A stretch of 64,000 bases of DNA from Candidatus Latescibacterota bacterium (GTDB lineage Bacteria > Latescibacterota > UBA2968 > SICM01). The position numbers were made by a program, and so were the translations under genes. The stretch spans positions 2,528,001 to 2,592,000 of the forward strand of contig CBDCJO010000002.1 in assembly GCA_965217865.1 (NCBI GenBank), written 5' to 3'. Under the pieces are notes generated by a model, which was not told the DNA's origin, searched no databases, and worked only from the letters and a program-made list of their open reading frames with translations. Of the stretch, positions 1 to 64,000 are shown piece after piece. Every line of letters begins with the position of its first letter. Position 1 is the stretch's first letter.

Positions 1-2
1 GA

Positions 3-950
3 CTCCGCGGAAGAAAACAGGATCTCAGGGGCAGCAGAGTGGCCACGGTCCACGCCGTCAAAAAGCGATTCTTCGAGGTTCTTCAGGCGGAGAAGCTGTT
101 GGCGTTGAACCAGGAGTCGGTTCGCACGGCGGAGGAATCCCTCCGTCGCTCGAAGACCATGTATGAGATCGGGTCGGTGGCCGTATCGGACGTGCTGAAG
201 GCCAGGTCCGCTCTCGAAGCCCTGAAGGTGACCGTGATCACCCAGGACAACGAGATGAAGATCGCTCGGTCAAACCTGGCTTTCGTTCTCGGGATTGACG
301 TCAACCGTTCGATTCGGCTGAAAGCCGGTGACCTCACCGTCGAGCCTATGGCGCTCAGTTACGAACAGGCCCTCACAAAAGCCGTGGACCGCCGGCCTGA
401 CCTGCAATCCAAGAATTTTGACCTGGAACAAACCAGAAGGCAGATGGATGCGGCGAGGGCGTTGATCCGCAGGCCGACGGTCTCGATGAGCGCAGGATAT
501 TCGTGGCGGACGCAGAACACGCCTTTCCAGGGTATCGAGGATCTTTTTCTACAGAACTACATCTACACCTTCGGGCTGAACATCTCGTTGCCGATCTTCA
601 ACGGAATGAGAACGGAAAATCAGGGCGACCAGAACGAGCTCAGGTATCTCGTGAACCTGGAACAACTGAGACAGGTCAAGCGGCAGATCGCACTGGATGT
701 GAAGCAGTCCCTTTTGAATCTGGAACGGGATCGGAAACAGATAGCCGCACAGCAGGAGGCTGTGAAGGCGGCGGAAGAAGATTTCCGATTGGCCGAGGAG
801 CGCTACAATTTCGGCGCGGGGACGATTCTGGAGCGGCTGGATGCACAGGAGCGGCTCTTCAGGTCCAAGAATCAGCATATCAACGCCATCTATGACTACC
901 AGAAGCGGCTTGCGGACCTGGAGGCCGCTCTGGGTGGGATTGAAGAGTGA
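3..950 (+). CDS. TolC-family outer membrane efflux protein (5' end outside window)
   Basis: OEP-like repeats (GSVAVSDVLKA; YNFGAGTILERLDAQ; LNISLPIFNG); frame open to the window edge. Confidence 0.85.
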   Translation, partial: LRGRKQDLRGSRVATVHAVKKRFFEVLQAEKLLALNQESVRTAEESLRRSKTMYEIGSVAVSDVLKARSALEALKVTVITQDNEMKIARSNLAFVLGIDVNRSIRLKAGDLTVEPMALSYEQALTKAVDRRPDLQSKNFDLEQTRRQMDAARALIRRPTVSMSAGYSWRTQNTPFQGIEDLFLQNYIYTFGLNISLPIFNGMRTENQGDQNELRYLVNLEQLRQVKRQIALDVKQSLLNLERDRKQIAAQQEAVKAAEEDFRLAEERYNFGAGTILERLDAQERLFRSKNQHINAIYDYQKRLADLEAALGGIEE

Positions 951-1021
951 AGGGGTCGGGTGGGCCGGGGGCCGGAGGCAGGTAAAGGCAAAGGAGAATC
1001 TGTGAAAAAGGGGGTGATGCG

Positions 1022-1486
1022 GTGATGCCAGGAATCCGATCGGTTATGTCTGCCGTCCTTTTTGGGGTTCTGCTCCTATCGTCCGGCCCACGGTCTTACG
1101 CCGAAAGCGGCTCTTTCATGTTTTCCAAGAAGTTTTACGGCGCAGTCTCGTCCGCGTCGAGCCTGTTCTTCTTCAAAGAGGCCTACGACGCCCGGAAGGA
1201 GGCCAACCGGAACTACGATTCCTACAAGACCGCAGGCGATTCCCAGCAGGCCTTGAGCTTCTATAACGAGTCCAAACGGGGAGATACCCGGATGGCGATC
1301 ATGCTTGGCCTCGGAGGCGGTACACTGGCCTACGGGATCTATCTCTTGCTGCTCGACGAGGGTCATGGAATTTTAGATCATGAGAAAGAGGAATTGAACC
1401 GGTTCGAGATCAAAGGCATCGGATTACACGTGGCGAGTGATCTTCAAAACAAGGGTCTTCAATTCTACGTTAACCGGAGATTTTAA
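1022..1486 (+). CDS. Hypothetical exported/membrane protein
   Basis: Signal-like N-terminus, one hydrophobic segment, C-terminal Phe. Confidence 0.6.
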   Translation: MMPGIRSVMSAVLFGVLLLSSGPRSYAESGSFMFSKKFYGAVSSASSLFFFKEAYDARKEANRNYDSYKTAGDSQQALSFYNESKRGDTRMAIMLGLGGGTLAYGIYLLLLDEGHGILDHEKEELNRFEIKGIGLHVASDLQNKGLQFYVNRRF

Positions 1487-1505
1487 GGCGGGTGTTTTTC
1501 CATTC

Positions 1506-1539
1506 GATAGGGTGAGTCGGGGACTCACCCTATCTTTTT
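1506..1539 (+). terminator. Intrinsic terminator
   Basis: Perfect 13-bp stem GATAGGGTGAGTC/GACTCACCCTATC followed by T5. Confidence 0.85.
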
Positions 1540-1578
1540 GTGAATGTTTCGGGTCACCCGGATATGGGGGATTTTATT

Positions 1579-2430
1579 ATGTCTTACTACACCGCCCTTG
1601 AGGATCTGTTCGAAGATGTGGTGGGAAAGTCCCTCCGGGGTCAAGGGCTTGCACAGCGGGATGTGGAGCAGCGGTCCGGGCTAAAGGCTGGGGATCTCGC
1701 TCGGATTACCGGGGGAGGATTCGTTCCTGATGATGCCCGGATTGTGGCACTGGCAAACATTCTCGGTCTGCACGGACAGCGGCTGGTCGATAGCGCCCGT
1801 TGTGCATGGTTTCCGAAAAACCCGGATGGGGCGATCGGAAACGCCAGGATCGGTGTTGATATGCTGGTCGTGGACGGATCCATGGTGATGAACAGCTATA
1901 TCTTTTGGGATCAGGAGACGAAGGAAGCGGCTTTCATCGATCCGGGGGACGAAGCGAATCGGCTCCTGGAATCGGTTCAAAGAAGAGGATTGAAACCGGT
2001 TCAAATCATGTTGACCCACGGCCACGGGGACCATACCGGGGCCCTGAGACAGGTGAAACAGAGATACGACATACCGACCACTATCAACGAAAGGGATCTT
2101 CCGTTGCTCGGGGGACTCCGGGCGCTGATCGATGAGACGATCGAGGAGGGATGGGAATCGAAGGTCGGCGGGCTGAATGTGCGGGCTATGGCCCTTCCGG
2201 GTCATACGGCCGGCGGAATCGGTTTTTCGACCGAGGATGTCCTTTTTTCCGGAGACGCTCTTTTCGCGGGTTCGATGGGCGGGACACGGAACCCGGACGC
2301 CTACGCCTCCCAGATTCGCGCCGTTCGCGATAAGGCGTTGAAGCTCCCAGAAGCGACAACGGTCTTTCCGGGTCACGGCCCCGCTTCGACGGTTGGAGAA
2401 GAGCGGAGACACAACCCATTCATTCTGTAA
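1579..2430 (+). CDS. MBL-fold metallo-hydrolase (glyoxalase II-like) with N-terminal XRE-like HTH
   Basis: THGHGDH, PGHT, SGDALF and FPGHGP motifs; helical N-terminal domain. Confidence 0.85.
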   Translation: MSYYTALEDLFEDVVGKSLRGQGLAQRDVEQRSGLKAGDLARITGGGFVPDDARIVALANILGLHGQRLVDSARCAWFPKNPDGAIGNARIGVDMLVVDGSMVMNSYIFWDQETKEAAFIDPGDEANRLLESVQRRGLKPVQIMLTHGHGDHTGALRQVKQRYDIPTTINERDLPLLGGLRALIDETIEEGWESKVGGLNVRAMALPGHTAGGIGFSTEDVLFSGDALFAGSMGGTRNPDAYASQIRAVRDKALKLPEATTVFPGHGPASTVGEERRHNPFIL

Positions 2431-2446
2431 TCCAAGGTGAGGCACC

Positions 2447-3898
2447 ATGGTCACTGGCCGGGGGCTCACCCGGAAGGTCATTCGAGGAGGGGTCTGGAAC
2501 ACCGTCGGTTCATTTGGGGATCGGCTGCTCGGTCTGGTTCGAACCGTCATCCTTGCCCGGCTTCTGCTCCCTGCGGACTTTGGGCTTCTGGGAATCTCCC
2601 TCGCCACCATCGGGAGCCTCCAATCGATCACCCACCTTGGGATCGGCCCTGCTCTGATTCAGCGGCGGAAGGTCGATGCTCACGTCCTGAACACCGCCTG
2701 GGTACTTTCGATCCTCCGGGGCTTCCTGCTATGCATTATCCTGGTGATATCGGCCCCTTATGCCGCAAGCTTTTTTAATGAACCGAGGGTGATCCCGATC
2801 ATCCGATTTCTTGCCCTGAATCAATTTCTTATTGGTCTGCAAAGCATTGGTGTTTTTCTTCTTGAAAAAGAACTCGATTTTAAACGTCGTTCTCTCTTCA
2901 ACCTATTGGCCGGGGTCTTCACGACGGGGGTCTCGGTCATCGCCGCATTTATCCTTGGCAATGTCTGGGCCCTGGTTTGGGGTGAATTGGCAGGAGGCGC
3001 CATTCGGCTTGTCCTCTCCTATCATTTTCATCCCTTTCGACCCCGGATCCACCTAAATTTCCGAATTGCCCGAGAGCTTTTCAGCTACTGCAGGCATATC
3101 TTTGTTTTTCAGATCATTCTATATCTCCTGCTTCAGGGAGACGACCTTATCGTGGGCCGGTTCCTCGGGTCCGTTGCGCTGGGATACTACACGCTCGCAT
3201 ATCAGTTAGCCTGCTTGCCTGCCACCATGATCAGCGGTTCCATCTCCGGTGTTACTTTTCCAGCCTACGCAAAGCTCCAGGACAGCATCGATGATCTCCG
3301 GACTGCTTATCTGCGCACGGTTCGGCTTATCGGCTTTCTCACGATTCCTGCAGCCGGATTCCTGTTCATTTTTGCTACAGAGATCATCCAGGTGGTTTTT
3401 GGATCGCGTTGGCTTCCGATGGTCCCGGTTATGAGGGCACTTTGTTTCTTCGGCGTTTTCCGTTCCCTCAATACGACATTTGGGGCTCTCTTCCAGGGCA
3501 TTGGAAAGCCTGACCTCCTTAAAAAAATTACCTTCTGGCAACTTGTCTGGTTCGCTGTAATCGTCTATCCCTGCCTGATTCATCTGGGGTTCGTCGGGAT
3601 TGCTATCTCCATCACATCCGCCAGCCTTTTTGCCGCGCTGTTGGCTTCGAGAGGATTGAAGCGGTGGGTCCAGGTGGGATTAACTACGGTATTGGGCAGC
3701 TTGGCCGGACCTTTAATGTCAACCTTGCTTGCAGGAGCCGGGGGATATGCAGCCGCTCGCCTGTTCAACCTGGCATCAATAATTCCCCTATTTTCGGTCC
3801 TTTTGGGTTACTGTGTTCTCTATCTTGTTTCCATACGGATCATCAACCGCGGTCTCTTCCAAGAAGTCCAATCCCTCGTGAGGCAGGTGTTTGTGTGA
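2447..3898 (+). CDS. Wzx/PST-family polysaccharide flippase
   Basis: ILARLLLPADFG, LGYYTLAY, TFPAYAK motifs; many TM helices. Confidence 0.9.
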   Translation: MVTGRGLTRKVIRGGVWNTVGSFGDRLLGLVRTVILARLLLPADFGLLGISLATIGSLQSITHLGIGPALIQRRKVDAHVLNTAWVLSILRGFLLCIILVISAPYAASFFNEPRVIPIIRFLALNQFLIGLQSIGVFLLEKELDFKRRSLFNLLAGVFTTGVSVIAAFILGNVWALVWGELAGGAIRLVLSYHFHPFRPRIHLNFRIARELFSYCRHIFVFQIILYLLLQGDDLIVGRFLGSVALGYYTLAYQLACLPATMISGSISGVTFPAYAKLQDSIDDLRTAYLRTVRLIGFLTIPAAGFLFIFATEIIQVVFGSRWLPMVPVMRALCFFGVFRSLNTTFGALFQGIGKPDLLKKITFWQLVWFAVIVYPCLIHLGFVGIAISITSASLFAALLASRGLKRWVQVGLTTVLGSLAGPLMSTLLAGAGGYAAARLFNLASIIPLFSVLLGYCVLYLVSIRIINRGLFQEVQSLVRQVFV

Positions 3899-3948
3899 GT
3901 CTCCAAAGTGGTCTAAAAAACAAGGGGACGAGACCAGGAGGTGACACC

Positions 3949-4899
3949 ATGGATGCCAGCGTTATCATCGCAACTTACAACCGAAAATCTCTCCTGGCCT
4001 CGTGTCTGTCTTCCATGGCAGAACAGGAATTTAACGGATCCTATGAGGTACTGGTGGTGGATGACGGGAGTACCGATGGGACCGAGGGGATGGTGGCGGA
4101 CTTTCTTCATCGCTACCCGGTGCCACTCTCCTACTTCCGCCAGAAGAACCAGGGGGAGGTAGCAGCTCGGAACAAGGGAATAGCACAAGCTCGCGGGGAA
4201 GTCATCGCATTTTTAGACGACGATCACGTTGCCACAAAGACCTGGCTTCAAGACATTTGCCGCTCTCTGGAGGACCGGGACGTGGGCGGGGTGAGCGGGC
4301 GTGGCCGGGCTGTGGCTGGACCTGAGCTGATCTCCAAATATCTCTGTTTCCACCGGATGCACGAGGCCCCGCAAATCGAGGGAGGTGAGGTTCTCTACCT
4401 TGTCCTGGGAAACTCAGCGTTCCGCCGTGAGGTGGTGGAGAAAGTCGGGCCGTTAGATGCGGCCTTTAACGCATTCTTCAAAGGGATAGCCGGGGGGGGT
4501 GAGGATACGGAGTTCTCAATCCGAATCAGGAAGATGGGATATCGCCTGGCTTACGATCCCCTGGCTGTAACAGACCACCATCAAAAAACCTCCTTTAAAG
4601 GCGTCATGAAAGAGCGATTCAATTTCGGCGTCAACCGTGTCCCGTGGTTCTTCGTGGAGGGGCGATCAATTTCATTGTTTCCTGTTATAGGACACATTTT
4701 CTGGATGATCTTTTCTCTGATCAACTGGCCTTTCCATCTGTGGCGATACAGAAAGGAGGGGTTGAGCCTTTTGGAAAGCATATTTTTTCCTGTAATAGAC
4801 AAAGTCTATGAGGTTGTCTATCACGTAGGAACCCTCTACGGAGTGGTTCGGATCAAGGGGTCGGTAAAGGCGGGGGTCGGAGGTCAGGAAAGGAAATAG
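3949..4899 (+). CDS. Glycosyltransferase family 2
   Basis: SVIIATYN, VVDDGSTD, FLDDD, GEDTE motifs; AGGAGG RBS before ATG 3949. Confidence 0.9.
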   Translation: MDASVIIATYNRKSLLASCLSSMAEQEFNGSYEVLVVDDGSTDGTEGMVADFLHRYPVPLSYFRQKNQGEVAARNKGIAQARGEVIAFLDDDHVATKTWLQDICRSLEDRDVGGVSGRGRAVAGPELISKYLCFHRMHEAPQIEGGEVLYLVLGNSAFRREVVEKVGPLDAAFNAFFKGIAGGGEDTEFSIRIRKMGYRLAYDPLAVTDHHQKTSFKGVMKERFNFGVNRVPWFFVEGRSISLFPVIGHIFWMIFSLINWPFHLWRYRKEGLSLLESIFFPVIDKVYEVVYHVGTLYGVVRIKGSVKAGVGGQERK

Positions 4900-6140
4900 C
4901 AGAGTGAAAAATGCAAAATGGAAAATGAAACCCGTGGGTTGTTCCAATATTCAATTCTCCGATATTCAATATTCAATGACACTGTGACCATCCTCATCTC
5001 TTCAGCATCCTATGTCTTCTCGGACCATGTTCCGGGCGGTGAGTTTCAGGTGGCCTATGATCTGGTGAAGCGGCTTGCGCTAAGAGGTTACCGGATCCAC
5101 GTATTGGCCCCTATGGTTCGTCTGAATCAAGGGCTCCGCGGGGTCATTCCTCGGGAGATCGGTCCCTATGACCTCCTTGACCGCACTCACTACGCAACGT
5201 ATCAGTGGAGGTATTGGAGGTTCACCTGGAATTCTTATCGGGCGGCCAAAGCTATTGCATCCCGTGAAGCCATCGATGTGGTGCATCATATCCGACCCGC
5301 CTTCCCCGGACGGTTTAGTCTCTGCTGGCGACTCGACATTCCGTTTGTCTATGGGCCGATGAGTCTCCCAGTTGCGCCATCTCTACCCGACGGGGTGAAG
5401 GATGGGGGGGTCGTGAAAACGGACTTGCGGGATCGAATTGAAGGCAAGATGGCCGATCGATTAAATATGACGCTGGGAGGCTATCTCTGGAAAAAGACCA
5501 TGGAGAAGGCCGCCAGTATCCCGGTTTCCGTTTCCCTCACACGTTCCTTCCTGCCCCCAACTTGTGTGGACCGTTCTCCTTTGATCCCTCTGGGAGTAGA
5601 CACCCACGTTTTTAAACCCGGTGGACACGGGGATTCGAACACCGTGCTGTATGCCGGGAACCTGTTTCGGTCAAAAGGCCTCCAGTATCTTATAGAGGCA
5701 ATGCCCCGATTGGTGCGTTTTATACCCGGAGCACAACTCATCGTGGCGGGTGATGGACCGGACCGGGCTTTTTTTCATTCCCTGGCCGAGAAGCTGGGTA
5801 TGAGCGGCCGGATTCGATTCCTCGGGGCCGTCCCCTTCGACCGTATGCCTCCCCTTTACCAAAGCTGTTCGGTTTTCTGTCTTCCGACCCTTGCTGAAGC
5901 TTTTGGGGTCAGTCTGCTTCAGGCGATGGCTTCCGGGAAACCGGTGGTGGCCAGCCGGGTGGGAGGCGTTCCCCATTTTGTCGATGATGGTCGATCCGGG
6001 ATCCTGGTTGCCCCGGGGAATCCAGAAGAACTTGCTGAAGCCCTTCAGGCCCTGATATTAATATAAAGGCCCTCGTTGTCAGGAGAGGTTATAATTGAGA
6101 TCCGGATATCTCAATCACCTTTCTCCCACAGGAGGGCCTT

Positions 6141-7184
6141 ATGCAATACGCAAGGATCGACTCGAACTATTTCTGTGGCATCGATCTCCACGCCAGAACG
6201 ATGTTTGTCTGCATCATGGACAAGATGGGAGAGATTGTGTTCCAGCGCAACCTGAAAAACGACTTCAAGCTCCTGCTGCAGGTGCTGGAAACTCACCTCG
6301 GTAGCATCGCCGTCGGGGTGGAGTCAACCTTCAACTGGTACTGGCTGGCTGACGGGTGTCACAAGGCCGGGATTCCATTCTACCTGGGACACGCCCTGTA
6401 TATGAAGGCGATCCATGGGGGCAAGAAAAAGAACGACCGTCTCGATTCCAGAATGCTGGCTGAGCTGATGCGCTGCAACCTGTTCCCGATGGCCTATGCC
6501 TATCCGCAAGAGATGCGGGCAACCCGGGACCTGCTCCGGCGAAGACACCGGTTTGTGGCCTTACGGGCTGAGTGTTACACCCACATCCAGAACACCTTCT
6601 CTCAGCAAGCTATCCTGGATCCTCTCAGCGACCAGGTCAAAAAGAAGAGCAACAGGAGAAAGCTGTGCGAACGTCTGGCCGACCCAGATCTGAGTATGTC
6701 TGTGGACTGCGATCTGGACCTGGTTGACTCCCTGGACAAAATGATCTACAAAGTCGAGAAGCAAGTCTTGGCACAGGCCAAACATCACGATCGCAATGTC
6801 CTGTCTATCCTGATGACGGTTCCCGGACTTGGGGAGATGTTGGCCATGACCATCCTGTATGAAATCCACACGATTGAACGGTTCAAATCCGCTTCAGCCT
6901 TCTCCTCCTACAGCCGGCTGATCAAAGTCGAGAGAGAGTCCGCTGGAAAGAAGACAAAGGACGGGAATAACAAAATCGGCAACCCACACCTAAAGTGGGC
7001 CTTCTCAGAAATCATCCTCGTCGCCCAGCGATGGTCAGAACCGATCAATAGATACTACGAGAAGCTCAAAAGCAAACAAGGTCCGGGAAAAGCCAAGAGC
7101 GTCATCGCTCACAAATTCGGCGTGGCCGCCTACCAAATGCTCAAAAACGGCCAGGCATTCGACGAGAAACGGTTTGTAGCATAA
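6141..7184 (+). CDS. IS110-family DEDD recombinase/transposase
   Basis: GIDLH, VES, KNDRLDS; C-terminal Tnp20-like ESAGK...GNPHLKWAF. Confidence 0.95.
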   Translation: MQYARIDSNYFCGIDLHARTMFVCIMDKMGEIVFQRNLKNDFKLLLQVLETHLGSIAVGVESTFNWYWLADGCHKAGIPFYLGHALYMKAIHGGKKKNDRLDSRMLAELMRCNLFPMAYAYPQEMRATRDLLRRRHRFVALRAECYTHIQNTFSQQAILDPLSDQVKKKSNRRKLCERLADPDLSMSVDCDLDLVDSLDKMIYKVEKQVLAQAKHHDRNVLSILMTVPGLGEMLAMTILYEIHTIERFKSASAFSSYSRLIKVERESAGKKTKDGNNKIGNPHLKWAFSEIILVAQRWSEPINRYYEKLKSKQGPGKAKSVIAHKFGVAAYQMLKNGQAFDEKRFVA

Positions 7185-7660
7185 TGGGTGGGGCGGTTAA
7201 CCCGGCGCCTAACTGGCAGGGCAACGTCCGGACAATAGCCCAGCTCATCGGCTTGATTGGGAAGCCGCCTTCACCCCTTATTTAGAACATAGATGAGCGG
7301 ATCTGAGACAGTCAGTCCGTCTGCCCCCGCGATGAACCCGAACCTAACTGGCGTTCCCCCTCATAAAAGGGGAGAACAGCCATCCTTCTTGATTGGGACT
7401 CAAGGGGTACCGATTATTTTCTGGAGGGAGAGGACAATGCCTCTCCCAGGGCGCTCCACAGTATACCGTGAGAGGCGCTTGATTCCCGATACGTGTTTGG
7501 TGCAGATGGCTCACATCTAGCCCGGTTTGTGAAAATCAAGTCAGACCGACGACTGACAAAGATCCGAACATCGCCAAACCTCTTCGGATCGGCTCATTGC
7601 ACGCCCCGAACGTTAGGGTCGCAAAAAAACGGTGAAAATCGTGATGGAGGAGTCTTTTTT
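7185..7660 (+). ncRNA. Candidate bridge/seek RNA region of the IS110 element
   Basis: About 480-nt non-coding end with two related units AACCCG..CCTAACTGGC...CTTGATTGGG (7199-7261, 7335-7397). Confidence 0.55.
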
Positions 7661-7885
7661 TCTTGACCCGGGGCCTTTAATATGTGTTAAGCGATCCGAC
7701 GCGCTGCCAGGAAACCGGTGAGTACAATCGACGGCTTTGCGTGGAACGATATAATTGGGATGTGGTTGTGGATCAAATCGAAGGGATTTACAGATCAGTT
7801 GTTTCATAACGGAAACGGGAATGAATTTTTCTTGACTTTTGGGCACGACAAGGGACAAACAATTTTTAAGGATCGTTGAGGTTCA

Positions 7886-8338
7886 ATGAACAAACGAAGA
7901 ATCCTTTATGTTTCGGAAGCGGATATATTCGGGGGGGCGGAAAGATATCTCCTGATGGTCCTGGAGGGGCTGGATCGAAAACGCTATGATCCAACCGTTG
8001 CGCTCCATCCGGAAGCACCGAGGCAATTGGTTGAAGAATTGGAAGCCCTTAAGGTTCCCCTTTGTTCCATCATCCCGATCCGGGGTAAGCGGGACTTTTT
8101 CAGTTTGATTATGCAGAGGGTGCTTTTCAAGGATAAAAAACCCGACATCGCCCTTATGTCTGAAGTATCCATTATTCCACTTTATGAAGAAATGCCTGAC
8201 TGGATAGAGGGGTTATCGTGTTTTCAAAGGGCCGGATTTGAGATCGCGGGACTGTTTCCCGTGGCTCGAGATTCACTTCGGATTGTTGAATACGATGTTA
8301 TCATGGTAAACGCCGGGCTCCAAAATCAATCGGGATAG
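7886..8338 (+). pseudogene. Chimeric remnant: GT4 N-terminus fused to FkbM-type methyltransferase C-terminus
   Basis: ILYVSEADIFGGAERYL...KPDI (GT4 N-domain) followed by SEVSIIPLYEEMPDW...GLFPVARDSLRIVEYDVIMV (FkbM-like tail). Confidence 0.6.
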
Positions 8339-8363
8339 GCTCTACTCCTGAATAGGCGACAAT

Positions 8364-9917
8364 TTGGGAAAGCAAAAGATTGGGTTGCGTTCAAAGTTAA
8401 GCAAGATTAAAATCTGGGCGGCCCCTGGTCGGATAAGGCTCCGAGGGATTGTAATCCTGTTCGGCCTTCTGGGAACTCTGTCGTTAACTTCGCTGTTGCC
8501 CCCAGACGGGGACGGCGCCAATTACATCGTTTTGGCCGAAAGTCTTGCAAATGGCCGCGGCTATGTGAATACCGTCTTTCCCGGCGACCCCCCCGAGACT
8601 TTATACCCCCCGCTCCTTCCGCTTTTTCTGGCCCCCCTGGTTGGGCTGTTGGGTCACAACTATCTGATCCTCAAGCTGGTTCCGTTCGCCTTCGGGGCCG
8701 CAGCCCTAATCCCGATGTTTTTCCTTCTAAGAGTTCGTTGGGGCGACGACATGGCCCTTGTCGTGACTGTGCTCACGGCCGTCAACCCTTTCTACCTGAA
8801 CATTGCAACCAGCATCTTAAGTGAAACGGTCTATCTTTTCCTGACCCTCTGTGCCATGCTTGCCCTTAACCGTTCCGCCGAATCTGACGGGAGTTTGAAG
8901 GAATCGGTTAAGCCCGCCCTATTGATCGCTGCTTCATTTTACGCCCGGACGGTCGGGTTGACGCTTACCGTGGCATCCGGCCTTTATCTGCTTTTGCAGC
9001 GAAGGTTCAGATGGGCGTTTGTGTTGGTGATCATTCAACTGGTTTTAATCGGTTGGTGGGGATGGCGGAGCGTCCAGGTAGACAGCCCCTACATCGGCCT
9101 CCTGCTGAAGCCCAACGAAGACACGTCCGTGGCCGGGGTCGCCTCCAAATGGTTGGGTCTCGTAATACACAATATCCCTCGATATGCTGGAAAGGTGATG
9201 GCCGATCTGGCGGGAGGCCCCTTTGTCGCGCTGATCGACCCGTACCATCCCGTCAAAGTAGGCGCGAGTTTAACTCTTTCCCTCCTGTTTATCGTGGGAT
9301 TCATTAAGGATCTTCGAGATCGTGTCTCTCTGGAGGGGGTTTATCTGTTGATCTACCTGGGCGTACACAGTTTGTGGCCCTATCACCATGCCCGGTTTCT
9401 GATCCCGATCCTCCCGTTTATTCTTGCGTACTCGATCTCCGGTCTGGAAACCCTGCTGGGGGCTTGGCCCCATGTGCGCGACCGGGCACGATACGGGATG
9501 GTTATGTTCCTGGGAATTGTGGGTCTTTCCGGGTGCATCACCCTGATCTATCACAACCGGACGGACTTCTACTTTCCCGAGATGAAGAGCTACCGGGAGG
9601 CGTGTCTCTGGATCAAGTCCAATACACCTCCCGATGCCGTCGTTGTTTGCCGAAAACCGAGGATGGCAGCCTTATGGTCGGACCGAAAAGCGTGGTGGTA
9701 CACAGGTGGGCGTGAAGCGGAAGAATTCGTTGAGAATGTCCGAAGAATAAAGGGGTCTCACGTCATCGTGAATAACTTCCGGATCTCCGGAGTGAACCTG
9801 GCAGAATCTTTCGAAGGGGTTTTAAAAGGATATCCCGGGGTTTTTCAGCCTGTCTATCATACCGAACTGCCCCGGGTTCTGGTCTACGAGATCAACTTCA
9901 GTAAAGAGAACCAATAG
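8364..9917 (+). CDS. GT-C fold (ArnT/PMT-like) membrane glycosyltransferase
   Basis: DGANYIVLAESLANG, YPPLLP, ILSE, RFLIP motifs; multiple TM helices. Confidence 0.8.
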   Translation: MGKQKIGLRSKLSKIKIWAAPGRIRLRGIVILFGLLGTLSLTSLLPPDGDGANYIVLAESLANGRGYVNTVFPGDPPETLYPPLLPLFLAPLVGLLGHNYLILKLVPFAFGAAALIPMFFLLRVRWGDDMALVVTVLTAVNPFYLNIATSILSETVYLFLTLCAMLALNRSAESDGSLKESVKPALLIAASFYARTVGLTLTVASGLYLLLQRRFRWAFVLVIIQLVLIGWWGWRSVQVDSPYIGLLLKPNEDTSVAGVASKWLGLVIHNIPRYAGKVMADLAGGPFVALIDPYHPVKVGASLTLSLLFIVGFIKDLRDRVSLEGVYLLIYLGVHSLWPYHHARFLIPILPFILAYSISGLETLLGAWPHVRDRARYGMVMFLGIVGLSGCITLIYHNRTDFYFPEMKSYREACLWIKSNTPPDAVVVCRKPRMAALWSDRKAWWYTGGREAEEFVENVRRIKGSHVIVNNFRISGVNLAESFEGVLKGYPGVFQPVYHTELPRVLVYEINFSKENQ

Positions 9918-10180
9918 AGATTGGTGGGGGTTTTTCGCGGTTATGTGTGGATGATCCATTTTGGTTGCGACTGAGCCAAGCGAAACCCGCGATAGCCAAT
10001 ATGACTTTCAACAGAACTCCCCTCTCCCGGCACCCGGGAGAGGGGTGCCGCGCTTTCCGGATCGAGATGGTTGCTGCCGAGCGAAACGAAATTATTTGAT
10101 TCAAGGTGATGGGGCACACAATCTTATTCCCGGTCCGGTCCGATAAAAAAATAGAACTAAAGTTGTAAAAATAGAGGGGA

Positions 10181-10196
10181 TGTGATCTGGGTCACC
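10181..10196. promoter_or_regulatory. CRP/FNR-family binding site 1
   Basis: TGTGA-tctggg-TCACC fits TGTGA-N6-TCACA. Confidence 0.55.
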
Positions 10197-10307
10197 ATAT
10201 CCGGGATCACGATTTGTTAGTTTTATTCGCGGACGGATTTTTGAATGGGACTTGATATTTTAACCATCTTCTTTTATATTCTAAAAAGTCATAATTAGCA
10301 ATAAAGG

Positions 10308-10340
10308 GGCTCGTCGGGAGACCGGCGAGCCATTTTATTT
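10308..10340 (+). terminator. Hairpin/terminator in an AT-rich intergenic region
   Basis: GGCTCGTCGG-GAGA-CCGGCGAGCC followed by ATTTTATTT. Confidence 0.6.
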
Positions 10341-10393
10341 AGACCCTTCCAGAAAATCAATTAATACCAAGAAGTTTAAAAAAATATTAAGAT

Positions 10394-10409
10394 TGTGATA
10401 GGGGTCACT
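10394..10409. promoter_or_regulatory. CRP/FNR-family binding site 2
   Basis: TGTGA-tagggg-TCACT fits TGTGA-N6-TCACA. Confidence 0.55.
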
Positions 10410-10652
10410 TCTTAATCAAGATCAATCGCTTATCTTAGGAATACAATGGCCGAGTTAGGCGATCGAATTTTAACCAAAAATTGCTGTAAAAGGTTGCTAA
10501 ACTTCAACCGATTTTGAAACATTATTGAGCTGAACGAAATTTTGTAATTTGATTCTGAGAAACAAGTTGCAATCCTTTCACGATTTTGGTACAGGAATTG
10601 CGATAGTTTAATTACGAATAATTGAAAGAATAGCGCAGAGACAATCTGGAGA

Positions 10653-13600
10653 ATGGTGAAGATGAAATTGAAGAACCTAAATTATTTAACAGGATTGGTG
10701 ATTTTCTCGATCCTGACCTTTTTCCCGGCCGGATCGGGTCACGCAGTGACCGTAGATCTGGAACTGGCCACAGTGGATCAGAACGGGTCCAACTTGGCGT
10801 CCGGTATCGTCCAGTCAAACGGGTTCGGCTCCGCCTCTCCTGGGACCATCACCAACTTTCCACTGGGACAGGGAAGATTTGCCCAGGGACTTTTCGGTGG
10901 GATCTTTTATAGGATAAATAACGTCGACACGCTTCCCCACGTTGTGGATAGCACGACGGCCAAGGTGGACGCGGCCACAGGGGCTACGACCTTCGTCCAG
11001 GATCTGTCACCCGGGTTCTCCAGGATCCAATTCGTCTTTACAATCGCAGATATTACGGTTGAGACAGTGGATATTACCGGGGCTCAGGTTCCCGGCGCGA
11101 TCAGCCTTCCAGGCGTCGGCGGAACCGGTTCCGCGCTTGTTTCGCAATATCTTTCAGGGAAGGGATTTTCCCTGACGGCGTCTTTCGGTGGAGTTACCTA
11201 CACGACGCCGGACATCGACGTGGATCTGTTCAGGCCGGGCCGGACAATTCGCGTGGACGCGGTTACCGGTGCTTTGCTTCCCGACGGGCCTTCGCTTGCC
11301 AATGATCAGGCCGAGATCGAAGTGGTCTTCTCGACCACTTTCCAGTTGCAGCTCGCCACAGTGGATCAGGACGAGATTGATTTAGGGCCTATCGGAGGGA
11401 CGATTTCATCCCAGGGGCTTAATGCGGTGCCTTCGCCTTCCAACTTTTTCACCTACACGCTGGGTGAAGGACGATTCGCCCAGGGGGATTTCAGCGGGGT
11501 TTCTTATAACATCCCCGACATCGACACGCTTCCGCACGTGGTGAACGGTCAGACCGCAAAAGTGGATGTGGGCACCGGGGTGACGACGTTTGTTTCGGAT
11601 CAGTCACCGGGTGTATCCCGAATCCATTTCGTGTTTTCGCGGGTTGAGACCCTGACGGTAAAGACGGTGGATATCGGTTTCGTTCAGGTAGACGGTTCGA
11701 TCAGCATGCCGGGTGTCGGGGGGACGGGGATCGCATTCGTTCCCAACTATGTTTCAGGTCAGGGATTTTCCCTGACGACGGATTTAAGTGGTATCATCTA
11801 CACGACCCCAGACATCGACACGGACCTGTTCAAGTCCGGCCGGACGGTACGTGTGGATGCGGTGACAGGTCTCCTTCTTCCAGACGGTCCTGCGCTTCCG
11901 AGCAATATGGCCGAGATCCAAGTGGTTTACCCTGGTACGCTGCAGCTTCAGCTGGCCACTGTGGATCAGGACGATGTTGATTTAGGCATTTTTGGCGGGA
12001 CGGTTTCGTCGCAGGGGCTTGGCGAGACCTCGCCCTCGAGCTTTTTTGCCTACACGATCGGCGAAGCCCGGTTTGCGCAGGGGGATTTCAACTCGGTCTC
12101 CTACAACATCCCGAACATCGACACGCTTCCGCACGTCGTGAACGGTCAGACCGCGAAGGTGGATGTGGTCACTGGCACGACGACGTTTGTTTCGGATCAG
12201 GCGACGGGTTCGGCGCGGATCCACTTTGTTTATACACGCGCCGAGACGCTGACAGTGAGGACGGTGGATAACGGTGGTATTCAGGTGGCGGGTTCGATCA
12301 GCCTTCCCGGTGTCGGTGGGACGGGGATCGCTTTTGTTCCCAATTATGTCTCAGGAAAGGGATTTTCCCTGGCGACGATATTCGGCGGGATCACGTACAC
12401 GACGCCGAACATCGATGTTTCGCTGTTCAATCCGGGACGAACGGTACGGGTTGATGCGGTGACGGGTCTTCTTCTTCCGGACGGTCCAGCGCTTGCGAGC
12501 AACAGGGCTGAGATCCAGGTGGTCTATTCGACCTCAGTCCAGCTGCGGTTGGCCACGGTGGATCAGGACGATGTGGATCTGGGAGCGTTCGGGGGTGGGA
12601 TTTCCTCCCAGGGTCTGAACGGCGTTCCTTCTCCCGTCGACCTTGCCTACACGATCGGCGAGGCCCGGTTTGCCCAGGGGAGTTTCAATGCGGTCTCCTA
12701 CAACATCCCGAACATCGACACGCTTCCGCACGTTGTAGACGGTCAGACCGCGAAGGTGGATGTGGTCACGGGCACGACGACGTTTGTGTCTGATCAGGCG
12801 GCTGGCTCGGCGCGGATTCATTTTGTGTATACGCGTGCCGAGACGCTGGTTGTGAAGACGGTTGATAACGGTGGTGTTCAGGTGGCGGGTTCGATCAGCA
12901 TGCCGGGTGTCGGGGGTACGGGGATCGCTTTCGTTCCCAACTATGTTTCGGGTCAGGGATTTTCCCTTACGACGGTATTCGGTGGGATTACATACACGAC
13001 GCCGAACATCGATGTTTCGCTGTTCAATCCGGGACGAACGGTACGGGTTGATGCGGTGACGGGTCTTCTTCTTCCGGACGGTCCAGCGCTTGCGAGCAAC
13101 AGGGCTGAGATCCAGGTGGTCTATTCGACCTCAGTCCAGCTGCGGTTGGCCACGGTGGATCAGGACGATGTGGATCTGGGAGCGTTCGGGGGTGGGATTT
13201 CCTCCCAGGGTCTGAACGGCGTTCCTTCTCCCGTCGACCTTGCCTACACGATCGGCGAGGCCCGGTTTGCCCAGGGGAGTTTCAATGCGGTCTCCTACAA
13301 CATCCCGAACATCGACACGCTTCCGCACGTTGTAGACGGTCAGACCGCGAAGGTGGATGTGGTCACGGGCACGACGACGTTTGTGTCTGATCAGGCGGCT
13401 GGCTCGGCGCGGATTCATTTTGTGTATACGCGTGCCGAGACGCTGGTTGTGAAGACGGTTGATAACGGTGGTGTTCAGGTGGCGGGTTCGATCAGCATGC
13501 CGGGTGTCGAGGGTACGGGGATCGCTTTCGTTCCCAACTATGTTTCGGGTCAGGGATTTTCCCTTACGACGGTATTCGGTGGGATTACATACACGACGCC

Positions 13601-14804
13601 GAGCATCGATGTTTCGCTGTTCAGTCCGGGCAGGACGGTCCGGGTTGATGCGGTGACGGGTCTTCTTCTCCCGGACGGTCCAGCGCTTGCGAGCAACAGG
13701 GCTGAGATCCAGGTGGTCTATTCGACCTCAGTCCAGCTGCGGTTGGCCACGGTGGATCAGGACGATGTGGATCTGGGTGTGTTTGGCGGTGGGATTTCCT
13801 CCCAGGGTCTGAACGGTGCTCCTTCTCCGGTCGACCTTGCCTACACGATCGGCGAGGCCCGGTTTGCACTCGGAAGTTTCAACGCGGTCTCCTACAACAT
13901 CCCGAACATCGACACGCTTCCGCACGTTGTAGACGGTCAGACGGCGAAGGTTGACGTGAACACGGGCACGACGACGTTTGTCTCGGATCAGGCGCCGGGT
14001 TCGGCACGGATCCACTTTGTATATTCGCGCGCAGAGACGCTGACGGTGAAGACGTTTGATCAGCACGGCGGGCTCATTCCCGGCCAGATCAGCATGCCGG
14101 GGCTTGGTGTCGGCTCACCGGGTTCCGTTACTATCCCTAACTACGTTTCAGGTCAGGGATTTTTCCTGACGACGACTTTCAGCGGGGTCGTTTATTCGAC
14201 CCCGAACATCGACGTGGATCTTTTCGGACTGGGTCGGACGATTCGCGTGGACGCAGCGACGGGCGCACTCCTTCTGGACGGTCCGCCGGTGGCTTCGAAT
14301 CATATCGTGATCTGCGTGATCTACACCAATATTGTCGAGTTGCAATTGGCCACGGTGGATCAGGATGAGGTTGATTTAGGCGTTTTCGGTGGGACGGTCT
14401 CCTCACAGGGTATTAACCAGGTTCCCTCTCCTTCCGCCTTTATTGTTGACTATACGTTGGGCCAGGGACGGTTCGCCCAAGGAGAGTTAAATTCGGTTTC
14501 TTACAACATTCCGAACATCGACACGCTTCCCCACGTTGCGGACGGTCAGACGGCGAAGGTGGATGTGAACACGGGCGTGACGACATTCGTTTCGGATCAG
14601 TCGCTCGGTTTTGCCCGGATCCACTTCGTTTATACGCGTGCTGAGACGCTTGCGGTGAAGACCGTGGATCAGAACGGAAACATCGTTCTCGGTTCCATCA
14701 GCATGCCCGGGTTTGGCGTCGGCTCCCCTGGTGTGGTGAACGTTCCTAACTATGTATTGGGTCAGGCGTTTACCCTGACGACGACTTTCAGTTCGATCAC
14801 CTAA
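10653..14804 (+). CDS. Large secreted protein with about 7 tandem ~199-aa beta-rich repeats; probably truncated at the C-terminus
   Basis: Signal peptide ending GHA; recurring LATVDQ...IDTLPHVV.GQTAKVD...YTTPNID...RVDAVTG; ORF stops mid-repeat. Confidence 0.85.
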   Translation: MVKMKLKNLNYLTGLVIFSILTFFPAGSGHAVTVDLELATVDQNGSNLASGIVQSNGFGSASPGTITNFPLGQGRFAQGLFGGIFYRINNVDTLPHVVDSTTAKVDAATGATTFVQDLSPGFSRIQFVFTIADITVETVDITGAQVPGAISLPGVGGTGSALVSQYLSGKGFSLTASFGGVTYTTPDIDVDLFRPGRTIRVDAVTGALLPDGPSLANDQAEIEVVFSTTFQLQLATVDQDEIDLGPIGGTISSQGLNAVPSPSNFFTYTLGEGRFAQGDFSGVSYNIPDIDTLPHVVNGQTAKVDVGTGVTTFVSDQSPGVSRIHFVFSRVETLTVKTVDIGFVQVDGSISMPGVGGTGIAFVPNYVSGQGFSLTTDLSGIIYTTPDIDTDLFKSGRTVRVDAVTGLLLPDGPALPSNMAEIQVVYPGTLQLQLATVDQDDVDLGIFGGTVSSQGLGETSPSSFFAYTIGEARFAQGDFNSVSYNIPNIDTLPHVVNGQTAKVDVVTGTTTFVSDQATGSARIHFVYTRAETLTVRTVDNGGIQVAGSISLPGVGGTGIAFVPNYVSGKGFSLATIFGGITYTTPNIDVSLFNPGRTVRVDAVTGLLLPDGPALASNRAEIQVVYSTSVQLRLATVDQDDVDLGAFGGGISSQGLNGVPSPVDLAYTIGEARFAQGSFNAVSYNIPNIDTLPHVVDGQTAKVDVVTGTTTFVSDQAAGSARIHFVYTRAETLVVKTVDNGGVQVAGSISMPGVGGTGIAFVPNYVSGQGFSLTTVFGGITYTTPNIDVSLFNPGRTVRVDAVTGLLLPDGPALASNRAEIQVVYSTSVQLRLATVDQDDVDLGAFGGGISSQGLNGVPSPVDLAYTIGEARFAQGSFNAVSYNIPNIDTLPHVVDGQTAKVDVVTGTTTFVSDQAAGSARIHFVYTRAETLVVKTVDNGGVQVAGSISMPGVEGTGIAFVPNYVSGQGFSLTTVFGGITYTTPSIDVSLFSPGRTVRVDAVTGLLLPDGPALASNRAEIQVVYSTSVQLRLATVDQDDVDLGVFGGGISSQGLNGAPSPVDLAYTIGEARFALGSFNAVSYNIPNIDTLPHVVDGQTAKVDVNTGTTTFVSDQAPGSARIHFVYSRAETLTVKTFDQHGGLIPGQISMPGLGVGSPGSVTIPNYVSGQGFFLTTTFSGVVYSTPNIDVDLFGLGRTIRVDAATGALLLDGPPVASNHIVICVIYTNIVELQLATVDQDEVDLGVFGGTVSSQGINQVPSPSAFIVDYTLGQGRFAQGELNSVSYNIPNIDTLPHVADGQTAKVDVNTGVTTFVSDQSLGFARIHFVYTRAETLAVKTVDQNGNIVLGSISMPGFGVGSPGVVNVPNYVLGQAFTLTTTFSSIT
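10750..14803 (+). repeat. Tandem ~597-bp coding repeat
   Basis: Units start near 10750, 11340, 11940, 12536, 13133, 13730 and 14333; central units near-identical in DNA. Confidence 0.9.
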
Positions 14805-15003
14805 GCTTGCGTTCGGCCAATCCCAGAGTCTTTTGTGCAACCAGGGATTTCTGCTGAGCCAGTTTTGCCCGGTTGTTCTCCTCGAAGAGCTTCTGCTGCT
14901 TATCCCGGAGCACCTGCTCTTGTCTCCGGATCTCCGAGACGATCAGGTACTTGCCGACGATGCAGACCCCCACCAGCATAAATGCAAGGACAATCCAGGA
15001 CAT
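14797..15003 (-). CDS. Small single-TM coiled-coil protein (possibly truncated)
   Basis: N-terminal TM then Q/E/K-rich helix; similar layout to its upstream neighbour. Confidence 0.6.
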   Translation of the reverse strand: MSWIVLAFMLVGVCIVGKYLIVSEIRRQEQVLRDKQQKLFEENNRAKLAQQKSLVAQKTLGLAERKLR

Positions 15004-15021
15004 TATTCAACTCTTTGAAAT

Positions 15022-15336
15022 TCACCGGATTCTTTGGGGTGGCTTTTCCTGATCTTCAAGTTCCTCATTTTTCTTCTGCTGAAGATTGATCCGGGCTTGT
15101 AAATCCGAGATTTCCTTTTCGTACTTCAGCACCTCTTCCTCCACCTCTCCCACTTTGCGTTCCGCCTCCATCGCCTGCGTTTCTGATTTGTCCGCTTCAG
15201 CCGTCTGCTTTTCGATCTGCTTATTGAGGTAATCGATCCTGGGCTTTATCTCATTCAATCGATAGAGAAAGGACATAATCATGTGGATCAGGTAGCCCGC
15301 ACTGACGACGATGACCCCTATAAATATCCAGTCCAT
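15022..15336 (-). CDS. Single-TM coiled-coil protein
   Basis: N-terminal TM followed by heptad-rich coiled coil. Confidence 0.7.
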   Translation of the reverse strand: MDWIFIGVIVVSAGYLIHMIMSFLYRLNEIKPRIDYLNKQIEKQTAEADKSETQAMEAERKVGEVEEEVLKYEKEISDLQARINLQQKKNEELEDQEKPPQRIR

Positions 15337-15459
15337 AGTTTCCTTGGTTATCCACGATTTTTGGAATAATTATCGCTATAATAAGACAACTTCTAGAACT
15401 AAGTCAAGATAAATCCATTTTGGAAAAGTAAGTGGCCGAATCCATTCACGAGAAGGGGT

Positions 15460-16794
15460 TTAACCCTCCTCTTGCGCGGCGATTCCGAGGTGGCGCAAGA
15501 TATCACCAACGAGATATAACGAACCTGTCACGCAAATCAGGTCGTCGGGTCGGGCTATGGAAAACGCGCTTTCAAAGGCGGCGATGGGGCTTTCCACCAC
15601 GTGCAGGGTCACTTCGGTGTCGCAGACCATCTGAGATATCGTGAGGGGTTCCGCAGCCTTTGGCTGGCTCGACCCGGTGAGGAAAGCCACTTCGGCACAA
15701 CGCTCCAAAACTCTCCAAACGCCGCTGATGTCTTTATCGGTCGCGATCCCAAACACCAAGATGAGCCTGTCGTAAGAGAACCCCTCTTTAAGGGACTGAA
15801 CCAGGCCCCTGGCGCTCTCGATCGTATGCGCCCCGTCCATAACAATCGTGGGATCTTTTCCGATCACCTGTAATCGTCCCGGCCATGTGGCTTCTTTCAA
15901 CCCATGCCTGACGGAATCTTCCGGAATGGAGATCCCCGTATCTCTCAATACCTCGGCAATCGCAACCGCCACAACGGCATTGATGACTTGATGTCCCCCT
16001 TTCAAAGCGATCTCCAGTCCGTCGAAGTTTCTGAGGCCGGCCACATCGAAAATTTGATGATTTGCATCACGTGAACGAAACGTGAATCGGATATCCTTAC
16101 CCACCTCAATGAATCGCGCATTCCGTTCCGCAGAGAACGACCGGATCGCGGTGGCCGCCTCTTCCGGCTGAGGAGCACTGACCACAGGAACACCATTTTT
16201 GACAATTCCTGCCTTCTCTCCCGCGATTTTCTTCAACGTGTGGCCTAAGTTTAGAGCGTGGTCGAATCCGATCGCTGTAATCGCGCAGACTGCCGGAGTG
16301 ACAACGTTTGTTGCGTCGAGCCGGCCGCCCATTCCCACCTCCAGAAGGGTTTGATCCACCTTTTCCCGGGCATAGTGATCCAGGGCGATCGCCGTCATCG
16401 CCTCAAAGTAGGTGACCTCTCCCAATTCCTCTTTGGAAATTCGCTCAACGCAAGGCTTCAGACGATCAACCAGTTGGACCATGGTACCCTTCGGGATCAT
16501 CCTGCGGTCGATCATGATCCGTTCCCGCAGATCAACAAGCCCCGGCTGGGTATAGAGTCCCACACGATAGCCCGACTTCCGGAGGATAGAATCCACGAAG
16601 GCGCAGACCGAGCCCTTCCCCTTGGTGCCGCCGACGTGGACGCATCGAAGACTGCGATGGGGCTCACCCAGGAGTTCGAGCAGCGCACGCATACGATCCA
16701 GCCGGAATGCCCGCTGGTGGGCCATCGATACACCCCGATCTGCCCGCTCGAAGTCGATCAGGCTATTCAGATAGGCGATGGCTTTATCATACAT
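15460..16794 (-). CDS. folC: Folylpolyglutamate synthase/dihydrofolate synthase
   Basis: HVGGTKGKGS, LEVGMGGRLDATNV, EKAGI, WPGR, DGAH motifs. Confidence 0.95.
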   Translation of the reverse strand: MYDKAIAYLNSLIDFERADRGVSMAHQRAFRLDRMRALLELLGEPHRSLRCVHVGGTKGKGSVCAFVDSILRKSGYRVGLYTQPGLVDLRERIMIDRRMIPKGTMVQLVDRLKPCVERISKEELGEVTYFEAMTAIALDHYAREKVDQTLLEVGMGGRLDATNVVTPAVCAITAIGFDHALNLGHTLKKIAGEKAGIVKNGVPVVSAPQPEEAATAIRSFSAERNARFIEVGKDIRFTFRSRDANHQIFDVAGLRNFDGLEIALKGGHQVINAVVAVAIAEVLRDTGISIPEDSVRHGLKEATWPGRLQVIGKDPTIVMDGAHTIESARGLVQSLKEGFSYDRLILVFGIATDKDISGVWRVLERCAEVAFLTGSSQPKAAEPLTISQMVCDTEVTLHVVESPIAAFESAFSIARPDDLICVTGSLYLVGDILRHLGIAAQEEG

Positions 16795-17072
16795 AATTCT
16801 AGGCTCCGGGCATCCATGGGCAAGGGGGGGCCGCGATCATGTTACCATAGAGTCCCACATCTGTCCTGTCTTCAAACGGCACAAAGGATTTTAATATTGC
16901 GTATTTCATTAATTTACAAAATATTATAGAGTCACCCCCATCTCGGCCTTGAATCGCCGGTGTGGGTTTTACATGGTTCATTCTGACGATAAGGTCTGGC
17001 GTGAAGGATATTTTTATATATATTTGATGGGCCTTTAGGATTCATTCCCCAAATTTCACAGATGAGGAGACT

Positions 17073-18767
17073 ATGTTGAGCGATCTTGAGATTGCCCAGG
17101 GTGCAAAGATCAAACCGATACAGGAAATCGCGTCGGGAATCGGTATTTTTGAAACGGAACTCGAACGCTACGGAGATTATAAAGCGAAGGTAAAACTCGA
17201 CGTTCTCGAGAGGTTTGGGGAACGGCCGAATGGAAAATATATCGTTGTCACATCGATCACACCGACGCCCCTGGGAGAAGGGAAGACCGTTACAACCATA
17301 GGCCTATCTCAGGCTTTTAACAGGATCGGTAAAAAGGTCTTTACGTGTATTCGACAGCCCTCAATGGGGCCAACATTCGGAATCAAAGGGGGAGCGGCGG
17401 GGGGAGGCTTTTCCCAGGTCGTGCCCATGGAGGATTTCAACCTTCACCTCACCGGTGACAACCACGCTGTGAGTGCCGCACACAATCTGCTCTCAGCGGC
17501 GGTTGATGCCTCCTTGATGCACAAAAATCCCCTGAACATCGATCCCTCAAGCATCACCTGGAATAGAGTCGTCGACGTGAACGACCGGGCATTGCGGCAG
17601 ATCGTTATCGGTTTGGGAGGGCGAGAAAACGGTGGGCCTCGCGAAACAGGTTTCGACATCACGGCAGCCAGCGAATGCATGGCAATACTCGCCCTTGCCT
17701 CCGGTCTTCAAGACCTGAGGGACCGGTTGGGCAAGATCGTGATTGGCATGACGATGGATAAGAAGCCCGTCACCGCGGAGGACCTCCAGGCCGCTGGTGC
17801 TATGGCCGTGTTGATGAAGGATGCGATCCAACCGACGCTTATGCAGACCCTTGAGGGAACCCCCGTCTTCGTCCACGCGGGCCCATTCGCGAACATCGCC
17901 CACGGCAACTCCTCCATCCTGGCCGACAAAATCGCTCTCAAACTCGCTGACTACGTGGTCACGGAGAGCGGCTTTGGTGCAGATTGTGGTATGGAGAAGT
18001 TTTTCAACATCAAATGCCGTTATTCAGGCCTTATCCCGAACTGTGCAGTCATCGTTGTGAGCATCCGGGCGCTTAAGATGCACGGTGGGCTCGGACGAAT
18101 CATCGCCGGAAAGCCACTGCCAAAGGTAATCGAAAAGGAGAACTTGCCTGCACTTGAAAAGGGTTTCGAAAACCTCACCAAACATCTTAAGAATGTGCGG
18201 CTCTTCGGGATCCCCGCTGTCGTGGCGATCAATCACTTCACCTCGGACTCTCCCGGGGAAATCGAACTCCTCCGGAACATGGCGAAGTCAGCGTGCGCCG
18301 ATGACGCCGTCCTGTGCGATGTCTGGGCAAACGGAGGAGCCGGGGGAGCCGAACTCGCAGAGGCGGTCGTTTCGGCTTGCGAGAAACCGTCGAATTTCCG
18401 TTTTCTCTACGGCCTGGACGTCCCGATAAAAACCAAGATCAGTCAGATTGCCAAAAAAGTCTACGGTGCGGTTGAAGTGGATTATGCACCCCGGGCTGAG
18501 CAGCAGATCGCCAACTACACCAAATTGGGATTCCACCGACTTCCCATATGCATGGCCAAAACACATCTTTCCCTGTCCCACGAACCCTCCTGGAAGGGGG
18601 CACCGGAAAACTTCCGTCTTCCGATCCGGGACGTGCGCGCCTCTATTGGCGCGGGATTCCTCTATCCCCTGTGCGGAGAGATGAGAACCATGCCCGGCCT
18701 TTCCAGCAGACCCGCCTTCAAGAAGATCGATCTTGATGAAAAAGGGAAAATCGTGGGATTATCCTGA
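17073..18767 (+). CDS. fhs: Formate--tetrahydrofolate ligase
   Basis: [41 protein letters not shown] motifs. Confidence 0.97.
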
Positions 18768-18885
18768 AGGGACGATAGGCGATTCGCCCTTGGACCCCTA
18801 AGGGATACATTTTGGAGCTTCCCGGAAAGAAGAGCATCACCCGACGCACTTTGGGTGTAATTCGGCATCCGTCCTCCCCCGAACC

Positions 18886-19188
18886 CTAGGCGTTGATCGC
18901 ATCAACTGCGGTTGCAAAGTCCACATCGCTTTGGGTAATCGTCCCCGTACTGTGGGTCGTTACGGAGACCTTCAAGATTTTGGTGCGGCTGTCCACAGCG
19001 AGGTCCGAGTGGTGGCTGTTTTTATCCATGGTATCCAGAACGCTTCGCAGGAAGGGCATGAGCTGTGCGAACTTTTCGAATTTCCACTCTCGGACAAGGG
19101 TGTTTCCGTCGCGTCGCCATCCGTTAAGAAACTTGAGCGCGGCCTCAATCTGGGCACTTCCGAGCACCGTCTTGTCTTCGACCGCCAT
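18886..19188 (-). CDS. phhB: Pterin-4-alpha-carbinolamine dehydratase family protein
   Basis: HH.D and TTHS.G.IT..D motifs; 100 aa. Confidence 0.8.
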   Translation of the reverse strand: MAVEDKTVLGSAQIEAALKFLNGWRRDGNTLVREWKFEKFAQLMPFLRSVLDTMDKNSHHSDLAVDSRTKILKVSVTTHSTGTITQSDVDFATAVDAINA

Positions 19189-19395
19189 CGATCCCTCCTT
19201 TGTTTAAAACCCAAGTCGTGCCGTCAGAGACTTGGGAATCAGCATGAATTTACTGGATACGCCGCTCAAATATAACGGATCGGACATAAGCCCGCAATTA
19301 TTGAATCCACAACGAGGAACCCACTCGGCAAAAAAACGTCAACCCACTAGACCGAGCCATTCCCACAATCAACTTCAAATTGCGAAAGCATTTAT

Positions 19396-19959
19396 ATGTC
19401 TTTCTGGCGCAACCGCTTCGGTAGGTCCGTCCGTGGCCTCCTCCTGATCCCTTTTTTTTTCGCCACGTTCGGATGCGGATCAAACGCCCCCAACCAGCCT
19501 CCCAATCCCCCCATCCCCTCGCCTCAACCCGGCGGATTCATCTTTGTAAGGACCGTCGAACTCAACGCGTATCTCCAAGCCCTCGACCCGACGATCCCTG
19601 ATTTTCGCGCGATTATCCAGGAACAGAATGCTGTCCTTGGAGACTGGTCGGACGGCAGGACAAATCCCTATTGGACTCAAATATTCGTGAACAATGTGAT
19701 TCTACGGATACAGGCTTATTCCCTTAGGCTGAACGCAATCCGACCGGATAACCCTGAGCTCCGGGATATACACGATCAGTTCTCCCTGGCCATTCAAACG
19801 CTTGAGGGGGGCATGGAAGTATTCCGCGTGGCGATCGACCCGGAGGACAGCCGTCTCCTTGGACAGGCCTTCGGAGATTTCGTTCGGGTCAATGATCTCG
19901 TAAATACGGTCACCGTTCGATTGAGCAATCTTGCGGGACAGCAGATCAGTTTCTTTTAA
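19396..19959 (+). CDS. Hypothetical lipoprotein
   Basis: Lipobox-like TFGC, Pro-rich linker, helical domain. Confidence 0.65.
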   Translation: MSFWRNRFGRSVRGLLLIPFFFATFGCGSNAPNQPPNPPIPSPQPGGFIFVRTVELNAYLQALDPTIPDFRAIIQEQNAVLGDWSDGRTNPYWTQIFVNNVILRIQAYSLRLNAIRPDNPELRDIHDQFSLAIQTLEGGMEVFRVAIDPEDSRLLGQAFGDFVRVNDLVNTVTVRLSNLAGQQISFF

Positions 19960-20039
19960 CACCCGGCCATCCGAACCCAAAAAAAGCGTATGAACCATCA
20001 GGATCATACGCCTACCATATATGCCAGCTCACCCCGACC

Positions 20040-21047
20040 CTATACGAAGACGTCCGTGGTCTCTCCGCGGGTGACCGTGACCTGCCCGGCCTCCTCGAGC
20101 TGCCGCACCGTCTGGACGACCCGAAGCTGGACCTCCTCAACGTCGCTCATCCGGACCGGTCCGGAAAACTCCATCTCCTCGCGGATCATCTGGCTCACAC
20201 GCTCGGACACATTCGAAAAGATCCGATCCTGCATCTCGGGCGCAGACCCCTTCAGCGCAGTCGCCAGATCCTTCGTGTCCACCTCCCGCAGCACCATCTG
20301 GATCTCCCGGTCCGTCAGGTTCGCGATGTCGTCGAACGTGAACATCATGTTCCGGATCTCCTCCGCGATCTCTGGATCCTGGGAGTCCAGTCGCTCCAGA
20401 ACGGCCTTCTCGGTCGAACGGCCCGTCATGTTCAGGATCTCCGCCACCTTCTTCGGACCCCCGATCTCCGTGATCTGTCCCGTCAGGATCGCCTGGAGCT
20501 CGTTGGCAAGCGTATCCTCGATCTCCCGAAGCACCTGCGGTGAGATGTTCTCCATAGCGGCCACCCGGTAGGTCACCTCCGACTGGAGCTCTTCCGGAAG
20601 GATGTTCAGGACGCCCGCGGCCTGAGACGGGTCCAGCTGAGACAGGATCAGGGCGATCGTCTGCGGGTGCTCCTTGCTGATGAACGGGGCGATCTGGTTC
20701 GGCGCGATGTTCCGGAGCAGGTAGAAGCCCCCCGTGGTCGTGGCCGTCACCCGGTCGAGCATCGTCTGCGCCCGGCGGGGTCCCATGGCCTTCTCGAGCG
20801 TCCCGCGGGCGAAATCGATCCCGCCCATCGAGATGTACTTCCCGGCCATCAAAAGCGTCTCGAACTCCTCGAGGACCTCGTCCTCCTGGTCCGTCGTGAC
20901 GGTCCTGAGCTCGGCGATGGTCTGGGCGATGTCCTCGATCTCGTAATCGTTCAGGTATTTCAGGATCTCCGCGCTGGTGTCCTGACCGAGCGCGATCATC
21001 AGGATGGCCACTTTCTGGCGAGATGAAAATCCTTCCGTTTCCGCCAT
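20040..21047 (-). CDS. fliG: Flagellar motor switch protein FliG (orphan)
   Basis: EHPQTIALILS, GG.KKVAEIL, MFTFDDI, GPVRMSDVE motifs; start MAETEG at 21047. Confidence 0.93.
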   Translation of the reverse strand: MAETEGFSSRQKVAILMIALGQDTSAEILKYLNDYEIEDIAQTIAELRTVTTDQEDEVLEEFETLLMAGKYISMGGIDFARGTLEKAMGPRRAQTMLDRVTATTTGGFYLLRNIAPNQIAPFISKEHPQTIALILSQLDPSQAAGVLNILPEELQSEVTYRVAAMENISPQVLREIEDTLANELQAILTGQITEIGGPKKVAEILNMTGRSTEKAVLERLDSQDPEIAEEIRNMMFTFDDIANLTDREIQMVLREVDTKDLATALKGSAPEMQDRIFSNVSERVSQMIREEMEFSGPVRMSDVEEVQLRVVQTVRQLEEAGQVTVTRGETTDVFV

Positions 21048-21203
21048 ATGTCTCCTGTTCAGGGAAATCTGTGAAGTGCGAACCCATCGGAAAGAAGTTG
21101 AAATTCTTGACACTTATTTATAAAAGCAGGGAAAAGGCCTGTTAAATCCTATGGATTTCGTCGAATCCCTTCCCGGTTCCTCAGATTGTCCAGAACAACT
21201 GAA

Positions 21204-21887
21204 TCATTTCGTGGTAGACCAACCCCTCTCGTGAAAATAGACCCGGAGGCGTTCCGAAATGTCTTCAGGTAGAATCGGGATGGGGGGAAACCGCAATCGG
21301 GTTTCCCGTTCCTTTGCCGAGACATCCAAAGGATTCATCATTCCTAACCCCCCCGTGAGGCGGCCTTTTGAAACAAACCGGTTGTTGACCTGGCGAATGG
21401 AGGTGTTTGCCCGTTCGAGGACCTCAAGATACCTTGAGATAAAGACATTGACCCGGTCGTTGTATCGGGTTGCGATCAAGCGAAGGTTTTCCGCGTTGCG
21501 AATGGCTTGGCTCAGGTCCGGGTGAGGTCCATCCGAGGGTTCGGCAAAACAGGGGGGAAATGCCGGCAGATCAAATCGGCTTAATAGTGTTGCACGGTCC
21601 TGAAAACAGGTGACCAGGGGGATGGATAGACGGCGGATCTCCTCCTGGAATACCTGTAGGGCCTTCCCTTCCCTGTCGGTGAGAACTTGGGCGGCCTCTT
21701 CCAGGTCTTCCGCTTCCTTTCGTCCTTGAAGGTGGTCGGGGAGAATTCGATTATCCATGAGGAGCCTGTCCGCCACACGGTTTTCCGGATCGCTCGAAAA
21801 GTAATCCCCCAAGTCTACCGGCCGCCCCTTGCCCGGAAGGTTATCAAACTCCCCTCTTGCAGCCGCATCCCGCAGGGTTTCATCCAC
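21204..21887 (-). CDS. DUF1992 domain protein
   Basis: ARGEFDNLPGKGRP motif. Confidence 0.75.
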   Translation of the reverse strand: MDETLRDAAARGEFDNLPGKGRPVDLGDYFSSDPENRVADRLLMDNRILPDHLQGRKEAEDLEEAAQVLTDREGKALQVFQEEIRRLSIPLVTCFQDRATLLSRFDLPAFPPCFAEPSDGPHPDLSQAIRNAENLRLIATRYNDRVNVFISRYLEVLERANTSIRQVNNRFVSKGRLTGGLGMMNPLDVSAKERETRLRFPPIPILPEDISERLRVYFHERGWSTTK

Positions 21888-22014
21888 ACCGCGGGGTTCG
21901 GGATGCCCATCGGCTTTCCTGAACTTCCGCTTGTTTCCTCCGTGATCGATCTCCTTTCACTTCCCCTTTAAATTGCTTCCATCGGCCAGAACAAACCTTC
22001 CGATTCTGAGGCCT

Positions 22015-23439
22015 TCACGATCGGCTTCCCCGGCTACGCTTTGCACGCCGTTTCCCCCTCCCCTTTGCCTGAAGCTTTTCAGCCGACCCGGGTGACCCGA
22101 TGTGAAGGGTATCGTAAGCCTCTTGCGATGTGGTAAAGGGGCCCCGGTCCTTTCCGTGCCAATTCAAATTGGTATACATCGGGTTCGGTTTGCGGGTCTC
22201 TCGCTCCCTTTTCTGAACCCAGGCCTCCATTCGGCCCTTCAAATAGGTAACCGTATCGGGTTCTTTTTCAACAAGGTTTACAAGCTCCGCGGGATCCTCG
22301 ATGAGGTTGTAGAGTTCGGTCCGGGGTTTGAAATGAAAGTCTGGTTCCAGGGCTTCAATCAGTTTCCATTCGGGCGTCCGCCATCCGTGTTTTCGCATCC
22401 AGGTGCACTCAGTGATATAAAATTCGGGATAGTTTGAGATTCGCCGGCCCCGGATTAAGGGCAGCATGCTCTTTCCGTCAAACCGGTCCCTTCCACGGAG
22501 ACCCATCAGTCCGAGGAGGGTCGGTACCAGATCCATGTGAAGGGCGGTCCCCGGAACCCGTAGACCATCCGGGAGGTGGCCGGGCCACTTCATGATCAAA
22601 GGAACGTGCAGGGTGCATTCGTAGAGGCCGTGATGATCGAAATAGCAGTCGTGATCCATCAGGGTTTCTCCGTGATCGCCGTTCAGAACGATCAGGGTCT
22701 CCCCTGCCAGACCCAGTTCTTCAACCCGGGTCAACAGCCGCTGGATGCAGGCGTCCATGTATGCGATGGCTGCATCGTATTGAGCGACCACAAATTCTGC
22801 GTCCGTGATGCCCGGCGGCATCCAGGTTGCGAAATAGTCGCGGAATGGTTTGAAGGCCATGACCGGTTCCATCGAAGCATTCGATCGATCGCATTCGTCC
22901 CGGCTGTAAAACATCCGATCGAACGGGGAAGGGGGCAGGTAGGGAGAATGAGGTTCCATGTGCCGAAGAAAGAGAAAAAAAGGCTTGGGACCCGATGCCA
23001 GACGTTCCAGCTCCGGGATCGTGATCTCGTTCAGGTTCTCAGCTTTAGTCAGGGGCCGTTCGGGCCAGGCCCCCCAGCCTTTATAATCCAGATAGACATC
23101 GAAACCCCTCGAACCCGGATTTCCCGAGAAACCCACGCAGACCGTTTCATAACCCGCATCCCGGAGGATTTCAGGGAGCGTTCTCACATCCGGGGTGAGT
23201 TCTCCCTGGTGTCGAAGGGCAACGACCTGAGTGGAAAAACAGTCCATGCCGGTCAACATCGATGCGTATGCGGACGTCGTGGGAATGTGGGGACAGAAGT
23301 ACTGCTCGAAAAGGACACCCTGAGATGCCAACCGATCGATGTGAGGCGTCGTCAACCGCCCGTATCCGTAACAGCTCATATGGTCAGCCCACAGGCTGTC
23401 TACTCCGAACAAAATCAGGTTTGGCCTTTTCCGAGCCAC
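22015..23439 (-). CDS. Sulfatase-like hydrolase (alkaline phosphatase superfamily)
   Basis: PNLILFGVDSL.ADH, TTPHIDRLA, PHSPY, DHGE, HVPLI motifs. Confidence 0.85.
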   Translation of the reverse strand: MARKRPNLILFGVDSLWADHMSCYGYGRLTTPHIDRLASQGVLFEQYFCPHIPTTSAYASMLTGMDCFSTQVVALRHQGELTPDVRTLPEILRDAGYETVCVGFSGNPGSRGFDVYLDYKGWGAWPERPLTKAENLNEITIPELERLASGPKPFFLFLRHMEPHSPYLPPSPFDRMFYSRDECDRSNASMEPVMAFKPFRDYFATWMPPGITDAEFVVAQYDAAIAYMDACIQRLLTRVEELGLAGETLIVLNGDHGETLMDHDCYFDHHGLYECTLHVPLIMKWPGHLPDGLRVPGTALHMDLVPTLLGLMGLRGRDRFDGKSMLPLIRGRRISNYPEFYITECTWMRKHGWRTPEWKLIEALEPDFHFKPRTELYNLIEDPAELVNLVEKEPDTVTYLKGRMEAWVQKRERETRKPNPMYTNLNWHGKDRGPFTTSQEAYDTLHIGSPGSAEKLQAKGRGKRRAKRSRGSRS

Positions 23440-23455
23440 GGACCGATCCCCCCTC

Positions 23456-23914
23456 TCATCCCCCGGACAGTTTTTTTCGATAGTTCATCAACTGGGCGTT
23501 GACATCTTCATCGAACAACGCGATGATCTGGGCGGCAAGGATGCCGGCGTTGCGCGCGTTATCGATTCCCACCGTGGCCACGGGGATCCCAGGAGGCATC
23601 TGTACGATCGCGTAAAGGGAATCGACTCCGTTCAACGCCCCGGACGCGACCGGAACACCGATGATCGGAAGATGCGTGTGGGCGGCCAATACCCCGGGGA
23701 GAGCTGCGGCCAGGCCCGCCCCGGCAATCAGGACCTTCAAGCCCCGAGATGAGGCTGTCTTCGCATATTCGGCCGTCCGATCGGGGTTGCGGTGGGCGGA
23801 GCAAACCTTCATCTCATACGGAATGTTCAGCTCTTCGAGGATGTCGGAGGCCTTGTTCATCTTCTCCTGGTCCGAAGCACTCCCCATCAGAATGCCGACA
23901 ACTGGGTTCCCCAT
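23456..23914 (-). CDS. purE: N5-CAIR mutase
   Basis: GILMGSASD, SAHR, AGAGLAAALPG, VQMPPGIPVATV motifs. Confidence 0.95.
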   Translation of the reverse strand: MGNPVVGILMGSASDQEKMNKASDILEELNIPYEMKVCSAHRNPDRTAEYAKTASSRGLKVLIAGAGLAAALPGVLAAHTHLPIIGVPVASGALNGVDSLYAIVQMPPGIPVATVGIDNARNAGILAAQIIALFDEDVNAQLMNYRKKLSGG

Positions 23915-23925
23915 TTTATGCCCTT

Positions 23926-25212
23926 TCATTTATTTCCCGAGAGCCGTTTAAGGGCTCGGCGGCCGATATCTCTTCTATAGTACATGCCTTCGAAGTGGAT
24001 GTATTGAATGGCCTCGTATGTCTTCGCGATGGCAGATGGGAGGTCCGAGGCACGAGCGGATAGACCCAGGACGCGGCCCCCGGCGGTGGAAATCTGGGAC
24101 CTGGATCGGGAAGTCGCGGCGTGAAAAACGAAGGTTTCTCCGATCTTCGAGACCTCATCCAGCCCGGAGATGACACGTCCCTTCGGATAGTCCCCTGGAT
24201 AGCCTTCTGAGGCGGCGACCACGCACGCCGCCCCCCGGCGTGGAGGGGATAGACGAATGTCCTTTACCCGGTTTTCCAGAACTGCCATAGAGATGTCCAG
24301 GAGGTCCTCCTCCAGAATCGGTAGGACCACCTGAGTCTCCGGATCGCCAAAACGGCAGTTGAATTCGATCACCTTTGGTCCGTCAACCGTCAGGATGATT
24401 CCCGCATAAAGGACCCCCTTGTAAAGGCGCCCATCCGCCTTCAGCGCTCGGAGGGTCGGAAGAATGATGCGCTTTTTAACGTCGGACATGACATCTTCAG
24501 TGACAATCGGGGTCGGGGCATAGGCACCCATTCCCCCTGTGTTCGGACCCTTGTCGCCGTCGAAAACCCGTTTGTGATCCTGAGCGGGGGCAAGAATGGC
24601 GACCTCCTCTCCGTCCGTGATCGCAAATATCGACGCTTCCTCGCCTTCCAGGTAGTCCATGATGACGAGGGTATTGCCGGCCGAACCGAAATCGCCCTGA
24701 TCCAGGATCCTGTGGACAGTCTGTTTCGCCTCGTTGATCGTGCAGCACACGATGGCCCCCTTGCCGGCTGCGAGGCCGTCGACTTTGACGACAATCGGAG
24801 GGTCCTTAAGGGCCAGATAGGCCTCCGCGCTCCTCGAGTCGGTGAAGGTCGCGTAGTCCGCTGTGGGAATGCCGTGACGATGCATCAAGTCCAGCGCGAA
24901 CATCTTGCTGGATTCGATCTCCGCCGCCCGTCTGGAGGGCCCGAAAATTTTCATCCCCGCCCCTTCGAACAGATCCACGATTCCAGCGGCAAGCGGGTCC
25001 TCCGGTCCGACGACGGTCAGATCGATTTCCAGTCGCTTGGAAAGGGCAAGAAGACCCTCCAGATCTGTCGTCGGGACAGGAAAACACTCCGCGAGTTCCG
25101 CCATTCCAGGGTTCCCGGGAGCCGCATACAAGCGCGTTAGCTTCTCACTCTGTTTCAGCTTCCAGCAGAGGGCGTGTTCTCGGCCCCCCGAACCGATGAC
25201 CAGAACGCGCAC
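23926..25212 (-). CDS. purD: Phosphoribosylamine--glycine ligase
   Basis: GSGGREHA, QDHKR, GPNTGGMG, EFNCRFGDPE motifs. Confidence 0.97.
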   Translation of the reverse strand: MRVLVIGSGGREHALCWKLKQSEKLTRLYAAPGNPGMAELAECFPVPTTDLEGLLALSKRLEIDLTVVGPEDPLAAGIVDLFEGAGMKIFGPSRRAAEIESSKMFALDLMHRHGIPTADYATFTDSRSAEAYLALKDPPIVVKVDGLAAGKGAIVCCTINEAKQTVHRILDQGDFGSAGNTLVIMDYLEGEEASIFAITDGEEVAILAPAQDHKRVFDGDKGPNTGGMGAYAPTPIVTEDVMSDVKKRIILPTLRALKADGRLYKGVLYAGIILTVDGPKVIEFNCRFGDPETQVVLPILEEDLLDISMAVLENRVKDIRLSPPRRGAACVVAASEGYPGDYPKGRVISGLDEVSKIGETFVFHAATSRSRSQISTAGGRVLGLSARASDLPSAIAKTYEAIQYIHFEGMYYRRDIGRRALKRLSGNK

Positions 25213-25268
25213 GGGAGCCTCCCAGTTTGACCGTTAAAAAAGCAATCAGCTTCTCGGGGTGATTTCGA

Positions 25269-26318
25269 TTAGAAATACTTCGTAACCGTATCCATCTCCT
25301 GATCGCGGCTTCCCATCAGTCGTTCGATCGCCTGCTCTGCGCCCAGGCCTTCGTGGACGAGTCCTGTCACCGCCAGGGAGACGGCCAGCGGATCGTCGTT
25401 GCCGGGATGGTGGACATTCCGGCCGACCAGCGCGCCTCGTATTGAGTGGCCGACCCTCATCCCCTGGGCAAAATCCTGGATAACCGGCGATGGGTCCCCC
25501 GAGCATGCTCCTCCGAGCATGAGCACGGGGAGGGTGGTGGCCTTCGCTACATACTCAAACCGATCACAATAAGGGATCTTGAGCCAGGTGCCCGCAGAGG
25601 ACTCTCCCAGGGCGGAGGCCACACCCATCAGCTTGACCAGTTCTTCCGCTTCCTTTTGAACCTCATAGCCATCCGAAGTCCTTTGTGTCGGAAGAGGTTC
25701 GAGGAAAATCGGGAGTCCCGCCCGGTGGCAATCCGTCACCGCATTGGCCGCGGCCGTCAGCGTATGCAGGGAGCCACGGTCTGACAGATCCACTCTGAGA
25801 AGGACCTTTCCGGCGTCCATGCGATAGCGCACCATACCCGCCACGGTATGACCCGTGAATGTGTCGTCCATCTCGAACGATGATCCTACTATCCCCCCTC
25901 CATTCATGGAACCGACCAGAAGGCGATCGTCCAGGAGTGGAGGTGCGCCAACCCGCTTGAACAGATGGCTGAGAATCAAGAGTTCGTCCAAGATATCGGG
26001 GGAGGCAAGGACGCCATCGCAATCCGGGTTGAGGAGGACACGCAGGGTTCGTCCCAGGAATGAACGGCGGTCCCCCATAATCAGAGGATCCCCGCCAGAT
26101 GCGGTAACACGATGTGCCGGGTGGTCCGCCGCGAGGATCATCAGTTTGCCAGAGTCTCCCGTGAATCGAGGTCGGCGGCGGCGCGCGGAGGCCTCCTGAA
26201 GGATGATCTCTGGATGTTTCACCCGAACGTTGGTGATCGCTTGAAACAGAGAATCCGGGAAGAAGGATCCCAGATCGAATTTGTAACTGCCGATGTTGTA
26301 GCTCACACGAACCTCCAT
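25269..26318 (-). CDS. Class I aldolase-like TIM-barrel protein (Cgl0159/DhnA-like)
   Basis: ILAADHPA, GSMN.GG, WLKIPY, ALVGRN motifs. Confidence 0.75.
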   Translation of the reverse strand: MEVRVSYNIGSYKFDLGSFFPDSLFQAITNVRVKHPEIILQEASARRRRPRFTGDSGKLMILAADHPAHRVTASGGDPLIMGDRRSFLGRTLRVLLNPDCDGVLASPDILDELLILSHLFKRVGAPPLLDDRLLVGSMNGGGIVGSSFEMDDTFTGHTVAGMVRYRMDAGKVLLRVDLSDRGSLHTLTAAANAVTDCHRAGLPIFLEPLPTQRTSDGYEVQKEAEELVKLMGVASALGESSAGTWLKIPYCDRFEYVAKATTLPVLMLGGACSGDPSPVIQDFAQGMRVGHSIRGALVGRNVHHPGNDDPLAVSLAVTGLVHEGLGAEQAIERLMGSRDQEMDTVTKYF

Positions 26319-26366
26319 AGGACAATCGATCCCAAAAACAACCCGGTTGTTTTTGACGCGGAAAAC

Positions 26367-27422
26367 TTATGGTTTCGCTCGTATTAGTCCCGATGCATCA
26401 TCCGTGACGCATCCAATTGGACTTGCGGCCGGCGTCCCTGCGGCGCGTAAAGCTTCGAGCAGCCCCTCCGTACGGTCTTCCGCTACGGACAACAGCAGGC
26501 CCCCTGAGGTCTGAGCATCGCAGAGCAAAAGTCGATCGTTCTCCGTCAGGGACGGGTCGAAGGACACATCGGGGCTGATCTGTTCCAGATTGTTATAGGT
26601 GCCTCCCGGTGCCATGTCCTGGGTCATCAGTTCGTGTACCCCGGGCAGAATCGGTACATCTCCCAGGCTGACCGTGACCCCCACCCCGCTCCCTGCGGCC
26701 ATCCCTCGCAAATGCCCAAGCAGTCCATACCCGGTGATATCCGTGCAGGCGTTTACCCCAACCTCAAGGGCCGCAGTGCACGCCGCCTGATTGAGGGTTG
26801 CCATGACCTCAATCGCCCGATCGATCATCTCCTTGGAAGCCGCTCCTCGCTTGATCGCCGTGCTGATGATCCCCGTCCCGATAGGTTTGGTCAGGACGAG
26901 GCGGTCCCCCGGCTTCGAACCCGCATTTGTGAGAATACGATCCGGATCTATCTTCCCCACAACGAACATGCCGTACTTGGGCTCCGGATCGTCTATGGTG
27001 TGGCCTCCGGAGACAAAGATACCCGCCTCCAAAGCCTTATCCGATCCACCGTGCAGAATATCGCCCAGGACATCGAGCGAGAGATCCGGCGATGCCTTCG
27101 GAAAGCCCACCACATTCAGAGCCGTTATGGGCTGCCCCCCCATCGCATACACATCGCTCAGGGCATTTGCAGCCGCAATCTGACCGAATGTGTAGGGATC
27201 GTCCACGACGGGTGTGAAATAGTCCACCGTCAGCACGATCGCCTCACGGTCATTAATCCTGTAAACAGATGCATCGTCCGCAGTCTCAGTTCCGACGAGG
27301 AGATTGGGGTCGTTGATTTTTGGGAGATGGCGCAGCACGTGCGACCTGAGGTCTTGAAGACCGATCTTGCACGCTCAACCGGCGCCGTGACTAAACGCGG
27401 TAAGCCGAACACCTGAAGGCAT
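26367..27422 (-). CDS. selD: Selenide,water dikinase containing selenocysteine (UGA at codon 16)
   Basis: MPSGVRLTAFSHGAG-TGA-ACKIG reads in frame into ADDA...DYFTP...DAQTSGGLL; TGA at 27375-27377. Confidence 0.95.
27337..27374 (-). promoter_or_regulatory. Bacterial SECIS hairpin immediately 3' of the selD UGA
   Basis: GCGTGC-AA-GATC-GGTCT-TCA-AGACC-TCA-GGTC-GCACG folds into one long stem-loop. Confidence 0.75.
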
Positions 27423-27809
27423 TGAACCCCCTAAAGAGACCTGAACCCCGGAAGGCACGCGACGGGTCCGAATGGAGATAGAGATCCTTGGAAACGGGAT
27501 CTAGGGGTGGTCGGAATACCAATATAATGGGAATTATATACTTGACAAAGGCTATTTGCTTTATCCCAAAATGTTGAGTTTTTTGCGAAAGTTTCGCAGA
27601 ATGCCCCGTCCTTTGGCCGGAGATCGTCCGATTCGAGCGATTTCTTTACCTGATTTTTGATGTCCTGTTTCTATATTTGTCGGCATGGGGACTGCCAACA
27701 GATTGTTTGAGTAGACAGAGCCTTCATCACTATCATGACTTTATCAAGTATATAATCACCAATATAATAGAAACTCCAAAATTCGCCAAGCTTCTCATTT
27801 CTGAAGGGG

Positions 27810-27838
27810 TTGACAAAGAAGAAGGAAGGCATTATCAT
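27810..27838 (+). promoter_or_regulatory. Sigma-70-type promoter
   Basis: TTGACA-17 bp-TATCAT upstream of the 27893 ORF. Confidence 0.6.
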
Positions 27839-27892
27839 CACACTCTGTTGGTAGGGAGGTATCAAAAGACCTTACGAAAGGAGAACCTGTAG

Positions 27893-28876
27893 ATGGCCCG
27901 CAAAGTGCTCGTTACAGACTATGCCTGGCCCGACCTGGAGATCGAGAAAAAGATCCTGGGGGAGATCGGATACGAGGTCGTAGCGTCCCCTGACGGAGAG
28001 GAAGGAACCCTTGCGGACCTTGCCCGAGATGTGGAAGGTATAATGACGTGTTGGGCGCGGACAACCCGGAAGGTGATCGAAGCCGCCCCCGAACTCCGTG
28101 TGATCTCCCGCTACGGCATCGGACTTGACAACATCGACGTGGCCTTCGCAACCGAGCGGGGAGTACCCGTCACGCGCGTGCCCGCATACTGCCTGGAAGA
28201 CGTTGCGGAACACACGTTGGCCCTCCTGTTGACCCTCTCCAGAAAGACCGCGCTTTTCGATCGGCGCATCCGGTCTACCGTTTGGGACATCCAGGAAGGT
28301 GCTCCCCTGAACCGGTTGTCCGGCCGTGTGCTGGGTCTGGTCGGGTTCGGTAAGATCGCCCGCTACGTTGTCCCCAGGGCGGCGGCATTCGGCCTTGAGG
28401 TAATCGCCCACTCACCCTCTTTGACCCCGGAAGCCGCAGGAAGCGGGGGTGCGCGCGCCGTCGACCTGGAGATCCTGCTGTCTACTTCCGACTTTGTCTC
28501 CCTTCACTGTCCCTCAAACGATCAGACCCGTGGCCTGATCAACGCGGACCGGATCAGCCTGATGAAGCCGACCGCGTTTCTGATCAACACCTCGCGAGGA
28601 GACATCGTCGATGAAGATGCCCTTTACCAGGCCCTTCAGTCCGAACGGATCGCGGGAGCCGCCCTGGACGTTCGAGGGCAGGAACCCCCGGAGAAAGAAG
28701 ACCCTCTGATCGACCTGGAAAATGTCATCCATACGCCTCACGCGGCTTTCTACTCCACCGAATCGCTGGAGGAACTTCAAACCAAGACGACTTGGGAGTG
28801 TCGCCGTCTGTTGACCGGGCTGGAGCCGGAAAATCTGGTGAACCCAGAGTATCGGTCCCGAAGAAACGGAACCTGA
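27893..28876 (+). CDS. D-2-hydroxyacid dehydrogenase (SerA/CtBP-like)
   Basis: RYGIGLDNID, GLVGFGKI, INTSRG, TPHAAFYS motifs. Confidence 0.9.
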   Translation: MARKVLVTDYAWPDLEIEKKILGEIGYEVVASPDGEEGTLADLARDVEGIMTCWARTTRKVIEAAPELRVISRYGIGLDNIDVAFATERGVPVTRVPAYCLEDVAEHTLALLLTLSRKTALFDRRIRSTVWDIQEGAPLNRLSGRVLGLVGFGKIARYVVPRAAAFGLEVIAHSPSLTPEAAGSGGARAVDLEILLSTSDFVSLHCPSNDQTRGLINADRISLMKPTAFLINTSRGDIVDEDALYQALQSERIAGAALDVRGQEPPEKEDPLIDLENVIHTPHAAFYSTESLEELQTKTTWECRRLLTGLEPENLVNPEYRSRRNGT

Positions 28877-28969
28877 AATCAAAACCCGGGAGTGGAATCG
28901 AGGGCAAAAAAAACGCCCCTGATCATATCAGATGGCGTGTGTAAAACCGGACCTTGTGAAAAATTGGGA

Positions 28970-29404
28970 TTATTGGCCTCCCTCTTCCGGAACCAAGGTG
29001 GGCAAGAGGGCTGAGGACCCCGAGGCCTCCTCGGCCTCTTCGACCGCCTCACCGGCGCCCGCGATCCGTTTATCGTTCATCTCCTTCATCACCTGAACTA
29101 CGAGTACCCGCACCTTCACACTCCGGTCGTTCAATGCCTCCTTCAGGTGGCGGTTGCTATATTTCGGATCGATGTTTCCGAGGGTTTTAACCGCCTCCAT
29201 CCGGATATCCTCGTTTTTATCTTTAAGTGCAATGGCCAACACCCGCGCGCTCCACATCTGATTCTCCGGGGTGTCCACCATACCCCCCAGCAACCGTACG
29301 GCATCCTTACGGACCACTGGATTTCGGTTCTTGAAGGGCTTTTTTAAGGACCTCTTCTGTGCTCGTCGATTCCTCCCCACCACCGACAAACGGGAGAAAT
29401 CCAC
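28970..29404 (-). CDS. HEAT-repeat protein
   Basis: ALKDKNEDIRMEAVKTLG and ALNDRSVKVR repeats. Confidence 0.7.
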   Translation of the reverse strand: MDFSRLSVVGRNRRAQKRSLKKPFKNRNPVVRKDAVRLLGGMVDTPENQMWSARVLAIALKDKNEDIRMEAVKTLGNIDPKYSNRHLKEALNDRSVKVRVLVVQVMKEMNDKRIAGAGEAVEEAEEASGSSALLPTLVPEEGGQ

Positions 29405-29477
29405 AACCCGTGAAAACCGGGGAGAAGATTATCATGACGGACAACAGGACAAATTTCTTCAAGGGATAACCTTTTTT

Positions 29478-30080
29478 TTATTTCAAGGGATCATCCGAAC
29501 CAACCGGATTCGCGTTTTCAACGTCGACGGGATCTGAATTCTCATCCCTGTCGGAACGCCAAAACCGAGAAAATTCTTCCACATAGGAAAGAGTTGACAT
29601 ATCCTTCATACGATCGAGGAATACGATTCCGTCGAGGTGGTCCACCTCGTGTTGAATGACTCGTGCGAAATAATCGTGAGCGACGAAATCAACCGCTTCT
29701 CCCTGTCGGCCTAACGCCTCGACTGAAATCGCACGCCACCGGGAAACCCGACCTCTCAGGTCCGGGAGACTTAAACATCCTTCCCAGTCCTCGGCGATTT
29801 CATCCCCGATGGGGGCCACCCTGGGGTTGATCAGGACTGTCGGTGGATCAAGGGTTCCCTCCCCTTCCTCCGATTCATCCTGGCTTTCGATCACGACGAT
29901 CCGATGGGGGTTATGTGTCTGCGGAGCCGCAAGACCCACCCCGTGATATTCTCGCATCGTCTCGACCATGTCATCGATCAAACCCTGAACATCACGTTCT
30001 TGAAGATCGAAACTGGAAAGAGGTTCTGCCCGTTCTCTCAGGATCGGATGACCCAGACGGGCAACCTTCAGGATCGACAC
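29478..30080 (-). CDS. def: Peptide deformylase
   Basis: GVGLAAPQ, EGCLS, QHEVDHLDG motifs. Confidence 0.95.
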   Translation of the reverse strand: MSILKVARLGHPILRERAEPLSSFDLQERDVQGLIDDMVETMREYHGVGLAAPQTHNPHRIVVIESQDESEEGEGTLDPPTVLINPRVAPIGDEIAEDWEGCLSLPDLRGRVSRWRAISVEALGRQGEAVDFVAHDYFARVIQHEVDHLDGIVFLDRMKDMSTLSYVEEFSRFWRSDRDENSDPVDVENANPVGSDDPLK

Positions 30081-30219
30081 GATATTGACGCCTCCTTCAC
30101 AAAACCCAAAGATTTATATAGCAAAATATAGACCAAATAATTTGGGCCGTCAAGAAAGTTTTGATCGCCTCCGTTTGCAAGCGTAAACCGGATTTTGATT
30201 CAATTTGGAGGAAATACCG

Positions 30220-30993
30220 ATGCCGGAGAGAGTCGCCCTCATCACAGGTGCAAGTCGGGGGATTGGGAGGGGAATTGCGGTCGAAGTCGCACGCGTGGGT
30301 TATGATGTCTTGGTGAACTACCGTACCAACCGGGAGGCCGCGGAGCAGACGAAGGCCTGCGTGGAAAAGGAGGGGAGGCGTGCAGCGATCTTTCAGGCGG
30401 ACGTCGCGGACCTTCAAGCCGCGGAACGTTTGGTCCGCTACACCGTCGAAACGTTCGGACGGATCGATCTGCTCGTCAACAACGCCGGAATCGCACCCAA
30501 AGTACGTGCCGATATCCTGGAAGCCAACCCTGAGAGTTTTGACGAGGTTTTGTCCACCAACCTCCGGGGACCATATTTTCTGACCCAGGCGGTGTCAAAT
30601 CGGATGATCGAGATGATCCGGGAGGGCATCCTAACCGCCCCAAAAATCGTGACCATCTCGTCGATTTCTGCCTACACCGCATCCACCTCTCGCGGGGAGT
30701 ATTGCGTATCAAAAGCAGGCGTGGGCATGTTGACCAAGTTGTTTTCCGACCGTCTGGCGGAATATGGAATCACGGTGAACGAAATACAACCTGGGCTCAT
30801 ACAAACCGACATGACCGGAGCGGTCCGCGACAAATACGACACCTTGATCTCGGAAGGTCTCACTCCTATCCGCCGATGGGGAATGCCTGAGGACGTCGGC
30901 CGCGCAGTGGCCGCAATTGCCTCCGGTTACTTCGACTTCACGACCGGGGCGGCGATTCCCGTGGACGGCGGCTTCCATTTAAGGAGATTGTAG
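30220..30993 (+). CDS. SDR family oxidoreductase
   Basis: [17 protein letters not shown] motifs. Confidence 0.9.
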
Positions 30994-30994
30994 T

Positions 30995-31362
30995 TTGCGG
31001 ATTTTGGCGGTCGACGACTACGTCCCCCTCATGACCCTATTTCGGAGCCGTCCTGGACGACTGTCCTGAGCACGAGGTCGATACGGCGATCGACGGCCAA
31101 GAGGCCTTGAAAAAATGTGCCTCGGGTCCATACGACCTCATTATCCTGAACCTCAGGATTCGGAACGCAGACGGTTTGGGTTGCCTCTCCGCAATTCGAA
31201 AGCTCTTACCCCTGCAAGAAGGTCCTGGTCCTGACGGATGACGATCGGGCAGCGGCCTCCCTCCAAGGTCTCGGCATCCGTCCAGATTCTGTGATGGTTG
31301 GCCCTCTGGATCGGTCCCCCCTGGCGAAGCGCATCGGAGCTGCCTTAAAATCCAGGAGATGA
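30995..31362 (+). pseudogene. Degenerate single-domain response regulator (two frameshifts)
   Basis: AAGGAG RBS, TTG start; LRILAVDD / EVDTAIDGQEALKKCASGPYDLIILNL..RNADGLGCL / KKVLVLT...KSRR*. Confidence 0.6.
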
Positions 31363-31368
31363 AGGGTC

Positions 31369-33595
31369 TCAACCATTCATCAAACCTGAAAAAGAACCCC
31401 GAATCAGAAAAGTCCGCAAAGGGGAAACTGAAACTTTGATTCCCTTCCCCACCGTTGTGACCTCCGGGGCCGGTTCCCCATCTAAAAAATAAGGATAGGT
31501 GTCGAAAAGGACTTCCATATTCCCCCGGACGCCCCACCTTACCCTGAAGGTGATTCAACTCGCAGGTCACCCGCCTGGTATGACGGGGATCCAGATTGTG
31601 AACGACCAGAAGCCAGGAATCTGAGGTATACCGGGTGTAAGCCAGGACTTGGTCGTCGGGATCTCCGCCGTCGAATTCATTTCGATGAAAATAGATCCGT
31701 CCTTCCCGGATCTCCGAAAGTCCCGGTTTGATACGGTGCCAGGTCTCGTAAGCCGCCGCCAAACAGAGGCGGGGTGTTCCCCTCGAAAGATCCATTTGAT
31801 AGAGCGTCGGATTTTCAAAATCCGTGGCCTTCTCCTCCCCCCACGTCGTCCCCAATTCCAGGGCATACGAGAGATTTACGTGGATAGCGGACCCTGCCGA
31901 GGCATCGATCAGGGAGGCCTGGATATTCTTGAGCAGCGCCATAACCAGCGCCGGATCCGCCCGACCTGTCCTTTCCCGCCACGCGCGTTTCAACTCGGTT
32001 GCCTCCTGTAAAAGGGAGGCAAATCTCTCCCGCCATACACGGGTCCCCCGGGGGGTGTCGTGGTTTTCGAAATAAGCCACCGCCACAGTTCGATTTGCGA
32101 AAGTCCCTGAAGTCCTCTCCAGAAAATCAATCAACGGACTCGCATGCTCGGTTTCCCGATGGAAATCGACCAGCAGTGCATAGATCATATCCGTGGGGAT
32201 GTCCACCGCCTCCTGTAGATCACACAGCGTCTCTCCGAGGACAATGGCATCATCCTTTACCTGGTTTATTCGGTTCTTGATCTGTTTTAAAAAGGGGCGA
32301 TCCACGGTCTGGCTCGCATCGATCCTCACCCCATCCAGGTCGCACGTCTGAATCCAGAAAGGGGCAACCGCCGAGAGGTAGTTTTGAAGCGGCTTATTAA
32401 ACTGGAGATCCAGAAGGGCCACGTCGGAATATACCAGCCAGGCGATCTGGTGAATCTTCGGACTTCCCGACGCGTCCAGAACATACCACTCGGGATGTGT
32501 TTGAATCAACGGACAATCCCGACTGGTCTGCATCAAAACGAGATCAAAAATGACCCGCTTTCCGAGTTCGTGTGCGCGACGGGTCAACCGGCGAAGTTCC
32601 GCCCGGCCCACAAGCTGCACAAGCCGATCCCGACCCACCCAATCCGAAAGCGCTTCGAACGTCTCGAAGTGGTTGAAGTCGTTCACCCGGCGCAACCGGA
32701 CCTGTTGCCGGCCATCCAGAAGATCGCTCAAATCAAAATCTCTAATCAAACCTTCCGAAGCCAATTCGAGAAGATCGGCTTCCTCCGGGGGACTCACCAG
32801 TAGGGGATCGAGTTTGAAAAAATCCTTCACGGCATAAACACTTCCCAGTTTCCCCTTGCGAACGTCTTTCCCCGTCGTGAGATCCTTAAATCCGGGTTCG
32901 AAGAACGGCAACAGGTAGACCACATCCGTCGGACTCTCATCCAGAAACCGGGTCACATCCCGAAACATCCCGCTCAAGAACCTCCCGTCCTGTATTTTCG
33001 CACCCGCCTTACGGACACAGATCTCTGTGATCGAAAGGCATCGCTCAATCTGTTCGGGACTCACGACAATCAATCCGTCGCGGTTAAGGGTTACATCGTT
33101 GACCAAAATCCAGGCCTTAGAGGGGTCGGAATCAGATTTTTCATCCGCAGAAAATCCCACCGTATAATGGAATACCCCTGTCCGTTCAACCCGGATTACG
33201 TCAGATGCAAACACCAGGTTATTTCCAGAGAGTTCCGGAACGCCTTCCGCGTCCACCAAAAGATACATGGGGGAATAAAACCCCAGGCCGTTGTGATGCA
33301 CGCCCCGTTCATCGATAAACCCCAGGTCGTTCACGTCCGTCCAGAGATGCACATCGATATCCCTCGCACGGATGGCCTTCGACTCCACATCCCGCAGATA
33401 AAGCTCCGCCCGGACCTGAGCTTCCACCCTTGTTCGATTCGGTCCCAGATATGCCCGCGCCATCGTAGGGCCGTATCGAATCCCATCCAGGTCCACGGAC
33501 AGATTCCCCATCCAGACATCGCGGTTGTCAAACGTCCGAGGGGTGTAGGTTTCGTGGAGCTTTCGGTAGATCTGTTTTCGGATCCCGGTCATCAT
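31369..33595 (-). CDS. GH13 alpha-amylase-family protein (frameshift near 31525)
   Basis: GSVYAVKDF, VIFDLV, DGVRID, ENHD motifs; alternative frame EVLFDTYPYFL...GLMNG* gives a stop at 31369. Confidence 0.75.
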
Positions 33596-33620
33596 CCTGC
33601 CTTTGAGGTCGGATTCCAGC

Positions 33621-33944
33621 TTACCGAGGGCCAGGGTAGAACTCGGCCCCCCGCACAATCATATCCTGTTGCTTTATCACGAGGTCCTTGACCCTCGGAA
33701 GATATTCACCAGACCATCGGGGGTCACTTCTAACCGACTGGCGTGCCTTTTCAAAATGCGCATAATCCTCATATGCCCAGATATGGATCACCCTGTTGAG
33801 CGGACCCACGTCCGTGTAATACCATCCCGCCAAGCGGACCCCGTGATCCTCCCGGATCTTGAGCGCCACCTCTCCAACCGCCTTCATGTACTCAGGAACT
33901 GATCCGGGTTTCAAGTCGTATATTCTCATATCATAGATCATCAT
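33621..33944 (-). CDS. NIPSNAP family protein
   Basis: IYDMRIYDLKPG, VGPLNRVIHIWAY motifs. Confidence 0.88.
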   Translation of the reverse strand: MMIYDMRIYDLKPGSVPEYMKAVGEVALKIREDHGVRLAGWYYTDVGPLNRVIHIWAYEDYAHFEKARQSVRSDPRWSGEYLPRVKDLVIKQQDMIVRGAEFYPGPR

Positions 33945-34242
33945 GAACCTCCTCGGAAGGGGCATAGACCAAGCTATGCGAAAAGGTTGTCTCTGGAATC
34001 CACTAACGATCAATCGGAATTGAAAAACCCAGCTAATATTGCCTCTCCCGGATCGGAAGTCAAGGCCAGATCCCAAGGGCGTCCTCTCCATTGAGGAGGG
34101 TATTTTACTTGACATCCCGTGCGGAGTCCCCTTTATTCGCTTGAATCTACAATCCTGGTTCTTCAGTTACCGATGGGGCATGCTTCGTAGGTCCGGGGTG
34201 TGCCTATTTTCATTTTGATCGGCATATTTCGAGGAGGAACAT

Positions 34243-36897
34243 ATGAAAAGCGGCATCCTTTACGCGATCGGTTTTGTTCTGACGATCTCGGTTCCCCAGG
34301 CGGTGGCCCAGGGGAAGACGGATGAATCAAGCGATTCCACCCAAGTAAAACCCGAGGGCGAAAAAGCCGAAAAGGAGAAAAAAGAGGATAAAAAAAAGGG
34401 GAAATCCTTCGATGAAGTGGTAAAGGATTTCCAGGCGATCGATGGCCTTTTCAGGCTTTATCACAATCCCGAAGACAATAAGGTATTCCTCGAATTAACG
34501 ACAGATCAGCTGGATAAAATTTTCCTCTGTTCGATCTCACGGGAAGTGGGCGACGGGACCTACTTCGATTCCGCCGCCATGATCGGGAGGTTTCCGTTCA
34601 TCTTCAAGCGGGTTGGTGAAAAAATTCTATTCATCCACAAAAACGTTTATTTCCGGGCAGACAAGGATACCGCCATCCATCGTGCTGTTGTCCGGGGAGT
34701 CGCCAACTCCATCGTGGGTTCTGCAAAGATCGAGAGTCGACCCCATACAGAGCGGGGCAGCATCCTGGTCAATCCCAGCGGTTTCTTCGTGCAAGACATT
34801 GCCATGGTCGGCCATATCTTCAACGAGTATATCAAAAGCGTGAAGTATAACTTCGACAAAGAAAACAGCTATTTCGAGAAGTTAAAATCATTCTCGGGCA
34901 ACACGGAAATTGAGGTGGCACTCCATTTTGTCAGTTCCAACCCCAAACCATCTCCAACGATCCCGGATCCCCGCAGTTTTCAACACGTCTACCACTACAG
35001 CCTCTCAAACCTCCCGCAATCCGATTATCGGCCGCGGGCTGCCGACGATCGCATCGGTCATTTCCTGACGATGTATCAGGACTATAACTCGGTACTTCGG
35101 GATACGCCTTATATTCGAAACATCAATCGTTGGCATCTCAAAAAGGCAGAACCCGGTTTCCGACTTTCTCCGCCCAGAAAGCCGATCACCTTTTGGCTTG
35201 AAAACACAATCCCCGTCGAATTTCGAGAACCCGTGAGAGAAGGGGTTTTGCTATGGAACAAAGCCTTTGAGCGAATCGGTTTCAAAGCTGCCATCGAAGT
35301 CAAACAGCAGCCCGACGACGCGGACTGGGATCCGGCTGATGCAAGCTACAACACGGTGCGTTGGATGGTACGGCCCGGGGGGGGCTATGCAATAGGTCCC
35401 TCTCATACCGATCCCTTCACGGGACAGATCTACGACGCGGACATCCGGGTCAGCGCGGATATCCTCCGCTATGTATTCATGGGATATGAAGAGTTGGTTA
35501 AGCCGGTGGCCGTGGGTGACTCGATTACATCCGGGATCCCGGGAACCTTTTCCTCTGGTCGTTGCGATCTGGGCGTAGGGGTGGCTCAACAGGCCGCATT
35601 CGGGTGGAATCTTCTCAATGCAAGGGGGATCGATGTCGATTCTGAAAAATTTGTCCGCGATTTTCTGGTCATGTTAATCGCCCACGAGGTAGGCCATACG
35701 CTCGGACTGCGGCACAACTTCAAGGCAAGCACCATCCATCTGGTCGATCTTCTCCAGAACAGAAAATTCACCCAGGCCAAAGGGATATCCGGATCCGTGA
35801 TGGACTACAACCCTGCCAACATCGCACCCGAAGGAAAAACCCAGGGGGATTATTTTCAGACCATGCTCGGCCCCTACGATTACTGGGCCATCGAATATGC
35901 CTACAAGCAGATCGATGCAGAAAGCCCGGAAAGCGAAAAGGGGGTTTTGGAGAAAGTCGCATCCCGGGGGACGGAACCTAGCCTTCCCTATGGAACGGAC
36001 GAAGATGCTCTATGGGGTTCGAGGGGGATCGATCCCGAGACCAACCGATGGGATCTGGGCTCGGACCCGATCGCATTCTACAGAAGCCGGATCCGTCTTG
36101 CCAGGGAACTCTGGCGTAAAATGGAGAGCGTATTCGAGAAGGGAGGAGGCCGATACCCCAAGTTCCGCCGTGTGTTTAACAGAGGCTTTGATCAATATCG
36201 CGTCGCAGTCATGAACGTCACCAAATTCATCGGTGGCATCTATCACAGGCGGGATCACATCGGCGATCCGAATGGCCGTGTTCCATTCGAACCGGTTCCC
36301 GCCGTCAAACAGCGGGAGGCCTTGGAATTCTTGATCGAGAACGTCCTGAGCCGTGACGCCTTTGATTTTCCCCCCCGACTTTTAAACAAACTCGCTCCCG
36401 AGCGCTTCTGGGACTTTTCGGGTACAGTCTTTAAGCTGGAGCGGATCGACTACCCGATACACGAAGTCGTTCTGTCCGTCCAATCAGATCCGCTGAACCG
36501 CCTTTTCGATCCTGTCCGATTGCGGCGTATGCAGGACATCCAGCTTCGCTATGATCTGAATCATGAACCCTTTGAAATGCGGGAAATGTTCGAAGGATTG
36601 AGGCAGACAATCTGGTCGGAGCTTTCGAACTCTCAGAAAATCAATAGCTTCCGCCGTGCCCTTCAGCGGGAACATCTCGACAGGCTCATCGGACTGGTGG
36701 TGGACCCCGCGAAAGGGATTCCGCAAGATGCGACCACATTGGCTCGCGCGGATCTGATCTCGATAAAGGATAATATCGATCCGGTCCTGGCGGGTCCGGA
36801 GGCGGATCCCTTTTCTCGGGCGCACCTGGAGGAAACGCGCGCAAAGATCGAAGCAGCCCTTCAGGCCGGCATCCATCGCAGGATCGGCTTGAATTGA
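34243..36897 (+). CDS. Secreted zinc-dependent metalloprotease (DUF5117/DUF4953, EcxA-like)
   Basis: Signal peptide; HEVGHTLGLRHNF, SVMDY, GPYDYWAIEY motifs. Confidence 0.9.
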   Translation: MKSGILYAIGFVLTISVPQAVAQGKTDESSDSTQVKPEGEKAEKEKKEDKKKGKSFDEVVKDFQAIDGLFRLYHNPEDNKVFLELTTDQLDKIFLCSISREVGDGTYFDSAAMIGRFPFIFKRVGEKILFIHKNVYFRADKDTAIHRAVVRGVANSIVGSAKIESRPHTERGSILVNPSGFFVQDIAMVGHIFNEYIKSVKYNFDKENSYFEKLKSFSGNTEIEVALHFVSSNPKPSPTIPDPRSFQHVYHYSLSNLPQSDYRPRAADDRIGHFLTMYQDYNSVLRDTPYIRNINRWHLKKAEPGFRLSPPRKPITFWLENTIPVEFREPVREGVLLWNKAFERIGFKAAIEVKQQPDDADWDPADASYNTVRWMVRPGGGYAIGPSHTDPFTGQIYDADIRVSADILRYVFMGYEELVKPVAVGDSITSGIPGTFSSGRCDLGVGVAQQAAFGWNLLNARGIDVDSEKFVRDFLVMLIAHEVGHTLGLRHNFKASTIHLVDLLQNRKFTQAKGISGSVMDYNPANIAPEGKTQGDYFQTMLGPYDYWAIEYAYKQIDAESPESEKGVLEKVASRGTEPSLPYGTDEDALWGSRGIDPETNRWDLGSDPIAFYRSRIRLARELWRKMESVFEKGGGRYPKFRRVFNRGFDQYRVAVMNVTKFIGGIYHRRDHIGDPNGRVPFEPVPAVKQREALEFLIENVLSRDAFDFPPRLLNKLAPERFWDFSGTVFKLERIDYPIHEVVLSVQSDPLNRLFDPVRLRRMQDIQLRYDLNHEPFEMREMFEGLRQTIWSELSNSQKINSFRRALQREHLDRLIGLVVDPAKGIPQDATTLARADLISIKDNIDPVLAGPEADPFSRAHLEETRAKIEAALQAGIHRRIGLN

Positions 36898-36909
36898 ACA
36901 CCGATAATC

Positions 36910-39009
36910 ATCTATCACCCCCGACAGGCCTTTCCTCTGACCCTTCCGGAGAGACATCATCTTTCGCAGGAGGACGTGCTCCGGGGCGTTTAGATCCGGA
37001 TCCCCATCGACGATTCGCCCAGCTATCCGCCTGGCTTCGAGGAGCAGGGCGCCATCCCGCACAGGGTGAGCGATGCGCAGCTCTGGAGACCCGGACTGCC
37101 GGGTCCCAAAGAGGTCCCCCGGGCCTCGCAGCTCCAGATCGATCTCCGCCACCTCAAAACCGTTGTCCGTCCGCACCATCGCGTCAAGACGCGCCCGGGC
37201 ATCATCAGACAGAATTCCTCCCGGAGGGTCCGCGATCAAGATACACGTAGACGCCCGCGCACCACGCCCCACACGTCCCCGCAGCTGGTGAAGCTGCGGC
37301 AACCCGAACCTCTCAGCGTGCTCCACGACCAGGATCGAGGCGTTGGGTACGTCCACGCCAACCTCCACAACCGTGGTCGAAATCAGCACGTCGATCTCCC
37401 TCGATTTGAAGGCGGACATCACGCCTTCTTTTTTATCTCGGTTCATCTGACCGTGAATCAACCCCAGGCGGAGACCCGACAGCGGGCCCGTGCTGAGAGC
37501 ATCGTAACCCTCGGTTGCGGCCTTCAGGTCGCTTTTTTCCGATGCCTCAACAAGGGGGAAAACCACGTAGGCCTGTCGTCCTTTAGCGACCTCGTCTCCA
37601 ACGAACGTCAGGATCGAAGCCCGCTTTCCCCCCGTCCGCCAGACCGTCTTTACCGGCTTGCGTCCGGGGGGTCGTTCGTCCAGGACCGAAACATCCAGAT
37701 CACCGTATAAAGTCATTGCCAAAGTCCGGGGGATCGGCGTTGCGGTCATCACGAGAACATCCGGAACCTCCCCTTTTCCTCTCAAGGCCGCCCTTTGAAA
37801 AACCCCGAAGCGATGCTGCTCATCGATGATCACCAGGGCCAACCGCGGGAATCGAACTTCAGCGGACAAGAGCGCATGCGTTCCGATGGTGATGGAGGCT
37901 TCTCCGGATGCTATCTCCTTCAGGGCGGACCGTCGTTCGATCGAGGACATTCCCCCCACAAGGAGGACGACTTTGACACCCATTGCCGATACGAGATCCT
38001 GGATGTTTGCCATATGTTGGTCAGCCAGGATTTCCGTGGGCGCCATAATTGCCACCTGAAGACCTTCCGATACGGCCATCAAGGCGGCGAGCAAAGCGAC
38101 GATGGTCTTCCCGGCACCAACCTCACCGTGCAGAAGCCGATTCATCGGGTGGGGCTTTTTCATGTCGGCGATGATCTCTTCGAACGTTCGATGTTGTGCG
38201 TCGGTCAGATCGAATGGCAGAGCGGCAACCAATCGGCGAGCCAGGTTTTCCGATCCGGCGGACACAAACCCGGGCTCAAGCCTCCTCCTTCCCCGTTCCA
38301 TAGTGAGCGCAATCTGCATCAGAAGGAGCTCATCGAACGCCAGACGTCTTCGAGCCTCCCCGGCCTGATCTTCTTTGTCCGGAAAATGGACACGACTCAA
38401 AGCTTCGGTCAGCCCCATCAATCCCGTTTCAGACAGGATCCGCTCGGGGAGCGGTTCCGGAACCTTGGAGATAAATCCTTCTAACGCAGTGCGAACGAAC
38501 CTCCGCAACCCCCGGCTGTCGAGCCCCCCCTCCTTCATCTTATCGGTCGTCATATAGATCGGAACGATCCCCCCCACACGACGAAGTTCTTCGCCCCCGG
38601 AGGCTAGGATCTCGAACTCCGGATGGGTCATCTGGGGTCTCCCCCCATAGCGCATCACCTTCCCGCCCACAGCGACCATGTCTCCGGCTTGAATCACCTT
38701 TCCGATAAACCCGAGCCTGCCAAACCAGATACATTCGATAAGTTCGGTCCCGACTTCGAGCTTCATCACGAATCCGGGGCGCTTTCCCCGGAGATAAACC
38801 GATGAGACAACGCGACCGACGACCGTTGTCTCCGTTCCTGAAGGCAGGTCGGAGAGTTGTGCAACCGTTCTACGGTCGATGTGCCGCCTGGGGATTCGGA
38901 GCAGGAGGTCCGATATCGTTCCCACCCCCACCGAATTCAGAAGGGCTGCCCGCTTTTCTCCGATTCCGCGGACTTGATCAACCGGAAGGTTCAGGGCTGG
39001 AATCACCAC
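36910..39009 (-). CDS. recG: ATP-dependent DNA helicase RecG (true stop probably near 36912)
   Basis: GEVGAGKT, IDEQHRFG, MTATPIPRT, QLRGRVGRG motifs; the called ORF runs on antisense into the protease gene. Confidence 0.93.
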
Positions 39010-39196
39010 ATCTGAGACCTTTCATAGTGAGGGGGGCCAGGGTGTTAACACGATGTTTAATAATTCAGAAAAATGCGGATCAACTCTTTCAAAGTCAAGA
39101 CCATGGCCAAAGGGCCCCCGGTGAATTCGCTTGACGCCTTCGCTACGATTTAATATATTGACCGTGATTAAAAATCTTTTCCCCGAAGGAGCCACG

Positions 39197-39694
39197 ATGG
39201 TTCACGCCGCAGTCACAGGCCTCTATATCGATCCCAAAATGGATACCATGGCTATTGTACTTTTGAAAGAGGTCAAGGGGGATCGTACCCTGCCCATTTA
39301 CATCGAAATAAATCTGGCGATGGCCATCGCGATGGAATTGAAAAAGACAAAAAATGGGTTTGGAAGGCCTCAGGCCCACGATTTGATCGCAACCGTAGTC
39401 AATTCGCTTCATTCTCGAATCGTCAGGGTCCTCATCTCAGACCTCAAGGAAAGAGTCTATTACGCACGTATCTTACTGGAATCCTCCACGGGGTTGCTCG
39501 AGATTGACGCGCGTCCCAGCGATTCGATCGTGCTCGCCCTCAAGTCAAAGGCCCCGATTATGATCGATGAAGTCGTATTCGATAAAAGGGCGAAAGATGG
39601 CTCTGAATCCGATGGAGAATGGGGCCAGGATCTGCGGGACCGGATTCGGCAGATCCCACCCGAAGACTTTGGAAATTTTAGTCTTAATTCATAA
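39197..39694 (+). CDS. Bifunctional nuclease family (DUF151)
   Basis: RTLPIYI, RP..HDL, IDARPSDSI motifs. Confidence 0.88.
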   Translation: MVHAAVTGLYIDPKMDTMAIVLLKEVKGDRTLPIYIEINLAMAIAMELKKTKNGFGRPQAHDLIATVVNSLHSRIVRVLISDLKERVYYARILLESSTGLLEIDARPSDSIVLALKSKAPIMIDEVVFDKRAKDGSESDGEWGQDLRDRIRQIPPEDFGNFSLNS

Positions 39695-39802
39695 CCTGCC
39701 ACCCATTACCCCCTTCCGATCCCTCCTATGATCCCCATCTCCCCCCGGCTCTCGGTCGAGCGTCTTACGCCCTTCTTGATCCCATCACCAGCCAGTCACA
39801 AA

Positions 39803-41671
39803 ATGGCGACCCTGTCCCTTCCTCTGATACTCGGTCTTCTCCTTTGCCCCCGGATCGCTGTCTCGCAAGTTGATGGAAGCCTCGTTTTTAATCCCAAAGC
39901 GGAGTCGGGGTTCATAAAGGCCCTCGATAGGTATCAGAAAACCGAATTCGTTGAAGCCCGACTCGAATTCCGGGTTCTCACCGACCTCAGGCCGACTCAC
40001 CAGCGGTCCTCTGCATCGGCACTGATGCTGGCCAAGTCGAACTATAAGCTTCAGGAATATAATCTCGCCGTTGCATCCGTGGCGGAACTCTTCGATGCCT
40101 TCCCGAACAGTCGGTATCTTCCGGAAGGCGATCTGGTGATCGGGGATTGCAGATTCCGCCAAGGCGACGTGGAGGGTGCTGCGGACATATATATCAAAGT
40201 CATCAAAGGTGGACACGATGTTCGGCTCAGGGCGAGAGCCGCGGATCGGCTGAGTGAATTGGTCGGGGCGAAACGCCTCTCGGCTGAACGTATAAATCGA
40301 TTAAAACAAGAAATTACCCCCATTCCATACGACGAGGTCATCCAGTTTGGTCAGATTCGATGGGCGTTCAGGCTCGGTTGGATCGATGGTGGAGAAACGA
40401 TGGCCAGAGCCTTCACAAAAAAGTACCCCTACAGCTCCTTTACCGCGCAGGTGGCTTCCCTAATCCGTACCCCACCGATGCCACCATCGTCGACGGCCTC
40501 CCCTCCAGGGAAAGTGAAAGGTAAAGCCAAGGTCGCCGTGATCTGTCCCATGTTGAGAGCTCAAGGAAGGGAACTCCGCGACGGAATCCTGCTTGCGAAG
40601 GAAACGTTCTCCCCGTCCTGCGGTTCTTTGGAGCTTGTCTTCGAAGACTCCAAAGACGACCCCATCACGTCGATCAAACGAGTCCAAAAACTCGCACGGG
40701 ATCCGAACATCGTGGCCATCGTCGGAGATCTGACCAGTCACGCCACGGTGCCCGCAGCAGGAGTGGCCAATGCCGCGAAGATCCCCCTGGTCACTCCAAC
40801 CGCCTCAGAGGATGGAATCGCATCGATCGGGGCCTATATCTTTCAGCTCAATTCCACTCCCGGGATGCAGGGACGCAGGATAGCGGATTCCGCACATCGC
40901 ATTGGCATTAAAACCTTCGTCATTCTGTCATCCCTCGATACCTATGGGAGGCACATGGCCGAGGCATTTTCAAACAGGGTCCGATCCCTTGGGGGGGAGA
41001 TCATCGCGCACGAGAGGTACTCCCCCGGAACGGTCGATTTCCGGAACCAGATTCTCCGCATCCGGGAGGTCGGGGAGGCGCTGATGGAACCGGAGGAGGA
41101 GGTCGAACCGGTCGTCGAATTGCCGGACTCCATCGTAGAGGAACCGGATACTTTGCGAACCATTACCTCGATCGAGGGTCTCCTCGTTGCCACACAATCC
41201 GACGAAGAGGTGATTTTGATATACTCCCAGATCATCTGGCACCGAATCGAGACCCAAATGCTGGGTGGGGATGGTTGGAATTCCCCTCGCGTATCCAGGG
41301 AGATCGGCAGTGTCGTGAAGGAGCCGCTGTTCGTGTCGAAATATTTCGAGGATTCGGCGGATTTTCAAGCGGAATCCTTCAGGGGGGCCTTTCGGAAAAG
41401 ATTCGGCAGGGCACCGAACGTGATCTCCGCTTTAGGCTACGACGCCATGACGTGCATCCTCAAAGCCATGGAAGGCGGGCAGACCACAAGAGAGACGATT
41501 CGAGCAAAGCTATCCGGGGGACTGGACTTTGAAGGGGCAACGGGTCGGGTTCTGTTTGCCCCGGGGAAACGAAAAAATAGCGGGATGTACATCTTGACCA
41601 TAGAGGACGGAATGATACTACCCGAGATTATCTCCGAAGCTGTCGAAGATACCGAAAAGACCGTGGAATAA
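39803..41671 (+). CDS. TPR plus periplasmic binding protein (LivJ/LpoA-like)
   Basis: N-terminal TPR-like helices; AIVGDLTS, LGGDGW, GYDA, FEGATG motifs. Confidence 0.8.
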   Translation: MATLSLPLILGLLLCPRIAVSQVDGSLVFNPKAESGFIKALDRYQKTEFVEARLEFRVLTDLRPTHQRSSASALMLAKSNYKLQEYNLAVASVAELFDAFPNSRYLPEGDLVIGDCRFRQGDVEGAADIYIKVIKGGHDVRLRARAADRLSELVGAKRLSAERINRLKQEITPIPYDEVIQFGQIRWAFRLGWIDGGETMARAFTKKYPYSSFTAQVASLIRTPPMPPSSTASPPGKVKGKAKVAVICPMLRAQGRELRDGILLAKETFSPSCGSLELVFEDSKDDPITSIKRVQKLARDPNIVAIVGDLTSHATVPAAGVANAAKIPLVTPTASEDGIASIGAYIFQLNSTPGMQGRRIADSAHRIGIKTFVILSSLDTYGRHMAEAFSNRVRSLGGEIIAHERYSPGTVDFRNQILRIREVGEALMEPEEEVEPVVELPDSIVEEPDTLRTITSIEGLLVATQSDEEVILIYSQIIWHRIETQMLGGDGWNSPRVSREIGSVVKEPLFVSKYFEDSADFQAESFRGAFRKRFGRAPNVISALGYDAMTCILKAMEGGQTTRETIRAKLSGGLDFEGATGRVLFAPGKRKNSGMYILTIEDGMILPEIISEAVEDTEKTVE

Positions 41672-41749
41672 TTTCAGGGGCCGACTCCCTCACAGGCGCG
41701 AACCAACCAAGCTTGGACTTAACTGGAGACCCCCTTGGAGGACAAAGAG

Positions 41750-43347
41750 ATGGAACACGGGATAGATTTTCGCCAGTCTGTTGAACAGCTTTGCAAAATC
41801 GGCCTGGCCCTCTCGAGCCAGCAGGACCTGAATGTCCTTCTCGAGATGATCGTCGATCAATCGCGGGCATTTACCAGCGCGGATGCAGGAACACTCTATA
41901 TCGTTCGGCCCGATAAAAAAGACATCACTTTCGAGGTGATACAGAACGACACCTTCAATGTCCGAATGGGTGGGACGGCGGAGGCCCGGGTCACATTCCC
42001 TCCCGTCGCCCTTTCGGTCGATGGCCAGGCCAACATGTCAAACGTCTCGGCCTACGTCGCGAATACCGGAGAGATCGTCAACATTCCGGACGTGTACGAA
42101 GCGGAGGGGTTCGACTTCACAGGACCCCGCCGCTATGACCAGCAGAGCGGATATCGTTCCAAATCCATGCTGGTGATCCCTATGAAGAATCACGAGGACG
42201 AGATTATCGGAGTGCTCCAACTCATCAATGCCCAAATCCCGAACACGAAAGAGATCATTGCATTTGCTCCGGAACTGGTTGAACTGGCAGAACCATTAGC
42301 CTCGATGGCCGCAGTGGCCATATCAAACGTGCGGCTTATCAGAGATCTCGAGAACCTTTTTGAGGCCTTCATCAAAACGATCGCCGCGGGGATCGACGAA
42401 AAATCGAAGTATACGGGGGACATATCCGGCGTGTCACCGAACTGACCGTAGCTATCGCCCGCCAGGTCAATAAAACTCAGGAAGGTCCCCTCGGTTATGT
42501 TGAAATGACACCCGAGGAGATAAACGAACTTCGGACAGCTGCCTGGATGCACGATGTAGGGAAGATCACGACTCCGGAGTATGTCGTGGACAAGGCGTGC
42601 AAACTGGAAACCATCTTCGACCGGATCGAGCTGGTCCGAACGCGTTTCGAACTTGCCCAGCGTGAAGTGGAGCTGGATAGCCTGCGGCGGCAGGTGGATC
42701 TCCTCAAGTCCGGCCGGATCGAGGATGAACGGATCACGAAGATAGAACAGGAGACTGTGAACAAAACCAAAGCCATTCAAGCCGACTTCGACTTCCTCGA
42801 GCTGTGCAACAAAGGCGGTGAATTCATGGCGGATGAGAAGATCGACAGGTTGAAGGAGATCGCCTCCGGAACGGTAAAGCTTAGGGGAGACACGATGCCC
42901 TTACTGACGGAAGACGAAGTTTACAACATGTCGATTCGAAAAGGCACTCTCACTTCCGAGGAAATGAACATAATGCGCAATCACGCGGCGGTCAGCATCA
43001 AGATGCTGTCCCAACTCCCCTTCTCCAGAAAGTTGCGCAAAGTACCCGGTTATGCCGGTGGCCATCACGAGTGCCTGAACGGAAAGGGTTACCCCCAAGG
43101 TTTGACAGCGGACAGCCTCCCCCTCCAGGCACGGATTATGGCAATCGCCGATATTTTCGAGGCCCTCACCGCGCACGACCGGCCTTACAAAAGGGCGATG
43201 CCCTTGTCGGTCGCTCTAAAAATCCTTCGAAACATGGTGGAGGAGGGCAACCTCGATGCGGACATCGTCGGGCTATGTTTGAAGGAAGGTGTCCTTTTGG
43301 ATTATGCCAGGCGGGAGTTGAATCCAGAACAGATAGATCTGAACTGA
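41750..43347 (+). CDS. GAF plus HD-GYP phosphodiesterase (1-nt frameshift in G-run at 42415-42419)
   Basis: Adding one G gives YTGGHIRRV; MHDVGK, HHECLNGKGYP, ADIFEALT..RPYK motifs. Confidence 0.9.
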
Positions 43348-43455
43348 ATGCCCCGCCGGACGGTTCATCACTCCCCGCCGGCACTCAAACTTCCTCCCAT
43401 CGCATCCCCGCCTCAATAGTTTTCGGATCATCCCAGAATCGTCCCGGGCTAACGA

Positions 43456-44460
43456 TCACCTGTTACCCCTCACGAGCTTCCATATGAAAGTCGGAAGCAC
43501 ACCGGGATGGGATCGAAACGCCTTGATAAATAACCGAAAAGCAACATTTCGATTCCAGGGGAGCAACTCCGAGGCGAACCTGACCTGCTGCTGTCCCAGG
43601 ACCCTTCGAAAATTCCTCGAGGCTGTGGCCTCGGGGAATCGCCTTTTGTAAGCTTCCGCCACCCGGTTGAACAAAGCGACATAACGGCTTACGTCCCCCC
43701 GGAGGACACCCAGTCGATATCTGAAGAGCAATTCCATCTCATCTTCAGAAAATACCCGATCGCTAAAAATCCAGGACAAACTCCGCTCCAGAACCTTTCG
43801 AACTTCCGCTTCCCTAGTCGATGACATAGAGGCGGTTTTGGAAGAAGAATGGGCACGATAACCGACCCATCGACCCCTAAGATTCGCAACCGGATAGGCT
43901 GAAACGGCCCTGGACCAAAGGTCATAATCCTCACAGAAGGACAAAGACTCGTCATATCCACCGAGTTCATCCCACATGATATTTTTTCGGAACATGACGG
44001 AGGTGTGGATGAACGGGTTGCCGAAAAGAAGCCCCCAACGAATGCTGACTTGATCCTGACTTCGATCGAACGGAATCAAGATTTCGCCCGTATGATCGAT
44101 CATGGTTCCTTGTGTTCCGAGTAAAACCACATCAGGATGCGATCGCATGTAGCTGACTTGTCCCTCCAAACGTCCGGGATAGGAGATGTCATCCGCATCT
44201 TGTCTGGCAATCAATTCGGTCCGCGCCATTCGGAGCCCCCGATTCAACGTGGGAGTGAGCCCAACGTTCTGCTCCTGATCGACCAGTCGAATACGGGGAT
44301 CGGAATAGGATGTAATGATTTCTCTGGAATGATCGGTGGATCCATCGTTGATGATCAGAAACTCGAAGTCGGTATAGGTCTGATCGAGGACGCTCTCGAT
44401 GGCCTGGCACAGGAAGCGCTCCCCATTGTAAACCGGCATCAAGACGGTCAAGCGGGACAT
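43456..44460 (-). CDS. Glycosyltransferase family 2
   Basis: VLMPVYN, INDGSTD, RQDADD, EDYDLW motifs. Confidence 0.9.
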   Translation of the reverse strand: MSRLTVLMPVYNGERFLCQAIESVLDQTYTDFEFLIINDGSTDHSREIITSYSDPRIRLVDQEQNVGLTPTLNRGLRMARTELIARQDADDISYPGRLEGQVSYMRSHPDVVLLGTQGTMIDHTGEILIPFDRSQDQVSIRWGLLFGNPFIHTSVMFRKNIMWDELGGYDESLSFCEDYDLWSRAVSAYPVANLRGRWVGYRAHSSSKTASMSSTREAEVRKVLERSLSWIFSDRVFSEDEMELLFRYRLGVLRGDVSRYVALFNRVAEAYKRRFPEATASRNFRRVLGQQQVRFASELLPWNRNVAFRLFIKAFRSHPGVLPTFIWKLVRGNR

Positions 44461-44518
44461 ATGGGACACTTCCTTCCGGTCTTTACGCAAGCGAAAATAC
44501 CCTGTGAAAATCTCGGGT

Positions 44519-45226
44519 TCATGAATCCACGGTAAATATCACACGAATGGCCTTTTGAATAGAATTCGGGTATTGATGCTCCACACACCCCCGATACAAA
44601 ACGCGGCCAACGTGCTTTCCGAACAGACTCAGAAGGTGAGTGGGCGACTCGAAATCGAAGAGATCCGCTTCCCCCGTCCGGTATGCGACTGGAACTTCAA
44701 CCGCGACAATACCCCCTTTCCCGGCCACCCTCGCAAACTCCTCCGCAACCCGCTCCGGACATAACGCATGCTCAAACGAGTGTGAACTGAATACCACATC
44801 GAATGATGCGTCTTTGAATTCCATTTCGTGCATGTCCATGATCCTGACATCCTCACTTCTGCTGAACAGATCGATCCCGGTAATGTTTTGAACACCCCGT
44901 TTCCGGAAGTGATCGATCTCGGCATCATTGCGGCAACCGACACAGAGGACGCGACTTTTATGAGACGGGAGATGGTGGATGACGAGATCGATAAACTGAC
45001 GAGCGCGAAGGGGGATGCTCCCGTCGTCTTTGATCAAGGTTCTCCGAAGTTGGGAATCCAGATATCGACGATATCGCCCGTCAAACGGGCCCAATCTTTG
45101 GATCAGCCGGAATCGATGGCGCCGAAAAATCAAAGATCGCACGGTTCGCTGAATTTGGAGCCAAAACCGGGGGGGCAAAAGACCCGCAAGTCGAAAAAAG
45201 ATATTTATGAATACCATCCTGATCAC
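44519..45226 (-). CDS. Class I SAM-dependent methyltransferase
   Basis: VLCVGCR, DMHEM.F...SFDVVFSSHSFEH motifs. Confidence 0.82.
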   Translation of the reverse strand: MIRMVFINIFFRLAGLLPPRFWLQIQRTVRSLIFRRHRFRLIQRLGPFDGRYRRYLDSQLRRTLIKDDGSIPLRARQFIDLVIHHLPSHKSRVLCVGCRNDAEIDHFRKRGVQNITGIDLFSRSEDVRIMDMHEMEFKDASFDVVFSSHSFEHALCPERVAEEFARVAGKGGIVAVEVPVAYRTGEADLFDFESPTHLLSLFGKHVGRVLYRGCVEHQYPNSIQKAIRVIFTVDS

Positions 45227-45823
45227 AGAAAGTCCTCGAAAACCTCCTGATGGCGTTTGAGCCACGGTTTCAAATCGAACCGATCGACCGCCCTTTGGCG
45301 AGCCGCCTCCGAAAATTCCTTTAGACGATCGGCAACTCCTAATACCGCCTGAGCCATGGCTTCCGGATCCGGTGGAATTTCCCTTTCCCAGTTTAACTCA
45401 GACGGGATACCGATTCCGGCATCCTCTCCTACGAGCTCCGGAACACCCCCGCTGTGGGAATATACCACGGGAAGCCCACACGCCATGGCTTCAAGAACAA
45501 GACCCGGAGAGGCGTCATTATACTGAGTGTGCAGAAGCAAATGGGCCTGCTGGAAAATGGAGGGTGCGTCTGATTGAGCATAAGGGCCCACAAACGTTAC
45601 CCTACCTTCCAGGCCCAGCTCCTTCACCAACCTCCCCGCAATTTTGCTTGCCTCCTCCTCATCTCCCAACCATCCCAATCGACCGGTGACGGCTAACCGC
45701 GAATCAGGACGATGTCGTCTCAGAATAGCCAACGTCTTGAGCGCTGTGGAAAACCGGTAATAGTGCTTCTGCCTTCCACCCAGTAGAATAACCAGATCGC
45801 AGGTGTCTGATCTTTTTGCCCTA

Positions 45824-47351
45824 GCAGCCTGTTGAAAAAGTGCGTTTATGCCAAGATGACTGTTGTCTTTCCTTGTGGTTTGGTCCTATGATATATCAGG
45901 TTCAAACTGAGAAGGGAGGACGAGCAAATGGCAATGGGAAAACGAGGCCGACAGAGACAGGAAAACCTGTTCATCGCATCGAACACTTTGGTGAAATCTC
46001 CGGGTCATCCGTTCTACGAGAAGCTGAATCAGGTATTGGGGGCGAACGGCTTCGACGAGTTCGTCGAGGGGCTTTGCCAGCGGTATTACGCTCCTCATAT
46101 GGGTCGCAAGGGCATTCCGCCCGGGGTTTATTTTCGGATGCTTTTGATTGGGTATTTCGAGGGACTTGATTCGGAACGTGGGATCGAATGGCGTGTATCT
46201 GACTCGCTGACGTTGCGCCGGTTTTTGGGGTATGCCCTTGACGAACAGACCCCGGATCATTCCAGCCTGTCTCGCATCCGGCATCGGCTTCCCTTGGAAG
46301 TTCACGAAGCGGTTTTCAAGTGGATCCTGAGGGTCTTGTGCAAAGCGGGTCTGGTGAAGGGGAAGACGTTGGGCGTGGATGCTACGACACTGGAGGCCAA
46401 CGCCGCGATGCGCAGCATTGTACGCCGTGACACGGGTGAAGGCTACCAGGCATTCCTTGAGAATCTGGCCAAGGCCTCGGGCATTGAAACGCCTACCCGC
46501 GAGGACTTGTCCAAGATCGATAAGAAGCGACCGAAGAAGGGATCGAACCAGGACTGGGAGCACCCGCACGACCCGGATGCCAAGATCGCTAAGATGAAGG
46601 ACGGTCGCACGCACATGGCGCACAAGGTGGAGCACGCGGTGGATCTGGACACCAATGCCATTGTGGCAGTGGCGTTGTCGGGAGCAGATGAAGGAGATAC
46701 CGAGTCGTTGCCCTGGACGCTGCTCGAGGCGCAGCTCAATCTCAAGCAGGTCGCGAAGGACGAAAAAGCTGCCAAACGTTTGCACAGACAGCGTATACGG
46801 GAGGTGGTTGCGGACAAAGGATATCATAGCAACGATGTATTGACCAGTCTGAAGCAAGGCGGCATCCGGAGTTACATTTCAGAACCGGATCGGGGACGCC
46901 GCAAGTGGAACGGCCGACGAGATGAGCAGGCCGCGGTATATGCGAATCGACGCCGGATCAAGGGAGATCGCGGCAAGGCCTTGCGCCGAAGTCGTGCAGA
47001 ACGGGTGGAAAGAACCATCGCTCACACATATGATACCGGTGGCATGCGCAGGTTGCACTTGAGAGACCGCGGCAATATCCTCAAGCGTTTGCTGATCCAC
47101 ATCGGGGGCTGCAACCTGGCTCTGCTCATGCGCAAAGTGATGGGCGTAGGTACTCCGAAGGCCCTCCAGGACCTGGCCAAGGCCTTGCAGCGTCTACTGC
47201 TCGTCCTACAATCACGTTTGCTGCCCTCGGTCACCTTTTTAACCTCTTATCAGCGTCTCCTGCTCAATCTCCTTACCTTGATTTATCTGACCCGCACTCC
47301 AGGCGTCTTTTCCGTTTATGTGCGTTGAAAGGTAGTTCTTCAACGGGCTGC
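45824..47351 (+). mobile_element. IS5/IS1182-type insertion sequence, copy 1
   Basis: IRs GCAGCCTGTTGAAAAA / TTCTTCAACGGGCTGC; TA duplication within CTAG. Confidence 0.92.
45928..47328 (+). CDS. DDE transposase (DUF772 + DDE)
   Basis: TPDHSSLSR, VDAT, ADKGY, VER motifs. Confidence 0.93.
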   Translation: MAMGKRGRQRQENLFIASNTLVKSPGHPFYEKLNQVLGANGFDEFVEGLCQRYYAPHMGRKGIPPGVYFRMLLIGYFEGLDSERGIEWRVSDSLTLRRFLGYALDEQTPDHSSLSRIRHRLPLEVHEAVFKWILRVLCKAGLVKGKTLGVDATTLEANAAMRSIVRRDTGEGYQAFLENLAKASGIETPTREDLSKIDKKRPKKGSNQDWEHPHDPDAKIAKMKDGRTHMAHKVEHAVDLDTNAIVAVALSGADEGDTESLPWTLLEAQLNLKQVAKDEKAAKRLHRQRIREVVADKGYHSNDVLTSLKQGGIRSYISEPDRGRRKWNGRRDEQAAVYANRRRIKGDRGKALRRSRAERVERTIAHTYDTGGMRRLHLRDRGNILKRLLIHIGGCNLALLMRKVMGVGTPKALQDLAKALQRLLLVLQSRLLPSVTFLTSYQRLLLNLLTLIYLTRTPGVFSVYVR

Positions 47352-47911
47352 TAGGTGTGAATACGGTCGTATCGACGGCATTATACAATATTTCCCACCC
47401 CCCTTCGCGCTTACCCAGGAAAAGATCGGCGCTCCGTTTGCAGAATTCACTCTGATAAAAAACATAATCGGCCTCGTGCAGAATGCGGGCCATCGGCGCA
47501 TTTGTGCGTTCCCACCCCGGACCGTGTCAGGCGGGATATGCGACTCCATTTTGGTTAAGGGCGATGCGCGCACCCTTCTTGCGGGCGAACCACGCCAACA
47601 TCGTGGCCTTATAGGGCATCCTGCTGCTGACCATATAGAGGATGTTAAAATTTCGGGGGGAGTTGGGATAGTCGGCCTGCATCCGTTGAAACTTTACCAG
47701 GCCTCCAGATGCCTCTTCTCCGGGTGTGGGGATATCATCAAATCCGTAATAGACGCGGGCATTCCCTTTGGGGAGAGTCCTGAAAAATATGCCCAACCCT
47801 CGTTTGAAAACCCATATCGTCCCCAGGAGTCTCATGAAACAGATAAGTCCCGGCCCCAAAAACCATCGTTTTAGAGATGAAAACATATCCATTCCCGGGC
47901 AACCCTGAAAT

Positions 47912-50900
47912 TTATGATATCGCGTGAATCACGCCCAAATAAATTCGGGCGATGTCCTCGATGTTTGGAACGACAATCAAGCTTTGATAGAACTCGTATT
48001 TCTCCCCAATCCGGTCCAATTGCGCGGGAATTTCATCCCTTTCCCGAAAAGGCAGGCCTCCAAATCCGGTCAGCTCGGGGTGCCCTCCATCGTCCAAATA
48101 CAAAGCCGGCAAACCGCACGCCTGGGCTTCCAGAAGTGCGTTTGAACACGGATCCTTTTGACTTGCGGTGATGTAGATATCGTGCTCACGCAATAGCGCT
48201 GCGAGTTTTTCTGATGTTACGGGTGGCACGTGACGAATTCGCTCAAATGACTGTTGTGATCTTCCTGCGAAGGTATACTCGAATCGATCCCAATCCAGAT
48301 GCCCTTCCAACCATTTATAGATGTCTCCTCCTTTGCCGGGGTTATCGGACCAGGCGGTGGAGATCAATCGAATTTTTCGCCGGTGATCGAAAGTGACACG
48401 GCCCCTCCCATGGAAAATTCCTCCATCGACAGCATTTTTTATGATGACCGGTTTTACAGGGTCGAATCCCATCTGACGGAGTTGCCGGTAACACCACGCG
48501 GACTGGAGGGCGGTTGCAGTCGCAAATTGAGCGTTGAGCTCGAAGACTTGCTCGTCGATCCCGCGGTCCGATCCGCGATACAGAGAAACGGGTCCGTCTA
48601 TGCGATGAATCATTCGAAAATTCCCCCGCCTGGAAGCCCTCTTAAACTTTTCAACATCAAACCAGGTGGCATTACAGATATGGACATCGATTTCATCCCC
48701 GACCCGGTTTCGATAGACTTTGGCCCCAAGCCGGGTCAATGCACTGTTCAGGGCAAGCATAAATTGATTTCCACCCCCGTACGGGGGTTTATGAAACTCG
48801 TGCCACAGGCTAATGAACAGTTGGGGAATTGACTGAGCGGACCCTCGCCTTAAAACGAATCGCTGCCCCGCCCGTCGAATCAAAGCTCCCACCCACCATC
48901 GATTTCGCACAGTCGGCCGATTTTCGACCGACCCCGATCCGGGAGGACGGTAAACAGGGAGTTCGGAGATTCCTTCGTAAAGATTCCGAAATAGCGGGAT
49001 GTTGGCCTCCGGTGTATGGCTTCGCCCGATCCTGTCGTAATGGAAATCGAGAGTGGTGTGTAGGAAAGGATGGGACATTTCTCGCTCAATAAGCGCGATC
49101 CCTTGGTCCAGGTTGGAAAAAAGACAGGCGGGTTCCAGAATATCAGACGCCAATCCCACAGGTGTGCTGATGATCTTGCAGCGTGTCGACGCAGCCTCTA
49201 AAACCGCTCTAGGGCCTCCCTCCCACCGACTGGTGACAAGGTGCAAATCCTGGACCTGATATAACAAATTCACCGTCTTCCGGTCCAGAATATTGATATG
49301 ATTGTCGTCCCCCTCGATCGTCTTCCCGAAGAATGAAAAAGGGATATCGTGTGCGGCCAACCGGTGTCGAAGCCAATGCCGGCGTGGACCGGCGAGCAGG
49401 ATATGGATAGGCAGGTTTTTTTGCCACAAGGCCCGAACGATCGCCAGAAACAGGTCCGGCCCTTTTTGCACCTTCGGTCGGTCCAGATCCATCCCCAGAG
49501 AATCCCTCATAAAATTGCCGATCACATACCGCCCCTCGGGAATCCCCAACCGATTTCTAAGGGTAGCGATCGATTCCTCATCTATATGATCCCCCCCGAA
49601 AATCTCCGTATTAACGGCATAGCAGCCCGTTGAAGAACTACCTTTCAACGCACATAAACGGAAAAGACGCCTGGAGTGCGGGTCAGATAAATCAAGGTAA
49701 GGAGATTGAGCAGGAGACGCTGATAAGAGGTTAAAAAGGTGACCGAGGGCAGCAAACGTGATTGTAGGACGAGCAGTAGACGCTGCAAGGCCTTGGCCAG
49801 GTCCTGGAGGGCCTTCGGAGTACCTACGCCCATCACTTTGCGCATGAGCAGAGCCAGGTTGCAGCCCCCGATGTGGATCAGCAAACGCTTGAGGATATTG
49901 CCGCGGTCTCTCAAGTGCAACCTGCGCATGCCACCGGTATCATATGTGTGAGCGATGGTTCTTTCCACCCGTTCTGCACGACTTCGGCGCAAGGCCTTGC
50001 CGCGATCTCCCTTGATCCGGCGTCGATTCGCATATACCGCGGCCTGCTCATCTCGTCGGCCGTTCCACTTGCGGCGTCCCCGATCCGGTTCTGAAATGTA
50101 ACTCCGGATGCCGCCTTGCTTCAGACTGGTCAATACATCGTTGCTATGATATCCTTTGTCCGCAACCACCTCCCGTATACGCTGTCTGTGCAAACGTTTG
50201 GCAGCTTTTTCGTCCTTCGCGACCTGCTTGAGATTGAGCTGCGCCTCGAGCAGCGTCCAGGGCAACGACTCGGTATCTCCTTCATCTGCTCCCGACAACG
50301 CCACTGCCACAATGGCATTGGTGTCCAGATCCACCGCGTGCTCCACCTTGTGCGCCATGTGCGTGCGACCGTCCTTCATCTTAGCGATCTTGGCATCCGG
50401 GTCGTGCGGGTGCTCCCAGTCCTGGTTCGATCCCTTCTTCGGTCGCTTCTTATCGATCTTGGACAAGTCCTCGCGGGTAGGCGTTTCAATGCCCGAGGCC
50501 TTGGCCAGATTCTCAAGGAATGCCTGGTAGCCTTCACCCGTGTCACGGCGTACAATGCTGCGCATCGCGGCGTTGGCCTCCAGTGTCGTAGCATCCACGC
50601 CCAACGTCTTCCCCTTCACCAGACCCGCTTTGCACAAGACCCTCAGGATCCACTTGAAAACCGCTTCGTGAACTTCCAAGGGAAGCCGATGCCGGATGCG
50701 AGACAGGCTGGAATGATCCGGGGTCTGTTCGTCAAGGGCATACCCCAAAAACCGGCGCAACGTCAGCGAGTCAGATACACGCCATTCGATCCCACGTTCC
50801 GAATCAAGTCCCTCGAAATACCCAATCAAAAGCATCCGAAAATAAACCCCGGCGGAATGCCCTTGCGACCCATATGAGGAGCGTAATACCGCTGGCAAAG

Positions 50901-51507
50901 CCCCTCGACGAACTCGTCGAAGCCGTTCGCCCCCAATACCTGATTCAGCTTCTCGTAGAACGGATGACCCGGAGATTTCACCAAAGTGTTCGATGCGATG
51001 AACAGGTTTTCCTGTCTCTGTCGGCCTCGTTTTCCCATTGCCATTTGCTCGTCCTCCCTTCTCAGTTTGAACCTGATATATCATAGGACCAAACCACAAG
51101 GAAAGACAACAGTCATCTTGGCATAAACGCACTTTTTCAACAGGCTGCTAGGAGACGTTCACCGCCGGAATACCCAGTCCGACCATCTCACGAAAGGCAT
51201 TCCGGCTTTGGGCAACCCACACGCCGACGATTTGCTTGGTCCTGAGCACGGAAGGTTGCTCAAACAGCCAGACGGGGTCGTTGTTGACGTGGCACACGAT
51301 CCGTTTGCCCGCTAGGTGGTTTTCTTTCGCTGAAACCAGAGGCAGCTCCCAGACCGAGTGGATCACATCGCAACTTTCGATATCTTCCGTCAACTCGATC
51401 CGGTCGGAAAGGCCATTCAACGATTTCCGGGTCTGAGCCAGGTCATCGTCCAAAGCCCAGTTGGAATGATCTCCCCCTGTAAGAAAAACGCGGCAGGGAT
51501 ATCTCAT
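47912..51507 (-). pseudogene. Double-domain GT4 split by IS copy 2 (51149-51507 plus 47912-49621)
   Basis: Removing the IS restores ...AVNVSYAVNTEIF...; EGGPRAVLEA and SNALLEAQACGLP motifs. Confidence 0.88.
49622..51148 (-). mobile_element. IS5/IS1182-type insertion sequence, copy 2 (inverted; 1-nt deletion near 50851 in the transposase)
   Basis: Reverse complement of copy 1 with the same IRs; TA duplication. Confidence 0.92.
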
Positions 51508-52256
51508 CTTCGATCTTCGTCCTTGACGAATACCATCTCAAACCCCAATGTGTGACCCCTGAATATTTCACCGGATGTTTTCGCGTCCAACCACATCAAG
51601 AGGGCGATCAGCGGAGGATAGAAAAAAAGGAGGCTTCTTCGGCACCACCAGCCGATGACCCCCCCGGTATATCCCCACTGCCATACCTTAAGGAGGTTAG
51701 CGATTAATGCATAAAACCCACCTTGTGATCGGATCTCACCGACAGAGAATCCTGCTTCTCGGGCCGCCCAAAGCCAGGACTGATCCGTATAACGGCCATA
51801 ATCCTTCGGATCCCCGTGGATATGAAACATAAAAGGGGCCGTGACAACGGCCTTCCCGCCAACCTTCAACACCCGGAGGGCCTGTTTGAGAACGGTGATT
51901 GGATCCCGCACGTGCTCCAGGAGTTCACTCAAGATGACCGCATCGTATGACCCGGTCTTGACCGGAATATAAAAGGCATCGCAGACATAATCCGGCTCGG
52001 TTTGACGGTCGATATTTGCGTAATCAACTTGGAACGAAAAGGCTTCGATATCGAAGACCCCCCGTTTGTTCCTCCTCTTCCCGCCCAGATCCAGGATTTT
52101 GCTTTCTGAGGGAAATCGATCCACCTGTTCGAAATGAAAGGAATCGACATAAAAGCGGCGGACTGAGTACCCAGGATGATGAAGCAGCCTTTTTTTGAGG
52201 CTCCCGGGCAACCGGTTCGAATTTTCAGGTGCCATATCCGTTAATATTGAATGCAT
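51504..52256 (-). CDS. Class I SAM-dependent methyltransferase
   Basis: ILDLGG, YDAVILSELLEHV, HGDPKDYGRYT motifs. Confidence 0.85.
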   Translation of the reverse strand: MHSILTDMAPENSNRLPGSLKKRLLHHPGYSVRRFYVDSFHFEQVDRFPSESKILDLGGKRRNKRGVFDIEAFSFQVDYANIDRQTEPDYVCDAFYIPVKTGSYDAVILSELLEHVRDPITVLKQALRVLKVGGKAVVTAPFMFHIHGDPKDYGRYTDQSWLWAAREAGFSVGEIRSQGGFYALIANLLKVWQWGYTGGVIGWWCRRSLLFFYPPLIALLMWLDAKTSGEIFRGHTLGFEMVFVKDEDRR

Positions 52257-52573
52257 ATCCTTCTAAAGATAAAAATCTTACGCGATGCGGGATCGTTAAA
52301 TTCAACAAACCAACCTCGTGTGTCAAGCTCAAAACAAATCAACCCCCATCGAAAAGAATGGCTACAACTTATTTATATAATCTTATTTAAACGCATAACA
52401 ACAGAGCCCAGCCCCTATATTATATTATTATAATACAATATTTTTTAGAAAAAATATATTCTTCTGTGGCCTTAAACTTTTCGGGGGCATCCATCAATCG
52501 AAGGATGGACCCGTCAATTCCATGGCTGGAAATCCGGTTCTCCGGGTTTCGAGTTCCACAGCTTTATTCTTGA

Positions 52574-53962
52574 CTAAAGGGAAACGGCAAATTCTCTTAA
52601 AGGTTCCGCGTTTTCGGAATCGGATCGGAGTGCCGGAAAACGAAGCATAAACTTTGTACCCACACCCATTCGGCTTTCAACCTTGATGGTCCCGTTATGC
52701 TCCTCAATAATCCCTCTACAGATCGTCAACCCCAGCCCGGTCCCGTCCCCGTCCCCTTCAGATCTGCTCGTGAAAAAGGCATCGAATATCTTGCCCAGAC
52801 TCTCATCAGGGATTCCACACCCCGTGTCCGAAACCGTCACCAGGATCCCATCCCCATCCATTTCCGCGGATACCTGGAGACGACCCCCATCACCATCCAC
52901 CGCATGAGAAGCATTCTGAATCAGGTTTAAAAATACCTGTTGTAGTCGGTTGGCATTCCCCAGGATCTGGGGAAGGTCTGAATCCAGGTCCGCGACCACG
53001 CGAATGTTTCGCGCGATCAGATATTTTTCGATCAGGCCGATCGCCCCGTCGATCGGCAGTTTGATATCGATAGGCCTTTGAGAGGGATCGCTCTTCTTGG
53101 AATAGTTCCTCATCTCCTGAAGAAGATCCCGTATGCCTTCCGCTGCCCGCAATATATTCTCGTAAGAACTTCGCCGGTCAGGGTCTAAATCGGACTCCTC
53201 AGACAACCGGGCGGTCCCGATAATCGCGGCGAGGAAGTTCGAAATTTCATGAGTCGCAGTTCCCACCACAAAACTCAAAGATGCCATCTTATCCGCGTGA
53301 ACAAGCTTTTCCCGGTATTGCTCCAGCATTCGTTCCGCTTCTGATAATGTCTCGAACTGAACCTGGTTGTGATTGTTCAGGAAGGCACTCGAGAGCGTGC
53401 TGGCCACATAAGAGCCCAAAGCCGATGCGAGCTTGATTTCGGGTGTGAAAAATTCGCCGCCGAATTTTTGGTCGCACACGATCATCACCCCAAGGGTCCG
53501 TTCGGGCGCAACCATCGGGATGCACACAAGGTAATTTACCGGAAACGGAAACCTGATGGAATTCTCAGATGCCAGATAATGTGCGGCCAGAGCTTTTCGA
53601 TTTCGCAGCGACCTTCCGATGATGCCTACCTCGGGAAGAATTCGAAATCCCCAGGCCATGTCGGCATAGACCCCGGCGGCGGACTTGACATAGAGTTCTC
53701 CGGTGGTCTGGTCTGAAAGGAGGAGAAGGGCCGTGGATGCCTCCAGCGCATCTCGGGCCTCTTCTACGGCAATTCGACAGATCCGTTGAACGTCCCTTTC
53801 CCCTCCTAACCTTTCCATGAGCGAATACAGGACGGACTGGTCCCTGTAACAACGTTCCACCTCGTTCACTGCAGCCGCGATATCCTTTTCCCCGTCCCTC
53901 CAGTCCTTCCAGTTGGTCACCTCCAGGACTGAAGTGCTTCCTTCTTCGACTTTCCGGATCAT
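52574..53962 (-). CDS. GAF-domain sensor histidine kinase (cytoplasmic)
   Basis: HEISN H-box, QVFLNLIQNA, DTGCGI, GTGLGL. Confidence 0.92.
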   Translation of the reverse strand: MIRKVEEGSTSVLEVTNWKDWRDGEKDIAAAVNEVERCYRDQSVLYSLMERLGGERDVQRICRIAVEEARDALEASTALLLLSDQTTGELYVKSAAGVYADMAWGFRILPEVGIIGRSLRNRKALAAHYLASENSIRFPFPVNYLVCIPMVAPERTLGVMIVCDQKFGGEFFTPEIKLASALGSYVASTLSSAFLNNHNQVQFETLSEAERMLEQYREKLVHADKMASLSFVVGTATHEISNFLAAIIGTARLSEESDLDPDRRSSYENILRAAEGIRDLLQEMRNYSKKSDPSQRPIDIKLPIDGAIGLIEKYLIARNIRVVADLDSDLPQILGNANRLQQVFLNLIQNASHAVDGDGGRLQVSAEMDGDGILVTVSDTGCGIPDESLGKIFDAFFTSRSEGDGDGTGLGLTICRGIIEEHNGTIKVESRMGVGTKFMLRFPALRSDSENAEPLREFAVSL

Positions 53963-54327
53963 AACAGCATCTCCTCTACCAAGGCCATCAGAGAATCGAT
54001 ATGAAAGGGTTTTGTGATGTAACGTTCGACCCCTGCCTTAATAGCAACCTCCTCGTCGTCCTCCTGCCCTTTACACGTCAGCATCAGAATGGGGATGTGA
54101 GCCAGTTCGGGATCACCTTTGAACTGTCTGGTCGCCTCGATCCCGTCCATGCGCGGCATCAACCAGTCCATCAGGACCAGAGAAGGCCTTTGCTGGCGAG
54201 CGACTTCGAGACTCTCCAACCCGTTCGAGGCCGAACCGACCGTGTAACCCGCACGGATTAGCTTGGCCGTGAGCATCCGAACGATGAATGTGTTATCATC
54301 TACAACCAGGACGTTCTTAGAGACCAT
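53959..54327 (-). CDS. Single-domain response regulator
   Basis: VLVVDD, LMDWLMP.MDG, LT, KPF. Confidence 0.93.
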   Translation of the reverse strand: MVSKNVLVVDDNTFIVRMLTAKLIRAGYTVGSASNGLESLEVARQQRPSLVLMDWLMPRMDGIEATRQFKGDPELAHIPILMLTCKGQEDDEEVAIKAGVERYITKPFHIDSLMALVEEMLL

Positions 54328-54350
54328 AAGCCTTCAGGGGGACAACACGT

Positions 54351-55613
54351 TTATTCGCTTTTCAACACCGATGGCGATCTGGAAATTCGAAATGGGTATC
54401 TCCGATGGCAGCGGGTTGGAAAAAACATCCCCGGCGGTTGTGGAGGAAGACACGTCTGAGCGGGAGTCGGGAACCCCGGAGGAACAACCTCATCTCGCCA
54501 TCCGCCCCCTATCCGCTTAAGGTAGGTCTCTAATTTTACCGCCACCATCTCCTGTTCAAAATGCTGCTGTATCCTCAGACGGCCTGCGTCTCCCATTCTC
54601 TCCCCCGCACGGGTATCAAATAACAACCTCAAAAGAGACTGCCCCAGGGCACCCTCGTCTCCCGATGGGACAAGCAGTCCCGTTTGCCCGTGAAGGACCA
54701 ATTCGGGAACCCCCCCCACCTGGGTTGCCACCACAGGTTTGGCCATTGCCATCGCCTCAAGCACCGCATTGGGCGACCCCTCCATGGCGGAGGGATGTAC
54801 AAACAGGTCGATGGCTGAGAGGATCTCCGGAATGTCTTTCCGATATCCTAAAAATCTCACCCGATCCGAGATTTTAAGGTCTCTGGAGAGGGCTTTGAGT
54901 TGCTCCAAATCTTCTCCATCCCCCACGATCGCCAGGAAGGCTTCCTGGAAGATTTCAAACACCTTCGCGGCCGTCCGGAGAAGGAGCGGATAGTTCTTAA
55001 CCGGGGTCAACCTGCCAACTGCCCCAATCAATTGGAACCGCTCCGGGACTCCCAATGCCCGCCGCATCCTCCCCCGTTGGATGTGGCGGGCCGGATCCAG
55101 AATCTGGGTGTCCACTCCATTCGGCAACACCTCTACCCGTCCCCTGGAAATCTCCGGGAACCGATTCAGAATTTGACACTTCAGGAAATCCGAGTTAACA
55201 AGCGTACCCCTTACGACATCCTCCATGCCGTACCCAAGATGGGCCGATGATATTCCGGACCAGGGAGATGCACCCACCCTCAGCAGGACCGCCCCCTTTC
55301 CCACCCTGCGAATAATACCTGCAAGAAGGGCGGACTCTGTCCGGTTTCCCATTACTGTGCAAACGACGGCATCGATTGAATATTCCTTGAAGAATCGTTC
55401 TGCCTCCCACATCAGGTGTGCGTTGAAAGCCGGCTCGAAGAAATAATCGAAATGTGCAAACCCACTTGTCTGAGCTTGCTCCTGGGTTCACGACCCGCTC
55501 GGACAGGCAAACGTCACAGTGTGTCCCCGGTCCCGCAAACACTCCGCGGTTCCTATCGCCCAAGTCTCTCCTCCGCCTCCCTCAAGCGTATCGTTCCAAA
55601 ACAGGATGTTCAT
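54351..55613 (-). pseudogene. GT4 glycosyltransferase with in-frame TGA at 55488-55490
   Basis: MNILFWN...GGGETW...GHTVTFACPSGS*TQEQAQ... continues in frame to EGSPNAVLEAMAMAKPVVAT; true C-terminus uncertain. Confidence 0.8.
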
Positions 55614-56982
55614 CGGAAATGCGAACATCTTCTGAGAGCGGATGTGCCGAAGGATATCGGCTTTCAAGGAGACCGGGATCCTGCTCGTCTCCCTCCAGGC
55701 AAGCACACATGGCAAGTTCGTAGGTGTAACGGACGCGTTCACAAGAGGCGGGATTGGGTTTGGACGCATCTCCCGTGGCCATCACCGCATCCGCGCAGCA
55801 ACCTCCTCCGCACTGATACCTCGCCCAGCAATTCCTGCAAGGTTCACGCCGCTCGACGTGGAGATCCTGCAACCACGAGCTGTACCGCTCCCGGTCTATC
55901 CCCGAAAACACATCACCCATTTGGAGTGAATCCCAACCCAACAGGTCGGAACAGGGGTATAGACCCCCTTGCGGAGACACGGCTATGGATCGAGTACCCG
56001 CTCCACAGCTGTATAAAAGAACGTGTCGACCCATCAACTGCGCTATCGGCCCCTCGATCTCTTCTAGAACCATCTCATCTCGGCTCACCAGATGATCGAT
56101 CGTATAATCCCTCAACACTCCCAAGTTATTTCGCACATCCTGGATATGCTCCTCCCGGATATGGTCTGGGTGTTGAGCCGGCAAACTTGCCCAGCGGACG
56201 CCTATGGCCCTGGCAAACGGAAATCGGCGTTTCAACTCGCCAATGCGGCCCGCCAAATCCATATCCCTTCTGTTTGCCACAATCTGAAGACGGAGCTCCC
56301 CCGATTGAGGTCCCGTTCCCAAGACTGAGGCAATTCGATCCAGGGAATCCTGATGGTAGTCTCCACGGACTTCCACAATCAGGCAAACTCCCTTATCATT
56401 GATATAGGTCAAATTTCTCTCTGTCAGGGTGGAACCGTCCGTGACCAATTCGAAATGAAGCTTCTTTCCAAGCGCAGCAGCCTGCACCTCACCATATTCA
56501 ATGATGCGTCTGATGAGAGGAAAGTTCAGAAGGGGGTCACCCCCCTCGAATGAAATCGTACAGTCCTCTAACAACCCGGACTCTTGCATGAGGAGGTCCA
56601 TCGCCCCCAGGGCTACGCCTTCCGACATGTACTTAGGCCCGGTACTCCGATCAGAATTGATGGTATCGGTGGTAACACAAAGGGAAAGATGTGAAATTTC
56701 GACCCGGCTGGGCGGGTGGAACGGAGCTATCTGGACCGGTTTGGGACTCAAAATCTCAGCCCGTTCAAGTTCCTCTATCGCGGACTTGATCTCATCCGCT
56801 GGATGGCTTCCGAGAAGAAGCTTGAAAATCTCTTCAGATGTATGGCCGCTGCCGACAGCCAGAACATCCCGGGTCACGTCATCGATCTCGAAAAACCCGC
56901 CCCTGAGAACATCAAACAGAATATGTCTCTGATTCATTTCGAAAACGTGACTCTCGCATTTGAAAACGGTATTCGAAATCAT
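55582..56982 (-). CDS. RRE + radical-SAM-like + SPASM protein lacking CxxxCxxC
   Basis: PqqD-like N-terminus; FEGGDPLLNF; SPASM CGAG..YPC..CRNCWARYQCGGGC..C; SAM-cluster motif absent. Confidence 0.8.
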   Translation of the reverse strand: MISNTVFKCESHVFEMNQRHILFDVLRGGFFEIDDVTRDVLAVGSGHTSEEIFKLLLGSHPADEIKSAIEELERAEILSPKPVQIAPFHPPSRVEISHLSLCVTTDTINSDRSTGPKYMSEGVALGAMDLLMQESGLLEDCTISFEGGDPLLNFPLIRRIIEYGEVQAAALGKKLHFELVTDGSTLTERNLTYINDKGVCLIVEVRGDYHQDSLDRIASVLGTGPQSGELRLQIVANRRDMDLAGRIGELKRRFPFARAIGVRWASLPAQHPDHIREEHIQDVRNNLGVLRDYTIDHLVSRDEMVLEEIEGPIAQLMGRHVLLYSCGAGTRSIAVSPQGGLYPCSDLLGWDSLQMGDVFSGIDRERYSSWLQDLHVERREPCRNCWARYQCGGGCCADAVMATGDASKPNPASCERVRYTYELAMCACLEGDEQDPGLLESRYPSAHPLSEDVRISDEHPVLERYA

Positions 56983-57043
56983 TGAATAGTTCCCCTGATT
57001 AATAACTCTTCCGGTCTAACGCCCTCCTCCTCCAAAACCCCCT

Positions 57044-58408
57044 TTACAAACGCCCTGTCCGTTTCCGTTGTCTCCAGTTCCAGCTCACGCCTCTCCCCCA
57101 GGCCTCCAACGCCCTGTCCGTTTCCGTTGTCTCCAGTTCCAGCTCACGCCTCTCCCCCAGGCCTCCAACCACCTCCAAAGCAGCGTCGGCCTGGTGGCGC
57201 GAAGTGATGGCCACCGGATGGGTGAATATCCGATTCGAGTCCCGATCACCCGGGACGATCGGACCGATCCGGCACTGGATCCCGGCCAGGTGGGGGAGGA
57301 AGCCATCGCATGCCTGGCCGGTCCAGTGCCGAAGCGTCACGGACATATCAAACCCTTGACCCCGTATCGCCTTTGCCATTCCAAACTGCCTGACCATTCG
57401 CCATAAGCCCGCCCCACGGATGGGAGAAGGAATCACTTCATCGATATACCGGCACGCGGAAAAAAGCCCTTCGAAACCCGAAGGGACCAGACAGGCGATG
57501 TGGGCATCCGGATGCTGTCCCCTCAGGTATCTCAAGGCGGGGATGGCCAGGACCACGTCTCCGATCCCGCCCGGCGCAAGGACGAGGATCCGGCCTGGAA
57601 TCGGAGATTCAGGCGACGGCCTTCGAACCCGGTTTATAAAAGACCCGAATCCAAAAATTGCGGCCCTTTCCATCGCCTCACAAATACGCCCCTTCACCAT
57701 AGCCGCTACAGAGAGGAGAAAGGGCAATACCACACGTGGCAAGAAATCGTAGCGGTCCACATACGTAAGAACCCGGGTGTCGAGAAGCCATCCCGACATC
57801 CACGTAAGGCAGAAACCTCGATAGGGGTGACGATCCGAAAAATCGTAAACTCCTACCGCCAGATCGAACCCGCCGGCCTTCCGCAACGCCCTGACCAGGG
57901 CGGGAAGATTTCGGATATCCGCGCTGAATCTTCGAATATGCAAGTCGGCCCCAGGAATCCTTTCCCGGATGATCCCCGCAGGAATCCTGATGGCTGATGG
58001 ATCCGTGGAAAAGGTATAGAGAAGAACCCTCAAGTCCCTCCCGTTTACACCTTCCAGCAAACCATCACCGTGCCCACGGATCGACCATCGGAATAGATTT
58101 TCGAGGGGGTTCAACGGGCTATACACAATTGGGACCCAACGGCCTAAAAAGCGCTGGAGGACCCCGACCTGGATCGCCCCGACCGACCTCAGTTCCTCCA
58201 GCGCATCGCAGATATCCTCCTCCGGAAGATGGTCCTTCAGGGCATTCACCACCTCCCCGGAGGTACGTCCATCGCAGACGGAAAGAACAGCACGCACGAC
58301 ATCGTCGATCTCGAACCCGAGACTGTTCCCGGAGATCAACACGGTCCGACCGTCACCGGTCTCAATGATATCCAGCCCGTCTCGGATATAGAGGTTTCCG
58401 TTCATCAC
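57044..58408 (-). CDS. RRE (PqqD-like) fused to GT9 heptosyltransferase-like domain; C-terminally truncated
   Basis: FEIDDVVRAVLSVCDGRT...ALEELRSVGAI is paralogous to the rSAM N-termini; RILVLAPGGIGDVVLAIPALRYLR. Confidence 0.78.
   Translation of the reverse strand: MMNGNLYIRDGLDIIETGDGRTVLISGNSLGFEIDDVVRAVLSVCDGRTSGEVVNALKDHLPEEDICDALEELRSVGAIQVGVLQRFLGRWVPIVYSPLNPLENLFRWSIRGHGDGLLEGVNGRDLRVLLYTFSTDPSAIRIPAGIIRERIPGADLHIRRFSADIRNLPALVRALRKAGGFDLAVGVYDFSDRHPYRGFCLTWMSGWLLDTRVLTYVDRYDFLPRVVLPFLLSVAAMVKGRICEAMERAAIFGFGSFINRVRRPSPESPIPGRILVLAPGGIGDVVLAIPALRYLRGQHPDAHIACLVPSGFEGLFSACRYIDEVIPSPIRGAGLWRMVRQFGMAKAIRGQGFDMSVTLRHWTGQACDGFLPHLAGIQCRIGPIVPGDRDSNRIFTHPVAITSRHQADAALEVVGGLGERRELELETTETDRALEAWGRGVSWNWRQRKRTGRL
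57049..57169. repeat. 59-bp perfect tandem duplication in the 3' end of the GT9 gene
   Basis: AACGCCCTGTCC...GGCCTCC repeated at 57049 and 57108. Confidence 0.92.
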
Positions 58409-59862
58409 GCAGGCACCGCTTCAAGGTCTAGAAATCGTCGATCGACCAGTTCCTGATCGCGCTCCTGAAGCTCGACACACATGCCCATCGCCAGCTCGTA
58501 AGAGTGGCGGATGATTTCACACGACACGGGATTCGGGGTGAATCCGTCGCCGGTGGCCAAAAACGCATCGTGAGCGCACCCCCCTCCGCACAGGTTTCTC
58601 GCCCAGCATGTCTGGCAGGGCTTCTTGTTCCCGATGTAGAGCCGGTCTTTGAATCCGTCCTGTTTTTCCGAATCCAGTCCGGAAAAGACATCCCCGAGTC
58701 GGAACTCATCCTTCCCGGCCAGGCTGGAACAGAAATAGATCGAACCGTCGATGGATATCGACAGAAGTTTCCGGCCCCCGCTGCAACCGTATTTCGCCCG
58801 CTCCTGCTTCAGGAGTTGGCGTGCAAGGCTCTCAAACCTCCCTAGCTTCGTGGGGGGGTCCTCGTTGACAAGCCTCTCCACACAGTAGTCGCGCATCTCC
58901 CTTAGATGAGTCCGCATCTGGGGAAGATGCTCCTCCCGAATTGCCCACGGTTTGTCCGGGGTCTCGTTGACCGTTCCGACCAGGACAGCGCTGGCCTCCC
59001 CGAGTTCCGACAGGCTCCTGGCGGTTCCCGCAAGGTCCATGTTGGCCGATGTCAGCGTTGCCCGCAGGGTCACCTTCTCGGGCCTTTCGGCCATCATTCG
59101 TTGGGCGTTTCGAGACACCACTTCGTATGAGCCTTTTCCGTCGTGGAACATCCGCAGCCCGCTCTCGTCCTGCTTCGGGCCGTCGAGGCTGACCATCACT
59201 TCGATGTCCTCTTCATCGAAGAAACGGACCACTTCATCGTTCATCAACGTCCCATTCGTCGTGATCCCGAACGTTACGACGACCCCGACCTCCTCAGCCT
59301 TAAGACGGGCATACCGAACCACCTCTTTGATCAGGGGAAAATTGAGGAGCGGTTCTCCCCCGAAGAAATTGATGTGAGAACGGCCGACGGATCTACATCG
59401 ATCCAGCACCCAGTCCACGGCTTGCCGGGCGACCTCCGGCCGCATCTGCTCGACCCTTCCCCCGTAGGCCCCGCCGTCGGCGAAGCAGTAGATGCACTTG
59501 AGGTTGCATGCGTGGGAGACGTGCAGGGTCACACAGATCGGCGCGTCTGGTGTGCATTGGGGGTTCTCAGAATCCGGGATTTCGGACGGAATGGGCCCTT
59601 CGGAAATCAGGCCGGCTCCCTCCAACTCATGCGAAACCTCCAGGATTTCCTCCGGTGTCCATTGATCCGACAAAGCGGCGGCTACCTGTTCCGAAGACAA
59701 CCCCTCGCACGCGTCCAGAACCGCCTCGGACAGTTCGTCGATCTCGAAGAACCGGAGACCTTCCACGTCGAATAGAAGACGCCGGGAACCGTCCTGAAAC
59801 GTGTGTACCTCAGGCCGCCTGTACACCGGACCCGCCTTTCTTCTCCTGATCTGCCTTTTCAT
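58405..59862 (-). CDS. RRE + radical SAM + SPASM peptide maturase
   Basis: CNLKCIYC, FFGGEPLLN, TTNGT, VSLDG; SPASM CSGG..YFC..CQTCWARNLCGGGC..C. Confidence 0.93.
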   Translation of the reverse strand: MKRQIRRRKAGPVYRRPEVHTFQDGSRRLLFDVEGLRFFEIDELSEAVLDACEGLSSEQVAAALSDQWTPEEILEVSHELEGAGLISEGPIPSEIPDSENPQCTPDAPICVTLHVSHACNLKCIYCFADGGAYGGRVEQMRPEVARQAVDWVLDRCRSVGRSHINFFGGEPLLNFPLIKEVVRYARLKAEEVGVVVTFGITTNGTLMNDEVVRFFDEEDIEVMVSLDGPKQDESGLRMFHDGKGSYEVVSRNAQRMMAERPEKVTLRATLTSANMDLAGTARSLSELGEASAVLVGTVNETPDKPWAIREEHLPQMRTHLREMRDYCVERLVNEDPPTKLGRFESLARQLLKQERAKYGCSGGRKLLSISIDGSIYFCSSLAGKDEFRLGDVFSGLDSEKQDGFKDRLYIGNKKPCQTCWARNLCGGGCAHDAFLATGDGFTPNPVSCEIIRHSYELAMGMCVELQERDQELVDRRFLDLEAVPA

Positions 59863-60062
59863 CGACCTCGATCGTCCGGTTCTCAGCACCCTTGTTCTTT
59901 AAGAACGAGAAGTTGGGCCAAGGGAACATAGGGTAATCCGGATAACAGGATAAAGTGATCCGTCGCGTCTGCCCGGCCTTTGGCCTGGGCTTTCCCCTTG
60001 TCTGAATTTCCAAACACCCGTGAAAGCCCATTGACCAGCCTTAAATGTCGCTTTCTTTCCAT
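59810..60062 (-). CDS. Putative RiPP precursor B (one +1 frameshift near 59990)
   Basis: GGAGG RBS; MERKRHLRLVNGLSR... then in the next frame ...RRITLSCYPDYPMFPWPNFSFLKNK...; both halves match peptide A. Confidence 0.6.
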
Positions 60063-60125
60063 GAAGTCCTCCGGTGGTTTCAAGTCAAGCTGTTTGGGGA
60101 GATTGATAATTGAATATCCTTATCA

Positions 60126-60323
60126 CTACTCATTACTCGGGGTGGTCCTGGATTCGGTCTCATCCGGGGAGTTAACGGGACTTTGACGACGAAACAGGGA
60201 AAAGTTGGGGAAGATAGATCCTTCCGGCCAAATCGAGAGGGTGATGGACTGAAACGAATCTGAACGGCCACGGAAACCCGCAATCCCCTCATGATCGCGC
60301 GCGAGCCCGTTGACCAGCTTGCC
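60126..60323 (-). pseudogene. Putative RiPP precursor A (no start codon; not in the ORF track)
   Basis: GKLVNGLARDHEGIAGFRGRSDSFQSITLSIWPEGSIFPNFSLFRRQSPVNSPDETESRTTPSNE*; in-frame TAG immediately upstream. Confidence 0.55.
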
Positions 60324-60346
60324 CTATTCCAAAATGCCGAATATAG

Positions 60347-60378
60347 AAAAAAAAGCACCGGACAGTGTCCAAGTGCTT
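60347..60378 (-). terminator. Intrinsic terminator
   Basis: AAGCACTTGGAC-ACT-GTCCGGTGCTT followed by a T-run on the minus strand. Confidence 0.75.
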
Positions 60379-60520
60379 GAAAAACAGTTTGAAATCACGG
60401 GGAAGTCTTTAACCCTGGAGCTTAATTCATTCGGTTGGAATGATAAATATCCTTAGCATCCAATTTTTCCATCAATTATAAAAATCTCCTATCTATTAAC
60501 AAATAAATGTGGATGAATAA

Positions 60521-60567
60521 GTGCACAAGTTATATGCACATAGGTGCAAAGAAATCTTTGCACCTAT
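60521..60567. promoter_or_regulatory. Two adjacent GTGCA...TGCAC palindromes, candidate enhancer (UAS) sites
   Basis: GTGCA-N9-TGCAC (60521-60539) and perfect ATAGGTGCAAAG-aaat-CTTTGCACCTAT (60540-60567). Confidence 0.5.
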
Positions 60568-60596
60568 CGTGTTCCATTAATACCGGGACATGTTTG

Positions 60597-63500
60597 TCAA
60601 TCCTGGTTCCTCAACCCATAGCGTTTCATCTTCTGCTGAAGCGTCACCCGGCTGATCTTCAATGTTTCCGCGGTTCGGGTCACATTGTGGCCGTTATTGA
60701 CCAGGGCCTCTCTGATCATTGCCCGCTCCACCTGTTCTACCGCCTCCTTGAGGGAATCCCTGTCTCCTGCCAATGAAACAGCGTCGACAGAACGGCCCCG
60801 AACCCTCTCCGATAAAGCATCTTTTGAGATCTCCTGACCCGAGGGGGTGAGTGTCACAGCCCGTTTGATCTCATTCTCCAGTTCCCGTACGTTTCCAGGC
60901 CAGGTATGATCGATCAGAAGGGCCATAGCATCTGGTTCGATCCCGGGCACTTCCCGATTCAATGTCTTCCCGAACTCGTCCAAAAAATGCCTTGCAAGCA
61001 TCGGGATATCCTCTCGCCGGTCCCGCATGGGAGGAAGCGGGATCGGAAAGGCATTCAGCCGATAGAAAAGATCCTCCCGAAACCGGCCTTCACCGATCTC
61101 TTTTCCCAGATCCCTGTTGGTTGCGACAATCACCCGCACATCCACCTTTCTGGCCTTTGTCTCCCCAACACGGCGGACCTCCCCCTCCTGGAGCACGCGC
61201 AGGAGCCGGGATTGTACCTCCGGAGAGGCGTTCGTGATTTCGTCCAGGAAGAGCGTACCTCCGGTAGCGGCTTCGAACAGCCCGGACCGGTCCGCGATGG
61301 CCCCGGTAAAGGCACCCCGCCGATGTCCGAACAGCTCGCTCTCCAAAAGGCCTGGCGGCATCGCCCCGCAGTCCTGCACGATGAACGGACCGTCCTTTCG
61401 AGGGCCGTTGTAATGGATACTCCGTGCGACCAGCTCCTTGCCTACCCCGGTTTCCCCGGTGAGGAGGACCGTCATCCCGTGACCCGCCGCATTCGAAATC
61501 AGGGCGTAAACCTTCTGCATCGCCGGGCTCCCGCCGATCAGGCTGTCGAAGGCATAGCGCCGCTCAGCCTCCTGCTGGAGATGCAGGGCCTTCTGTTTCA
61601 GACCTTCGTGCAACTCCGCATTTTCGATCGCGATGGCCGCCAAATTCCCGAAGGCCTTCAGGAACTCCTCGTCCTCTTCCAAAAAGGCATCGGCGTGCCC
61701 CCGATGGTCCACGTAGAGCGCACCGATGATCCGACCGGATTTGATGCGAAGGGGCATGCACATCACGGACCGGATTCGATAGTCCACCACGCTCTGCCGG
61801 CCGACAAATTTCGGGTCGCTCTTCGCGTCCGCCGCCCTGAGGGGCCGCCCTGAAGTCATCGCATCCCGGATCAGGCTGTAACTGATCTGCGCGACCTCCT
61901 TCTCTTCCATCCGACGTGCCCTATAGGACCGGACCGTCAGCTCCTCACCCGGCTCCGCCAGAACGATAAGTCCCCGCTCGGCCTGCGTCGTCTCGAGGAG
62001 CAGGTCGATGGAACGGTTCAACAGGACGTCCAGATCGAGTATGGATGTCAGGGCCTTGCTCACCTCATACAGGGTCGACAGACGGTCCTCCGTAATCAGA
62101 TGATCTCCTGGAATATCCGGGTTGCTCATTTCGGTCTGTGAATCCGGTGCTGGGGTCTCTAACCTGGGATTTTCTGCTTCCGTGGGTTTGACTCTCCCAG
62201 AACCAGGGTCCCCCTTTTTGGATTGGGTGTTTTTTTTCATAACGATCTCCAACTCCCGAGCGGCCTTGCCCGCGAAATGCGTGGCACCCATCTGGGTAAA
62301 TATCTCTTCGGCCTTCTTGAGACAATTGATAGCATGCCCATGTTCCCCGAATCGATGATAAAACTTCCCCCCTTCCAGATAGGAACATCCCAGGTCGTAA
62401 ATCGGGTTCCCATCGATCACCGAGATGCTCTTTTTAAAACACCGTTCCGCCTCTTCATAATGCCCCATGGCTGACCTGGCTTTTCCAATCGCGCGCCAGC
62501 TCTGGTTCTGACGTAGAATATCCGCTGCCCCTGAAACATCCCGGGCAAGAAGGGCTTGTTTCAAGGCCCTATCCGGCCGACCCTGTCTAAGGGCGATCTC
62601 CGACAACTGGCAGTAGGCCAGCGGCAATTTTAACGTATCCTGAATCGTGAGGAACATTTCTTGGGCTGTTCGATAAGCATCTTCAGCGTTTTTCAGATCC
62701 CCCCGTTCAAGATAGATCGCACCCATGTCGATCAAAGTCTTCGCAACTCGACGTTTGGATCTCTGTGATCTGTCAAATTCCAACTCCTGTCGGGCGAATT
62801 CCTCAGCTAAGTCAAATTCTCCCCGTAGAAGATAGATCTGTCGAAGAGGGCCCAAACTCATGTATTTGGATATGGGGTCTTCGATCTCCTCGCAGATCTT
62901 CAGAGCTTCCCTTTCGCACTTCTCAACCTGGAGCAGATCTCCCCGCATCGAATGAGCCCGGGAAAGGGTTTGTAGACACCTGATCTCATTCCTTTTTCCT
63001 TCCATCATTCGATACTTTTCAGCAGCCTTGAACATGAATCCAGATGCCCGGTCAAACTCCCTTTTGTGCCAACAAAATGCGCTCAACCTCTGGAGTGAAA
63101 AAGCTTCATTTTCGCCATCACCCAGTAATTTATAAAGTCTCTGAGCTTTGAGGGCTGTCTCAATGGCCTTATCGTGGTCATCCTGATAAAGATATACACC
63201 GGAAAGGACCGAAAAAGCTTTTGCCTTCTGGTAGTCCATTTTCTCATTTTTTATTAGATCAAGAACCTGTTCGGCATTTCTTTTCGCTTCCTGCCATCGA
63301 CCTGTCATTATTAAGACGTATGCATAATTGCAGATAAGGTCCGTGTGAACGGTCGCCTTCTTTGTCAAACCTTCCGCTTGAATTAGCCCCAGAGCCTTTT
63401 CATAGGAGGATATGGCATTTCCGATGGCGTAGAGTTCGACCGCCCGATCTCCCCCATGCTTCAGGTAGGATATCGCCTTTTTGTGGTCCCCCCCTTCGTA

Positions 63501-64000
63501 AAAGTGGTGTGCGAGGGTTTCCACGACCCCTTCGGTCTGTCCGTTGCAGTGGCTCTCCAGGTTCTCTCCAACCTCCCGATGAAGCTGCCTTCGCCTCTCC
63601 TCAGGGATACCCTGGTAGATCACCTCCTGCTGCATCGCGTGAATAAAACGATATCTGGCCTTGGAGATCTCCTCGCGAATCACCTGCGCTCGGCGCAACC
63701 CTTCCAAAGCATCCAACAGGGGTAGCTCTCCGGTTTTGCTGACCTCCATAAGGGTGTCAAAGTCGAAGTGCCGCCCGATGACCGCCGCCCAATCGAGGAT
63801 CTTTTCCGTTTCCGGATCACCTCCTGAACCCTCTCGGGTACTCCTTTGATTTCCTCATCCCTGATCTGCCACCGCCCCTGTTCCCAAAAGATATGCCCCC
63901 CCTCCACGAGGGATCGAATGAGTTCGGTCACAAACAGAGGGTTTGCCTCAGCCTTTTGGAATACGCGTCGCCCAACCGCCTCGGGGATCTCCGCATCACC
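60597..64000 (-). CDS. Large ATPase/TPR/GAF/sigma-54-interaction/Fis-HTH activator (5' end outside window; frameshift near 63812)
   Basis: GETGVGKE, ESELFGH..GAFTGA, LFLDEI, WPGNVREL, C-terminal HTH; TPRs; ANPLFVTE and YRFIH motifs typical of STAND-type ATPases. Confidence 0.9.

Follow-up and report, generated by a model that had tools for sequence, protein, structure and literature searches.

The window, a stretch of 64,000 nucleotides from a Candidatus Latescibacterota genome, carries a minus-strand gene cluster that is supported as a RiPP locus; it is a broken version of a cluster that is intact in another genome of the same family (G001). Sequence comparison points to a variant of the ranthipeptide-like RiPPs. 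For the intact cluster we put at about one in two the chance that a Pro-rich peptide with one Cys would acquire a thioether ring and then be glycosylated under the direction of its leader. A preliminary description had proposed a cluster for a cross-linked, glycosylated peptide. Its RiPP locus, upstream precursor, RRE domains and a fusion protein that is intact in relatives all stand, but the window copy itself almost certainly makes nothing.

Layout, regulation and distribution of the locus

The genes run in the order peptide A remnant, peptide B, radical SAM (rSAM) maturase, RRE-GT9 fusion, an rSAM paralogue without CxxxCxxC, and GT4, with overlapping junctions; the coordinates, from 60320 to 54351, bear out the arrangement first claimed. 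The operon unit also takes in an upstream sigma-54 activator and, in this family's loci, a single-domain response regulator and a soluble GAF histidine kinase 3′ of GT4 (52574..54327, minus strand; Pfam). The order GT4, response regulator, kinase is the same in loci L022 and L043, and a regulator is also found in L031. Farther along, at positions lower than 52256, lie a methyltransferase gene and IS-split GT4 genes; these were left out of the unit because G001 carries GlnE at that place. The preliminary description saw no protease or exporter in the window, and no conserved one was seen at the related loci either.

The activator is a Ser/Thr kinase-AAA-TPR-GAF-sigma-54 protein, the C-terminal part of which lies at 60597..64000 (minus strand; Pfam). 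It is broken by a frameshift near 63680-63850 and by an IS-like insert past the window end, which shares an antisense frame with the transposase of the window; an intact relative of 1638 residues matches this genome in three pieces (tblastn), indicating that the gene is split. The activator ends no more than 1.3 kb upstream of the rSAM gene in 33 of 34 related loci. A conserved inverted repeat, AAGCAC...GTGCTT (60353..60378, minus strand), precedes the sigma-54 promoter in relatives; its exact pattern recurs in 16 of 33 related loci, and it may resemble an IHF site. Sigma-54 sites score 8.9-26.5 in 33 of 33 related loci, 18 of which formed the training set, and no such promoter was found in the window copy, where the best score is 1.9. 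From this anatomy the large kinase-AAA-TPR-GAF activator would very likely drive the sigma-54 promoter 5′ of the peptide gene.

The core of the system, namely the STAND/sigma-54 activator, a single-Cys, Pro-rich precursor and a CteB-like rSAM, is present in at least 24 of 168 genomes, all Latescibacterota by their source names. An rSAM scan of the genome contigs gave at least one distant locus (29%) among the matches listed. The RRE-X-GT9 fusion is restricted to two of the 168 genomes, both of one family, and GT9 adjoins the rSAM in only 2 of 36 loci; glycosylation is thus an add-on, and its presentation as the defining feature of the cluster was overstated. A second rSAM paralogue is found in 7 of these 36 loci, the active enzyme being alone in 29. 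At other loci varied, unrelated glycan genes lie behind the rSAM under the same promoter.

The RRE-X-GT9 fusion and the motif-less paralogue

An RRE profile built solely from the N-termini of 32 distant active rSAMs was compared with the 52,890 reading frames of the genome and gave exactly three matches: the rSAM (E 3.5e-16), its paralogue (9e-13) and the GT9 (5.6e-9), the next being at E 0.47. These are the three proteins for which paralogous PqqD/RRE-like N-termini had been claimed. Pseudo-rSAM orthologues in G001 and L043 match PqqD (PF05402) weakly and below cut-off (E 1.7e-4 and 6.9e-4, respectively). In a model of P0007, an intact GT9, residues 11-74 form three strands followed by three helices, as in the CteB N-terminus. 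A low-confidence model of the N-terminal 297 residues of the intact GT9 (mean pLDDT 49) had CteB 2-87 as its best match among 48,161 chains (VIA-align; Z 8.1, rmsd 3.5, 81 aligned), within 1 Z of unrelated Rossmann matches to the other domain. We regard the predicted RRE/PqqD-like domain of the GT9 as real on the basis of profile and model, and leader binding is predicted for it. Identities among the RREs (15-27 of 72) do not reveal which paralogue was its source.

The window gene (56979..58408, minus strand) is truncated. The last 172 residues are deleted, corresponding to 451-622 of the intact form and hence to the donor-binding lobe, and the frame stops prematurely, at 57044, owing to a 59-bp tandem duplication (57049-57169). 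The truncated protein has no Pfam match and scores 37.5/134.6 bits with TIGR02195 (LPS heptosyltransferase II, WaaF). The fusion is intact in relatives, as the proposal of an RRE-GT9 protein would have it; the intact forms P0001 and P0007 carry PF01075 (105.6/22 bits for the intact orthologue). The intact GT9 has a GT-B fold like that of WaaF/WaaC (Foldseek matches 3TOV, 1PSW and 2H1H) and keeps the GD and DSG-x-x-H motifs in alignment with these enzymes. A third, Rossmann-like domain lies between RRE and GT9, which extends the preliminary description. The modeled secondary structure of this middle domain resembles a degenerate copy of the GT9 N-lobe; profile comparison of the two is weak (probability 32%, 26 columns), a fold search gave generic Rossmann matches only, and no relatives outside this family were found among 1.84 billion representatives. 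Cadherin-like and HEAT matches in that search were treated as noise.

Through its own RRE the GT9 would capture the peptide and transfer a sugar to Ser or Thr, for example just before the Cys, and we consider action on the peptide probable. The most likely donor, offered tentatively, is ADP-heptose, which is made by E. coli. Both G000 and G001 contain an ADP-heptose adenylyltransferase domain that passes its cut-off. Matches to the heptose kinase and isomerase stay below theirs, and no heptose isomerase was found in G001 (95% complete). It is unlikely that GT9 and GT4 instead act on envelope glycans or lipids as cargo of a sigma-54 stress operon, the RRE making a (cross-linked) peptide their regulator or scaffold rather than their acceptor. 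Although the catalytic part of GT9 is closest to the LPS heptosyltransferases, an ordinary, separate GT9 is present elsewhere in each of five genomes tested. The varied glycan genes at other loci and the absence of a conserved exporter or protease would suit such a role, but RRE fusions are described as bringing substrate to the fused enzyme (PMC12710340). Among unlinked relatives of the GT4, the nearest lie next to GT9s or form fusions with them, an arrangement like that of envelope-glycan loci, whereas the GT4 lineage of the cluster tracks the pseudo-rSAM.

This pseudo-rSAM (55582..56982, minus strand) has an intact reading frame; RRE, barrel and SPASM are kept and, as first described, CxxxCxxC is absent. 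Such proteins form one clade (98% SH-aLRT in a quick tree), in which each lineage has lost different cluster ligands and the RRE is retained. The GT4 gene that follows (54351..55613, minus strand) encodes a Pro/aromatic C-terminal tail and is interrupted by a nonsense TGA (55490-55488); the G001 codon there specifies Trp, and selenocysteine read-through was ruled out because relatives carry Trp at this site. In the 168 genomes the five best GT4 matches (E <= 1.8e-71) all lie directly after a pseudo-rSAM and the next three (E >= 5e-56) do not, and wherever the sequence extends beyond a motif-less paralogue, a GT4 of this one lineage comes next. By these sequence comparisons the pair is inherited together across three families. 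The pseudo-rSAM may be a non-catalytic, leader-binding adaptor for GT4, which itself has no RRE. The thuricin CD enzymes TrnC and TrnD associate in a complex, in which the radical SAM motif of TrnD is dispensable (PMC12093266). The paralogue, usually directly 3′ of the active rSAM, might similarly be a heterodimer partner with one subunit binding the leader and GT4 working alone; this is rather unlikely, given the many loci at which the active enzyme has no such neighbor and the constancy of the GT4 lineage behind the motif-less paralogues.

Precursors, maturase and decay of the window copy

All 34 homologous loci for which upstream sequence exists have a precursor-like frame ahead of the rSAM; this provides the conserved upstream peptide called for by the preliminary description. 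In the window, peptide A (60126..60320, minus strand) is the remnant of a precursor paralogue and aligns collinearly with the G001 precursor at both protein and DNA level (38% identity); it has no in-frame start and no Cys at all, the invariant Cys being replaced by Ile (60233-60231). Peptide B (59810..60062, minus strand) is the precursor, with a leader from ATG 60062. It is frameshifted near 59952, so that the Cys codon (59947-59945), Pro-rich core and tail lie in the next frame; the leader-to-core spacing is 5 nt shorter than in L044, and, as in G001, the end of the downstream frame overlaps the start of the rSAM gene. NCBIfam gave no match for the window's peptide frames, and an ESM Atlas search with the precursor yielded nothing better than a match at 0.76.

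The unannotated precursor family comprises at least 274 clusters, for which 120 sequences, nearly all of the genus g4 type, were listed. There is one Cys in 105 of the 120 and two in 15; it stands 11 residues before PF in 117, with Val at Cys+7 in 115 and Pro at Cys+8 in all 120. The core contains Ser/Thr in only 82 of these 120 and D/E/N in just 38; no acidic acceptor is conserved. The peptide appears hypervariable: 26 of 156 compared sites differ between two loci whose rSAM genes differ at 0 of 1420, a comparison that rests on L044, one 2.2-kb metagenome contig.

The maturase (58405..59826, minus strand; 473 aa) has an intact frame and is 72% identical to the G001 enzyme. It possesses CxxxCxxC at 107/111/114 and seven SPASM Cys (348, 366, 404, 407, 413, 417 and 436), a set found in 56 of 60 clade members. 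It aligns to CteB, N-terminal domain included (E 9.6e-62), the only full-length solved match. Positions 1-4 of the CteB site (F, F, T, S) are kept by the clade; His-Gln at positions 5-6 is absent in all 55 scorable of the 60 members (S-S 40, S-A 14, S-T 1; 5 unscored). The reaction may therefore differ from that of CteB, and the Ser-Ser substrate pocket, together with the missing acidic acceptor, raises the chance of an undescribed cross-link in this family.

By likeness to CteB, the RRE of the rSAM likely binds the leader (L-x-I/V-N-G motif), and, with the Cys held at the open site of an auxiliary cluster, the radical SAM site would remove a hydrogen from a residue of the core, giving one S-C ring (-2 Da); we consider this likely, and surmise that the best acceptor candidates are the conserved hydrophobic residue at Cys+7 or the Pro at Cys+8. 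It seems improbable that the enzyme instead alters the conserved Pro and aromatic residues, by a C-C or C-O cross-link or in some other way, with the Cys serving as cluster ligand or S-glycoside site. The altered His-Gln positions and the lack of a conserved acidic acceptor fit such chemistry, but the closest families and the solved match are thioether-forming enzymes; Cys S-glycosylation is known from glycocins (PMC11912497), but the Cys is invariant also at loci without a glycosyltransferase, and peptide A, with its Ile, is a remnant.

In the window copy, the peptide A, peptide B, GT9, GT4 and activator genes are broken and the promoter was not found; only the rSAM and pseudo-rSAM frames are intact, and the copy is very probably inactive. 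Outside the cluster 2 of 8 genes are split or contain stops, too small a background sample. It is very improbable that the breaks are assembly errors or that a frameshifted or distant precursor keeps the copy functional: the two intact frames and the 59-bp duplication, which contigs from each of the four runs examined skip, would favor this, but contigs of runs X1 and X4 carry the peptide B letters, frameshift included, and span the GT9 deletion junction, those of X1, X4 and X2 (the last from another study) have the same peptide A letters, 5′ end included, and GT4 nonsense codon, near-identical proteins from other assemblies (P0037, P0041 and P0215) carry different breaks, and a weak precursor-profile search, in which the window's own broken frame reached only E 0.15, found no second precursor in the genome.

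Comparison with known systems

New here are the RRE-X-GT9 fusion and the co-inherited pseudo-rSAM and GT4 pair. No description of this system, and no GT9 in the RiPP literature, was found in the searches of open-licence PMC and bioRxiv listings. The claim of an undescribed combination holds in part: GT9 appears to be new to such clusters, but rSAM/pseudo-rSAM/glycosyltransferase clusters and RRE-glycosyltransferase fusions have been predicted in print. The likeliest role for the product, put forward with little confidence, is that of a strain-specific signal or recognition peptide rather than of an exported antibiotic. It is more doubtful still that these loci define a class of heptosylated thioether-ring peptides in which a GT9 from LPS synthesis is aimed by its fused RRE, a dead rSAM presents the leader to a second glycosyltransferase, and the TPR-bearing sigma-54 activator may sense the hypervariable ring as a signal specific to the strain. 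If the pathway proposed for the intact cluster is true, it would add the GT9 family and possibly heptose to RiPP chemistry, give a glycosylated radical-SAM thioether peptide, and suggest what pseudo-rSAM proteins do; a GT9 steered by the leader would also be a portable means of glycosylating peptides at chosen sites.

The closest systems are the ranthipeptides CteA/CteB (SCIFF, TIGR03974, PDB 5WGG), QhpD (TIGR03906), PapB (NF047865) and the nif11 type (TIGR04064), which share the RRE-rSAM-seven-Cys SPASM architecture, the full-length CteB alignment and a peptide gene directly upstream. The rSAM lies below each NCBIfam cut-off (SCIFF 258/425, QhpD 270/453, PapB 258/340, nif11 271/519 bits). Ranthipeptides have several Cys with D/E/T acceptors, and SCIFF a conserved six-Cys core, whereas the peptides described here have one or two Cys, a Pro-rich core and a long tail; the dedicated sigma-54 STAND activator and the RRE-GT9 and pseudo-rSAM/GT4 add-ons are further differences. 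In the uncharacterised GG-Bacteroidales system (BGC3) a precursor is clustered with an rSAM (TIGR04148), a glycosyltransferase (TIGR04157) and a pseudo-rSAM (IPR026418) (PMC10352776). The families differ (rSAM 85/300 bits with TIGR04148; GT4, as truncated frame, 53/400 with TIGR04157), and here no GG-motif leader, LanC-like genes or peptidase transporter were seen and an RRE-fused GT9 is present.

RRE-Finder predicted RRE-glycosyltransferase fusions (PMC7470986, PMC12710340); the family named in print is PF00535 (GT2), whereas the fusion here combines PF01075 (GT9) with an extra Rossmann-like domain. The glycosylated RiPPs listed in PMC11912497 are glycocins, thiopeptides, NAI-112, cacaoidin and lasso peptides, with no radical-SAM thioether peptide among them. 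With these the cluster would share a ribosomal peptide and a predicted sugar; glycocin enzymes are GT2 (SunS-type), whereas the cluster has GT9 and GT4 only. TibC heptosylates Ser of proteins (PMC4358343). The GT9 shares GT-B fold and motifs with WaaF/WaaC and TibC/AAH, WaaF being closer in the fold ranking and TibC at rank 13; unlike these, it carries an RRE and sits in a peptide operon. Thuricin CD has two rSAM paralogues, TrnC and TrnD, of which one is needed for catalysis and TrnD has an active motif (PMC12093266), whereas the paralogue in this cluster lacks the motif, is optional and travels with GT4.

The cluster and its intact relatives

A reading-frame check of the window confirms the gene order of the preliminary description on the minus strand, with overlapping junctions. 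The best matches of the rSAM (59826-58405, minus strand) are thioether-forming RiPP maturases, and its alignment with CteB spans the full protein, including the N-terminal domain (E 9.6e-62). All of its scores fall below the family cut-offs (in bits: nif11-type 271/519, QhpD 270/453, SCIFF 258/425, PapB 258/340). The pseudo-rSAM (56982-55582, minus strand) is a paralogue 31% identical to the rSAM, which retains the SPASM cysteines and lacks CxxxCxxC. An RRE profile, built from 32 N-termini of active rSAMs of other families and searched against the 52,890 frames of the window's genome, matches exactly three: the rSAM, its paralogue and the GT9 (GT9 E 5.6e-9; next match 0.47). The three paralogous N-termini claimed earlier are therefore not a product of chance, and the feature is real.

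An intact unit is present in G001, a genome of the same family and another genus. It consists of a STAND/sigma-54 activator, a promoter, a mini-frame, a 76-residue precursor (locus L022, 2519-2749), an rSAM (2733-4169) 72% identical to that of the window, a 664-residue RRE-X-GT9 (about 4166-6160), in which X is a Rossmann-like middle domain, a pseudo-rSAM (6141-7637), a GT4 (7606-8877), a response regulator and a kinase. The mini-frame (36 codons, Cys-free; L022 2389-2499, and at the start of L044) lies between promoter and precursor and joins a leader-like start directly to a PFPHF motif; it may represent an internally deleted peptide A. Two more JGI contigs carry this type of unit, and a third is identical to G001.

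Of 168 genomes of the phylum (relatives labeled Latescibacteria or Gemmatimonadota at source are taken as Latescibacterota), 30 contain a match to the rSAM when the limit is E <= 1e-40, and 24 still do at E <= 1.5e-90; two or three copies per genome are frequent. A subset of 40 matching regions was examined; 35 of these plus L043 make up the set of 36 loci, and left out of it were four distant enzymes, a broken locus, a duplicate contig and a fragment of 2.2 kb. Where upstream sequence exists, the activator is found in 33 of 34 loci and a precursor-like frame in all 34 (30 by script; L025, L030 and L031 by separate inspection; in L048 the part inspected shows the frame but no start). A second rSAM paralogue follows in 7/36 loci and a GT9 in 2/36, while a CAAX protease, ABC proteins, a subtilase and a ThiF-like protein each occur in single loci only. 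L049 (7300-13290; genome G104) combines rSAM, pseudo-rSAM, GT4, a CAAX-type protease and a ThiF-like protein, and a 0.9-kb gap after its rSAM may hide further small peptides. Thirteen of the 36 loci (L023 7544-8452 and 12 others of genus g4) encode, within 4.5 kb after the rSAM, a protein of 300 residues that has no Pfam match; by eye it resembles a methyltransferase, and it may be a tailoring enzyme.

Decay of the window's copy

The copy in the window is a decayed relic. Peptide A is collinear with the G001 precursor, with its start absent and Ile at the Cys position. Peptide B shifts frame near 59952, the Cys, Pro-rich core and tail lying in the next frame, which at its end overlaps the rSAM start as the intact precursor does. 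Relative to P0007, an intact and near-identical protein, the GT9 is missing residues 451-622, and it carries a 59-bp tandem duplication as well; the GT4 is interrupted by a TGA codon (55490-55488) where G001 has Trp. The upstream activator has a frameshift and, past the end of the window, is interrupted by an IS-like insert, and the best sigma-54 site of this copy scores 1.9 versus 8.9-26.5 in 33/33 related loci (18 of which trained the matrix).

Four of the 16 listed sequencing runs were compared with the window for these breaks. One contig of X1, which may be the source sample, equals 54300-64000 without difference save the skipped duplication; X4, which stems from that study too, has the frameshift and reads across the GT9 deletion; and X2, from a separate study, carries the GT4 nonsense codon and the end of peptide A. 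All four runs skip the 59-bp duplication, so an artefact or a collapsed repeat may lie behind it. In other assemblies, near-identical proteins are broken in other ways (rSAM P0037 has lost 30 residues, rSAM P0041 is truncated and GT9 P0215 is frameshifted), from which we infer probable species-wide decay.

A DDE transposase (DUF772) present twice (45928-47328, plus strand, and 49645-51132, minus strand) splits GT4-type genes of a downstream glycan cluster, and a related third insert interrupts the sigma-54 activator (about 2592440-2593900 of contig C2 of the window's genome). At 41735-43347 a GAF frame adjoins an HD-GYP-like frame; the two ORFs may be parts of a single split gene.

Predicted modification of the peptide

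The precursor profile gives 274 clusters; the 120 precursors listed, nearly all of genus g4 type, belong to no Pfam family. One Cys is present in 105/120, placed 11 residues ahead of PF in 117; six variable residues separate it from Val at Cys+7 (115/120) and Pro at Cys+8 (120/120). The leader motif persists in other lineages, as does a single core Cys within Pro/aromatic cores, and in three of the four lineages having pseudo-rSAM, GT4 and a visible peptide this Cys belongs to a (T/S)LSC motif. L022 and L044, the latter one short contig, differ at 18/108 leader and 8/48 core sites of the precursor and at 0/1420 sites of the rSAM, a pattern that fits selection for strain-specific cores.

In CteB the arrangement of the seventh Cys keeps one iron site free to take up the substrate Cys. 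The seven-Cys SPASM pattern is present in 56/60 members of the clade. Judged by the catalytic-site positions in the accessible text of PMC10288494, positions 1-4 are kept, and His363-Gln364 is replaced by Ser-Ser, Ser-Ala or Ser-Thr in 55/55 scorable members. Only 38/120 cores contain D, E or N, with no conserved acidic acceptor. Because one invariant Cys meets a CteB-like enzyme, the product is best read as a single thioether ring; the changed substrate pocket and missing acidic acceptor render the type of linkage less certain.

In the model of P0007 (mean pLDDT 77.5), three strands and three helices are followed by a middle domain that is Rossmann-like and less confidently predicted, and then by a complete GT-B pair; GT9 3TOV, WaaF and WaaC are the best fold matches, and TibC stands at rank 13. 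Its GD and DSG-x-x-H motifs line up with those of WaaF/WaaC, and the Asp is presumably the base. That a GT9-like fold can heptosylate protein Ser is shown by TibC (PMC4358343, accessible part). An ADP-heptose adenylyltransferase domain exceeds the cut-off in 5/5 genomes tested, but kinase and isomerase matches fall below it, so that ADP-heptose is an unsure donor. The RRE-X-GT9 fusion occurs in 2/168 genomes, and six database proteins match it over nearly the full length. Protein P0216 (289 aa) joins a GT9-type RRE to an unrelated C-terminal sequence, and a 266-residue frame of G084 has an RRE-like match (C314, 797-1024); further RRE fusions or chimeras are both possible.

The five best GT4 matches in the 168 genomes, from three families, all directly follow a pseudo-rSAM, and in a sixth genome the pair is present but its GT4 is frameshifted. 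GT4s so linked have a Pro/aromatic tail. None of the next three matches is linked to a pseudo-rSAM, and because two of these adjoin or are fused to a GT9, the explanation that the glycosyltransferases serve envelope glycans stays alive. A GT4-GT9 fusion of 723 residues (G001:C320; L072 451-2619) has a GT4 part 34% identical to the cluster GT4.

The second rSAM paralogues form one clade (98% SH-aLRT; quick tree, long branches). Some are without auxiliary-cluster ligands and one retains CxxxCxxC without SPASM ligands; as different cluster ligands have been lost, a non-catalytic role would fit. The CxxxCxxC-bearing paralogue (L029 7897-9378) precedes a different GT4, an AraC regulator, an acyltransferase and a methyltransferase, a cassette which L046 has without the paralogue. 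The partner of the pseudo-rSAM would be the GT4, or the active rSAM as with TrnD of thuricin CD (accessible part of PMC12093266). Taken jointly, leader-directed heptosylation and an adaptor role of the pseudo-rSAM have roughly one chance in four.

Comparison with known systems

The combination was initially considered undescribed, which holds for its new parts, the RRE-GT9 fusion and the pseudo-rSAM/GT4 pairing, but not for the broader architecture. In the accessible texts, RRE-glycosyltransferase fusions are mentioned in PMC7470986 and given as PF00535 in PMC12710340, and a Bacteroidales cluster with rSAM, pseudo-rSAM and glycosyltransferase appears in PMC10352776. A search of open-licence PMC and bioRxiv papers found no published description of the RRE-GT9/pseudo-rSAM/GT4 system, and a search there for GT9 together with RiPPs gave no result; subscription journals, bioRxiv supplements and the supplementary tables of large rSAM/RRE surveys could list these genes. 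The glycosylated RiPPs in the accessible part of PMC11912497 are glycocins, thiopeptides, lanthipeptides and lasso peptides. The cluster is neither a glycocin system nor the Bacteroidales one; it probably works like the ranthipeptide pathways, with optional glycosylation modules, although its rSAM fails the family cut-offs.

Follow-up and report, generated by a model that had tools for sequence, protein, structure and literature searches.

Two short coding stretches on the minus strand, flanked on one side by a sigma-54 activator gene with its end at 60597 and on the other by a radical SAM gene, raise the question of whether they encode RiPP precursors, what the neighbouring enzyme would do to them, and whether the pathway still operates in this strain. 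The first-pass annotation had taken them for two hidden paralogous precursors, here A and B, served by a ranthipeptide-like enzyme repurposed for aromatic C-C cross-links. All coordinates are positions within the window, i.e., the whole stretch of 64,000 nucleotides that was analysed (Table 1).

Table 1. Features of the precursor locus and its neighbours, with positions in the window
Feature	Position	Strand	Remarks
Ser/Thr kinase-AAA-TPR-GAF-sigma-54 activator, 3' part	60597..64000	(-)	frameshift and insertion sequence
Putative sigma-54 promoter remnant (likely -24 half and spacer), holds TAG	60322..60331	(-)	alignment with G001 box
Precursor A, 5'-truncated	60126..60320 (open frame to 60323)	(-)	start, RBS and 7 codons missing
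Precursor B, leader half, 33 aa	59964..60062	(-)	ATG 60062; RBS GGAGG 60072-60068
Precursor B, remaining half with core and follower, in another frame	59810..59965	(-)	Cys codon 59947-59945 conserved
Predicted RRE-binding strand	B residues 4-16		complex model
RRE-radical SAM/SPASM maturase, intact, 473 aa	58405..59826	(-)	GTG 59826 inferred from homologue alignments
RRE-glycosyltransferase family 9 (GT9) fusion, C-terminally truncated, 454 aa	57044..58408	(-)	intact 623-664 aa
Second radical SAM-like protein, RRE and SPASM, no CxxxCxxC	55582..56982	(-)	predicted catalytically dead
Glycosyltransferase family 4 (GT4)	54351..55613	(-)	in-frame TGA 55490-55488 in the assembly sequence; Trp in G001
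Response regulator and GAF histidine kinase, co-directional	52574..54327	(-)	kinase syntenic in G001 only

Two Paralogous Precursors

The open frame of A (60126-60323) has no start codon and is preceded by a TAG (60326-60324); it encodes the leader strand KLVNG, then ITLS, and then a Cys-less core, IWPEGSIFPNFSLF. B is split over two frames, from an ATG at 60062 to a stop at 59810. The first-pass annotation had described B as split in this way, and its hand translations of both peptides proved exact. A and B are real precursors and similar beyond chance, as it had proposed: the core halves reach a similarity score of 51 against a shuffle mean of 20.8, which none of 10,000 shuffles equalled, and the leader halves a score of 42 against 18.8, equalled by 3 of 10,000. 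A precursor HMM run over the genome in six frames found no third copy (next best E 0.095). A 73-aa open reading frame at 60031-59810 (database entry P0011) was rejected as a real gene, because it has no leader and there are intact alleles.

Among the differences listed for run X9 (40 of 60), B carries at least 14 synonymous against at least 3 non-synonymous changes; its leader and core together show 10 synonymous changes and a single non-synonymous one (Tyr to Trp, in the core), a pattern of purifying selection. A is less constrained than B, with 2 synonymous against 4 non-synonymous changes among the differences listed. The analysis supports the reading of A and B as paralogous RiPP precursors, each composed of a leader, a core and a follower.

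A Precursor Family with a Single Core Cysteine

A search with the enzyme (E 1e-70) in 168 genomes of the phylum gave 46 places in 25 genomes, up to three per genome, and at 44 of the 46 a family precursor stands directly upstream of the radical SAM gene; homologous peptides do accompany the related enzymes, in keeping with the first-pass annotation. One of the two loci without a precursor starts at a contig end, and the other is an outlier of 31% identity. In 82 distant SCIFF-type loci, the precursor profile had no match (best E 0.29), and among 1.84 billion representatives it matched 24 proteins at E 0.001, one of them spurious. None of 58 precursors matched an NCBIfam model at E 0.1, the ESM Atlas returned no usable match for the intact B allele P0001, and Rfam had no match in 51000-64000. 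Scans of genome and metagenome contigs gave only distant (26-34%) SCIFF-type relatives among the matches listed; the source of three of 61 enzyme homologues is a Gemmatimonadota or Candidatus Latescibacteria MAG. The family is apparently undescribed: our literature search, conducted mostly outside subscription journals, found no account of a single-Cys, Pro-rich precursor family, and the accessible part of a study of sponge Latescibacterota MAGs lists antiSMASH ranthipeptide and RRE clusters without description (PMC12993501).

The comparison set comprises the 74 distinct precursors that remained after P0011 (misread frame), P0025 (duplicate) and P0032 (unrelated repeat protein) had been dropped, together with P0027, P0028 and P0035, which are apparently frameshifted; leaving out P0024 and merging identical cores gives 64 distinct cores. 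Three subgroups account for most of them: the ITLS subgroup, to which the window belongs (n=18; ITLS, then C-x-x-x-aromatic-P...FSFFRRR), an acidic-tail subgroup (n=41; GG, then C-x-P...VPPLPFP and an acidic tail), and a third with C-x-W-P-x-F-P-x-L-P-P-P (n=13); two precursors fall outside them. Since 41 of the 74 belong to one subgroup, the counts given here are not independent, and kinship makes them overstate.

All subgroups have in common the leader strand [RK]xLxL[IV]NG. Its likeness to SCIFF leaders, noted in the first-pass annotation, comes down to this short strand motif and is not significant (hhalign E 0.11). In the core, the best-kept residue is the very Cys that the annotation had discounted: it opens the core in 70 of the 74 precursors, is the only core Cys in 68, and is present in 40 of 41 members of the acidic-tail subgroup. 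The core at L045 also begins with Cys. The four exceptions are the intact form of A, P0017 and P0018, which have Ser instead, and the probably damaged P0024. A Pro follows within three residues of the Cys in 63 of 74 precursors. Callyaerins are Pro-rich marine peptides in which ring residues precede a diaminoacrylate that could derive from Cys; a product of that type was considered, but here the Pro-rich stretch follows the Cys.

The motifs [WY]P[ED] and [FW]PN, which had been put forward as conserved, are indeed common to A and B but recur in only 7 and 15 of the 74 precursors, respectively; what is kept is the aromatic-Pro pair itself: 63 of the 64 distinct cores contain it, where shuffles give about 36. 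Its position varies by subgroup (+2, +4 or +11 to +12), and no acceptor residue is fixed across subgroups. An aromatic residue stands at +4 from the Cys in 33 of the 74 precursors, among them 17 of the 18 ITLS members, and CX3[DE] occurs in 8 of 74.

The Radical SAM Maturase

The maturase, the inferred start of which overlaps the stop of B by 17 nt, has CteB as its best solved match by sequence (E 8.8e-62; ChlB 2e-14; anSME 2e-13) and by fold (TM 0.80, model pLDDT 85.6), anSME being the next structural match. Among the matches listed, it stays below every NCBIfam equivalog cut-off: the SCIFF model TIGR03974 gives 258 bits against a cut-off of 425, which places the system outside the SCIFF class, as does the presence of one core Cys rather than six, and the YhhB and FxsB models give 79 of 445 bits (E 4e-22) and 68 of 370 bits (E 7e-19), respectively. 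A quick tree puts window-type enzymes in a clade of their own (15 rows, SH-aLRT 99), apart from a SCIFF clade with a support of 100.

Each of the seven SPASM Cys of the maturase has its counterpart in CteB; there, according to the accessible text of PMC10177961, three Cys coordinate auxiliary cluster I, to which the Cys of the substrate binds. In this respect, the maturase fits the CteB/PapB/QhpD-like enzymes of ranthipeptides. At six active-site positions taken from the accessible text of PMC10288494, the maturase reads FFTSSS. CteB has FFTSHQ there, as do 47 of 53 SCIFF-adjacent enzymes; anSME has FQQSDF, and ChlB has YHQS (four positions visible). The maturase shares 4/6 positions with CteB, 2/6 with anSME and 1/4 visible ones with ChlB. 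The last two positions differ from CteB throughout the clade (SS or SA for HQ). In 32 of 61 homologues, an eighth Cys, absent from the window's maturase, lies three residues before the first SPASM Cys and could close the open iron site in those enzymes.

A complex model of the enzyme with residues 1-62 of intact B scored 0.88 (best control 0.01), passing a mark that is reached by 116 of 157 solved complexes but by only 2 of 215 mismatched pairs, with at least 48% of contacts shared between runs and a partner pLDDT of at least 40; because a like complex, CteB with its peptide, has been solved, this pass may reflect a memorised structure. The predicted contacts are confident only for B leader residues 4-16 on the RRE, and the core is not confidently placed. 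That the precursors are served by a ranthipeptide-type radical SAM enzyme is supported, and to this extent the first-pass annotation was right about the enzyme.

Its second half, repurposing for an aromatic C-C link, is not supported. The kept core Cys, the seven SPASM Cys and the CteB-like profile make a single Cys thioether likelier than such a link. Against the thioether itself we count the four Cys-less precursors, the absence of an acceptor residue fixed across subgroups, SS/SA for HQ, and the eighth Cys of homologues. The last two, together with Cys-less intact A and its two Ser-bearing relatives, would also suit an enzyme that makes triceptide-like links from an aromatic residue to a C-beta on aromatic-Pro-X, the Cys being incidental, and so would the near-universal aromatic-Pro and the motif F-P-[DEN], present in 31 of 33 acidic-tail cores against 3.4 in shuffles. 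However, the residue after aromatic-Pro is Gly, which has no C-beta, in two and Pro in three of 16 ITLS cores (never either in the other two large subgroups), the D or N after FP is simply where the acidic tail starts, the proposed motifs are rare where the Cys is nearly constant, and the enzyme is far nearer to CteB than to ChlB, with which it shares a single visible position, or to YhhB and FxsB. We therefore regard triceptide-like chemistry as rather improbable.

Oxidation of the Cys itself, to a thioaldehyde or formylglycine as a reactive N-terminal handle, with no thioether formed, is more improbable still. Anaerobic sulfatase maturases act on C-x-P-x-R and accept Ser in place of Cys; the Pro soon after the Cys, the unfixed acceptor, the Ser of P0017 and P0018, and the structural rank of anSME would all agree with such chemistry. 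Yet the C-x-P-x-R motif is missing, the active site matches anSME at two of six positions, the upstream SPASM Cys of anSME is absent from the window's enzyme, and the N-terminal RRE and the leader suggest handling of the CteB type.

Glycosyltransferases and a Predicted Dead Paralogue

Downstream of the maturase lies the RRE-GT9 fusion, whose N-terminus shares 47% of 53 aligned residues with the RRE carried by the maturase of G001, a genome with a syntenic contig (E 1.5e-8). G001 has an intact fusion of 664 aa, and five database clusters likewise contain an intact one; in the window's assembly sequence, the fusion ends in a 59-nt tandem duplication (57049-57166), and compared with G001 about 200 C-terminal residues are missing. 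In the clade of the second radical SAM-like protein, CxxxCxxC is missing from all five members, which represent three families (SH-aLRT 100, quick tree). Of 33 long loci, four have a strong GT4 match, which in every case comes after a second radical SAM-like gene; the others have none. The RRE-GT9 fusion and the dead paralogue beside GT4 point to glycosylation of the products, which is plausible from gene content, and we infer that the dead paralogue is an adaptor. Glycosylation would not be family-wide, because most loci of genus g4 have neither GT9 nor a strong GT4 match and carry other cargo instead. No peptidase or exporter was found in the window's operon or in the G001 contig.

The first-pass annotation had named the Ser/Thr of ITLS and NFS as candidate glycosylation sites. 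ITLS is invariant in its subgroup, although N-terminal to the Cys, and the Ser of FS is mostly kept; NFS, however, although A and B of the window have it in common, is not a conserved site, N-x-S occurring in 2 of 74 precursors and the intact A allele (P0010) having DFS at this place. The Cys could instead be the sugar acceptor, with the radical SAM enzyme acting elsewhere, on aromatic-Pro. S-linked glycopeptides are known, and an operon with RRE-GT9 and GT4 would provide the enzymes; nevertheless, the acidic-tail subgroup keeps its Cys at loci with no GT9 and only weak GT4 matches, and we consider S-glycosylation very improbable.

Regulation and Decay of the Window's Cluster

In related loci, the same type of activator precedes the precursor, and a sigma-54 box, TGGCAC-N5-TTGC, lies upstream of 35 of 42 related precursors. 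Upstream of A, no intact box was found in the window even at one mismatch, and only a first half remains, where 60331-60322 aligns with the variant TGG-N8-TTGC box of G001. The deletion in A thus probably took half of the predicted sigma-54 promoter with it: the -12 half would be gone together with the transcript start and the first part of A, and the TAG would be promoter spacer. The activator gene is frameshifted near 63700-63850 in the assembly sequence, and an insertion sequence, present in the genome in 90 near-full copies, interrupts it 0.4-1.9 kb past the window end. Whether the response regulator and GAF histidine kinase belong to the pathway is uncertain.

The breaks in A and B are present in the DNA and are not assembly errors, since short-read contigs have them and the alleles of other strains are intact. 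In run X1, which may be the source sample of the window sequence, a single contig spans 59300-60700 with no differences and no gaps; contigs of X3 (59300-60171) and of X7, from another study (59790-60101), are window-identical and gapless across the B break, and at the A junction contigs of X1, X2, X4 and X7 agree with the window. The lesion in B is a 5-nt deletion at about 59963, equal in its frame effect to +1. The intact allele P0001 (85 aa) consists of window 60062-59964 (33 aa), one residue, and window 59965-59813 (51 aa), and run X9 has five additional bases behind 59962; this composition and the extra bases place the shift there and not at the G4 run near 59995, where the first-pass annotation would have removed one base. 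A contig of run X4 equals the window over 59891-60051 except for five extra bases, and the deletion is therefore polymorphic among near-identical strains.

In A, about 125 nt including the start codon are deleted, with the junction at 60321/60322: X9 has 146 letters in place of window 60322-60342, runs X8 and X13 have a ribosome-binding site and ATG at the junction, and the intact allele P0010 (69 aa) equals A plus seven further N-terminal residues, still without Cys. The TAG in front of A belongs to this deletion junction and is no codon of A, so that readthrough into A was rejected, as were the assembly-error and G4-slip readings. That the cluster is active here, its breaks being assembly errors, programmed frameshifts or TAG readthrough, is scarcely credible: the genome is in two contigs, probably from long reads, with other frameshifts, and both radical SAM genes are open, but the same breaks recur in short-read contigs of two studies, other strains are intact with extra bases, a deletion junction lies upstream of A, and lesions of other kinds affect the regulator, GT9 and GT4.

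Because the lesions in the assembly sequence extend to the regulator and to both glycosyltransferases, this copy of the cluster is decaying, and the pathway is most likely silent in this strain. That both precursors and several other genes of the cluster are pseudogenes in this strain had escaped the first-pass annotation.

A Proposed Pathway

For intact strains, we think it rather probable that the maturase RRE binds the leader, that a thioether ring is formed from the core Cys, and that a sugar is then added by GT9 and GT4. The kinase-TPR-GAF activator would drive a sigma-54 transcript beginning before A, and leader residues 4-16 would pair with the maturase RRE. The Cys thiolate would bind the open iron of auxiliary cluster I and the 5'-deoxyadenosyl radical would take a hydrogen from the acceptor, giving one thioether ring from the Cys to a downstream carbon. 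The conserved aromatic-Pro may be the acceptor; that it is, in the ITLS subgroup, the aromatic residue at +4 (C-x-x-x-aromatic-Pro; Tyr45 in B) is a tentative and somewhat doubtful suggestion. Glycosylation would come after ring closure in the subgroups that have the transferases, with the dead paralogue as a leader-binding adaptor for GT4, and leader and follower would be removed by a protease encoded elsewhere. A, which has no Cys, might serve as a substrate for glycosylation only, or be a duplicate that is drifting.

In its fullest form, the proposal is a new RiPP chemotype of uncultured bacteria. A CteB offshoot with a wider, Ser-Ser pocket would join the Cys by one thioether to an aromatic or Pro carbon in a hypervariable, Pro-rich core; the RRE-GT9, of the heptosyltransferase family, would then glycosylate the product, and the dead paralogue would deliver the peptide to the second glycosyltransferase. 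The sigma-54 activator with its fused kinase would induce the pathway, of which a genome would have up to three variants. That the proposal holds in every part is unlikely. A link to an aromatic or Pro acceptor, if that is what forms, has no counterpart among ranthipeptides that our literature search found or that we know of. The locus belongs to an unnamed precursor family of uncultured bacteria that has its own enzyme clade and comprises 74 distinct sequences, without any model in NCBIfam or Pfam; the fixed leader with its naturally diverse cores offers a substrate library for a putative single-ring macrocyclase of peptides, and the pseudogenised cluster in the window records strain-level pathway loss in progress.

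Comparison with Known Systems

The nearest known system is SCIFF/thermocellin with CteB (PDB 5WGG/5WHY; TIGR03974), with which the window shares the RRE-radical SAM-SPASM architecture, the number of SPASM Cys and 4/6 active-site residues, a short basic-hydrophobic leader strand, and a precursor directly upstream. Unlike it, the window has an enzyme of only about 28-32% identity in a clade of its own, one Cys instead of six in a hypervariable, Pro/aromatic-rich core with a follower, SS for HQ, a sigma-54 activator, RRE-GT9 and a dead paralogue. Freyrasin PapB (NF047865) belongs to the same enzyme family (258 bits), and its Cys-to-(i+4) spacing in CX3D equals C-x-x-x-aromatic of the ITLS subgroup; however, the score is below the cut-off of 340, CX3[DE] is rare in the family, and there is a single motif here. 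Triceptides, as far as the accessible text of PMC11499958 describes them (ChlB, PDB 9GM3; YhhB, NF041707; FxsB, TIGR04269), are alike in their conserved core aromatics and a SPASM radical SAM enzyme, but the enzyme is distant, its active-site profile is another, X3 can be Gly here, and the Cys is conserved here.

Among thioether enzymes, the related, ranthisynthase-like CrpC of methanogens links Cys within Pro/aliphatic motifs such as CPLVL, according to the accessible part of PMC13692751, yet its substrate CrpA is a 29-kDa multi-Cys protein, and TIGR04463 scores only 59 bits on the window's enzyme. A fusion of an RRE to a glycosyltransferase has its counterpart in the putative RiPP clusters mentioned in one main-text sentence of RRE-Finder (PMC7470986), to which this comparison is confined. 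By these sequence tests, the system would work like a ranthipeptide, but not like SCIFF, freyrasin or a triceptide.

Insertion sequences and gene decay

The genome of the window is undergoing active insertion sequence expansion and gene decay. It holds 90 near-full copies of a 1.5-kb insertion sequence, including one inside the activator gene and two in the downstream glycosyltransferase region. Downstream of the precursor and radical SAM genes lie co-directional genes for a GT2, two methyltransferases and GT4 fragments, which may represent a polysaccharide locus or additional tailoring genes. In the related genome G001, the intact homologue of precursor B is preceded by a 36-aa ORF that begins MERIVNG and has a good ribosome-binding site; this ORF is possibly a decayed second precursor, like A in the window. 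The second radical SAM protein of G086, another related genome, retains CxxxCxxC, is followed by a GT4 gene, and may be an active counterpart of the window's dead paralogue.

Cargo of related loci

Related loci share a conserved activator-precursor-enzyme core, and the cargo behind it differs between them (tyrosinase, ThiF-family protein, peptide ABC exporters, sulfotransferase-like and nucleotide-sugar genes). In many loci of genus g4, the gene directly after the radical SAM gene encodes a protein of 300 aa that matches no Pfam model and carries a methyltransferase-like EFGSG motif; this protein is a candidate tailoring enzyme. Distant relatives of the enzyme (L078, L090) occur with precursors of ~100 aa that have Nif11/NHLP-like leaders.

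Coordinates of features in the window, its genome (G000) and loci around radical SAM homologues (L numbers)
Feature	Position	Remark
Insertion sequence copies	window 45850-47400; 49600-51130	glycosyltransferase region downstream
Insertion sequence copy	G000:C2:2592402-2593906	within activator gene
GT2, methyltransferases, GT4 fragments	window 43456-52256	
MERIVNG ORF	L017 (G001:C128) 2388-2495	
Second radical SAM protein, G086	L064:4897-6378	
Variable cargo behind core	L018:7624-9531; L065:9678-10790; L024:1857-7243	
EFGSG-motif protein	L018:6544-7452; L020:6354-7256; L024:12995-13927	further loci L031, L070, L071, L072, L075
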